IMG/VR virus record: IMGVR_UViG_3300037308_000832
Coordinates: 1-41,067 of that record
DNA: 41,067 bases
Source of the DNA: a virus
Taxonomy: Duplodnaviria > Caudoviricetes
Direction: 5' to 3' (one strand)
Of this stretch, positions 1 through 41,067 are shown in pieces. How positions within the stretch are numbered: the stretch's first letter is position 1; each line of letters starts with the position of its first letter. Below the pieces are notes generated by a model. It was not told the origin of the DNA, did not search any database, and saw only the letters and a program-made list of their open reading frames with translations. A program made the position numbers and the translations under genes.

Positions 1-570
1 CTATGGCGCTGATTTTGCTTTTCCGATGTTTGTCTTTTTCTTTGGCAGGGGCACAGTGTCGTATCCGTCATGCTCTATTCCAATGAGTATGATCGGGTAG
101 TCTTGGGCTTCTTTTAATTCTTTTTCAGCGTATTGTCTGGCGTAACTGAAATCAGCCACCCGGTCGGTCAGGTATGGCGCCATAAAATCGGAAGGAACGA
201 CGATGACGCCAACGTCGATGACGCTTTTTTGGAGATCATTGCGAAGATGAACGATATCGCGGGCCAGCATGTCACTTCTGCCGGATACTTGAATTTCAAC
301 GCCCATACGCACCACGATTGATTGGTTAAATTTTCTGCGTTTTGTCCAGTCGGTACCGCCGGATTTTTGCTGCTCCCACTCAGGATATTGTTGGAAACTG
401 GCGTCGATTCTTTCCCGAATCACGCCAGCACTGTTGGCCTTATTCGCCTGCAAGATAAGCACGGGGGTGTTTATCAGAATATCCTGAAGCTCAAGGAACA
501 GGTGCGACAACCCCAGCCGGCAAACCTTTTCTCGTGCTCCGCCGTAGAATTTCAGATTGGTTATTTTCAT
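1..570 (-). CDS. Type II restriction endonuclease, BamHI/BglII/BstYI family
   Basis: Motifs GGTDW..GVEIQ, APYLTDRVADF and PIILIGIEHDGYDTVPLPK resemble BamHI segments as recalled (YYLTDRVTNF, PFIFIGF..VPLIPK); directly downstream of a DNA methyltransferase. Confidence 0.8.
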   Translation of the reverse strand: MKITNLKFYGGAREKVCRLGLSHLFLELQDILINTPVLILQANKANSAGVIRERIDASFQQYPEWEQQKSGGTDWTKRRKFNQSIVVRMGVEIQVSGRSDMLARDIVHLRNDLQKSVIDVGVIVVPSDFMAPYLTDRVADFSYARQYAEKELKEAQDYPIILIGIEHDGYDTVPLPKKKTNIGKAKSAP

Positions 571-1384
571 TTCTGAATAACCCCTGGTAATCGAATTGTG
601 GTTGTTGGTCTATCGAATCGGGGCAGATCTCCGTCAGTCGCGTCTTGATGTGCCGGCAGTCGTACAGTTCGGTGCCGATCCATCGCCGGCCGTGCTTTTC
701 AGCCACTTGATAGGTGGACCCGCCGCCGCCGAACGGATCGAATACGAGGTCGTTCTTCTTGGTCGAGATGAGGACCGCCCGCTCTGGGATTATGAGCTTC
801 AGTTCATTGACTCCCTGGCGGACCTTAAATTTTTTGTGGCGGTTCGGGGAAGTGTCCTCCCAGAAGTCGGTGAGGTTCAAGCCTTTGTCGTTCAGCTTGT
901 CCCGGTGCCCGCCGTAGTCCTTTATTTCCTTGCCGCAGTGCCGGCAGGTGGGGATGGGCACCCGTAGTTCGTTGAACCGCTTCGGGTCGTCTTTCGTGTA
1001 GTAGAGCAAGGCATAGTGGGCCGGGTAGAGTTTGTTTCCGCGCCGGTAGGTGCCCTTCATGGTCAGGGCGATCCAGTGGCGGAAGGTGAGCAGGGTATTC
1101 AGGTGTCCGGCGAAGCGTATGGCAAGCTCCGGGGTGGCGTACACGAAAAAGGCGCCGCCCTTTTTAAGGAGGCGCGCCCCTTCGGTCAGCCATTCCCGGC
1201 ACCAGGCGTGGTACTGTTCTTTTTCTTGGTTATCGTCGTAGCCGTTGTTGTATATTTTTCCCAGGTTGAAGGGCGGGTCGGCGAAGATGCAGTGGAATAT
1301 ACCGTCGCGGAGCGATCGCATGATTTCCAGACAATCAGTCTCGAACAGGACGCCATTACGGGTGGTCAGATACGGGGTGAGCAT
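491..1384 (-). CDS. Site-specific DNA methyltransferase, N4/N6 beta class, M.BamHI-like
   Basis: Catalytic DPPF precedes SAM-binding FDPFGGGGST; CRHCGKEIKDYGG segment is M.BamHI-like. Confidence 0.92.
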   Translation of the reverse strand: MLTPYLTTRNGVLFETDCLEIMRSLRDGIFHCIFADPPFNLGKIYNNGYDDNQEKEQYHAWCREWLTEGARLLKKGGAFFVYATPELAIRFAGHLNTLLTFRHWIALTMKGTYRRGNKLYPAHYALLYYTKDDPKRFNELRVPIPTCRHCGKEIKDYGGHRDKLNDKGLNLTDFWEDTSPNRHKKFKVRQGVNELKLIIPERAVLISTKKNDLVFDPFGGGGSTYQVAEKHGRRWIGTELYDCRHIKTRLTEICPDSIDQQPQFDYQGLFRNENNQSEILRRSTRKGLPAGVVAPVP

Positions 1385-1554
1385 GCGTAATCGCGTATCA
1401 CAAGATGTTGTGTGGTGTCAATGGAATGTATCTAATGGCTGTGCATAACCGGCAATTCACAGCTATATTCGTTTATGGTAAAATTAAAATATACCCGCCG
1501 AAATTGCTAAAAAAATTTACGCCGATAAAACCCCGCCGAAATTCCCCTTAATAG

Positions 1555-1686
1555 TGCGCATAACATTGGCCGGAGAGACCTGCGGCTACTCCGACCGCAA
1601 TCGAATTTGCCCCTTGCCGTTATTGAAAAGCCCGGACAAGGTATCAAACCCGATTGCGGTCGGCGCAGCCGCCCAAGTTATGCGCA
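1555..1686. repeat. Long imperfect inverted repeat (~130 nt hairpin)
   Basis: TGCGCATAAC 1555-1564 pairs with GTTATGCGCA 1677-1686; CCGACCGCAATCG 1591-1603 pairs with CGATTGCGGTCGG 1651-1663. Confidence 0.85.
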
Positions 1687-1694
1687 TATAGCCT

Positions 1695-2441
1695 ATGGTC
1701 ACTGACATTCTCCACGACCTTCTCGATTTCCGCTATGCCACCATGTACAACCTGCACTCCCGCACCTGCAAATGGTTCGAGGGGTCCTTGTTGCAACCAC
1801 GCAAGGATTTTCAGCGCCTCATCGCCTCTAAATACATCCTTCCGGTTGACCAGGGCATCCCGGTCCGGGAAACGTCCATGAAGCAGTTTTATAAGATCAC
1901 CAAGGATGGGGCGGAGTACGTGGATCGCCGGCACGACTATAAGCCGGTCGAACGGAAAGAATCGTCATCCCTCAAGCACGAGAGCGTCAAGATAGACGTG
2001 CTCAAGTCCTTCAAGCTCATGTACGGGGCGCGGCAGTTCGACTACCACGTATCCATAGACGGCCATCGACCGGATGCGGTCATTCACGCCCCTTTCAAGT
2101 GTTACCTGGAGGTGGAGATAAAGGACCGGCCGGACAAGGTGATGATAACCTGCCGGAAGTGGAGTCAGGACCATAAAGACGGTCCGGTCCTCGTCGTGTA
2201 TTCCGATTTCAGCCACGATCCGTTCGTTCGGTATCAGCGGTACGCCGACAAGACCTACGAGAATGCCCGGATAGCGATGTCGGGACTGTTGCGCCACGCG
2301 AAGAAGGCCGGGCTGTCGGGCCGCTTCCTGTTCACCCACCACGTCTATTATCACAAGCTGGACGATAATGTCTGGTTTACGCCGGACGGCTCCCGCTACT
2401 CGCTCGACACCTACGGGAAGGAGCGGGGGTTAATCAAATAA
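1695..2441 (+). CDS. Replic_Relax-like protein (wHTH + PD-(D/E)XK), copy 1
   Basis: N-terminal wHTH-like region (..YKITKDG), then LKHE, RPDA and YLEVE motifs. Confidence 0.65.
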   Translation: MVTDILHDLLDFRYATMYNLHSRTCKWFEGSLLQPRKDFQRLIASKYILPVDQGIPVRETSMKQFYKITKDGAEYVDRRHDYKPVERKESSSLKHESVKIDVLKSFKLMYGARQFDYHVSIDGHRPDAVIHAPFKCYLEVEIKDRPDKVMITCRKWSQDHKDGPVLVVYSDFSHDPFVRYQRYADKTYENARIAMSGLLRHAKKAGLSGRFLFTHHVYYHKLDDNVWFTPDGSRYSLDTYGKERGLIK

Positions 2442-2445
2442 TCGT

Positions 2446-2751
2446 ATGACGAGGGAGGAAAAGTTCATCGAACTCGGCAAGCTCTACGCCGAGATCCACC
2501 GACTCACGAACCGGGCCATGGAGCTTTTAGATGCGCCGTCGGCCGAGAAGGAGTTCGAGAAGGCCATAAAAGACCATAAGGAGAAAGAGGCGGCCGTGCC
2601 GAAAAAAACCGGGCGCGGTAAATGGGTCCGCACCAAGAAACCCACCGACTATATCTGCAACGATTGCCAAGCCAAGTTCATGTCAACGGCGGGAAAGCTG
2701 GACACGACCTGCAACAACTGCGGGTCGGTCCACATTGATTACGCCAAATAA
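2446..2751 (+). CDS. Hypothetical protein with C-terminal zinc ribbon
   Basis: CNDC...CNNC motif; tightly packed after the upstream gene. Confidence 0.7.
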   Translation: MTREEKFIELGKLYAEIHRLTNRAMELLDAPSAEKEFEKAIKDHKEKEAAVPKKTGRGKWVRTKKPTDYICNDCQAKFMSTAGKLDTTCNNCGSVHIDYAK

Positions 2752-2763
2752 TTCGAAATCAAT

Positions 2764-3111
2764 ATGCAGTTACAACTCATCTACGACCGCCAAGCGGACA
2801 ACAAACAAAAAATGAAAGAGCTAAAGGTCATGATCGCCGACTCACTCGAAAAAGACCCAAAGTACCAGTCGGCGCTGATGGACCTCAACGACGCCAGGGT
2901 CAAGGTCAACGCCGTGAAAACGTCCATTCTCGCCCGATTCCAAGGCGACATCGACAACATTGAGGTTCTCAAAACAGACATTGGGAACGACCGCGATCTG
3001 ATGACCGACCAGGCGCTGGCCTTGTTCGCCAAAGGGCAGGAGCCGGTGGTTACGCACAAAGGAATTACCTACGCCGCCGAGTTTTCGGTGCGGTTTAAGA
3101 AGAAGCAATAG
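2764..3111 (+). CDS. Conserved hypothetical coiled-coil protein (resembles a family I recall from Parcubacteria)
   Basis: Helical ORF ending ..FSVRFKK; tATG start. Confidence 0.7.
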   Translation: MQLQLIYDRQADNKQKMKELKVMIADSLEKDPKYQSALMDLNDARVKVNAVKTSILARFQGDIDNIEVLKTDIGNDRDLMTDQALALFAKGQEPVVTHKGITYAAEFSVRFKKKQ

Positions 3112-3112
3112 T

Positions 3113-3268
3113 ATGGTCTATTTTTTTATTCTATTTTTGTCATTTGCGTTTGTTTATTATTCTTACGTTTCGGACACTAATTGGCAAAAATACGGGGCAA
3201 TTTTACTAGTTTTAATCGGCATAGAAATAATTGATCAGTTAAGAGAAATAAAAGATAAATTGAAGTAG
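3113..3268 (+). CDS. Small AT-rich membrane protein (51 aa), not in the ORF track
   Basis: MVYFFILFLSFAFVYY..GAILLVLIGIEIIDQLREIKDKLK; starts right after the upstream stop. Confidence 0.5.
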   Translation: MVYFFILFLSFAFVYYSYVSDTNWQKYGAILLVLIGIEIIDQLREIKDKLK

Positions 3269-3299
3269 CTTCTTACAACCTACCTGCGTATACCCACCT

Positions 3300-3438
3300 A
3301 ACTGTCCCTCGTCTCCCATTGTAGCGGCAGCTTCCGGCCCCTCAAGGGTAGTTCGCCCACAAGAGTACTTGTGGACGACTCCAGCCCTTGACCGGCCGCA
3401 AGCTATCAGCCGCTATCTCAATAGCGAGAGGGACAGTT
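3300..3438 (-). promoter_or_regulatory. Frpo-like single-stranded-DNA hairpin promoter upstream of ardC
   Basis: Stem from AACTGTCCCTC/GAGGGACAGTT up to CCACAAG-agta-CTTGTGG; minus strand of the left arm reads TTGAGG-16 nt-TACAAT. Confidence 0.7.
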
Positions 3439-3481
3439 TGGCGGACGCCCTCTTGCTTATTTTCCGCCGAGCGGAGGTGCG

Positions 3482-4232
3482 TATGCAAGAAGTCCAAGCA
3501 GTCCTACAGGACATCGTGACCAAGTTTCAGAACGGCGACATCCCTGATTGCGTGGCGTATGCGACTTTCCCCATCCCGGACATTCCGGCTAAGAAGTGGT
3601 CGTTTCTCAATCGAACGATCATGTTCATGTCCGGCACGATGGACGCTCGCGGCTTTCGCCAGTGGCAACAGGCCGGGCGGTTCGTCAGGAAGGGTTCCCG
3701 GTGCTTCTACATCCTCGCTCCGATGATCGTGAGGAAGAACGAGGAGGAAGTGGTCAAAGGCTTTAAGTCCGTGGCTGTATTCCGGGCCGAAGACACGGAC
3801 GGTCAACCGCTTGAGTACCAGACCCACCAACTCCCGGAATTGCCCTTAATGGAACGAGCACAAGAGTGGGGCGTGAACGTCAAGGCCGTCCCGGGCAACT
3901 ACCAGTACTATGGGTTCTTCTCCCAGACGAGGAACGAGATCGGCCTCGCTACTCCCGACGAATGCGTTTTCTTTCACGAGCTTTCCCACGCCGGGCATTG
4001 CCGGATCGTGGGCGGTCTTAAACCAGGTCAAGACCCGATGCAGGAAGTGGTGGCGGAATTGTGCGGGGCGGCGCTCTGCCGGCTGGTGGGGAAGTCCGGG
4101 GGCAAGTATTTCGGCAACGCCTACCGCTACATCGGGCGGTACGCGGAGAAGCTGAAGGTCACCCCGGTAGCGGCTTGTCTCCGGGCCTTACGGGAATGCG
4201 AATTGACCCTGCAACTCATCCTTGCTCCTTAG
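3482..4232 (+). CDS. ardC: ArdC-like antirestriction/ssDNA-binding protein with HExxH domain
   Basis: WSFLN..GFRQWQQAGRFVRKGS..ILAP N-domain; FFHELSH and EVVAE motifs; GGAGG SD before ATG 3482. Confidence 0.85.
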
Positions 4233-4238
4233 AACCAA

Positions 4239-4264
4239 AGACCGCCTGAAATACGGCGGTTTTC
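4239..4264 (+). terminator. Rho-independent terminator after ardC
   Basis: ACCGCC-tgaaatac-GGCGGT followed by TTT. Confidence 0.6.
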
Positions 4265-4336
4265 ACTTGGGGATAACTTTTACAAGAAATTGGAAAATCT
4301 TGTAAAAATGCCAGTAAATATAATAAATACAGGGTC

Positions 4337-4364
4337 TTGACGAATTCTGCAGGTATGCTATAAT
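4337..4364 (+). promoter_or_regulatory. Sigma70-like early promoter
   Basis: TTGACG-16 nt-TATAAT with an extended TG. Confidence 0.7.
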
Positions 4365-4392
4365 TATAATAAAGCTAGTATATCAATCACTT

Positions 4393-4557
4393 ATGAAAAA
4401 AATGCTTCTGACCTTCTCCGGAACGAATGAAGAACTGCACAAATGGCTAAAAGTGTGGTGTGCTGAAAATGATAAATCAATGAATGGTACGGTGATCGGT
4501 TTAATTAAAAAACAAAAACAAAAGTATGACCAACGTCACCATCAAGCGAACGGGTAA
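4393..4557 (+). CDS. Ribbon-helix-helix (Arc-like) regulator, 54 aa, not in the ORF track
   Basis: MKKMLLTF..EELHKWLKVWCAENDKSMNGTVIGLI fits an RHH pattern; first gene after the promoter. Confidence 0.65.
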   Translation: MKKMLLTFSGTNEELHKWLKVWCAENDKSMNGTVIGLIKKQKQKYDQRHHQANG

Positions 4558-4675
4558 GTTCTACCGCTATAAAAAATCCGGTCGTTTCGCTCAGAAGCCC
4601 TCTCTTACCCCCGCAATCATTTTCATGCTCATGATCATCCTTCAGTTCGTCTACGCTGCTTTTAGCTTGAATTAA
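4526..4675 (+). CDS. Small basic protein with a C-terminal TM helix (49 aa)
   Basis: MTNVTIKRTGKFYRYKKSGRFAQKP followed by a hydrophobic segment; tATG start. Confidence 0.45.
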   Translation: MTNVTIKRTGKFYRYKKSGRFAQKPSLTPAIIFMLMIILQFVYAAFSLN

Positions 4676-4730
4676 GTCATAACATAGCCGGTTGGTATCG
4701 CGGTGTACGGCCAGCCGGCCAGAAACAAGT

Positions 4731-5594
4731 ATGCGCGTGTACAACACGGGCGAGTCCCAAGTGAAGCCGTCAGTGGTCATGCTGGTGTACGGTGAAGGCG
4801 GTGTCGGAAAGACAACCTTCGCCTCGACCGCTCCCAAGCCGATCCTCGGCGACTGCGAGAACGGCGCTAAGTATTTCGGCCTTCGGGGAATCAAGGTCGA
4901 CGTGGCGCAAATCGAAAAGTGGTCGGACATGAAAGACTTCCTCGATCTTGTCCGCACGGCCGACTATCAGACCATTGTCCTCGATCCGGTCGGCGAGCTG
5001 ATGGACAAGCTGAAGCGGTACATGATCGCCATGAACGACAGCAAGCTGGTCCAGAAGGACGGCAGCCCGACCATGGCCGGCTGGGGATGGCTCAAGAAGA
5101 CGCTCCGGGATTACATCAAGATTCTCCGCGACACCGGCAAAAACGTCCTCCTGATCGCCCACCTCGATGAACAGAAAGACGAAGACCGGATCGTCAAACG
5201 CCCGAAGGTCGAGACGAAGCTGTCCGATGAACTGGTGAACATGGTCGACATCGTGGCGTACATGACAGTGGTGAAACACGAGGGGGAAGACCGCCGCATC
5301 CTCGTCGTCGACCCGGGAAGCGACAAGTACACGGCCAAGGACCGGACCGGGCAACTCGGGAAGGTCATCGAGCCGGATTTCACCAAGATTATGAACGCGG
5401 TGCAGGGGACGGCGACCTATAGCTGGAGCAAGCCCAAACCGGAACAGTCGAAAGAGGAACCCAAGCCGGTGGCGAAAGCCGAATCAAAGCCGGAACCGAA
5501 ACCCGAGCCGGCGCCTGAACCTAAAAAACTTACCAATCCCACCTTAGAAGCCGCCCGCCAGAAGATGGCCGTCGCTAAGGCCAAACAGCAATAA
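4731..5594 (+). CDS. Sak4-like / AAA_24 phage recombination ATPase
   Basis: Walker A YGEGGVGKTT, TIVLD, LLIAH and AKDRTG motifs; Pro/Glu/Lys-rich tail. Confidence 0.85.
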   Translation: MRVYNTGESQVKPSVVMLVYGEGGVGKTTFASTAPKPILGDCENGAKYFGLRGIKVDVAQIEKWSDMKDFLDLVRTADYQTIVLDPVGELMDKLKRYMIAMNDSKLVQKDGSPTMAGWGWLKKTLRDYIKILRDTGKNVLLIAHLDEQKDEDRIVKRPKVETKLSDELVNMVDIVAYMTVVKHEGEDRRILVVDPGSDKYTAKDRTGQLGKVIEPDFTKIMNAVQGTATYSWSKPKPEQSKEEPKPVAKAESKPEPKPEPAPEPKKLTNPTLEAARQKMAVAKAKQQ

Positions 5595-5595
5595 T

Positions 5596-6381
5596 ATGGC
5601 TGAGAAACAGACGCACTCGCTTTACGGGGGAGAAGTCGCGATCGACTTCTTCCCCGAGAGCCACCGGTACAAGTTGAGCGGTGAGCGGAGCTACCTGATC
5701 TCCTGCACCGCAGTCACCGGCATAATCGACAAATCGCGGTTCCTTATTCCGTGGGCCGTCAACCTCGCCGGCACCCACCTGAAACAGTTCATTGAGAATG
5801 CGACATCCCAACAGTTCACGGCCGAGGAGTTACTGCCAGTGATCGATGAGGCTCTAAAACAACACACTGTCAAAAAGGAGGAAGCGGCCAGCATCGGCGA
5901 CCTTATCCACGCGTGGGCCGAAAGTTTCGCCCTGGTGCAGTTGGAGAACGGCGAATCTCCCGATATCGCCGACGATCTTGACGATCGGGTTATCAACGGC
6001 ATCAACGCCTTTCTCGACTGGTACAACGCCCACAACGTCAAGTTCGTATGCGCTGAAAAGCTGGTCTATTCCCGGGAGCACGGATTCGTCGGCAAGATCG
6101 ACGCCGTGGCCGAGGTGGACGGCCGGAAAATGCTCATCGACTACAAGAGCGGCAAGTACATCTACAACGAACACCTGTACCAGGTCGCCGGCTACCGCCT
6201 CGCTTACGAGGAAGAGCACGGCAAGCTTGACGGCGCGGTGATCCTCCACTTCAACAAGGAGACTGGGCAACTGGAAACCAAGGAGATCGCCGAGGAGGAT
6301 TACAAGAAGGACGCAATTACCTTTCTTGCCTGCTTGACCGTCAAGCAACGGGAGAAGGAGCTTACTAAATATAACGCGTAA
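5596..6381 (+). CDS. PD-(D/E)XK exonuclease (phage recombination, Cas4/RecB-like)
   Basis: SCTAVTG, G.LIH, GKIDA..LIDYKSG and QVAGY motifs. Confidence 0.85.
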   Translation: MAEKQTHSLYGGEVAIDFFPESHRYKLSGERSYLISCTAVTGIIDKSRFLIPWAVNLAGTHLKQFIENATSQQFTAEELLPVIDEALKQHTVKKEEAASIGDLIHAWAESFALVQLENGESPDIADDLDDRVINGINAFLDWYNAHNVKFVCAEKLVYSREHGFVGKIDAVAEVDGRKMLIDYKSGKYIYNEHLYQVAGYRLAYEEEHGKLDGAVILHFNKETGQLETKEIAEEDYKKDAITFLACLTVKQREKELTKYNA

Positions 6382-6385
6382 ACGT

Positions 6386-6676
6386 ATGGCGAGTCGTCAA
6401 ATTGGCGCCCTCTGGGTGCGTAAGTCCAAGGATGGAAAGAACTACATGTCCGGCACCCTGGAAGACCTCAGGGGAAACATCCAGATTGCGGTTTTCAAGA
6501 ATGACCGTAAAGAGAAAGAGAACCAACCGGACTTTAGAATCGTGTTATCCGGTGAACCGGAGAACAAGCCCGCCGCGAATGCCGCCGATGCGATATTTGG
6601 CGAATCGGCCGCAATGCCCGCCATCACCGAGGCGGCGGAGCCGGAGATCAGAATCGAGGACATTCCGTTTAGCTGA
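6386..6676 (+). CDS. Putative ssDNA-binding protein (DUF736-like)
   Basis: IGALW..YMSG..QPDFRI; acidic SSB-like tail EDIPF. Confidence 0.7.
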   Translation: MASRQIGALWVRKSKDGKNYMSGTLEDLRGNIQIAVFKNDRKEKENQPDFRIVLSGEPENKPAANAADAIFGESAAMPAITEAAEPEIRIEDIPFS

Positions 6677-6708
6677 CAGACACTCCGGGCCTTACCGGGC
6701 CCGGGAGT

Positions 6709-7131
6709 ATGGCAGTTAACATCGAAAAAACAGTATTCATCGCCGAAGTCCGCGACGGCAAGCTCCTATTCCGCAACCCGAAACGCTTTGACCTATTCGT
6801 CGGACAGATGAAAGGCAAGGTGACGGTGCACATCGAACGGATGAAGAAGGTCAGGACGACCGGGCAAGCCGGCGAACGATCGAACATGAACGGCTACTAC
6901 TAGCTTTACCTAACCGTGATAGCCGATGAGACAGGCGACAACCAACAAGACCTGCACGAATACCTGAAATGGAAACTGCTCCCGCCTCGCTTCGCTCACA
7001 TACTCGGCCAGACTGTCCGAATGCCCGCGACGACCACCGAACTGACCGGGGCCGAGATGATGGATTACATGATGAGAATAGAACAGGTTTGCGGAGTACC
7101 TATACCGCCGCATCCTGACGATAATCAATAA
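6709..7131 (+). pseudogene. NinB/Orf-like protein interrupted by an in-frame TAG at 6901-6903
   Basis: ORFs 6709-6903 and 6916-7131 share a frame: RSNMNGYY*LYLTVIADETG..LHEYLK..TTELT..YM. Confidence 0.65.
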
Positions 7132-7135
7132 ACCT

Positions 7136-7324
7136 ATGTATCAAGACAACGCCATCTATGTTTGCGCCCATTGCGGTGAAAAGGCCAAGGGTAAGAGCCG
7201 TTATTGCGCCCAATGCACGACCAAGGCCGGGCGCATGGAAATCTACAAGGCCAACCTGGAAATATACAAAGAGCGCAAAGCCGCAGGGTTGCCGGTTCCG
7301 CAATCATTACCTAATCCGGCTTAG
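7136..7324 (+). CDS. Small zinc-finger protein
   Basis: CAHC..CAQC motif; aacctATG start. Confidence 0.6.
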   Translation: MYQDNAIYVCAHCGEKAKGKSRYCAQCTTKAGRMEIYKANLEIYKERKAAGLPVPQSLPNPA

Positions 7325-7367
7325 TAAATACCGGCGTGCCGATACCGCCGCACCCGGATGAAAATGT

Positions 7368-7592
7368 ATGACCGAACAACAATTCGCGCTCCTCTGTTTC
7401 CTCGTCCTCATGCAGGACATCAAAACGAAAGCGCCGAGCTACATCGAGGAAAAAACAATGATTATGGACGCCGGGTATGACGCGTTCGGATATTTGGACA
7501 TCAACAACCAGCGCAAGGTGATCGACTATCTGAAGACTTGGAACATGGACGTGCCGCAGCTCATAATGGAAAATTTTCCATACCTTCAATAA
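7368..7592 (+). CDS. Hypothetical protein
   Basis: 74 aa ORF with tATG start, packed in the operon. Confidence 0.6.
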   Translation: MTEQQFALLCFLVLMQDIKTKAPSYIEEKTMIMDAGYDAFGYLDINNQRKVIDYLKTWNMDVPQLIMENFPYLQ

Positions 7593-7598
7593 AAACGT

Positions 7599-8060
7599 AT
7601 GAAGACCAAAAACAAAAAAATCACTCCCCGCCAGTTCCGCGCGTTCCTCCTTTGGTTCATCGCTCTCCTCTCGATCATCGTCATCTACCAGAAGGCTGAC
7701 ATCAAGCTCCTGATGGTGGCGGCGGCGCCGGCAGACCGGCACGCCTTCCTTCCGCAGAATCCCGACCGGACCGACCTGACCGTAGCAGAGCGCATTCGCA
7801 TCATCGCTCATAAGGCCGGGTTTCAGTGGCCGGACTACCTCGTAAAGCTGGCCTACTGTGAATCACGGTTCGACCAGTGGGCGACTAACCTGAACGGCGG
7901 GCATAGTTTGGATCGGGGGCTGTTCCAGATCAACCAGAAATACCATCCCGACGTATCGAGTGAGTGTGCGTTCGACATCGAGTGTTCGACCAAATGGACG
8001 ATGGAACAGGTAAGTGCCGGACGGCAAAGTATGTGGGTGTGCGATAAGTTAATTCAGTGA
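7599..8060 (+). CDS. Membrane-anchored lysozyme-like/lytic transglycosylase
   Basis: N-terminal TM helix; CES catalytic motif, DRGLFQIN and W..C. Confidence 0.8.
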   Translation: MKTKNKKITPRQFRAFLLWFIALLSIIVIYQKADIKLLMVAAAPADRHAFLPQNPDRTDLTVAERIRIIAHKAGFQWPDYLVKLAYCESRFDQWATNLNGGHSLDRGLFQINQKYHPDVSSECAFDIECSTKWTMEQVSAGRQSMWVCDKLIQ

Positions 8061-8080
8061 TCTTCCCCTTAAGTTCACAT

Positions 8081-8280
8081 AGTCGGGTGGCGGAATAGGT
8101 AGACGCACGGTGTCCCGTTAAATGCGGAGCCGGTTTGTACCGAAGCCAAAGAGTAGCCGTGACACTGCCACGGCGATGGTATGGGGGTTACAATCAAACA
8201 TGCAGGGTGACTATGCGAGTAATCCGTTATCAATGCCCTCAACAAGCAAAGACGACGCTCGTCAAATCCCTGCCCCGACA
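8081..8280 (+). ncRNA. tRNA-like element with greatly expanded anticodon/variable and T arms
   Basis: GTCGGG/CCCGAC acceptor stem, TGGCGGAATAGGTAGACGC D arm (Leu-like), GCAGGG..TCAAAT-CCCTGC T arm; no readable anticodon. Confidence 0.55.
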
Positions 8281-8447
8281 CTCTTAATCTCCATTTCGTT
8301 CCTTGTAACCTGCCCGATCCCTCCGGGCAGGGTAGAGCGAACGATCAGCTGGCGAATGCGCGGCTCAGTAGCCATGACCGACGGATGAGGTAACTCATCC
8401 CAGTGGTGAACGCGGCCAAACGGTTTGTTGGCTCCCTAACGGGTTAT

Positions 8448-8861
8448 ATGGAAAGCCAAACCGATAAACTTTATAAGCTGTTAGCTGACGGCAAACCCTA
8501 CCGGACCGACCAGATCGTGAGCATGGTGTACGGAAACGGACTGTCGTTGGCGCGTGTAGGAGCGCGGATATTCGACGTTAAGCGGAAGTATCGCATCATG
8601 ATAAAAGGGTGGAAGGATAAGGACAACCCGGCCCTGTACTGGTACCAGCGGTATTTCCCGCACGAGGTATTGGATCATAAAACGCTTCGGGACGATGACG
8701 TGGAGCGGGTGTTTCGGGAGACCGTTGGTAGGTTAAAGATGTTCGACCTGGAGAGCATCGAGTTCATCAATGCGTATAAAGCGTGGCAGAAAGCCAAGCC
8801 GCAAGACAGGGATCGGTGCAGAGGGGCGTTCGTTTATTTATACAATAGGCTAAATGTTTGA
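8448..8861 (+). CDS. Hypothetical protein with N-terminal wHTH
   Basis: LYKLLADGK..ARVGARIFDVKRK resembles a helix-turn-helix; tATG start. Confidence 0.6.
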   Translation: MESQTDKLYKLLADGKPYRTDQIVSMVYGNGLSLARVGARIFDVKRKYRIMIKGWKDKDNPALYWYQRYFPHEVLDHKTLRDDDVERVFRETVGRLKMFDLESIEFINAYKAWQKAKPQDRDRCRGAFVYLYNRLNV

Positions 8862-8868
8862 GGGTCAT

Positions 8869-9018
8869 AGACCTACTGGCCGTCGTCTCCCATTGTAGCG
8901 CCACCCCGATACCTATCAAGGTTGTCCGCCCACAGGATTACCTGTGGACGGCTCCACCTTGACAGGCATCGGGGTCCCCGGCGCTCTTTTTCTGGCGAGA
9001 CGGCCAGTAAGGCGGTCT
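8869..9018 (-). promoter_or_regulatory. Frpo-like single-stranded-DNA hairpin promoter upstream of parB
   Basis: TACTGGCCGTC/GACGGCCAGTA, ACCCCGAT/ATCGGGGT and CCACAGG-atta-CCTGTGG; minus strand of the left arm reads TTGATA-16 nt-TACAAT; paralogous to 3300-3438. Confidence 0.72.
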
Positions 9019-9055
9019 GGCATCTCAATTTACATACTCACCGCCAATCAACTCT

Positions 9056-10426
9056 ATGAAGTTGGAACAGATCAAAGTCGCGGACGCGTATCAATCCGAT
9101 ACGAACCCGCGCGGCACGGATTTCAGCGGCCCGGCGTTCGACGACCTGGTCGCAAGCGTTAAGGAGAAGGGCGTGTTGGTCCCGATCATCGTCAGGCCCA
9201 AGAAGAAGGGAGCGAAGCTGTACGAGGTCATCGCCGGCAACCGGCGGTTTAAGGCGGCGCAAACGGTCGGCTTACAGGAGATCCCGGCGCGGATCGAGGA
9301 GCTGAATGATGACGAGGCGAGCGAGGTTCAGATCATCGAGAATCTTCAGCGCGAGGATGTGCATCCGATCGAGGAGGGAGAGAGTTACCGACGATTGGTG
9401 GAACAGTCTCATTACGAGGTCGCGAGCATCGCGGCCAAGGTCGGTAAGTCGGAAAGCTACGTGCGGCAGCGTCTATTTTTGACGAATTTGAACAAGAAAG
9501 CGGCAGAGCAGTATCGGAAGGGAAAATTTACGGATGGTCACGCGGTGCTTATCGCAAAGCTGTCGCAAGGTGATCAGGACAAGGTCTTGAATCATTTCGG
9601 CGCGGAATGGCCGGCCTGGTCAGTGAGCGAAGTTAAGAATTGGATCAAGCAGAACATCTACGATTCCCTTGATTACCAGCCATGGCTTAAGGACGAGGAA
9701 GTTATGGAGGCGGTCGGTCCCTGCCAGGAATGCCCGCCGAACAATGCCACCCTGTTCGGGGAAAGAAAAGAGGGCGCCTGCACTTCGTTGAAATGCTGGA
9801 ACCGGAAAATGAAACTGTACATCAACTATGTGGCGGAAAAGGAAAACACCTTGCTTAAGGTAAGCAAGGAATACGGTACGCCCGAAACCAAGGGAGTTAT
9901 AGGCCGCAGCGATTACCAGGCTTTGAGCACCAAAAAGAAGACTCATTGTGAATACGCTGAAAAGGCGGTGGTGGCCGAGGGGCCGGACCAGGGGACGGTA
10001 ATTTGGGTATGCGCGGATAAGCGGTGCAAAGAGCACGGCGATCAGCATACTTCTTACAAACTTTCTTCCGAGGAAAAGGAAGCCCGGAAGAAGGAGCGTG
10101 CCCGGGAGGAAGCCAAGAAGGCGAAAGATGATCAAAAGTTGCTCGGCGTGTTGGCCGGCATCCAGTGGCCGATGGACGATAAGACGCTTGATGTTTTGGT
10201 GGATGTAACGATCGAACGGAGCGGACGGGATGTCGCCCGTATCATCGCGAAGCGGCACCAGTGGGAAGTGAAGCGGACGGATAACCGGGTGGATTACGAT
10301 TTGACGGTCAGGGAACGAATGGCGGTTATGACGAGTCAGGAGAAGGTTCAGTACTTGACTGAGATGTTGCTTCAGTGTGTGTGGGAGGAACCACGGAAGA
10401 AGGCGCTGAATACGCTGGTGAAATAA
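9056..10426 (+). CDS. ParB/RepB/Spo0J-family protein (long, mobile-element type with Cys-rich region)
   Basis: NPR, GVLVPIIVR, YEVIAGNRRFKA, IIENLQRED motifs and HTH. Confidence 0.9.
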   Translation: MKLEQIKVADAYQSDTNPRGTDFSGPAFDDLVASVKEKGVLVPIIVRPKKKGAKLYEVIAGNRRFKAAQTVGLQEIPARIEELNDDEASEVQIIENLQREDVHPIEEGESYRRLVEQSHYEVASIAAKVGKSESYVRQRLFLTNLNKKAAEQYRKGKFTDGHAVLIAKLSQGDQDKVLNHFGAEWPAWSVSEVKNWIKQNIYDSLDYQPWLKDEEVMEAVGPCQECPPNNATLFGERKEGACTSLKCWNRKMKLYINYVAEKENTLLKVSKEYGTPETKGVIGRSDYQALSTKKKTHCEYAEKAVVAEGPDQGTVIWVCADKRCKEHGDQHTSYKLSSEEKEARKKERAREEAKKAKDDQKLLGVLAGIQWPMDDKTLDVLVDVTIERSGRDVARIIAKRHQWEVKRTDNRVDYDLTVRERMAVMTSQEKVQYLTEMLLQCVWEEPRKKALNTLVK

Positions 10427-10437
10427 GGTCGATTGCG

Positions 10438-10476
10438 GGGGAGGCGGGCTTCGGTCCGTCTCCCTCGTTTTGTTTT
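10438..10476 (+). terminator. Rho-independent terminator after parB
   Basis: GGGAGGCGG-gcttcggt-CCGTCTCCC followed by a T-rich run. Confidence 0.65.
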
Positions 10477-10560
10477 AAGAAAGGTTTGCCCGAATATATC
10501 CCCTACGCCCAAAAGCCGGGCCTCGCGGAAGAGCAAAAATTTCATTAGCTGTTCGCAAGC

Positions 10561-10620
10561 AAAAAATCCGAATCGGCGCGATATATGGAGAACAACGGTA
10601 GGCGCCCATTCGGATTTTTT
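10561..10620. repeat. Inverted repeat upstream of the relaxase; oriT candidate
   Basis: Perfect 13 bp AAAAAATCCGAAT/ATTCGGATTTTTT in the spacer between the parB terminator and the relaxase. Confidence 0.55.
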
Positions 10621-10696
10621 GTTGCTCACCCTCCTTGTATATGTTATTTTTGCTCATCCGCTACTGCCCGGTTAAAAGCCTTTTAATAGGGGCTAG

Positions 10697-11296
10697 ATGA
10701 CGCTCGATTCGTACCTGTCGCCGACGAGGACCAGACCTCGACTTATCCAGGGATTACGGACGCTTGCGTTGGTCCGCTACGCCACGCTCCCCCTTCTTCA
10801 GGCTGTCAGAAAACCCTACCGCCAGCACATTTACACCAAATCATCCTTCCAGGCCCTGTCAGAATTGGAAATAGTGAAGAACCGGAACGGTGTTTTTTCG
10901 GTCGGTCCGAAAGGCTGGAATTTATTGGATTTACCGGAACACTACCAGAAGCGGTGCCGGGGTGAGGGCGGGGAGCACGATCTGGCTGTCAGCGCCTTCC
11001 TCATAAACCTTACAGAAAACCCGGAGTTCCTGACAGTGTTCTATCCCCATTTCGGCGACCTGCGGCCGGACGCCTGTATCATTTACCGGAAAGAGGGCGC
11101 TTACCGGATCGAGTTCCTGGAGGTGGAGGTCTCTCCGAAGGAGAAAGAGTACCTGCCGGAGAAGATGAAGAAGTACGACCGGCTGGCTAAGGACTACCAG
11201 ACCTACGCGACCTGGTGGCAGTTGTGGAGCAAGCGGTTAGGGTTGCCGTACTGCACGGCGGATGAGTTCAAATTCAGCGTGCGAGTGGAGGGGTGA
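10697..11296 (+). CDS. Replic_Relax (MOBC-like PD-(D/E)XK) relaxase-like protein, copy 2
   Basis: EHDLAV, LRPDA, FLEVE and KMKKY motifs; in an operon with a coupling-protein-like ATPase. Confidence 0.75.
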   Translation: MTLDSYLSPTRTRPRLIQGLRTLALVRYATLPLLQAVRKPYRQHIYTKSSFQALSELEIVKNRNGVFSVGPKGWNLLDLPEHYQKRCRGEGGEHDLAVSAFLINLTENPEFLTVFYPHFGDLRPDACIIYRKEGAYRIEFLEVEVSPKEKEYLPEKMKKYDRLAKDYQTYATWWQLWSKRLGLPYCTADEFKFSVRVEG

Positions 11297-11722
11297 ATGG
11301 CGAGAAAATTCGATCCGAACGGAAAGAGTTTTTTTGACGGATTGATGTCCGGTCCGAGCGACGATGAGATACGGGAAGAGAAGGAGCGCAAACGCAAAGA
11401 GAAGCTGGACCGCTGGGCGCGGGAAGAATACACCGCCGGGGAATCCGTCTTTTTCGGGTTAGGCAGTATCATCGGCGATAAGCTGGCGGAGAAGCTCTAC
11501 CCGTTCGATGAGACGATCATGAGAGCGGAACGGCAAGCGGACCTGTTGCAGAAGATAGCGAATATCATCCAGACTACGAATAACGCAGAGCAGGCGATAC
11601 GGATACTGGAAGCGGAGAAACTGAAACAGGAAACGCGCAGGGTGAGAGCGCAAGCGGACGTTGAGGAAGCCAATGCTGACTTTACCATCGATGAGCTTAG
11701 GCGTCTCAAGGAAGGTAAGTGA
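11297..11722 (+). CDS. Hypothetical coiled-coil protein between relaxase and ATPase
   Basis: Abuts the relaxase stop; GGAGG SD; helical and charged. Confidence 0.7.
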   Translation: MARKFDPNGKSFFDGLMSGPSDDEIREEKERKRKEKLDRWAREEYTAGESVFFGLGSIIGDKLAEKLYPFDETIMRAERQADLLQKIANIIQTTNNAEQAIRILEAEKLKQETRRVRAQADVEEANADFTIDELRRLKEGK

Positions 11723-12809
11723 AGGCGTCCCGATCTGGAAAGGGGCGGACCGCTTCAAGCACCTGTTCGCGGTCGGCGGGACCGGCGCCGGCAAGAGCAC
11801 ATTCCTGTTAAACTTAATCGCCAAGACCGACGGAGGGATGGTCATCCTCGACCCGAACGGCTCTCTGGCCGAGCAAGCGTTACGCCTGAAGCCGGGGGCG
11901 TGGTACGTCACGAAGGACAACCCCATCGCCATCAATCCGCTCGATCGTGACGTGCCGCTGGAAAACATGGCGGATGAGTTTGTCGAAGTCATGGAGATGG
12001 CGGTCAAGATTGTGTCGCCGGACCAGAAGCCAAGCACCGTGCTTATGCAGCGGATTATGCGGAATGCGCTACGAATCGGCATTAAAGACATCAAAGAATT
12101 GGTCCGTTTCTTTGATGACCCGAAATTACGAAAGGCGCACTCGGATGATTACTGGAAACATTTTGACGACCGAGATAGTCGGGGATGGTTCGTGGATAAG
12201 GACCGGGTGGAGAGCGTGCTGAGAACGGCGGTCCGGTTATCCGCGATGACCGAAGACAGCAGCGTTTATTCGTTTTTGAAGGGCAAGAGCAAGTTCGACG
12301 TGGAAATGATTGCCAAAGAGAAATTGACCGTCATTTTCAATTTTCAGCGATGCAGTGATTTCGTCACGGCTTTCTTGGGCGGCCTGGTGGCGATGGGGGT
12401 CAAGAGCTATTACCAGAACAAGGCGAACTATGATGCCCCGCCGTTCTACTTTTTCGTTGATGAGGCCCGGTTGTTTTTCAGCGAGTTATACCAGCGCTTT
12501 TTGGCCGAATGCCGGAAGTACAACATATCCGTGAATCTGGCGTTCCATTCGTTGTCGCAAGTGAATCCCGCGCTCATGGATATGTGTTTTGCCAATTGCC
12601 ACGCCAAGGTATTTCTTGGCGGCAGCTATCTGGATGCTAAGGTGTTCGGTGAAATGATGAACTATAAAATGCCCAGTTTCAAAAATCACGAGGGTGTTGT
12701 TTGCATAGGCAACAAAGCGCACTACGTCATGTTCTATCCTCCTCCCAATCTCCCGGAAGGCCCGCCGCAATACAACTTCATGAAAGACGGCTGGATTACC
12801 GTTACCTAA
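11691..12809 (+). CDS. VirD4/TraD/HerA-like P-loop ATPase (T4 coupling protein-like, no obvious TM anchor)
   Basis: DRFKH..GGTGAGKS Walker A, ILDPNG, INPL, FFVDEA Walker B and ECRKY motifs; start could be 11661 or 11691. Confidence 0.82.
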   Translation: MSLGVSRKVSEGVPIWKGADRFKHLFAVGGTGAGKSTFLLNLIAKTDGGMVILDPNGSLAEQALRLKPGAWYVTKDNPIAINPLDRDVPLENMADEFVEVMEMAVKIVSPDQKPSTVLMQRIMRNALRIGIKDIKELVRFFDDPKLRKAHSDDYWKHFDDRDSRGWFVDKDRVESVLRTAVRLSAMTEDSSVYSFLKGKSKFDVEMIAKEKLTVIFNFQRCSDFVTAFLGGLVAMGVKSYYQNKANYDAPPFYFFVDEARLFFSELYQRFLAECRKYNISVNLAFHSLSQVNPALMDMCFANCHAKVFLGGSYLDAKVFGEMMNYKMPSFKNHEGVVCIGNKAHYVMFYPPPNLPEGPPQYNFMKDGWITVT

Positions 12810-12815
12810 GAATTG

Positions 12816-12824
12816 TGCTAGAAT
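12816..12824 (+). promoter_or_regulatory. Extended -10 promoter
   Basis: TG-c-TAGAAT about 7 nt upstream of the structured element. Confidence 0.5.
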
Positions 12825-12831
12825 GTAAGCA

Positions 12832-13030
12832 GGTGGGCCGCAGGCCGGGATACGGACAGAATCCCGTCCCTAGGCGACCTGTTACCCGCCGCTACCTATT
12901 CGCTGCCAAGCGTACCGTGTTGGTCTCTTCACGGATGGTAGGGGAGTAACTAAGCGGGACAGCCGCAGGAAGCCTTGCGCTGACTCTTGCGCTCGGCTGA
13001 CGTGCATCGGCGGTGTTGCGGCCTTAACCA
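12832..13030 (+). ncRNA. Unassigned multi-branched structured RNA (~200 nt)
   Basis: GGCCGCA/TGCGGCC closing stem with G-U pairs; inner GGGAT/ATCCC, GTCCC/GGGAC, GTTAC/GTAAC, CTACC/GGTAG and CCGTG/CACGG. Confidence 0.55.
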
Positions 13031-13037
13031 GGAATTT

Positions 13038-13066
13038 GGGCCGGGACACCCCGGCCCTTTCCTTTT
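13038..13066 (+). terminator. Intrinsic terminator between the RNA and the DnaG-like gene
   Basis: GGGCCGGG-acac-CCCGGCCC-TTTCCTTTT. Confidence 0.65.
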
Positions 13067-13083
13067 ACCGAAAGGAGGAAAGG

Positions 13084-13812
13084 ATGTACGTCGATTTCAA
13101 GGAAGTGTCCGCGATCCCGTTCAAGGCCGTACTCGACTGGCTCAACATCGGGTACACAGAAACAGACAACGAACTCAAAGGCGACACCTTCATCGTGTCC
13201 AAAGACAAAGGGCTCTTTTTCAATCCCAAGTGCAAGGACGAGAAGGGAAGCGTCATCAATTTCCTCGCCCTCCATCGCCACGTGTCCCTCCGGGACGCCG
13301 CCATCGAACTCAAGAAACAGTTTCAGACCGTAAAACAGGAACCGAAACGGGACATCCCGGAACTAGACCTTTTGTACACAGCGGAGGTCAAAGACCTTGG
13401 CATCAGCGAGGAACTGGCCAAGAACTATGAGATCGGCCTGGTGAAACAAAAGTCCATCATGGCCGGCAAGGTGGCGTTCCGGGTGTACGACCGGGAGGGG
13501 AAACCGATCGGCTACGTCGGCCTGAAGGACGGCCAGTGGTTCTATCCCAAGGGCTTTGAAGCCGCGAAGCACCTCTGCAATTACAACCGCAGGAACGGCA
13601 ACAACTTCTGTGTGCTCTGTTCCTCTCCCCTGGAAGCGGTCCTGTACCACCAAGAACACAAGGAGCCGCGCGTCATCGCTCTTTTCAATCAATCCGTATC
13701 AGACGAGCAGATCGGACTGCTCAAAGCCTTCAAGTACATTCTGCTCATTCATCCAAAACCGGAAAACATCCTATCCCGCCTCGCCAAGATCGCTTACGTG
13801 CATATCAAGTAA
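13084..13812 (+). CDS. Degenerate DnaG-like primase homologue
   Basis: KGSVINFL..SLRDAAIEL (ZBD-like), GISEELAKNYEIG, KVAFRVYDREGKPIGYVG, SVSDEQIGLLK; TOPRIM E and DxD residues appear absent; AAGGAGG SD. Confidence 0.7.
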   Translation: MYVDFKEVSAIPFKAVLDWLNIGYTETDNELKGDTFIVSKDKGLFFNPKCKDEKGSVINFLALHRHVSLRDAAIELKKQFQTVKQEPKRDIPELDLLYTAEVKDLGISEELAKNYEIGLVKQKSIMAGKVAFRVYDREGKPIGYVGLKDGQWFYPKGFEAAKHLCNYNRRNGNNFCVLCSSPLEAVLYHQEHKEPRVIALFNQSVSDEQIGLLKAFKYILLIHPKPENILSRLAKIAYVHIK

Positions 13813-13819
13813 CCATCAC

Positions 13820-13844
13820 GCCGCCTAGACAGGGCGGCTTTTTC
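13820..13844 (+). terminator. Rho-independent terminator
   Basis: GCCGCC-tagacag-GGCGGC followed by a T run. Confidence 0.7.
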
Positions 13845-13877
13845 TTGGTACAATTAAGATAGATTTAATCCCCCGTA

Positions 13878-14138
13878 ATGCACACCAAGGAGTTTCAGCG
13901 CATTCTCGCGAAGATGCCGCCGGAAGAGCAGGCAGTTATTTTTTGGTGGCGCGTTTGGTTTTTTCCCCGGGTGCTCACTGCTGAAGAGATAGCCGCCCAC
14001 GTAAAATTGCCATCCGATCATGTCCATCAGATCATCATCAAGTTCAATCGGCATTGCCGGCTCAAGATAGAGCTGGCTTGTTTTTTATCCACACTCTACA
14101 AGGACATAATTCCAGACCTGAAGCAACTTGACAGGTAA
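13878..14138 (+). CDS. Sigma70 region-4-like HTH protein
   Basis: LAKMPPEEQAVI..LTAEEIAAHVKL..VHQI pattern. Confidence 0.65.
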   Translation: MHTKEFQRILAKMPPEEQAVIFWWRVWFFPRVLTAEEIAAHVKLPSDHVHQIIIKFNRHCRLKIELACFLSTLYKDIIPDLKQLDR

Positions 14139-14420
14139 GAATATGGTATAATGGAATTAAGGAGATGATTAGTCCACATGGACAATCAACCGTAACCGCT
14201 ACCGCCGACCTGCTTCTGCAGCGATCGGCGAATTGCGGTATCCCCCGGAAGTCCCCGCCTTTTCAATACAAGCCGAAGACCTACACCCTTGAAGAGTTCA
14301 AGAAGATTTTTGTGAACGGTACCTCTTCTGGCGACCTATGATCTAATGGGCTGGCGGCAAGAAAAAGTAGCCGCAAATAGAATGTGCTAATTTTAGGGCA
14401 AATGTCCTGATTAATGCAGT

Positions 14421-14690
14421 ATGGCCGGCAGAAAATCATTCCACGCTGAACTTCGATTGTTCGAGCGGTATAACGAACTCACCGTTCCGTATTTCAACTT
14501 CCTGAAGCGGATGCTTAAGAGCAAGAGCAAGGAGGACAAGAAGTGGGCGTCGGAACGTATCGAGAAGGCATTCGTTAAGATGATACCCCAGGATGTTACG
14601 TCGGGAGGCGAGAAGATACAGCCCATATATGCAGGGATTTCAAAACACCTCGGCGACCAAGAAGATATTCAGCCTGAAGAAAAGGATTAG
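14421..14690 (+). CDS. Putative terminase small subunit
   Basis: Immediately upstream of and overlapping terL; C-terminal DVTSGGEKI typical of TerS tails. Confidence 0.55.
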   Translation: MAGRKSFHAELRLFERYNELTVPYFNFLKRMLKSKSKEDKKWASERIEKAFVKMIPQDVTSGGEKIQPIYAGISKHLGDQEDIQPEEKD

Positions 14691-15846
14691 GGCCGTCGCC
14701 GGCGGCACGTCCGCCAGCAAGACCATCTCCATCCTGATCTGGCTCATTGACTACGGGCAGTCCACCAATAACGAAGTGATGACGGTGGTGGCCGAGTCCG
14801 TGCCCCATCTCTTGCTGGGTGCCATTCGCGACTTCAAGAGCATCATGACCACGCAGGGATATTGGCGGGAGTCACGTTGGAACGAGAGCAAGCACATTTA
14901 CACTTTCGAGAACAACACCATCCTGGAGTTTATTTCCTTCGACAAGTTCGGCAAGGCGCACGGACCGAGGCGCGACATCCTGTTTTTGAACGAAGCGAAC
15001 AACATTCCTTACAACATCGCCGACCAGCTCATCACGCGCACCCGCAAGATCGTGTGGATGGACTGGAATCCGAGCGAAGAGTTCTATTTCTACACGGAGA
15101 TGCTCCCGAACCGGACCGACATCGACTTCATCACCCTGACGTACAAGGATAATGAGGCGTTGGACGAAGTCTCCATCACGGAGATCGAGAGCCACAAGAA
15201 CAACAAGCAGTGGTGGACGGTGTACGGCCTTGGGCAGTTAGGTGAGATCGAGACCAGAATATATACCGGCTGGAAACTGATCGATGAGACACCTCATGAG
15301 GCCAGGCTGGAGCGGTACGGACTGGATTTCGGGTATACCAACGATCCGACCGCCATCACCGCTCTGTATTATTACAACGGGGGCTATATCCTGGACGAAC
15401 TGCTCTACCGGAAAGGATTGTCCAACAAGGAGATAGCCGACTTCATCCGCAACCTTCCCGCCGCGACTGTCATCGCCGATTCAGCCGAGCCGAAAAGCAT
15501 CGACGAAATCAGAAGCTACGGTATCGCCATTCAGGGCGCTAAGAAGATAGGCGAGAAGTTCGGCGGCATTCAGAATTACAACAAATGGGCCATCGGCCAG
15601 GTGCAGGCGCAAAGGATGAGCGTAACCAAGAGAAGCCTGAACGGGATAAGGGAGTACCGCAATTACCTCTGGGACGTGGACAAGAACGGGAAGATCTTGA
15701 ACGACCCCGCTCCCGGAGCCGATCACTTCCTCGACGCTGCCAAGTATGCCATCTGCTCCCTCGCGCCGATCATCAACAGGGCCGAGTATATCAATTCGCT
15801 CCCTTACTTTCCTAATAACGACAAGCCGGTGAATCCGGCCCGATAA
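14629..15846 (+). CDS. terL: Terminase large subunit, PBSX/SPP1-like
   Basis: GGTSASKT Walker A, LFLNEAN, DWNP, GLDFGYTNDPTA, ADSAEPKSI and DHFLDAAKY. Confidence 0.95.
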   Translation: MQGFQNTSATKKIFSLKKRIRAVAGGTSASKTISILIWLIDYGQSTNNEVMTVVAESVPHLLLGAIRDFKSIMTTQGYWRESRWNESKHIYTFENNTILEFISFDKFGKAHGPRRDILFLNEANNIPYNIADQLITRTRKIVWMDWNPSEEFYFYTEMLPNRTDIDFITLTYKDNEALDEVSITEIESHKNNKQWWTVYGLGQLGEIETRIYTGWKLIDETPHEARLERYGLDFGYTNDPTAITALYYYNGGYILDELLYRKGLSNKEIADFIRNLPAATVIADSAEPKSIDEIRSYGIAIQGAKKIGEKFGGIQNYNKWAIGQVQAQRMSVTKRSLNGIREYRNYLWDVDKNGKILNDPAPGADHFLDAAKYAICSLAPIINRAEYINSLPYFPNNDKPVNPAR

Positions 15847-15850
15847 ACCT

Positions 15851-16159
15851 ATGCCCAGAAAGAAGAAAGTCGAAGCGTCGGCCGTGGAAGCGGTCGAAGT
15901 GCCGGTCGAGAACTTGAAAATTTATCAGGTCACGTTGACCGTCAACGAGCAGACGCAGGCTACCGACGGCGAGACGCTGTTGGACGCCTTTGGCAAACTG
16001 GACAAGCACGAGGTTTTCAACACGCTGGGCGAGCTGAGGGTCAAGAAGAACGATCGGGAGTTCTCCATGTCGCTTACCGTGCCGAAGCTGCGAAATTTCT
16101 TCAACGACGAGACCTTTCGTCAGATAATCAACGACCATTTTGAACTTGCTTTAAGCTGA
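15851..16159 (+). CDS. Hypothetical protein
   Basis: 102 aa ORF packed between terL and portal. Confidence 0.7.
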   Translation: MPRKKKVEASAVEAVEVPVENLKIYQVTLTVNEQTQATDGETLLDAFGKLDKHEVFNTLGELRVKKNDREFSMSLTVPKLRNFFNDETFRQIINDHFELALS

Positions 16160-16160
16160 T

Positions 16161-17918
16161 ATGGACAGACCGCTGGATATCTATTCCTTCATCACGGCGG
16201 AAGAGACGAGATTCAACCTTCCCATCGATTTGCTGGGTTGGAGTTGGGGCATGGCGCAACACATCAAAGAGGCGTTCTATTACAAGCATTCGCGCCTCAT
16301 AACCGGCAACGACGACATGAAGCCGGTCAAGAATATCGTGCGGCCGATCCTCAATCTCCAGTATCGCAGCGAAGATTTGGACGTAAAGGACATCTTCATC
16401 TACGTGGACGACCCGGATAAGTTCGACCTCTCCTTTTTCGTCAAAAAGTACCACGACGAGGTGTTCTTGAAGGAGCACGACCTGGATACCTTCCTTGACC
16501 AAGTCAACGAGAACCGCATCGATTACGGCGGGGCGCTCATCAAAGACGTGGGCAAGGGCGTGCCGGAGGTGGTGCCGTGGCAGAGCGTGGCGTTCTGCGA
16601 CCAGACCGACATCCTGTCCGGCCCGATCGGACTCAGGCATTATTATTCGCCCGACCAATTGAAGGAAATGGAGGCCAAGGGCTGGGGCGAGTCGAGCAAG
16701 GGCGCGACCATATCCATCGACGACCTGATCGTCCTTTCCCGCAATTCCAAACAGGACGGCGAGGGTAAAACCAATAACACGCCGGGCAAGTACATCGAGG
16801 TGTACGAGGTCCACGGCACCATGCCGGAGTCGTTTCTGCGCGATACCGACAGCAACCGCTACGTCACCCAGCTGCAGATCGTGGCCTTTTACAACAAGGC
16901 GGGCGGCGGCAAGGAGGGCGTGACCCTCTACCGGGGCCGGGAGGAGAAAAGTCCGTTCAAGCTCATTCTGCGCGACCCGGTGGACGGCCGGGCGCTCGGC
17001 TTCGGCGGGGTGGAAGAGCTGGTGGAGTCCCAGGTGTGGACGAATTACACGCAATTAAAGTACCGGGAGCTGCTGGACGCGGCCGCCCAGACCGTGCACC
17101 AGACCACCGACGCCACCTTCGCCCGGAACGGCCGGCTCCACACCGTCGGTTCGATGAGGGTGGCTTTGATGAGCGAGGGAACGAACCTCAGCCAGGTCGA
17201 CACCTTCCCGCGCAATATCAACCTATTCAACCAATATGCCCAGGAATGGGAGGCGCACGCACAGATGACGGCGGCGGCCAACGACTCGATCATGGGCGAG
17301 CAACCGGCATCCGGAACGCCGTTCAAATTGCAGGAGCTGGTGACGAAAGAGTCCCATTCCCTGCACGAGTTCCGGCGCGGCAAGTTCGCCAAGGACATCG
17401 AAAAGATATACCGGGACTTCATTCTGCCCTACATCAAAAAGGAATTGGCCAAAGGACAGGAGTTTTTGGCCACGTTATCGGTCGATGAGATGCAGTATCT
17501 GGCCGACAAGGTGGTGGATAAGCGCATCGCCGACCTGTACCAGGCCGGGAAGCTCGACATCGCGGACATCGAGGCCAAGAAGGAGGAGTTAAAGCGTGAT
17601 TTCATGAAGGAGAACAAGAAATTCATCGAGATCGTCAAAGAGGACGTGAAGGACGTCCCGCTGTCCATCAACATCAACGTCGCCGGCAAGCAAAAGGACA
17701 TGTACCTGTTCACGGACAAGCTGGTGAACATCTTCCGGCAGATCGCGTCCGCCCCGCAGATCCTCGACGACCCGCGCCTGGCCAAGCTATTCAATAAGAT
17801 ACTGGAAAGCTCCGGTCTGGAGCCGATGGACTTTTCCACCTACTCCGTGCCGCCCGCGAGCGCCCAGCCCGCTCAAGAATTAACGCCTGCCTATGCAACT
17901 GGACAAAATCCTGTCTGA
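16161..17918 (+). CDS. Portal protein (podovirus/P22-like)
   Basis: 585 aa after terL; GRALGFGGVEEL..Q motif typical of podovirus portals. Confidence 0.8.
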   Translation: MDRPLDIYSFITAEETRFNLPIDLLGWSWGMAQHIKEAFYYKHSRLITGNDDMKPVKNIVRPILNLQYRSEDLDVKDIFIYVDDPDKFDLSFFVKKYHDEVFLKEHDLDTFLDQVNENRIDYGGALIKDVGKGVPEVVPWQSVAFCDQTDILSGPIGLRHYYSPDQLKEMEAKGWGESSKGATISIDDLIVLSRNSKQDGEGKTNNTPGKYIEVYEVHGTMPESFLRDTDSNRYVTQLQIVAFYNKAGGGKEGVTLYRGREEKSPFKLILRDPVDGRALGFGGVEELVESQVWTNYTQLKYRELLDAAAQTVHQTTDATFARNGRLHTVGSMRVALMSEGTNLSQVDTFPRNINLFNQYAQEWEAHAQMTAAANDSIMGEQPASGTPFKLQELVTKESHSLHEFRRGKFAKDIEKIYRDFILPYIKKELAKGQEFLATLSVDEMQYLADKVVDKRIADLYQAGKLDIADIEAKKEELKRDFMKENKKFIEIVKEDVKDVPLSININVAGKQKDMYLFTDKLVNIFRQIASAPQILDDPRLAKLFNKILESSGLEPMDFSTYSVPPASAQPAQELTPAYATGQNPV

Positions 17919-18237
17919 ACAAGAGGAGGTGGAGATCAGAAAGTTACTTGCCAACGACGTTCTGATGCCCGCCCTTAAAAAGGTGCTGTTGTACAGCATT
18001 TATCACTCCGGCACCCTGAAGCCGGGCGAAGACCCGGACTTCCTGCGCAACTTCGTCTACTCGCTCTTGATCGAGCCGCGCACCGGCCAGGAATACAAAG
18101 TGACCAACGAGGAACTGGGCGAGAAGCTGCGGGCGCGGATCGAGGGCATCATCATGCTCGATGACGGCTTCAAGCACCTGGAGAAATTCCGCCAGGACAT
18201 TAAAGCGGACGCGGAGGAAAAGAACCCGGCCCGATAA
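17893..18237 (+). CDS. Hypothetical head-module protein
   Basis: Overlaps the portal end; C-terminus NPAR matches that of terL. Confidence 0.7.
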   Translation: MQLDKILSEQEEVEIRKLLANDVLMPALKKVLLYSIYHSGTLKPGEDPDFLRNFVYSLLIEPRTGQEYKVTNEELGEKLRARIEGIIMLDDGFKHLEKFRQDIKADAEEKNPAR

Positions 18238-18250
18238 TAATTCCTATATT

Positions 18251-19021
18251 ATGAAAATCCCATCATTGATGAAAGCAACGATGTTCATGGTCATCGCTAC
18301 GGCGGCGGTCATTTTGTGGGTCGTTATTTCCCGCACCGGCTCACCGCTCGGCGTTATCGTGAATCCCCAGCAAGAAGGCAATCCCACCGCGATGCCCACC
18401 CCGGCGGCAGGGACGGCCACCTCCACCGCGAAAGGCAGCGTGGCGGACGGCACGTACTACTTCCGGCTTACGTCGGTCGATTATGCCGGAGGGCAGACCA
18501 AAGCCTCGGAACAGTTCTCCTGCTCGATTTCGAGCTACAAGAACTCCTGCACGGTAACGTTGACACCGCTCACCGAGGCCGCTTCCACCCGGTTGTGGAT
18601 CGCCACCACGTCGGGCGTCTACTACGGATATAAGACGGCTACCTCATCCACCCTGGTCGCCACCACGACGGGAATGACGGCCGCCAGGCTTCCGCAAGTA
18701 TCTTCCGCCTACTATTTCAACAGCGGGGTGGATATGGACAACACCTGGCTGAAGTCTTATGCGACCGCCGACACGCTGGTCAAGAGTGGCAAGACCTTGG
18801 TGCATTCCGTGACTTTCAGCGGTACGGATACGGCGGCCACGGCCGGGACCATCGGCATCATGGATTCCGTCACCCGGGGGGTCGGGACCAGCTCTCTCTA
18901 CTATGTCAACGCGGCGGCCGTGCTGCCGAACACCATCATCCTCGATCAGGTGTTCGAGACCGGGCTGTTCATCGACTTCACCGCCACGAACGATGTCAAT
19001 GTTTCCGTTTCCTATAAGTAA
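18251..19021 (+). CDS. Thr/Ser-rich putative structural/decoration protein with N-terminal TM segment
   Basis: Hydrophobic N-terminus then SPLG; GTYYFRLTSVDYAGGQT beta-sandwich-like region. Confidence 0.65.
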   Translation: MKIPSLMKATMFMVIATAAVILWVVISRTGSPLGVIVNPQQEGNPTAMPTPAAGTATSTAKGSVADGTYYFRLTSVDYAGGQTKASEQFSCSISSYKNSCTVTLTPLTEAASTRLWIATTSGVYYGYKTATSSTLVATTTGMTAARLPQVSSAYYFNSGVDMDNTWLKSYATADTLVKSGKTLVHSVTFSGTDTAATAGTIGIMDSVTRGVGTSSLYYVNAAAVLPNTIILDQVFETGLFIDFTATNDVNVSVSYK

Positions 19022-19060
19022 AGGTCGAGCAACAATTAATTTTAGTCAATAAACATACCT

Positions 19061-19723
19061 ATGAAGAAATTAATCGTGATTCTGGTGGCCCTCGCCATCG
19101 TCCTGCCGGTGTCGGCGGCGATAACTAAAGCCACTCTCATCAACAGTTCCGGCGACAAGGCCGTGGTCGCGGCCGGTTCCGCCGAAGCGCAAAAACTGTT
19201 CAGCGAGGGTTACGTCCTGATGGGTTCGCCCTTCAAGACCGAATTGGAGAAGGTTTGCGATTGCGAACAGGTAGGGGCGCTCGTAGGCCCGGAGGTCATC
19301 GGCGACCTCACCGTGTACGGCAAGTTGCGCGGCAAGGCGGCCTTCAAGTACATCAAGGCCACGTCGCAGTACGCCACCACGACTCTGACTCACCTTGACT
19401 CCGGCACCACTTACTTGATCTCCGGTGTGGGCACGCAGATCACCCTGCCGACGGTCAAGGCAACCGGCACGACCTTCCGGTTCGTCGTCGCGGGGGCCAC
19501 GGCCACCGGTGACATCCGGGTCACGTCGGCCGAAGGGGACAACATCGAGGGTTCGGTCGTCGTGGCCGGCGCGGTCGTCGACTGCGACGCCGCCGACGTG
19601 CTGACCTTCGTTGTCGACGGAGAAAACATCGGCGATTTCGTCGAGGTCGTTTCCACCGGTTCGGCCTGGGTTCCGCTCCAGAGCGGCGCATTGTCCGCTA
19701 CCAAGCTTACCTGCACGGGGTAA
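19061..19723 (+). CDS. Putative capsid decoration/fibre protein with signal peptide
   Basis: MKKLIVILVALAIVLPVSAA; DSGTTY..ITLP..GTTFRFVV..GDFVEVVS.G.AW, resembling phage decoration domains. Confidence 0.65.
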   Translation: MKKLIVILVALAIVLPVSAAITKATLINSSGDKAVVAAGSAEAQKLFSEGYVLMGSPFKTELEKVCDCEQVGALVGPEVIGDLTVYGKLRGKAAFKYIKATSQYATTTLTHLDSGTTYLISGVGTQITLPTVKATGTTFRFVVAGATATGDIRVTSAEGDNIEGSVVVAGAVVDCDAADVLTFVVDGENIGDFVEVVSTGSAWVPLQSGALSATKLTCTG

Positions 19724-19788
19724 TAATTCAATTCGGGTAGCCGTTACCCTTTCTAACGGCATCGGACAAGCCACAAGTCCTTACAAAT

Positions 19789-20343
19789 ATGGCAAACCTA
19801 CATGAGATCATCGACTCTCTAAACGATGAAACCGTCGCCGCCGAAGTGAAACAGCAGTTGAAGGCGGAAGCGGATGCCCTGAGTAAGGCGAACAAAGAGC
19901 TATACTCGCGGGCTAAGAAAGCGGAAGGGTTCGAGTACGACAAGACCCAAAAGCAGTGGGTCAAGAAGGCCGAACCGGCCGCGAAAAAAGAGGAGAACAA
20001 AAAGGACAGTTTCGATTACGGTCAAAAAGCCTTCATCGCTTCCGTTCTGGGAGTGAAAGGCGAGGAGGAGTTGGCTTTGCTCAAGGACTATCTCGATAAC
20101 GGCAAGAAACTGGAAGACCTGGCCGACAATAAACATTTCCAAAACGACCTCAAGGACCTGCGGGAAGTGAAAGCGACCAAGGACGCCACTCCCTCCGGGA
20201 CCAAGCGGTCGGGAAATACGGCCAAGGATTCCGTAGAGTACTGGCTGGCCAAGGGGGAACTACCCCCGGCGGATCAGCCGGACCTGCGTCGCAAGGTGGT
20301 CAACGCCAAGATCGAGCGCCAAAAGAGCAGCAGTCCCTTCTGA
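19789..20343 (+). CDS. Capsid scaffolding protein
   Basis: Charged helical protein directly upstream of the capsid gene. Confidence 0.65.
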   Translation: MANLHEIIDSLNDETVAAEVKQQLKAEADALSKANKELYSRAKKAEGFEYDKTQKQWVKKAEPAAKKEENKKDSFDYGQKAFIASVLGVKGEEELALLKDYLDNGKKLEDLADNKHFQNDLKDLREVKATKDATPSGTKRSGNTAKDSVEYWLAKGELPPADQPDLRRKVVNAKIERQKSSSPF

Positions 20344-20390
20344 GCCGGATCGTGATTGTCTGGGTTTAATTAATCTAAACAGACAATCTT

Positions 20391-21269
20391 ATGGCAGCGG
20401 AAGGTGCAAATACCTTTACCGGGGCTGTATTCAAAGAAGATTGGGCCGTCAAGTTGCAGGAACGGTTGGGCTATGACACCAACTGGAAAGAGGTCTGCAA
20501 CGTCGAGTACACGGACACGCGGGTTTTCAATAATCCGTACATGTCCACGGTCCCGTCCCTGCAGTCCCACACCAGGGGAGACGCTTACACTCATCAGCTT
20601 TTCACCCTGACGAACGAGTACGTCACCATCAACCAGTCGCAGATCATCCCGATGGTCATCGACCGGGCGGACTTGGCGCAATGCAATTACGTCAAGCAGA
20701 TGGAAATGGCCGCACTCCAAGGACAGTTGATCGATGAGTACCTGGAGACCGACATGCTGGCGAACCACGCCATGTGGACGGATTTCACCAACGCCACGAT
20801 CGGCGGCGAGGCCGGCAACATCACCGTGGATGTCACCACCATCCCGAAGATCATCCGCGCCCTCAAGCGCGAGATCCGCGAGGCCAACGGCCAGAAACTG
20901 ATGTCCCGCAACGGGGCGTTCATCGTCTGGCGGGCGGCCGACTTCGAGGTGCTGGAGGCGTACTGCCAGGCGGTCGGTTTCAACACCGCCGACACCGCGC
21001 TCAAGAACGGCATCGTCAAAGGGTTCGAGTACATGGGCGTGACTCATCTCATGTCCAATCTCCACACAGCCAACCACGTGTTCGGCGGCGTGAAGAAGCT
21101 CATGCACGTCGGCATCCTCAAGTCCACCTTCGGACAGGTGTACCTCGATGAGGAACCGGCGACGGCTTCCGGCGCGCTCTCGGCCGTGGCGGTTGTATCC
21201 CGGCTCGATTGGGAGTATAAGGTTTGGACCAACACCAAGCCCCTCCTTTTCGACATCGCGGTAGCGTAG
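20391..21269 (+). CDS. Major capsid protein (HK97 fold, P22-like)
   Basis: 292 aa after the scaffold; E.WA.KLQE.L N-arm, VTINQ..VIDRAD and G.VKGF..MGV motifs. Confidence 0.8.
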   Translation: MAAEGANTFTGAVFKEDWAVKLQERLGYDTNWKEVCNVEYTDTRVFNNPYMSTVPSLQSHTRGDAYTHQLFTLTNEYVTINQSQIIPMVIDRADLAQCNYVKQMEMAALQGQLIDEYLETDMLANHAMWTDFTNATIGGEAGNITVDVTTIPKIIRALKREIREANGQKLMSRNGAFIVWRAADFEVLEAYCQAVGFNTADTALKNGIVKGFEYMGVTHLMSNLHTANHVFGGVKKLMHVGILKSTFGQVYLDEEPATASGALSAVAVVSRLDWEYKVWTNTKPLLFDIAVA

Positions 21270-21322
21270 TAGTCACCCTCTGCCCGTTCTGCGGGCAGGG
21301 ATGTGATTATTAACCCCTCCGT

Positions 21323-22057
21323 ATGCCCCAATTTTACGACTCATCGGGAAAGACCGGCATCGTAGACGACATTTACTTCTCTACCAATACCAGCACGGCC
21401 TCTTACCCGCTGGCGAACGTCGCTTATCACGTCAACCTCGGTTACGCCGAGGTGATTTCGCGCATTCTCAGGGCGGACGACCGCTGGCACTGGGACGACA
21501 ACAACATCACCAAGTCCCTGGAGAGTACTTTTTCGCTGGTGAGCGGGCAGGGCGAATACAACGTTTTGAAAGCCACCCCCGATGAAACATATCAGGACTT
21601 CGCAAAAATATTCGGCTTGTCCGTAAAAGACCCGAACGGGGAGTGGATCGAGCTTGAATACGTCACTAAAGAGGACATCCAGGCCACCGGCATCGCCTGG
21701 GACGAATATTTGAGCGTCAACGGCACTCCGGAGGAGTTCACTTTGGAAGGAACGCAGGCCTTCCTCAAGCCCGCCCCGAATTACGCCTCTACGGACGGGG
21801 GAAAAATATTCCTGCAACGCAACCCAGTGTTCTTCACCGCTTCGGACACCACCAAAAAGCCGGGTTTCGATTCGAAGCATCACGGCATCCTGTCCCTCTA
21901 CGGGCAACGGGGATGGTTCCTGGGGCCAGGCAACGACGCGAACCGCGCGAACAACATCCAGTCGTACATCGATCGCTGGCTTGACAGGATCGAGAAGGAC
22001 TACCGGGAGCGCTTGGCGGTCAAACAGCCGGTTAACACGTATGTCAACTGGAAATGA
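21323..22057 (+). CDS. Head-tail adaptor / tail tubular protein A-like
   Basis: Follows the capsid gene; LVSGQGEY, GTP..F, L.PAP and PGF..HH motifs typical of adaptors. Confidence 0.65.
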   Translation: MPQFYDSSGKTGIVDDIYFSTNTSTASYPLANVAYHVNLGYAEVISRILRADDRWHWDDNNITKSLESTFSLVSGQGEYNVLKATPDETYQDFAKIFGLSVKDPNGEWIELEYVTKEDIQATGIAWDEYLSVNGTPEEFTLEGTQAFLKPAPNYASTDGGKIFLQRNPVFFTASDTTKKPGFDSKHHGILSLYGQRGWFLGPGNDANRANNIQSYIDRWLDRIEKDYRERLAVKQPVNTYVNWK

Positions 22058-22263
22058 ACAACGCCGACAAGACAACCACGACCGCCGGGAACGCTGACAA
22101 GACGACCACCACGATGAGCAACGCCAACCGGGGGTTGTCCACCTCAGAGGCGAACATTTGGCACGAAACCAACACCCCCTGGGACCCGGAGAGCGATTTA
22201 CCCTGGCAGGATGAAACCACCATCGACGCCGACACCGAATTTACTAACCAGGATAAGTTATGA
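22054..22263 (+). CDS. Small acidic protein with tandem NADKTTTT repeat
   Basis: ATGA overlaps on both sides; duplicated 10-aa unit. Confidence 0.6.
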   Translation: MNNADKTTTTAGNADKTTTTMSNANRGLSTSEANIWHETNTPWDPESDLPWQDETTIDADTEFTNQDKL

Positions 22264-23714
22264 ATAAGTATTTCCCTCATCTTGCCCTTGGCATCCTCGC
22301 CCTTACCTGCGGGGCGTTCTTGTATGGGTCGTTCCGCACGGTCGAGCAGTCCGTGGGAGCTACGATCACCGACCTGACCCGCTATATGACGGGTTCGACC
22401 TCGATGGCGGTCATCAATGCCAATTTCGACAATCTGAACACGGACAAGCTAGAAATCTCCGACTACATCGGCACCACCACCTTAGCGGCCCGGACCGCCA
22501 CCACCACAGGGACGAACGGCATCGACATTTCCGGCGGGTGCTTCGCCATCGACGGGACGTGTGTCGCCGGCGGGACCGGGGTCGGAACACCTGGCGGATC
22601 TGACACCCAGGTCCAATTCAACGACGGCGGGTCGACATTCGGCGGTGACGCGGGAATGACCTACAGCAAGACCGCCGACCGCCTGACCGTGACGCGGGCG
22701 TCCTCCACCGGTATCACGGCCACGAATTTCTGGGGAACCCTCACGGGGAGCGCTTCCGCCGTAGCGAACGGGGCGGTCGGCGTGGCGGGCCTGGCGTCGG
22801 TGGACTTCGGCGACTTCACCTGCAACGGGAGCGCCTGTACGTTAGATACCGCTATTCCCGGACAGGAAGCCGTTGAGGACTACACGGGCGCAATGGTCAC
22901 GGGCAACACGGAAACCGGAATCACCGTCACGTATAACGACGGCACCGGGAAACTCGATTTTTCCGTCACCGGCTTCCTGTCCGAAACGTCTTACTTCGCC
23001 ACCACATCGTTATTCGGCGACACGGGCGGTACCTGGGACAAGGCGAAGAACCGCTTGACACTTACCTACGCCTCTTCAACCGGGGTGACGGCCACGAACA
23101 TGTGGACGAACCGTATCAATGCCACTGGATTGCTCTGGTTCCCGGAAAACGGCGGATACGTCGGTTTCGGCAATGATGATAACAGCGGCGCGGCGGGAGG
23201 CTCCATATACCTCTCCAGCAAGCAACTGAAGATAAGCGCCGAGTATAGTGAGATGAACGGTATCTCGCTCCTGGCCGACGGGTACATCAATCTCAACGCC
23301 GGGACGCACATCAAGCTCAACGACCGTATCTATGCGTCGTCCACCCTTCTTATTGACGGGGCGATCACCACTACGGGAAATGCGCTGATTCCCTATAAAA
23401 AGGCCGCCTGCTGGACGTTCGCCTCTTCAACCTCGTTCGGAGCAGGCACCACCACTTTGGCCGGGCTGCCCTACGGCATCACGGTCACGGAACAGAACGG
23501 CTTGGTCAATTCCGGCACCTCCATCAAGCTCAAGATGCACGACGGTACGAACCTGATGGACTCGATGACCGCCACCGCCACCCGTTCCCGCATCGTTCCG
23601 GCCGCCAACAACACCTGGACAGCGCGGGAGGACATGAAACTGTCATGGAGCAACGGGTCGGGGACGGTCTACGGGTTCAACTACTGTATTTATTACACTG
23701 TCACTCCTGATTGA
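22260..23714 (+). CDS. Tail fibre-like Gly/Thr-rich protein with N-terminal TM/signal
   Basis: INANFDNLN, PGGSDTQVQFNDGG and TETGITVTYND fibre motifs; repeated ASST/ATTT. Confidence 0.7.
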   Translation: MNKYFPHLALGILALTCGAFLYGSFRTVEQSVGATITDLTRYMTGSTSMAVINANFDNLNTDKLEISDYIGTTTLAARTATTTGTNGIDISGGCFAIDGTCVAGGTGVGTPGGSDTQVQFNDGGSTFGGDAGMTYSKTADRLTVTRASSTGITATNFWGTLTGSASAVANGAVGVAGLASVDFGDFTCNGSACTLDTAIPGQEAVEDYTGAMVTGNTETGITVTYNDGTGKLDFSVTGFLSETSYFATTSLFGDTGGTWDKAKNRLTLTYASSTGVTATNMWTNRINATGLLWFPENGGYVGFGNDDNSGAAGGSIYLSSKQLKISAEYSEMNGISLLADGYINLNAGTHIKLNDRIYASSTLLIDGAITTTGNALIPYKKAACWTFASSTSFGAGTTTLAGLPYGITVTEQNGLVNSGTSIKLKMHDGTNLMDSMTATATRSRIVPAANNTWTAREDMKLSWSNGSGTVYGFNYCIYYTVTPD

Positions 23715-23792
23715 TATGAAAAAACTGCTCGCTTGGCTTTATCGCTGGCTCGATGAGCCGGAGGATGAGGATATAAACGGGAAACGTCCTGT

Positions 23793-25370
23793 ATGCCACG
23801 TTTGATTTTTATTGCCATTTTAGCCTTGTTACTCTCCGGATGCGGTCAGCCGGATACGTTAGGCGCGCTTTCATACGATGCCACCAGGGTGGACGAAGTA
23901 TTGCTTGGCGGCGGCACCGAGATGGTGAACAAACGGACGTATCGGGCGAAGTTCTGGCAAAATGGTGCCACCACTACCGGGACGTTCCACGGCGGCGAGA
24001 TCCATTACAAGGGAGAGGACAACCAGTTCTATGACGTGGACTTCACCACTTTGGAAGATATGGGGCTGTACTGGCGGATGGTGAAGGGGAATTACAAGTT
24101 TTTCATTGCCAAGCAATTCAATCGGGAGCAACTCATCCGCTTTGACAACGTGTACGACGGGGCGAATCATTCCATCTATTACGAGCCGAAGATGCTGGCA
24201 TGGGTGAACGCCACCGACCTGTCGGACATGCAGGTGTTTCGCAATCAGCAGAACGCCACCGGGACGGTATCAACGGCGAACGGCTTGACGGTCATCCGTT
24301 ACACCGATGCTTTCGGGGAGGGTATTCACTTCGAGGTGACGCTCAACCGCTTTGGATTCAAGAAGGAGATTGTCATCGACGCCAAAAACAAACTAGAGTC
24401 ACCGCCGACCGCCAATCATAAGCTGGTCGCTTTATTCAAATACCGGGGCGACGGTCTGGCTGTTAGAAAAACAGACAACACGGCCTGGGACAACGATTCT
24501 TATTTCGAGTCAGAGGATGGATTCTCTATTTCTACCACGACTGGCCGGACACTTATCCTTCCGGCGTACATCGAGGATAGCGCTACCTCCACGGGGCAGC
24601 CGGATCGGGCGCGGCTCAAGGTGTTTTGGAAGAAATACAACGAAGCGCTCTGGCAAGCGAAAGTGCTACCGAAGGTGTTTTTGCAGAATGCCGTCTATCC
24701 GGTCCGGGCGGATACGGTCACGGCTTACCCGGGCGGGGCAGGGGACGGCGACGCCTATTCTGTCGAATCAACCTGGGCGAACGCCCGTGACACCGCCGAT
24801 ACGTTGGCAGTGGAGAACACGTCGGCGAACACCAATTTCATCGGCACCCAGTACTATAATTCCACCTACCGCGTGTTCCGTGGATTCTTCCCCGTGGATA
24901 CGAGCGGCATTGATGATGCCGCGACCATTTCCAGTTCCACGTTCGTCGTTAACATCAGCGCGCCGAATGACGGCGATAATGACGACCAAGCGTACATCAC
25001 GCTCGCTTCGACCACGATGCGGGTCCCGACGACATTGGAAACTGATGATTTCCACCGCGAGTCCGACACGGAGATGATAGATTCCGGCACCCGTAAGGAT
25101 ATCACCAGCGTTGGGACCGGTTGGGAAGGATTCGTGCTGAATGCCGCCGGACGGGCGCATATCGTGGTCATCGGTTGGACGAAGATCATGATGCGGGAGG
25201 GCCACGATTTGGAGGATAGCGCTATCACCAGCGGGACGAATAAGCACAGCTCCGTGCAGCCATACACCGAGTACTCCACGAACGACCCGTACCTGCTCGT
25301 TGACTACACTACAGGCGATGCGGCTGCCGTCACCGACGGCCTCAAAATCTATTCGTTCGGCGATCTATAA
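23793..25370 (+). CDS. Lipoprotein-signal beta-rich protein (virion appendage or surface protein)
   Basis: Lipobox LLSGC; AVYPVRAD and FPVDTSGI..A.I.S-type domain; PYLLVDYT end. Confidence 0.65.
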   Translation: MPRLIFIAILALLLSGCGQPDTLGALSYDATRVDEVLLGGGTEMVNKRTYRAKFWQNGATTTGTFHGGEIHYKGEDNQFYDVDFTTLEDMGLYWRMVKGNYKFFIAKQFNREQLIRFDNVYDGANHSIYYEPKMLAWVNATDLSDMQVFRNQQNATGTVSTANGLTVIRYTDAFGEGIHFEVTLNRFGFKKEIVIDAKNKLESPPTANHKLVALFKYRGDGLAVRKTDNTAWDNDSYFESEDGFSISTTTGRTLILPAYIEDSATSTGQPDRARLKVFWKKYNEALWQAKVLPKVFLQNAVYPVRADTVTAYPGGAGDGDAYSVESTWANARDTADTLAVENTSANTNFIGTQYYNSTYRVFRGFFPVDTSGIDDAATISSSTFVVNISAPNDGDNDDQAYITLASTTMRVPTTLETDDFHRESDTEMIDSGTRKDITSVGTGWEGFVLNAAGRAHIVVIGWTKIMMREGHDLEDSAITSGTNKHSSVQPYTEYSTNDPYLLVDYTTGDAAAVTDGLKIYSFGDL

Positions 25371-25382
25371 TCAAAAACCCCT

Positions 25383-25592
25383 ATGACGTTCAAAGAGTTC
25401 CTCGTTCTCCCCGAGAACAAGAAAGCCTACTGGAAGGCCCTCAACTATTTCATGGCCTTCGGCGTTTCCTACCTGACCTACCAGGCCACCGACGGCATCG
25501 AGTGGGCCGTTGCGGTCCTCCCGGTCGCCAAGGTGGTCGCGGAAATGGTCACCCGCTACCTCAACGACGCTTACACCGGCTTTAATTCTTAA
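25383..25592 (+). CDS. Putative holin
   Basis: 69 aa with two hydrophobic segments, upstream of the peptidase. Confidence 0.5.
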   Translation: MTFKEFLVLPENKKAYWKALNYFMAFGVSYLTYQATDGIEWAVAVLPVAKVVAEMVTRYLNDAYTGFNS

Positions 25593-25697
25593 ACTACGGC
25601 CCAGACCTACTCCAACCACAATGGAAGCGGCTATCTACCTGATCTGCTACGTTTCCATCATCTGCGTTGCGGAGTGGTTTGTGAACAAATCAAGGAC

Positions 25698-25979
25698 ATG
25701 ACCGAGAAACTTTTCAACGAAGGCATCATCCGCCTGAAGACAGGCACGGTGATCGTGGTTGTGTTCTCGCTTGTGGCGTCGCTTATCGGATCGGGGGTGG
25801 CGTGGGAGAAGATACAGGCCCGGCTCCGGCATCTGGACGGCAAGACCGACGTGTACAACACCCGGTTCACGGAACTGGAAAAACGGGTCAGCGCCAACGA
25901 CGTGAAGTTCGCCGAGATTCAGGCGAATTTGAAGAATATCGAGTCGCTCATCCTCGACGTGAAGCAGAAGCTAAAATAA
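25698..25979 (+). CDS. Small TM + coiled-coil protein (holin/XhlA-like)
   Basis: One TM segment followed by a heptad pattern; in the lysis cassette. Confidence 0.55.
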   Translation: MTEKLFNEGIIRLKTGTVIVVVFSLVASLIGSGVAWEKIQARLRHLDGKTDVYNTRFTELEKRVSANDVKFAEIQANLKNIESLILDVKQKLK

Positions 25980-25989
25980 TCAAACCCAT

Positions 25990-27072
25990 ATGCCGACTCT
26001 TCGGCAGCGTATCCTCAAAAGTCCCCGGCTCGGTCTTCTGCCGCAAAAAGAAGACAGCCGCGACCTGACCGTCGGTTTGTTTTGGGCGGGCGCGTATACC
26101 CCGCAGCACGCCGAACTTCGCTTGAAACCAGTGACGGTCAAGGACCAGTACTGCAATACCTGCGGATGGAATTCTTCCACCGGCATGAAAGAGATCGACG
26201 AGGGGGAGGAATTGGACGAGCGCGGCGCGGTGATGTTCGGCCGTGAACTCGGCTATATTTCCGGGGACGGGTTTTCGACTCTCCGCAACAACCAGAAAGT
26301 CATCCAGAAGTGCGGTATCCCTCCGGCCGGTCTGCTATCGAAAAGCCGTTCAAGCTGGGACGACTACTCCGATCCGAAGCATTTGACCGCCCGTATCAGA
26401 GAGGAAGCGGCCAAGCGGCGGAGCAAGTCGTACGTGTCGGTCACGTCGATCGATGACGTGTACCGCGCCCTCGACAACGGCCGGCCGGTCCAGATCGGTA
26501 TCGACTGGTACACCGGCTGGAATGCGAGCAGCGGTTTTCAACTGCCGTGGATCGTCCACAAGATCATCGGCTGGCTGGTCGGAGGCCATGCGCTTTATAT
26601 TTACGGCTACGATCAGAATTACAGGGGCCAGAAGGTGTTCGTAGTCCGCAATTCGTTCGGCAGAGACTACGGCGACGGCGGCGATTTCTATATCACTGAA
26701 GGCATGCTCGCGCCGAATATCGGCAAGTACGGCGCCTTCATCAATTACGACCTGGACGTGGACATCCTGCGCTGGCTGGAGATCCACCAGGGCAACGTGG
26801 TGAAAGGGGACCAGAAGCCGGAGGTGTATCTCATCCAAGGCGACAGGAAACGCCACTATCCGGACGCGCCAACCCTCTACGCCCACGGGAAGCTGGACAG
26901 CGACATCGTGATCGTGGCGCAGGACATACTGGACCGGGTGCAGGAGGGGACGGTGATCGATTTTTGGGATGGCGGCAACGTGCAGCAGATAAAGCTGATG
27001 GCGCAGAAACTGAAGGCGAAAGACGGGAACCTGCTCGAAGCGCTCAAGAAATACTTCACTGAACTTTTCTGA
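25990..27072 (+). CDS. Papain-like C1 cysteine peptidase, candidate endolysin, with C-terminal repeat domain
   Basis: KDQ..TCGWNS, GGHA and RNSFG..YG..G.F catalytic triad; C-terminal PEVYLIQGDRKRHYPD module. Confidence 0.82.
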   Translation: MPTLRQRILKSPRLGLLPQKEDSRDLTVGLFWAGAYTPQHAELRLKPVTVKDQYCNTCGWNSSTGMKEIDEGEELDERGAVMFGRELGYISGDGFSTLRNNQKVIQKCGIPPAGLLSKSRSSWDDYSDPKHLTARIREEAAKRRSKSYVSVTSIDDVYRALDNGRPVQIGIDWYTGWNASSGFQLPWIVHKIIGWLVGGHALYIYGYDQNYRGQKVFVVRNSFGRDYGDGGDFYITEGMLAPNIGKYGAFINYDLDVDILRWLEIHQGNVVKGDQKPEVYLIQGDRKRHYPDAPTLYAHGKLDSDIVIVAQDILDRVQEGTVIDFWDGGNVQQIKLMAQKLKAKDGNLLEALKKYFTELF

Positions 27073-27073
27073 T

Positions 27074-28432
27074 ATGGCGAAGGAACCGATAGTCATAAAC
27101 AACTTTCAAAAAGGGATGGCGCCATCGTCTTTCCTTGGGTTTGAAGAATTACGGGGCCTCAATATCACCGACAAGCTTGGGGTGGCGTTCCCGAATTACG
27201 CGTACGCCAAGGAATCGAACGGACCGACCGCCAGCGCCACCCTGTCGATGGCGTATGCGACCACCAAAACCTACCTGTTGTGCGATAACGACAAGATCTA
27301 CAAGCGCACCGGCGACAATACGTATTCCGAATTGAGCGCACACTCGGCTACCGGCTTGAACACGCTTGTCCGGTGGAAGGGCTACGTTGCCGCGATCGCC
27401 GGCAACACTATCGATTGGTACCTCATTTCCGACGATTCCTGCGATACCAGTTGGGGGAACGTGCTGTCTTCCGGAGGGGACAAGACCGCCTACCACGCCT
27501 CTGACGACTGCTTATATATCGCCTCGGGCCGGTACATCGATAAGATCGCCGAAAACAGCGGGCAGACATTCGCCCCCGGCACCCCCGCCACATTCACCGT
27601 CACAGCCAACGCCCTTGACCTGCCGCACGACGCGTCCACCTCTACCATCATCGGCCAAATAGGAGATTATCTTGTTATTATAGCGGACAAGAAGATATAC
27701 CGCTGGGACATGACGTCCGCATCGTTCGAGATGCCCGTGACGGTCAACCGGTCCATCAACACCGCCTGCGTGTATAACAATCGGATTTATTTCCAGGCGG
27801 GACAGCGCGGGGAGTGGTACATCACCGACGGCACCTCTATCGCTCCAATTTCCCGCCTGCCGTATACGCTGGTGGCGGGATATATCACGGCCAAATTCGC
27901 CACGGTCTATAACGATTTGATCTACTTCGGCTTATCTACCGGTGCCACCAAAAACGGGATATTTTCCCTTAATCCGAATACGAACGCCATAAACTTCGAG
28001 TATGTTCTTTCACCAGGGGAGGGGATGGATACGATAAATTCCATTTGCGGATTGGGAGAGTCTGACAATACGCTCCTGGTCGGGTGGAACGAAGGGTCTA
28101 CCTACGGCGTCGACGCCCGGTCCACTTCCCGCTATTCCTCCGATGCCGCGTTCCTGGTCTCGCAGTTCTACCGGGTCGGGACCGCTTACAGCAAGCGGGC
28201 TTTCCAGGAAGTGGATATCCAACTGTCCAAGCCGATGGCGTCCGGGGACGGCGTGAGTGTATGGTATCGCACCGCCCAGAATGCTTCCTGGACCTCCGTC
28301 GGCACGATGACCTACGCCGCTGACGGGGCGATCCAGTCGAAGGTATTGCCCTTCGGCATATCGGTCGAGAGCGTCCAGTTCAAGGTATCGCTGAACGATG
28401 AGGCGGAACTGATCGACGTAACCATCCGGTAG
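27074..28432 (+). CDS. Tail nozzle/DNA-stabilisation protein (P22 gp10 / T7 gp12-like beta-propeller)
   Basis: 452 aa beta-rich protein with I.NF..G N-terminus and K.F..V C-terminal domain. Confidence 0.65.
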   Translation: MAKEPIVINNFQKGMAPSSFLGFEELRGLNITDKLGVAFPNYAYAKESNGPTASATLSMAYATTKTYLLCDNDKIYKRTGDNTYSELSAHSATGLNTLVRWKGYVAAIAGNTIDWYLISDDSCDTSWGNVLSSGGDKTAYHASDDCLYIASGRYIDKIAENSGQTFAPGTPATFTVTANALDLPHDASTSTIIGQIGDYLVIIADKKIYRWDMTSASFEMPVTVNRSINTACVYNNRIYFQAGQRGEWYITDGTSIAPISRLPYTLVAGYITAKFATVYNDLIYFGLSTGATKNGIFSLNPNTNAINFEYVLSPGEGMDTINSICGLGESDNTLLVGWNEGSTYGVDARSTSRYSSDAAFLVSQFYRVGTAYSKRAFQEVDIQLSKPMASGDGVSVWYRTAQNASWTSVGTMTYAADGAIQSKVLPFGISVESVQFKVSLNDEAELIDVTIR

Positions 28433-28433
28433 T

Positions 28434-29015
28434 ATGGATGTCGAGTTTCACAACCACGACGGGTTGAATACCCCTAAGATATTACAAACGCACGTCCGGG
28501 GCGTGTACGCCGAGACGGATGTCGTTACCCTGACAGGCGACCAGACCGTGGCCGGGGTAAAGACATTTTCATCCATCCCTGTTTTACCCGCCTCTAATCC
28601 CACCACCGACAACCAAGCGGTGCGAAAGGCTTACGTCGATTCTCTGATTTCCGGCTACGAAGTGGTGCCGGGTTCGACCGTGCGCGATTCGGCCATAGCC
28701 GATATCAACGAGGATTTAGGGGGAACCTACGTCAAGGTCAAGGAGATAGAGTTCAACGAGGTGGATGGGATCATCACCACCTACATCGACCTGGAGCCCG
28801 TATCGGGGACGGTGTACGGCCGGGTCTATGTCAATGGTTCGGCGGTGGGGACGGAACGCTCCGTGGTGGCCCGCACCCAATACTCCGAGAACATCGCCGT
28901 GGAGACGGGCGACCTGGTGCAACTGTACGCCAAGGGGGACGTGCTCCGCGCCGCCCTGCAACTGAAGTACGACAAGGTGTTCACCGTCACGCCCGGAACC
29001 GTAAACGATGATTGA
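28434..29015 (+). CDS. Tail spike/fibre-like protein, paralogue A
   Basis: HNHDG..P; DQTVAGVKTFSSIPVLPASNPTTDNQAVRKAYVD. Confidence 0.7.
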   Translation: MDVEFHNHDGLNTPKILQTHVRGVYAETDVVTLTGDQTVAGVKTFSSIPVLPASNPTTDNQAVRKAYVDSLISGYEVVPGSTVRDSAIADINEDLGGTYVKVKEIEFNEVDGIITTYIDLEPVSGTVYGRVYVNGSAVGTERSVVARTQYSENIAVETGDLVQLYAKGDVLRAALQLKYDKVFTVTPGTVNDD

Positions 29016-29651
29016 ATGGAACCGCACACCCACAACGGCGTTGATTCGCCCATAGTAGACGCGGGCACTATCTCCGGCCTGTATACGGGCAGTACGGCGG
29101 TCCTGAAGACCACCGACCAAACCGTCGCCGGCGTGAAGACCTTTTCATCCATCCCCGTCCTGCCGGCGTCAAATCCCACGACCGATAACCAGCTGGTCCG
29201 CAAGGCATACGCCGACGCTCTGGACGTACCGGCTTACGACGTGGTGGCGACCGATGACGTGCTGCGGGACAGCGCCGACACCCTCGATACCACCACCAAC
29301 ACCGATCCGTTCAAGAAGAAGGATATCACGTATAACGGGCCGAACGGCTCGACCATCCGGGTCAAGTTCTATCTCCAATCCCTGAACGGCGACGAGAACG
29401 CCCACGGACGGATCTACAAGAACGGGGTTGCGGTAGGAACGGAACGGATCACGAAGACATACGGGAGCGACCCCGAACTGGACTGGGAGAAATACAGCGA
29501 AGACATCGACGTTGATAACGGCGATGAGGTGCAGCTCTACCTCTGGCGGACGAACGACGGACTGGGTGATACTGCCCGGTGCAAGAATTTCCGACTTTAT
29601 TATAAAACGACCATCACCGACATAACCGCAGGGACGGTTAATTTGGACTAA
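29016..29651 (+). CDS. Tail spike/fibre-like protein, paralogue B
   Basis: HTHNG..P; same DQTVAGVKTF..RKAY block; AVGTER motif shared with paralogue A. Confidence 0.7.
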   Translation: MEPHTHNGVDSPIVDAGTISGLYTGSTAVLKTTDQTVAGVKTFSSIPVLPASNPTTDNQLVRKAYADALDVPAYDVVATDDVLRDSADTLDTTTNTDPFKKKDITYNGPNGSTIRVKFYLQSLNGDENAHGRIYKNGVAVGTERITKTYGSDPELDWEKYSEDIDVDNGDEVQLYLWRTNDGLGDTARCKNFRLYYKTTITDITAGTVNLD

Positions 29652-29652
29652 T

Positions 29653-31764
29653 ATGCCACAATTTCGTGCAGAATCCGGTGTCCAGTACAAGAACGCGGCC
29701 ACCGGACAAACCGTTTCCTTCACTGCTGATCAGCTCAAAGACAACGCGACCGGGTGGTTGTCTTCCGGTTTCCAAAAAGTGGCCGCCCCCTCCGTCCCGG
29801 AACCCGCGCCGGTGCTGTCCACCAAAGACCTGACCGCCGCGCCCGCGCCGGCTGCGGTGCAGGAAGCGTCCAAGATGGGGACGTTCGTGTCTTACGACAA
29901 GCTGACCGGCAAGGTGGACGTGAAGTCTCGCACCGCCTCGGCGATCAGCGACTACGACCCGGAGACGCAGCTGCTCGAACAGCGCATCCCGAATCCGACC
30001 GAACTGCAATCGGGCCGGTGGGTCGTGACCAACAAGGTCGGTAAGGATTACTACGGCGTTTTGAAGCCGCAGGTGACACCCCCTCCGGCCCCTCCCGGAA
30101 CGCCAGGAAACACGGGCGCGCCGGCTGGTACGCCCGCTGGGGGTGCCACCACGCCCGCCGCGCAAGCCGCCACCATTTGGGAGCAGTACCAAGGCGGATT
30201 GGCTGGACCGAACCAGCAGCTTACGCAGGCGCAACAGACCGCCAACACCATCAAGGGCGAGCTGGACAAGATGCGCAACGAGACGGACTTCGGGAATCTC
30301 CTGGAGACCGCCGCCGCCGGGAAGATCAAGAAGGAGGCGCTGGGCCTCAAGGCCGATTACCAAAAGGGCGTCACGGACATCGAGAACAAGCCGATCCCGA
30401 TGACCGACATCAACAACCAGATCGCTCGCCTCTTGGAAGTGACCAACCGGGCGATCGGGGCGCTCGGCGACCAGCTGGAGGGGATGAACATCGACAAAGC
30501 CATCACGGACGCCACGAACGTCTACAAGTACAATTCCAAGCTCATCGAATACCAGGTGGCGCAAGGGAACGTGGCGGCGGCGCAATCAATGGTGCAACAG
30601 ACGGCCCAGGACTTCTGGCAGTTCCAGAACCTGCAAATCCAGCTTTTGGAGCGGCAGGACAAGATCGACGCGCAAACGGCGACCGCCCTGCAAAGTCAGG
30701 CGGAGATGGAACTCGGGCTGGCGACCAACGGCTACACGGAAATATCGGCGGCGGCCGCCGCGCAGTACGGACCGGACCGCAAGTGGACGAACCCCGTGAC
30801 CGGTAAGACCTACTTAAAACCAGACCCGAACGTATCGCCGGAGTTTGCCGGTAACATGATGGAAAAGTACCCGGATGCCGGAATCCTGCCGACCGACACG
30901 GTAACGGCGGTACAGGAGAAACTGCAGAAATCCAGGATATACCAACAGCAAACCAGACTGGCCGGTGGCGGTTCGGGCGGGTCTTCGGGTGGGTCTTCGG
31001 GTGGTGGGATCTACACGCCAGCGACCGGAAGCGGAGGGAATAAAGCGTCATCGGACGCGATCGCCGCTTCACTCAATTCAATCCTGCCGCGTCTTACCAG
31101 CCAGCAAGCGAAGGCCGCCACCGCTCAGGTCAACAGCCTCTTGCAATCCGGTGACATGGAAGGCGCGAAACAGGCTATCACCAGCCTGGCCATATCCTCC
31201 TTGCCTACGGAACAGCAAAACAAAGCGTTCGGCCGTTTTGCCGCCATCGATTCGCTTAACGATATAAAAGTGGCGCTTAACGAATATGCGCAAGCCGGAG
31301 GGAACACGGGCATTCTTACGGGAACGGACGAGGACATCTATCAAAAACTCGGCGCCACGACCGACCCGAACCTGGCGCAAATAGGGAATAAGATCACCAT
31401 GGCGCTCATCGCCTACAGAAACGCCGTATCCGGTGCCGCGTTCACGGAAAGCGAAGCGAAGGTATACAACAACCTATTCCCCAGCATCGGAAAAACGAAC
31501 ACGCTTAACCAGGCGAAGATCGATTCGCTCATTAGCACGTTCAACCTGAACAATAAGTCGGCGCTGTCGCTGGTCATTGGCAGCAATAACTACGATCAGC
31601 TGTACGGCGGTACGGTGTCGGCGCCAAGCGTGGCCGCAACGCCGGACGAGCAGTGGTCCACTATCGTCGGGAGTACGCAGAACAACACTCCCAGCACCCC
31701 TGAACAATCGAGCGGTGGATTCTTTAGCCGAGCGGCCGGGTGGATACTTAACCTTTTCAATTGA
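29653..31764 (+). CDS. Internal virion / DNA ejection protein
   Basis: 703 aa Ala/Gln-rich helical protein with SGAAFTESE motif; position after tail genes. Confidence 0.6.
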   Translation: MPQFRAESGVQYKNAATGQTVSFTADQLKDNATGWLSSGFQKVAAPSVPEPAPVLSTKDLTAAPAPAAVQEASKMGTFVSYDKLTGKVDVKSRTASAISDYDPETQLLEQRIPNPTELQSGRWVVTNKVGKDYYGVLKPQVTPPPAPPGTPGNTGAPAGTPAGGATTPAAQAATIWEQYQGGLAGPNQQLTQAQQTANTIKGELDKMRNETDFGNLLETAAAGKIKKEALGLKADYQKGVTDIENKPIPMTDINNQIARLLEVTNRAIGALGDQLEGMNIDKAITDATNVYKYNSKLIEYQVAQGNVAAAQSMVQQTAQDFWQFQNLQIQLLERQDKIDAQTATALQSQAEMELGLATNGYTEISAAAAAQYGPDRKWTNPVTGKTYLKPDPNVSPEFAGNMMEKYPDAGILPTDTVTAVQEKLQKSRIYQQQTRLAGGGSGGSSGGSSGGGIYTPATGSGGNKASSDAIAASLNSILPRLTSQQAKAATAQVNSLLQSGDMEGAKQAITSLAISSLPTEQQNKAFGRFAAIDSLNDIKVALNEYAQAGGNTGILTGTDEDIYQKLGATTDPNLAQIGNKITMALIAYRNAVSGAAFTESEAKVYNNLFPSIGKTNTLNQAKIDSLISTFNLNNKSALSLVIGSNNYDQLYGGTVSAPSVAATPDEQWSTIVGSTQNNTPSTPEQSSGGFFSRAAGWILNLFN

Positions 31765-31765
31765 T

Positions 31766-33256
31766 ATGGACACCCAAAAGATACAAGAGTTCGTCCAACT
31801 GCGGCGCAAGGCAGGTGACAACGATTCGCAGATCGCCGCCTTCCTGAAATCGAAGGGGGTGGAGCCGACCCCGGCCATGTTCGGTGCCGCCATGAAGACC
31901 GGTTTGAGCGGGGTGGCGCAGACGCTCGGAGAGTCGCTGGCGCTCAATTCAAAGGATTACCAAGGATTCCAGAAATCGTCGCAAGGATTGGGCGACATGA
32001 ACCTGAAGCTCCTTCAGACCATCCGAGCGAACAAGGCGGCGGGCAAAGACACCAGCCGCCTGGAGAAGCAGTACAAGATAAACACCGGCAACGAAGTGAA
32101 CATCGCCGACATCGCCCCGACCGTGAATAAAACGAATAAGGCGTTGGCCGGTGACCTCATCCAGACCGCCGGATACCTAGCCGCGCCGCTGAGCGCCGGC
32201 AGCGTGGCCGGCCGGGTGGCCATGGGAGCCGGTATGGGTGCGGTCGGCGGTGTCGGTGACGCGATGAGCAACGATAAGGACGGGCAAGACATCCTCGCTT
32301 CAAGTTTGCGCGGCGCCTCCATCGGCGCCATCATTAGCGGTACGCTGGAAGCGGTGGGGGCGGGATTGCGGGCAGTCGGAAAGAGCAATGTCGTGCAGAA
32401 CAAGACCGCCAATACATATCTTAAGGAATTACAACCGCCGAAGAAAGAGGTGGCCAATCAGATAGAAAGGACTCCGGTCGGGAAAGCGTTCAAAACCATC
32501 GGGGCGCAGATCCGCGATGAAGTGGATGAGGCGGGGAAGCCGCTCTATACCGGAACGTATCAAACTATCCTGGATAAGGCGAAAACGAATCTGGCCGCCA
32601 AAGGGAAAGCCTTGACGGAAACGCTGGCCCGGTACGACGACGCGGTCATCAACAAGAATGAGATCGCCGGGGACATCGTGGGCGAAATGCAGGACCGCAT
32701 GGGACGACTGAAGCCATCAGAGCTGAAAATCATCACCCAGGAGATAAACCGGATAACGGAAGGCCAGATCACGCCGACGCAGGCGTTGGAATACAAGCGC
32801 CTCTTCGACAGCAAGATACCCGATAGTTTTTGGACCGACACCGCCGACCGGACCCGCGCCATCGCGGTCCAGGCACGCTACATTCTCCGCGACAATCTGC
32901 GCAAACTGATCAACGAAAAGACGGGTGACGCCACCGTAAAGGCGCTCAATCATTCGATGGGACTGGCGATGGACGTCCGGCGCATGGCGGCGGTCCAGCT
33001 TGCCCAGCGGTCGCTGGAAAAAGTGGGCGAAGGTCCGGGCAGTCAAAGCCTGTTCCGGATGATTTACGGAAAGCTGATCGATGACACGATTTTCAATCCC
33101 GCCATCACCACGAACGCCGCTCAGGGACTTAGCAATATGGGACAAAAGACCGGTCAGACCGCCACCCGTGCGACGGCAAGGAACCTGACCATTCAACAGT
33201 CGTCTAAGGAAGGAGGCGTCAAAGATAAAGTGTTGAATCTCCTTCGCGACCTCTAA
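31766..33256 (+). CDS. Internal virion / DNA ejection protein
   Basis: Gly/Ala-rich GAGMGAVGG segments then a helical domain; ATG at 31766. Confidence 0.6.
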   Translation: MDTQKIQEFVQLRRKAGDNDSQIAAFLKSKGVEPTPAMFGAAMKTGLSGVAQTLGESLALNSKDYQGFQKSSQGLGDMNLKLLQTIRANKAAGKDTSRLEKQYKINTGNEVNIADIAPTVNKTNKALAGDLIQTAGYLAAPLSAGSVAGRVAMGAGMGAVGGVGDAMSNDKDGQDILASSLRGASIGAIISGTLEAVGAGLRAVGKSNVVQNKTANTYLKELQPPKKEVANQIERTPVGKAFKTIGAQIRDEVDEAGKPLYTGTYQTILDKAKTNLAAKGKALTETLARYDDAVINKNEIAGDIVGEMQDRMGRLKPSELKIITQEINRITEGQITPTQALEYKRLFDSKIPDSFWTDTADRTRAIAVQARYILRDNLRKLINEKTGDATVKALNHSMGLAMDVRRMAAVQLAQRSLEKVGEGPGSQSLFRMIYGKLIDDTIFNPAITTNAAQGLSNMGQKTGQTATRATARNLTIQQSSKEGGVKDKVLNLLRDL

Positions 33257-33257
33257 T

Positions 33258-33947
33258 ATGCGCGACATCATAAAACTTCTATCCGGCAAGTCAGAGGCGG
33301 AGAAAAAAAAGATACTCGAATCTTTGACCGAGGAAGAGGCGGCGGCTTTTTTAGATGAGTTGGAGTCCGACCCGGAAAACGTATTGAAACGCTCGGAACG
33401 CCTGACTTTCAAACGGATATTGGACGCCATCCAAGATTTAGTGACCGGCAACCAGACCGTAGTGGACCGGCTTGACCAGCTTGGCTCTAAAACGCCCCAG
33501 GAAGTAAAGGAAATCGCAGAACCGTCTTGGCTGCCTAAAATACTGAAAAACCTCACCACGGGGCTTGTAGCGGCTTTGAACGGCCTTTCCGTTCGGGTCG
33601 GCAATGAAGACAAGGAGCCTATCCCGGTCCGCTTGCTCGACAAGGACGGCAAACCGGCCGATTTCAAGCCGACCGTCAATTTCAGCGGCAATTCTGGGTC
33701 GCTTTTGGTGGTGGAAAAGTTAAGCGAAATAGACGCCAAACAAGACCCGCTATCAGCCTATCAAGTATCCGACAAGGACCTGGGCGGTGAAACCGAATAT
33801 CTGGGCTACGTGGACAAGGACGGCAATTGGTTCATCCAACAGATGACCACGACCGCCCATCGTTTCATAAAAGGAACTTCCGATTATACAACCAGTTGGA
33901 CCGGGAGGGCAGGGCTTACTTATGATTATTTCTATAACGTTTTTTAA
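33258..33947 (+). CDS. Hypothetical protein
   Basis: 229 aa; C-terminal YLGYVDKDGNWFI..W..RA.LTY module. Confidence 0.7.
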   Translation: MRDIIKLLSGKSEAEKKKILESLTEEEAAAFLDELESDPENVLKRSERLTFKRILDAIQDLVTGNQTVVDRLDQLGSKTPQEVKEIAEPSWLPKILKNLTTGLVAALNGLSVRVGNEDKEPIPVRLLDKDGKPADFKPTVNFSGNSGSLLVVEKLSEIDAKQDPLSAYQVSDKDLGGETEYLGYVDKDGNWFIQQMTTTAHRFIKGTSDYTTSWTGRAGLTYDYFYNVF

Positions 33948-33949
33948 AT

Positions 33950-35089
33950 ATGGCTTATCGGCCGAAAATCAAAGGGCTTGACTACTATGAGCCGGCCACC
34001 GGCGTCCAGGGACCCCAGGGCAATCAGGGGAACCAAGGAGATAATGGAGCAGCGGGGGCGCAGGGCAACCAAGGAAGCCAAGGCTCGGATGGGGCGCCCG
34101 GACCGCAGGGCGACGCCGGCCCCCAAGGCAACCAAGGACACCAGGGCCATCAAGGAAACGCAGGGGCAAAAGGCGACCAGGGTGATCGCGGCTATCAAGG
34201 CAACCAAGGCGACACCGGCGCCGATTCTACCGTCCCCGGTCCGCAGGGTAATCAAGGTCATCAGGGAAATAACGGCGCCCCCGGCCCGCAAGGAAATGAC
34301 GGAGCGCCTGGTCCACAGGGCAATGACGGTGCGGCCGGAGCGCAAGGAAATCAAGGCCACCAAGGAAACGTCGGCGCCGATTCAACGGTTCCCGGTCCTC
34401 AAGGCAACCAAGGACATCAAGGCACGCAAGGTTCCGCCGGTCCGAAAGGCGACCAGGGAGATGCCGGCGCTGCTGGAGCGCAAGGAAACCAGGGCTATCA
34501 AGGCGTAAAAGGCGATACGGGAAGCCAGGGCAATCAAGGAAACCAAGGCGACACCGGTAGTCCGGGCAGTCAAGGCAATCAAGGAAATCAAGGGACACCC
34601 GGCAGCCAAGGCAATCAGGGATACCAAGGAGCGCAGGGTGTGGCCGGTTCGGGCAAGGAGACCCTGTTCAGCGTCCAAGGCAATCAGGTAACGTGTTCCG
34701 CCCAGACCGTAACAAACATATTCGCGGACATAAGTGTTTCGACCTCAACGACCTACCACTATTACGCCGTCATCGGCATGCAGCCGGCGGCCGGCACCCA
34801 GGGTGTCCAAATGGGAGTCCAGTGCAGTGTTGCCGGGGCGACGGTCGAGGGCATCGTGGTCGGCCCGCAAACCACTGTCACCGTGAATTCATACCGACAA
34901 ACGGCCCAGGGCAACGGCACTTTGCCGACCCAAAGGGTGGCCGGCGCCCAATCCGTGATTCTTTCCGGTATAATCATCACTCCCGGTACCGGCTCGCCGA
35001 CCATCGGGGTGCAGGCGAAGGGCGTGCAGGCCTCGCAGGCGTGGTATGCCAAAGCCAACGCCCATTTGATGCTAATCAAAACTTCATGA
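33950..35089 (+). CDS. Collagen-like fibre protein
   Basis: Roughly 70 G-X-Y triplets (GNQ/GPQ/GHQ) followed by a beta-rich C-terminal head. Confidence 0.9.
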   Translation: MAYRPKIKGLDYYEPATGVQGPQGNQGNQGDNGAAGAQGNQGSQGSDGAPGPQGDAGPQGNQGHQGHQGNAGAKGDQGDRGYQGNQGDTGADSTVPGPQGNQGHQGNNGAPGPQGNDGAPGPQGNDGAAGAQGNQGHQGNVGADSTVPGPQGNQGHQGTQGSAGPKGDQGDAGAAGAQGNQGYQGVKGDTGSQGNQGNQGDTGSPGSQGNQGNQGTPGSQGNQGYQGAQGVAGSGKETLFSVQGNQVTCSAQTVTNIFADISVSTSTTYHYYAVIGMQPAAGTQGVQMGVQCSVAGATVEGIVVGPQTTVTVNSYRQTAQGNGTLPTQRVAGAQSVILSGIIITPGTGSPTIGVQAKGVQASQAWYAKANAHLMLIKTS

Positions 35090-36303
35090 TCTCTCTTTTC
35101 ACTCCGACTCACGAATCCTCTTTTCTTCCTGAAATATACAAATGCCTGAAGCGACAGACCTTCAAGGATTGGCAATGGGTCATCGTCTATAATAACGGCG
35201 GCAAGGAAATAGGCTTCAAGGATAAAAGGATCAAGGAAACAACGCTCCAGTACAGGACCAACGAATGGGTCGGCCCGATGAAACATTTGGCTTGTACCCA
35301 CTGCGATGGCGACATTCTATTGGAGATGGACCATGACGACCTGTTGACCGATGATGCCCTGGCAGAAGTGGACAAGGCATTCAGAGACAAAGCAGTGGGC
35401 TTCGTTTATTCAAACACGGTCCACGCCACGGCCGACTACAAGCCCGTAATGAGGTTCGATGAGCGGTACGGTTGGAAATACCGCAAGGTGAAATTCCGGG
35501 GGCACGAATTGGACGAGCACTTCTCCTTTCCGCCCCGGCCGGACAGTATCAGCAAGATATGGTTCGCCCCCAACCACTTGCGGGCATTTAGGCGGTCGGT
35601 CTACGAGCAAGTCGGCGGATACAATCCCGAGATGAGGATATTGGACGATCTGGACCTGATGTGCAAAATGTATCTGGTCACGAAATTCAAGCATATCAAT
35701 AAAGGATTGTACATTTACCGGGTGCATGGAAAGAACACTTGGCTCCGCTATAACCAGGAGATACAGGAAAACGTTTACCGCATCCACGACCGGTATATCG
35801 AGGATTTGGCCAGGCGCTGGTGCGTGATGAACAATTTAAGGATGGTCGAGCTGGGCGGGGGGATAGAGCCTTGCGAGGGCTTTGAAACGGTAGACCTCAA
35901 GGACGCCGACATCATCCTCGACCTGGACAATGACTGGGATTTCCCGGACAACAGCATCGGGATGGTCAAAGCCATCGATTTGTTCGAGCATTTGAAGGAC
36001 CCGATACATACGATGAAGGAGCTTTACCGGGTATTAGCGCCCGGAGGATGGGCCTTCATCAAGGTTCCCTCCACGGATGGCCGGGGCGCGTTCCAAGACC
36101 CGACCCATAAGTCATTCTGGAACGAAAATTCTTTCCACTACTATACAAAAGCGAAATTAGCCCGATATATCGGCACGCCGGTCAGATTCCAGGCCGCCCG
36201 GCTTTACACCACCGAGCCGAACGAAGATAAGGTTTGCTGGACAATCGCCCATTTGGTAAGTCTGAAAGATGGTTTTAGGCCGGCGGGGATGATAGAAATT
36301 TAA
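35086..36303 (+). CDS. Glycosyltransferase family 2 fused to a class I SAM methyltransferase domain
   Basis: ISLFTPT..QTFKDWQWVIV, EMDHDD, DDLDL; then ELGGG, LFEHL, ELYRVLAPGG, DPTH; ATGA overlap with the collagen gene. Confidence 0.88.
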   Translation: MISLFTPTHESSFLPEIYKCLKRQTFKDWQWVIVYNNGGKEIGFKDKRIKETTLQYRTNEWVGPMKHLACTHCDGDILLEMDHDDLLTDDALAEVDKAFRDKAVGFVYSNTVHATADYKPVMRFDERYGWKYRKVKFRGHELDEHFSFPPRPDSISKIWFAPNHLRAFRRSVYEQVGGYNPEMRILDDLDLMCKMYLVTKFKHINKGLYIYRVHGKNTWLRYNQEIQENVYRIHDRYIEDLARRWCVMNNLRMVELGGGIEPCEGFETVDLKDADIILDLDNDWDFPDNSIGMVKAIDLFEHLKDPIHTMKELYRVLAPGGWAFIKVPSTDGRGAFQDPTHKSFWNENSFHYYTKAKLARYIGTPVRFQAARLYTTEPNEDKVCWTIAHLVSLKDGFRPAGMIEI

Positions 36304-36305
36304 TT

Positions 36306-36425
36306 ATGCTCAAGATCTACGAGAAGATTCTTTGCTATTTTATCGGCCCCGCCATTCTCATTCTAATCGGCTATCTGGCCATTATGTTGTTCGTTTACGT
36401 TATTGCCCGTCAGATAGGGCAATAA
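36306..36425 (+). CDS. Small membrane peptide (39 aa)
   Basis: MLKIYEKILCYFIGPAILILIGYLAIMLFVYVIARQIGQ. Confidence 0.4.
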   Translation: MLKIYEKILCYFIGPAILILIGYLAIMLFVYVIARQIGQ

Positions 36426-36461
36426 CATAGCGCCAGAGGCCGTAGAAGGCTCTGAGACGCA

Positions 36462-36506
36462 CAAAAAGGCCGCCCAGGTCATGTAGACCATAAGCGGCTT
36501 TTTTGT
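36462..36506. terminator. Bidirectional terminator
   Basis: AAAAAGGCCGC..GGTC-atgta-GACC..GCGGCTTTTTT between convergent units. Confidence 0.65.
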
Positions 36507-36527
36507 TCGTACGGAGGCGTATAAAGG

Positions 36528-36656
36528 CTATCTTTTTTGCCAATCAAAAAAACTACCAACGATCATGGCAAGGAATATCCAACCGAGAAAAGCGATCATA
36601 ACCATAGACGGCGCATCACTACCTTCCCCCGTGTTGGGGATGACGTAGTAAGGCAT
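36528..36656 (-). CDS. Small membrane peptide (42 aa)
   Basis: MPYYVIPNTGEGSDAPSMVMIAFLGWIFLAMIVGSFFDWQKR; tATG start. Confidence 0.45.
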   Translation of the reverse strand: MPYYVIPNTGEGSDAPSMVMIAFLGWIFLAMIVGSFFDWQKR

Positions 36657-36717
36657 AAGATGTGTGTAAAGCAACTACGAAGTCACCGAAAAAGGATTCC
36701 CGAGAGAAAATTTCGGC

Positions 36718-37035
36718 GGGCTGATGGCGTGCGCCGTATTCACCGCTGCCGCTGAGAACGAGATGGGGCATCGTTCGCATCGGTAGCAGCGGATAATCGT
36801 CATCCGGCCCGAGACCCTTGTGATTTTATGGCGGCCAAGGCTCTGATCCACCGCCGTTGCTTATTGTAGAGTAGTCCGCTGATTCCCGGCTCTGTTAGAG
36901 CGCGGGAGGCTCGGTCTTCACCCATCCCCCTTCAGGGACGGGAATCAACGGGCTTCTTCGCTGATTTGAGCGGGCGATCAATTGAGGGCAATTGATCGAG
37001 TGGGTCTAGAAACCACTGCTTCCCGCTTGAATCAG
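36718..37035 (+). ncRNA. Unassigned highly structured non-coding element
   Basis: Three large stem systems, including the perfect CGATCAATTG/CAATTGATCG. Confidence 0.45.
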
Positions 37036-37046
37036 GGAACAAACAT

Positions 37047-37178
37047 TCAAACGACAACGACAACTCCGCACAGGATCATACCAAGCAAAGCCAACAAGCA
37101 GCAACAGCCGTCGTCTTTATTCACGCCGAAGATCAGGAAGAGGATGATACAGACCAGGAGGGTTTTGCCGATGAGCAT
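37047..37178 (-). CDS. Small hydrophobic Cys-rich peptide (43 aa)
   Basis: MLIGKTLLVCIILFLIFGVNKDDGCCCLLALLGMILCGVVVVV. Confidence 0.45.
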   Translation of the reverse strand: MLIGKTLLVCIILFLIFGVNKDDGCCCLLALLGMILCGVVVVV

Positions 37179-37186
37179 ATAAACGA

Positions 37187-37271
37187 AAAATCTGCGGATA
37201 CCGTTCAGGGTGGGAACTCTTGTAAGAAACCACCCCTACTGGATACACGCAGATTTTGCGTTACAAGAGTT
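37187..37271 (-). promoter_or_regulatory. Leader hairpin with a loop complementary to upstream leader sequence (c4/CI-like architecture)
   Basis: AAAATCTGCG/CGCAGATTTT and GGGTGG/CCACCC stems; loop AACTCTTGTAA (37215-37225) is the reverse complement of 37261-37271. Confidence 0.55.
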
Positions 37272-37306
37272 TTCTGAATTTTCAACATCCCCATGTCGAT
37301 ATTACT

Positions 37307-37334
37307 AGTATACCATATTAAAGTAATTAGTCAA
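37307..37334 (-). promoter_or_regulatory. Sigma70-like promoter
   Basis: TTGACT-16 nt-TATACT with an extended TG on the minus strand. Confidence 0.65.
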
Positions 37335-37393
37335 GTACCCGTATTTACTGAAGGAAAAGGCCGGTTGTTGATAACCGACCTTTGGAGGAGGGA

Positions 37394-37567
37394 TCAGGGG
37401 TAGGGGTCTTGGGGTTCCGGCTCGATATACGCCGGGGGGTTGTAGACGGGATGGTCTTCTCGTTTGAAGGCCCAGCAGCACTCGGCCTCGCGGGTGTCCA
37501 TCCAGATGTCGGCGACGTAACAGAATTTCCCGCTCGGCGGCTTCCGTCGGCAGATGTCGCAGAGCAT
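37394..37567 (-). CDS. Small Cys-containing hypothetical protein (57 aa)
   Basis: MLCDICRRKPP..; GGAGG SD; alternative frame to the listed ORF 37345-37596. Confidence 0.5.
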   Translation of the reverse strand: MLCDICRRKPPSGKFCYVADIWMDTREAECCWAFKREDHPVYNPPAYIEPEPQDPYP

Positions 37568-37576
37568 TTGCCCTCC

Positions 37577-37768
37577 TTACCCGAAGAATCGGTCAAGCTC
37601 GAAAGCTACGTCCAGCCGCTTGCTCTCCGGACCGTCGATGTCGATGGTAAGGGAATTGAAGTCGATGACCGCAGTGCAACCATGCTTGTCGCAGATGTGA
37701 TTGATGATCTGCGCCAGCATCGCGTCCCGCATCGCTTTTTCACTGACGTGCTTACAGGTCACGTTCAT
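37577..37768 (-). CDS. Hypothetical protein
   Basis: AAGGAGG SD before ATG 37768; 63 aa. Confidence 0.65.
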   Translation of the reverse strand: MNVTCKHVSEKAMRDAMLAQIINHICDKHGCTAVIDFNSLTIDIDGPESKRLDVAFELDRFFG

Positions 37769-37822
37769 GGCGTCCTCCTTAGGCGGTATTGGACAAAATC
37801 GTAAATTGTCCAAAAGATGACG

Positions 37823-38140
37823 TTAATGAGTATTTGCAGTCTCTCCATGACACCCTCCGCAATGTCGGCACTCGCGAAACTTCCTTATCTCCTTTTCGCA
37901 GCAATTCTTATAAAAACAGGTCCGGCACCAGGCGGCGATATTGTCAAAACCGATGCACCAGCTTTGGCTACAGGTTTTGCAATGGAGTTTGTCGTTGGTA
38001 TCCGGGTCGGGCGGGAGCGAAGACAGGAAGATGGCGAGTGCCTTGAGTTCGGGTTGAAAAGAGCTTTTAACAACTGGACTTTTTCGATGTCGGCTCCGGC
38101 GGAGTTTTTTCCGTTCCTTCCTCGTCAGGAATCTGCACAA
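37823..38140 (-). CDS. Cys-rich hypothetical protein (start uncertain)
   Basis: CKTC, CRTC, NCC and CRHCGGC in the C-terminal half. Confidence 0.35.
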   Translation of the reverse strand: MCRFLTRKERKKLRRSRHRKSPVVKSSFQPELKALAIFLSSLPPDPDTNDKLHCKTCSQSWCIGFDNIAAWCRTCFYKNCCEKEIRKFRECRHCGGCHGETANTH

Positions 38141-38417
38141 AGTCGCCTCCTCTCAGGATGAAGTGGTACTCCTTGCTTTCGAAGATGTAGCCCCAACCGA
38201 GCAAAAGCAGGTGGCCGGGCGGCAGTCCGGGCGCCGTCCCCACGATCACGTAGGCGTTTTGCGGGTCGCCTTCACCGGTTCGCTGGTAGATGAGCATCGC
38301 CACTGATTCGGTCATCGGCACCATTCCGACGTTTTCGTAAAGTTCCGGGTTTCCGAATTGCGCCGGGTCGATCGGACCGGGCAATGCCAACGCGATCAAC
38401 AAGAATAGGGTTGCCAT
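38067..38417 (-). CDS. Putative secreted hypothetical protein
   Basis: AAGGAGG SD; hydrophobic N-terminus. Confidence 0.65.
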   Translation of the reverse strand: MATLFLLIALALPGPIDPAQFGNPELYENVGMVPMTESVAMLIYQRTGEGDPQNAYVIVGTAPGLPPGHLLLLGWGYIFESKEYHFILRGGDFVQIPDEEGTEKTPPEPTSKKSSC

Positions 38418-38502
38418 GACTTCCTCCTTTTGGTTTGAGTTCTCTCTACTTCTATTTTAACACATTCTTAACGATATCAGCGGCTTATGGTATGCTGTAG
38501 TT

Positions 38503-38883
38503 ATGAGGATAGTACTCGACAAAGCGGACTCGATATTCTCGAAGTACGTCCGGGAGCTGGCGGATAACCGGTGCGTCCGGTGCGGTGGCACGACGGGATT
38601 ACAGGCGTCGCATTACTTCGGGCGGGCGAAAGAGGGGACGAGGTTCGACCCGGACAACGTGGACTGCCTTTGCTACGGCTGTCACCAGTATTGGGGATCG
38701 ACGGACCGGGAGGCGTACCGCGCGTACAAGCTGAAGCAGCTGGGCGAGAACGGATTCAAGCTCTTACAGGCCAGGGCTTACGGCTACCACAAGAAGGACC
38801 GGAAGCTGGCGTACATCGTGTGGAGCGCCGCCTATAAGAAATTACTCCAAGAAAAGGAATCGCAGGGAAAGAACAGGCAATGA
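38503..38883 (+). CDS. NinG/Rap-like HNH-fold nuclease
   Basis: LDKADSIFSKYVR..CVRCG..ASHYFGR..RFDPDNV..LCYGCH. Confidence 0.8.
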   Translation: MRIVLDKADSIFSKYVRELADNRCVRCGGTTGLQASHYFGRAKEGTRFDPDNVDCLCYGCHQYWGSTDREAYRAYKLKQLGENGFKLLQARAYGYHKKDRKLAYIVWSAAYKKLLQEKESQGKNRQ

Positions 38884-39157
38884 CACCTCCGGGGGGCGCT
38901 AGTAATATGCGCTCAGAAAGGAGGTGATGAGAATGGGCGTCTTCAAGGAACTGATCAAAGAGGCGAAACGGCAGGTGTTCGAGATTCCGGCGTACAAGAC
39001 CGGCAAGAAGAAGAAGGGAAAGGGGGGCGGGTGAACCGTATACAAAGTCGTAAACGTCTGGCGGGAACCACGACGCAAACCGAAACATTACTCCGGCAAA
39101 TAGTCAACCATTTGAACGACATCAAACTGCTGCTCATCTATCTCATTAGGAGGCGCA

Positions 39158-39352
39158 ATGGATGAATTTGGGAAGACGGTCAAGGATAAGTACGACGCGA
39201 TCGAAAAACAGGAGGCGGCCGCCCGTCAGAAACTCGAAGCACTGGCGGCAGAGAAGGCGCCTCTATCGGCCTATCTCATCAAGGCAGGGATCATAAAGGC
39301 GAAGTCGAGGGCAAAGAGGAAGGCCGTAGCAGCGTCCACCGCTACGGCCTAA
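39158..39352 (+). CDS. Small basic coiled-coil protein
   Basis: GGAGG SD; 64 aa. Confidence 0.6.
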   Translation: MDEFGKTVKDKYDAIEKQEAAARQKLEALAAEKAPLSAYLIKAGIIKAKSRAKRKAVAASTATA

Positions 39353-39369
39353 CCACAGGGGCGGTGGTA

Positions 39370-39579
39370 TTAGGATGCCTCACGCTGTCCGAACCCGCCG
39401 CCCTTTTTCGGGCGCTTGGCCAATCGGTGCAACTCTTCCTCCAGAACGGTCCGGTCGGCGAACCATCGGCCGCCGAGCTTGAAGAAGCCGGGAAGCTCAC
39501 GCACGTGGGCGTAGACGAACTTCTCGGACATGTTCAGCAGCTGGGCGACCTCGCCGACGGAAAGGTAACGATGGTCCAT
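39370..39579 (-). CDS. Excisionase-like HTH_17 DNA-binding protein
   Basis: YLSVGEVAQLLNMSEKFVY..LPGFFKLGGRW; divergent from the integrase operon. Confidence 0.8.
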   Translation of the reverse strand: MDHRYLSVGEVAQLLNMSEKFVYAHVRELPGFFKLGGRWFADRTVLEEELHRLAKRPKKGGGFGQREAS

Positions 39580-39696
39580 AGACCCTCCTATGTACCACAA
39601 CTACCTTGTCCATCCAGATTTTGAGAGAGCGCAAACCCGACCACCAAAAGCGTCCCTATAATGGATGTTCCTTACAATTAACGAAAGGAGAAATCA

Positions 39697-39927
39697 ATGG
39701 CCAAAGACCTGAAGGAGCTGAAGGAGTTAATTAAGGACGCGGACAAGTTGGTCATTCAGATGAGCGACACCGCCGAACAGATGATCAAATGCAACATGAT
39801 GCTGGTGACCTACTTACATCGATTCGCCACGTTTTTGTCGAAAGGAGATGACGATGAACAGGACCTTCGTAGAAAACCTGCTGCGGCGCGCCAATCAAAT
39901 AAAGGCCGAAAACGAAGTGATCATTGA
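39697..39927 (+). CDS. Hypothetical protein
   Basis: AAGGAG SD; helical 76 aa. Confidence 0.55.
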   Translation: MAKDLKELKELIKDADKLVIQMSDTAEQMIKCNMMLVTYLHRFATFLSKGDDDEQDLRRKPAAARQSNKGRKRSDH

Positions 39928-39960
39928 AGAACTGACGGGCTTACTGGAAGGAGATGACAG

Positions 39961-40902
39961 ATGCCTTGCTATGAACGTCGGGTCAGAAGAGGTGACCGGT
40001 ACTGGTTTAGCGGTCAGTACCTCGGGACGCGTTATCATTCGAAGGCCATCTACCGCAGCAAGCGGGAATGCCAGCAAGCGGAGCGCGAGAAGCTTAAAGA
40101 GATCGAGGAGCGGGCGAAGCACCCGGACCAGGTCCCGTTGAAACAGGTGATGGACGAGCGGATGGCGACCCTCAAGAAACACCACTCCAAGTTCTACCAC
40201 GACCGGACGGACCGGCATTTCAAACTGTTTCGGGACTTCATCGGCGACGTGTTCGTCGGCCAGGTCACCCGAGCGCAGGTCCAACAATTCATGAACGACC
40301 TGGCGGCCGACCTGCAGTCGCGGAAAAAGGACCTCTGGACGGCCAACGCCTGCATCCGGGAATTGAAGGCGCTGTTCAACTACGCCATCGACACCTACGA
40401 GCTGAACATCAGGAACCCGGTCAAGGGCATCCGGCACTTTCCCGTGAACAGCGTCGCCAAGTACATCCCGACGGACATCGAGATCGCGGCGGTCCGGCAG
40501 TTCATCGCCGGCGAGCAGAAGCTCCTGTTCGACTTCGTGGAGGAGACCGGCTGCCGGATCATGGAGGCCATCCGCTTGACGTGGGAGGACGTTGACGGTC
40601 AGTTCGTCACCCTCTACACCCGGAAGGCCAAGAACCAGAACCTCACCAGCCGGAAAATTCCCACGCCTGATTGTTTGAAGGCGGTGTCCCGAACGAACGG
40701 CAAGGTATTCACCGGCTACCACGCCTATCCGCGTTTCCTGGAAACGCTGACCCAGCGGTTCAGCTGGCACTCGCTCCGGCATCGGCGGGCCTCGATCTGG
40801 GCGAACGAGGGGATGACCTTGCTTGAGATCATGCACCGGCTCGGTCATTCGAACATCGAAACTACCCAGCGGTACCTGCAATTGCTGGGCTACCGGAGGT
40901 GA
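39961..40902 (+). CDS. int: Tyrosine recombinase/integrase
   Basis: TGCRIMEA, RKAK, HSLRH, LGHSN and TQRY catalytic residues; N-terminal arm-binding-like region. Confidence 0.93.
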   Translation: MPCYERRVRRGDRYWFSGQYLGTRYHSKAIYRSKRECQQAEREKLKEIEERAKHPDQVPLKQVMDERMATLKKHHSKFYHDRTDRHFKLFRDFIGDVFVGQVTRAQVQQFMNDLAADLQSRKKDLWTANACIRELKALFNYAIDTYELNIRNPVKGIRHFPVNSVAKYIPTDIEIAAVRQFIAGEQKLLFDFVEETGCRIMEAIRLTWEDVDGQFVTLYTRKAKNQNLTSRKIPTPDCLKAVSRTNGKVFTGYHAYPRFLETLTQRFSWHSLRHRRASIWANEGMTLLEIMHRLGHSNIETTQRYLQLLGYRR

Positions 40903-40905
40903 GCC

Positions 40906-41067
40906 ATGCTGAAGATAGACATCAAGACGCTCCCCATCGTCATGAAGCTCATCGCCGACTTCAAGCGGGTGAAAATCGACATGAAGATACTGGAGGCCAT
41001 CCGGGTGGACGACCAGACCATCCGGCTGATGATCGAGGTGAAGGAGCCGCCGAGAGTGCTGCATTGA
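40906..41067 (+). CDS. Hypothetical protein (53 aa)
   Basis: GGAGG SD; ORF ends at the last base of the window. Confidence 0.55.
   Translation: MLKIDIKTLPIVMKLIADFKRVKIDMKILEAIRVDDQTIRLMIEVKEPPRVLH

Follow-up and report, generated by a model that had tools for sequence, protein, structure and literature searches.

The DNA analysed here, a stretch of 41,067 nt (IMG/VR record IMGVR_UViG_3300037308_000832, Duplodnaviria; Caudoviricetes; hereafter the window), is likely one temperate tailed phage whose virion genes occupy a cargo slot in an element that integrates and can likely be mobilised. Its relaxase candidate, coupling-type ATPase, predicted single-strand promoters and a backbone common to elements free of virus genes make cell-to-cell DNA transfer likely, in addition to spread in virus particles. 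The reading that we favour, and consider probable, combines virion spread with single-strand mobilisation through a borrowed channel; it builds on a backbone common to virion-less elements, intact catalytic motifs, purifying selection and conserved minus-strand hairpins. A preliminary description of this sequence had noted a tailed phage with a relaxase, a coupling-type ATPase, an upstream repeat and hairpins, which was confirmed overall, and had proposed two routes of spread, a proposal supported by the same layout in 11 further virus records, by the minus-strand hairpins and by an integrase and relA in the same backbone. The features are collected in Table 1.

Table 1. Features of the window (positions in nt)
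Feature	Position	Strand	Remarks
Three short direct repeats, CCGCCGA-type	1495..1545	+	ahead of relA; candidate binding sites
Long hairpin ahead of relA	1553..1690	-	lacks -35/-10; candidate origin of replication or priming signal
relA	1695..2441	+	relB paralogue; second nuclease of Replic_Relax type
Predicted single-strand promoter hairpin for ardC	3312..3427	-	TTGAGG-16-TACAAT on 3' arm
ardC-like anti-restriction gene	3483..4232	+	phrog_7245 E 4.3e-9; ArdcN below cut-off
Phage recombination block	4731..8060	+	Sak4, exonuclease, SSB-like, NinB-like, SLT lysozyme
Predicted single-strand promoter hairpin for parB	8886..8998	-	TTGATA-16-TACAAT on 3' arm
Long ParB-family gene, no parA	9056..10426	+	ParB_N, HTH_ParB; terminator 10435-10468 after
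Candidate nick region, CCC-spacer-CCC element	10488..10506	-	G-rich on minus; 209 nt ahead of relB
Inverted repeat	10560..10621		perfect 14-bp arms 10560-10573, 10608-10621; candidate relaxase binding site
relB	10697..11296	+	MOBC-like relaxase candidate, winged helix + PD-(D/E)XK; P124 D125 E142 E144
Small charged protein gene	11297..11722	+	no Pfam/PHROGs/NCBIfam family; no hydrophobic segment
VirD4/TrwB-like coupling ATPase candidate	11691..12809	+	372 aa, without membrane segment
Primase-like (DnaG-derived) backbone gene	13084..13812	+	phrog_47 E 5.6e-7
Virion module	14421..35089	+	terminase, presumed portal, major capsid, fibres, peptidase, XhlA-like small protein
Tyrosine integrase	39961..40902	+	backbone member; phrog_1 E 1.4e-37

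The backbone runs in the order relA, leading genes, relB, small genes, ATPase, primase-like gene, virion module and, at the far end, integrase, and was common to 12 virus records, the window counted, with the far-end integrase present where a record was complete. With the primase-like gene alone as query (39-50% identical to its relatives, the usual Toprim acidic motifs not being evident in the alignment), 13 virus loci were recovered, three of which begin at the query gene; all 10 loci having upstream DNA carried relB and the ATPase upstream and a terminase subunit downstream. These 10, G001 and the window constitute the 12 records, the layout being retained in the 11 others at roughly 30-50% protein identity. 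An integrase of the same family was found in all three of G001-G003 and in four of five further records, the one lacking it being 49% complete; one record carries terminal repeats, and CheckV completeness was 85-100% in seven of the eight records checked. Relatives G001, G002, G480 and G481 are classed as proviruses. The relaxase-plus-ATPase layout is a family trait rather than an assembly artefact.

Genomes of Ignavibacteriota and Latescibacterota also contain this backbone; there, the position of the virion module, after the primase-like gene and before the integrase, is taken by ordinary cargo or is empty. The virion-less elements (L004, L008, L009, L010 and G004, together with elements of 18-29 kb in G113, G197 and G265) showed no terminase subunit, and some of them hold the full set beside their own Rep3/parAB replicon (L004). 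The window integrase is 42-48% identical to integrases of both virion-less and virion-bearing relatives, its membership of the backbone being a point missing from the preliminary description, and ardC is ~50% identical to genes of virion-less relatives. In a tree of 20 elements the two kinds interleave, with five label changes, three of them forced by strong branches; a single clade for the seven virion-less rows was rejected (p-AU 4e-36). We give about even chances to a family with exchangeable cargo, in which the same chassis serves as a temperate phage or an island mobilised by conjugation, or as the two at once, and virion-bearing members enter as single-stranded DNA with an early anti-defence programme; if true, this would mean a prophage encoding its own mobilisation, a new single-strand promoter family and a new MOBC-like origin.

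RelB was modelled (pLDDT 96.4) as a winged helix (residues 2-83) followed by a nuclease-type fold (91-199), the latter aligning with VRR_NUC 4qbn (Z 6.8, rmsd 2.8, 77 residues aligned over 91-199). Its fold Z-scores were middling (6.4-7.6) and its closest structural matches were Bacillus phage proteins (phage G gp146, E 5.8e-8). The PD..ExE residues were kept in 20/20 elements and in at least 90% of 80 homologues, and the model suggests a MOBC-like candidate made of a winged helix and a PD-(D/E)XK nuclease. The Replic_Relax/MOBC-like relaxase first proposed at this position stands as to fold and catalytic residues, but in a profile search relB fell under the PF13814 cut-off (22.7 against 25.3 bits), and of 80 members of the family 17 matched this profile at E<=0.01 (best hit 3.2e-9). 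Both relB and the ATPase are under purifying selection between virion-bearing pairs (dN 0.09-0.35 against dS 1.6 or saturated, 5/5 pairs); in G001 the usual relB start codon is absent at the expected place.

The ATPase, earlier described as VirD4/TraD-like, has intact Walker A/B motifs and exceeds the cut-offs of T4SS-DNA_transf (PF02534, 37.6 vs 20.1) and TrwB_AAD_bind (PF10412, 24.1 vs 20.5) but not that of DUF87/HerA (20.8 vs 23.2). That label requires qualification: the best NCBIfam match was VirB4 (2e-10) and the best PADLOC match mad8, PDB matches mixed HerA with coupling proteins, all of them weak, and weak matches to CedD/CedB-type translocases were also found. Neither the ATPase nor the product of gene 11297 contains a hydrophobic stretch that could serve as an N-terminal membrane anchor, and so we class the ATPase as coupling-like, not canonical VirD4. 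Judged by its profiles it does not separate cleanly from VirB4/HerA, and its look-alike clusters, mostly of TrwB/TraG-D type, lean to coupling proteins. Relatives fill the 11297 slot with membrane and coiled-coil-like genes, in which a hydrophobic segment is usual. As initially reported, no VirB4 or pilus family was matched among the 56 window ORFs scanned, and no helper VirB4 scored above cut-off with two models in five (incomplete) host genomes; helper elements can be transient and are often absent from metagenome bins.

The inverted repeat near 10.6 kb, originally put forward as an oriT candidate, is real, with a stability z of about -5 (0/200 shuffles as stable) and no strand bias; its sequence was not seen in relatives, and the conserved oriT candidate lies ~55-70 nt to its left. 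This candidate corresponds to a looser family motif, selected after a strict motif was rejected (out-of-sample success 1/11), with a leave-one-out total of 327.6 against 197-227 in 10 shuffles; taken by itself, the copy in the window, which scores 11.0 bits and ranks 11 of 299, does not reach significance.

Both parB and ardC point rightward, towards the repeat, as previously described, and each is preceded by a minus-strand-folding hairpin predicted to be a single-strand promoter. Over 8880-9000 the parB hairpin folded with z -9.1 on the minus strand, 5.6 kcal/mol better than on the plus, and over 3305-3425 that of ardC folded with z -8.3, 4.5 kcal/mol better; if read on double-stranded DNA, their -35/-10 boxes face away from the gene. 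The hairpins covary across the family: 90.9% of alignment cells were paired, with 15/25 pairs changed on both sides (0/500 shuffles as high), compared with 27-46% paired in slid-control alignments. A profile built from nine copies retrieved 22 further rows at E<0.01, every one on the minus strand, and all 31 promoter-hairpin matches at this threshold share the orientation that the preliminary model needs. At least one hairpin was present in 12/12 virion-bearing records, always left of relB, and the anti-restriction-type genes behind these hairpins across the family include ardC (window, L055, L056, L101, G113), radC (L012) and DUF932 (G003). A virus that injects double-stranded DNA would have no obvious need of single-strand promoters; that the predicted ones are conserved next to relB is therefore direct sequence evidence for a stage with single-stranded DNA, and points to the strand and region involved. 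The recombination block is preceded by an ordinary double-strand promoter (4337-4364), and its NinB-like gene is interrupted by an in-frame stop; ParB is 50% identical to that of G001 and matched PRTRC ParB below cut-off.

At the left end, the relaxase paralogue relA, absent from the preliminary description, was related to the relB family by profile-profile comparison (probability 95.6, E 1.2e-8). Three of eight relA relatives matched PF13814, all below cut-off, and one weakly matched a 'replication initiation protein' family (E 1.7e-4). The hairpin ahead of relA (z -7.3) has three G-T pairs on the minus strand and none on the plus, and among the relA-like genes listed the upstream hairpin preferred the minus strand in 8/8. 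CCGCCGA-like words were found in L004 and L008, with marginal local alignment (9 and 40 of 200 shuffles as high). We infer that relA is a replication initiator; together with the hairpin ahead of its gene, RelA likely works in replication.

Within the virion module, which has four genes in common with G002, the terminase is firm (E 9e-28) and the fibres are clearly matched, the match of the HK97-type major capsid is weak (phrog_267 E 1.9e-7), and for gene 16161, presumed by position only to encode the portal, Pfam, PHROGs, NCBIfam and PDB gave no match; the claim of a complete virion gene set was overstated to this extent, completeness being inferred. Full long-tail gene sets lie next to the relaxase module in G001 and G003. 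The terminase, HK97-type capsid and integrase place the window among temperate tailed phages, and its own integrase and relaxase, without mating-pair genes, among integrative mobilisable elements. The class of phage-plasmids (non-integrated, with an initiator and a partition set) was rejected, as parB lacks parA, an integrase is present, an identical ATPase occurs on a 161,228-nt contig and four relatives are classed as proviruses (see above).

Under the favoured reading, the integrase would excise a circle, RelB would nick the minus strand ~200 nt ahead of its own gene, and the ATPase with membrane partners would pass the strand to a mating channel built by another element. As the 5' end would enter leftwards, parB would arrive first, ardC ~7 kb later and relB last, and the hairpins would allow host RNA polymerase to transcribe parB and ardC before a second strand exists. 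Alternatively, the circle would be replicated and packaged via the terminase, and lineages may gain, lose or swap the virion module.

The Streptomyces plasmid-phage pZL12 transfers in double-stranded form and is not known to use a relaxase. Pairs of a MobC-like relaxase and an ATPase in phages were already reported in 2012 for lytic Bacillus phages (0305phi8-36 and its relatives SPO1, Gamma and GBSV1), as a 'DNA translocation operon' whose role was not known and which could be deleted without an effect in the laboratory (Pathria et al. 2012, PMC3357382). There too, a CloDF13 MobC-like relaxase adjoins a coupling-type ATPase free of membrane segments inside a tailed phage, but that paper describes neither an oriT nor a leading region, nor single-strand promoters or sister elements without virion genes, whereas the present family has two relaxase paralogues and a backbone common to virion-less elements of other phyla. 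RelB has the domain layout given for pAD1 TraX (PMC12857230), and the window resembles the CloDF13 MobB/MobC and pAD1 modules, as presented in PMC12857230 and PMC5935869, in its winged helix with a restriction-enzyme-type nuclease, a coupling-protein candidate of its own and a candidate nick site ~100 nt from the binding repeats; as a likeness only, the family element on the minus strand (e.g. GGGTG-TGGC-TCGGG, L104) resembles the CloDF13 nick GGGTG/GTCGGG. Unlike these modules, the window has the order origin-relaxase-ATPase, a RelB below the Pfam cut-off, an integrative lifestyle and virion genes. Integrative mobilisable elements, as characterised in PMC11389934, likewise have an integrase and a relaxase and no mating-pair genes, but in 12 records here a phage virion module fills the slot for cargo. 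As in the F/IncI Frpo described in PMC11541004, a hairpin with -35/-10 boxes lies on the strand templating the leading genes; unlike Frpo, the window hairpins belong to a putatively separate sequence family, in a MOBC-like element inside phages. Phage-plasmids and phage-ICE tandems also join phage with plasmid or conjugation genes on one DNA, and adjacent ICEs can mobilise prophages, according to PMC12282955, PMC10879196 and PMC13651849; the tandems described there comprise two elements with two integrases, whereas the window has one integrase and interleaved genes. A 2025 review (PMC12282955) states that conjugative ability had not been found in any phage-plasmid or integrated prophage. The mobilisation reading would bear on operons which, going by PMC3357382, have been without a function since 2012; if true, such phages could enter cells that do not carry the receptor they use, and among the islands of little-known freshwater and subsurface bacteria some would be phages whose virion genes had been shed. 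The small size of the parts suits in vitro work without host culture.

Several points count against this reading. MOBC genes usually come after the coupling gene, whereas here relB precedes the ATPase; the MOBC elements surveyed in PMC11541004 had no leading-region enrichment; and the role of the related operons in lytic Bacillus phages is not known. On the same side stand the missing helper VirB4, the mixed ATPase matches, the absent membrane segments, the sub-cut-off score and middling fold Z-scores of RelB, the weak oriT motif of the window, the relB start codon of G001 and the absence of att sites from the record. An unlikely alternative, though the strongest, is that RelB and the ATPase drive intracellular rolling-circle replication as nickase and HerA-like motor, the hairpins being displaced-strand promoters or primers, spread being by virions only and the virion-less forms being remnants or satellites. 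It draws on the name of PF13814 (replication-relaxation), the lack of any other recognisable initiator in the window, the weak initiator match of the relA relative, the ambiguous ATPase class, the Bacillus phage papers that class the FtsK/replication-relaxation pair as replication genes and the failure to find a helper channel in the five host genomes. However, the hairpins precede anti-restriction-type genes on one side of relB only, like conjugative leading regions, relA is available for replication, and virion-less elements keep the whole set without a terminase subunit, in some cases beside a replicon of their own.

Rather less probable is single-strand transfer that does not involve a classical type IV channel: the strand would be exported by the ATPase and neighbouring membrane proteins, and the recipient would take it up by another route. 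The missing VirB4 in 5/5 host genomes searched, the membrane and coiled-coil-like genes between relB and ATPase in most relatives and the CedD/CedB-type matches would fit, but the window slot has no membrane gene, the look-alike clusters are of coupling-protein type, and helpers may be transient. Marginally weaker again, and improbable, is the view that the routes alternate rather than coexist, virion-bearing forms being phage-only and owing the module to continued recombination with mobilisable relatives, or the window being a defective prophage that is only mobilised. The unclustered tree labels (150/500 shuffles as low), the P1-like elements that acquired mob/oriT while losing phage functions as recounted in PMC10879196, the unmatched portal and the split ninB-like gene speak for it; against it stand the selection on relB and ATPase in virion-bearing pairs, the hairpins retained in 12/12, the tail gene sets of G001 and G003 alongside the module and the CheckV estimates.

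Chimeric assembly, or a separate element nested within an ordinary prophage, is largely refuted and very improbable: the G-rich skew across 8.0-12.5 kb is unlike the rest and, among the matches listed, no one contig spans the module and no long piece bridges the 8.0-10.0 kb junction, but the order recurs in the 11 other records, the virion genes have backbone genes on either side under a single integrase, second-study contigs join the primase-like gene to the terminase without differences, and run X2 bridges 13538-15579, again with no differences, and covers 30/30 bins in both stretches examined. Misassembly and nesting had both been raised at the outset; the sequence passed the former check, and as the integrase and relA lie at the two genome ends of one backbone, the module is the chassis and not an insert. 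No att sites were found in the window record, whose ends coincide with gene ends without a terminal repeat; in two relatives a tRNA gene lies immediately after the integrase.

The preliminary description proved right on the positions of its genes, its inverted repeat and its two hairpins, and we consider it rather probable that the element, as proposed there, would spread both by virion packaging and by single-strand mobilisation through a borrowed channel. To this layout we add relA, which that description had lacked, a paralogue of the relaxase candidate relB (probability 95.6) preceded by its own long, minus-biased hairpin, and the integrase, which belongs with the relaxase/ATPase module and had been overlooked as a member. 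The virion gene set, described as complete, is so in part: terminase and fibre genes are supported and the capsid match is weak, but the presumed portal gave zero matches in the profile and structure databases searched.

Features of the window: genes in their order, followed by other stretches
Feature	Position	Strand	Remark
Restriction-modification pair	1-1384	minus	BglII-like endonuclease and N4/N6 methylase
relA	1695		
ardC-like gene	3483		
Sak4/exonuclease/SSB/NinB/SLT block			NinB-like gene at 6709-7131
parB	9056		
relB	10697		
Gene 11297	11297		
ATPase	11691		coupling-type candidate
Primase-like gene			
Terminase and virion genes			
NinG-like gene			
Tyrosine integrase	39961		
Hairpin before ardC	3312-3427	minus	predicted promoter
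Intergenic stretch	8075-8290		tRNA-like 5' end
Hairpin before parB	8886-8998	minus	predicted promoter
Inverted repeat	10560-10621		
Structured non-coding stretch	12830-13065		before primase-like gene; ends in terminator-like hairpin, 13038-13057
Glycosyltransferase-methyltransferase gene	34693-36303		downstream of collagen-repeat fibre gene
Stretch of ~2 kb	36300-38420		no convincing plus-strand genes; small minus-strand ORFs

The strongest evidence of the analysis comes from the predicted single-strand promoters before parB and ardC, whose proposed minus-strand folding is supported by strand bias, promoter boxes and covariation. The two hairpins (z -9.1 and -8.3, 0 of 200 shuffles) are more stable on the minus strand owing to G-T pairs (3 vs 0 and 3 vs 1), and in an alignment of nine copies the TTGA and TAxxxT boxes are near-invariant and lie on the 3' arm of the minus-strand stem. 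With the structure taken from the window copy and a shuffle that ignores relatedness, this alignment was 90.9% paired, both sides having changed in 15 of 25 pairs, and none of 500 shuffles scored as high; slid controls were 27-46% paired. Over 742,827 nt, a hairpin profile picked up 31 rows at E<0.01, every one of them on the minus strand; of the 22 outside the training set, a few repeat a site or cover one half of it. Each of the 12 virion-bearing records has at least one such hairpin (weakly in G002 and L097), always left of relB; one on the other side was seen only in the rearranged locus L056. On double-stranded DNA the -35/-10 boxes face away from the gene, and on the folded minus strand polymerase would run from the loop to the stem base and into the gene, which fits the Frpo model as set out in PMC11541004, where leading-region enrichment was not seen for MOBC elements. 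An Rfam scan of 1-14600 gave two matches, at chance level, and an exact 17-mer from the hairpin, found in three virus loci that lack protein relatives of the window, was dropped.

Positioned between relA and relB, the promoter hairpins can lead only from relB, and for this reason relA was rejected as the transfer relaxase. The RelB model built with 80 homologues reached pLDDT 96 (55 in an earlier 6-sequence model) and has a winged helix in front of a second domain, whose matches to VRR_NUC-type nucleases have middling scores (Z 6.4-7.6), the layout of the MOBC relaxase TraX (PMC12857230); the PD..ExE motif of RelB is retained in 20 of 20 elements. A Foldseek search of PDB returned nothing at E<=0.001, and Pfam support for the relaxase family was weak. 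The ATPase passed two coupling-protein cut-offs, but profiles of VirB4, CedD, mad8 and HerA also match it weakly, which counts against an unambiguous assignment. Three of its five plasmid matches carry type IV annotations, as DNA-binding or transfer proteins, and its look-alike clusters belong mostly to the TrwB/TraG-D type; of the three ranked highest, two are largely viral. Neither the window ATPase nor gene 11297, whose slot usually holds a membrane gene in relatives, has a membrane segment, and the coiled-coil-like partner gene had no usable look-alike (best 0.85). For both relB and the ATPase, dN is far below dS in five of five virion-bearing pairs. That the module serves replication only is an unlikely alternative. 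In the ESM Atlas, the first- and third-ranked clusters hold coupling-type ATPases whose few labelled members come mostly from tailed phages, suggesting further phage families with such an ATPase.

The inverted repeat proposed as oriT candidate is present. It favours neither strand, and relatives do not share its sequence, although many of them carry short direct and inverted repeats at its position. A CCC-spacer-CCC element is conserved across the family immediately past the upstream terminator (score 327.6, against 197-227 in shuffles and 251.3 on the opposite strand). It lies at -206 to -219 in nine elements, most of them related, and at -209 in the window, and when read on the minus strand it resembles the CloDF13 nick site (PMC5935869). 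A strict oriT motif, recovered in 1 of 11 new loci, was rejected; because the looser motif was chosen after this failure and the window copy ranks 11 of 299, the element is a candidate oriT or nick site only.

Under the dual-spread reading, the element would first be excised and then either packaged or directed to transfer, in which RelB would nick the minus strand and the ATPase hand it to the borrowed channel; parB would enter first, ardC ~7 kb in and relB last, with RelA likely initiating replication. The missing channel is the main gap of this reading, with no VirB4 above cut-off in any of five host genomes. Single-strand export without a type IV channel would agree with that result and sits less easily with the coupling-type look-alike clusters of the ATPase; we hold it to be improbable.

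The combination is not wholly new, as operons of a MobC-like relaxase and a membrane-less ATPase, with no laboratory phenotype, are already known from Bacillus phages (PMC3357382), and they were noted in genome reports too (PMC3853050; PMC11526630). Other sources state that no prophage or phage-plasmid was known to be conjugative (a 2025 review, PMC12282955), that P1-like elements mostly gained mob/oriT while ceasing to be phages (PMC10879196) and that in phage-ICE tandems two separate elements cooperate (PMC13651849); further related literature is PMC12102498, PMC11389934, bioRxiv 2024.01.30.577996 and PMC4487206. Our literature search, whose scope took in few subscription papers, found no description of this family. 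What appears new is a common chassis with a cargo slot holding a swappable virion module, and conserved predicted single-strand promoters within phages.

Single-protein relB and ATPase queries of the virus collection gave no matches, and relatives were recovered by alignment-based searches instead, that with the ATPase yielding 3 virus, 45 metagenome and 16 genome loci. Three of these, the virus records G001-G003, are 36.9-39.8 kb long and repeat the gene order of the window, with a relA-like gene first (recognised by alignment in G002) and the integrase last. Patterns for the primase-like gene, built from five sequences that include one of the matches, G003, returned 13 virus loci, and all 10 with upstream DNA have relB and the ATPase upstream and a terminase subunit downstream (the small subunit only in L097). 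Together with G001 and the window, 12 virion-bearing records thus share the layout. Their virion modules vary: G001 and G003 carry long-tail gene sets including prohead protease and tape measure, four virion genes are common to the window and G002, and the other records match different capsid and terminase families. An integrase search was not independent, returning just the three records that supplied its patterns.

The same backbone occurs without virion genes. In five such elements (L004, L008, L009, L010, G004) the integrase lies close behind the primase-like gene, and in G113, G197 and G265 the two are separated by 8-10 kb of cargo, of which 10 proteins were scanned, the sole virion-type match covering 93 residues in a protein of 1,418 aa (tail family). 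No terminase was found on the relB contig in five genomes tested. A tree of relB, the ATPase and the primase-like gene covered 20 elements, of which 12 bear virion genes, 7 lack them and L007 carries no label, and omitted L008, L009, L012, L014, L018, L020, L022, L055 and L056, in which a gene is partial, absent or elsewhere. The virion label changed five times, three of them forced by strong branches, and a single clade for the virion-less rows was rejected (p-AU 4e-36). G197 is nested within a virion-bearing clade, which suggests loss of its virion module, a direction that the midpoint-rooted tree does not itself show. Alternating or defective states, to which the two forms and the unmatched portal might point, have little likelihood beside the hairpins kept in all 12 virion-bearing records.

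The relB family was found in 4 of 301 genomes of the phylum of G005 (Ignavibacteriota), 3 of 168 Latescibacterota genomes and 1 of 301 genomes of the phylum of G007. A host among the Patescibacteria was not supported (0 of 401 genomes of one such phylum, 0 of 3 with distant ATPase matches), a count that shows little as the genomes are incomplete. To the left of relB, one virion-less clade (L004, L010, L020 and, at L074-L075, G004) has acquired a Rep3 initiator gene along with a resolvase, parA and parB, and in L004 and L008 relA comes after the integrase, an order that a circular form would give. In the distant variants L022 (557-3541) and L056 (2307-5304), a clear PF13814 gene faces a primase of the DnaG type that is full-length; relA and the shortened primase-like gene may derive from such a form. 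A small unknown gene (L101:2776-3054, L086:1876-2190, L092:3219-3509) occurs in the left arms of both forms, with and without virion genes, a hint that phages were the ancestors of some virion-less elements.

Misassembly had been named as a risk at the module junctions. Contigs of run X2, from a different study than X1 (the possible source), covered every bin (30 of 30) in each of the stretches 1-20000 and 33000-41067 and spanned 10440-12389 and 13538-15579 with zero differences, the latter piece linking the primase-like gene to the terminase, but among the listed contigs none crossed the whole module and no long piece bridged the 8.0-10.0 kb junction; runs X4-X6, with small shares of the window, were left out. 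An artefact, whether chimeric assembly or nested element, is very improbable. Contig depth was flat and has no bearing on induction.

The window, which makes up the whole of a 41,067-nt virus record, has a stop codon at each end and no terminal repeat, and a 161,228-nt contig encodes a protein identical to its ATPase, so the window is likely a provirus excised in silico from a host contig. As G003 and G002 have restriction-modification pairs within the element, that of the window may be cargo rather than host DNA. The NinB-like gene is interrupted by one in-frame TAG and is an intact single ORF in relatives. ARAGORN listed no tRNA gene in the window, and several relatives carry one. The non-coding stretch before the primase-like gene is weakly above shuffles in structure (z -1.5 to -2.0). 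The minus-strand ORFs near the right end are probably lysogenic cargo, and the glycosyltransferase-methyltransferase may modify the virion or host surface.
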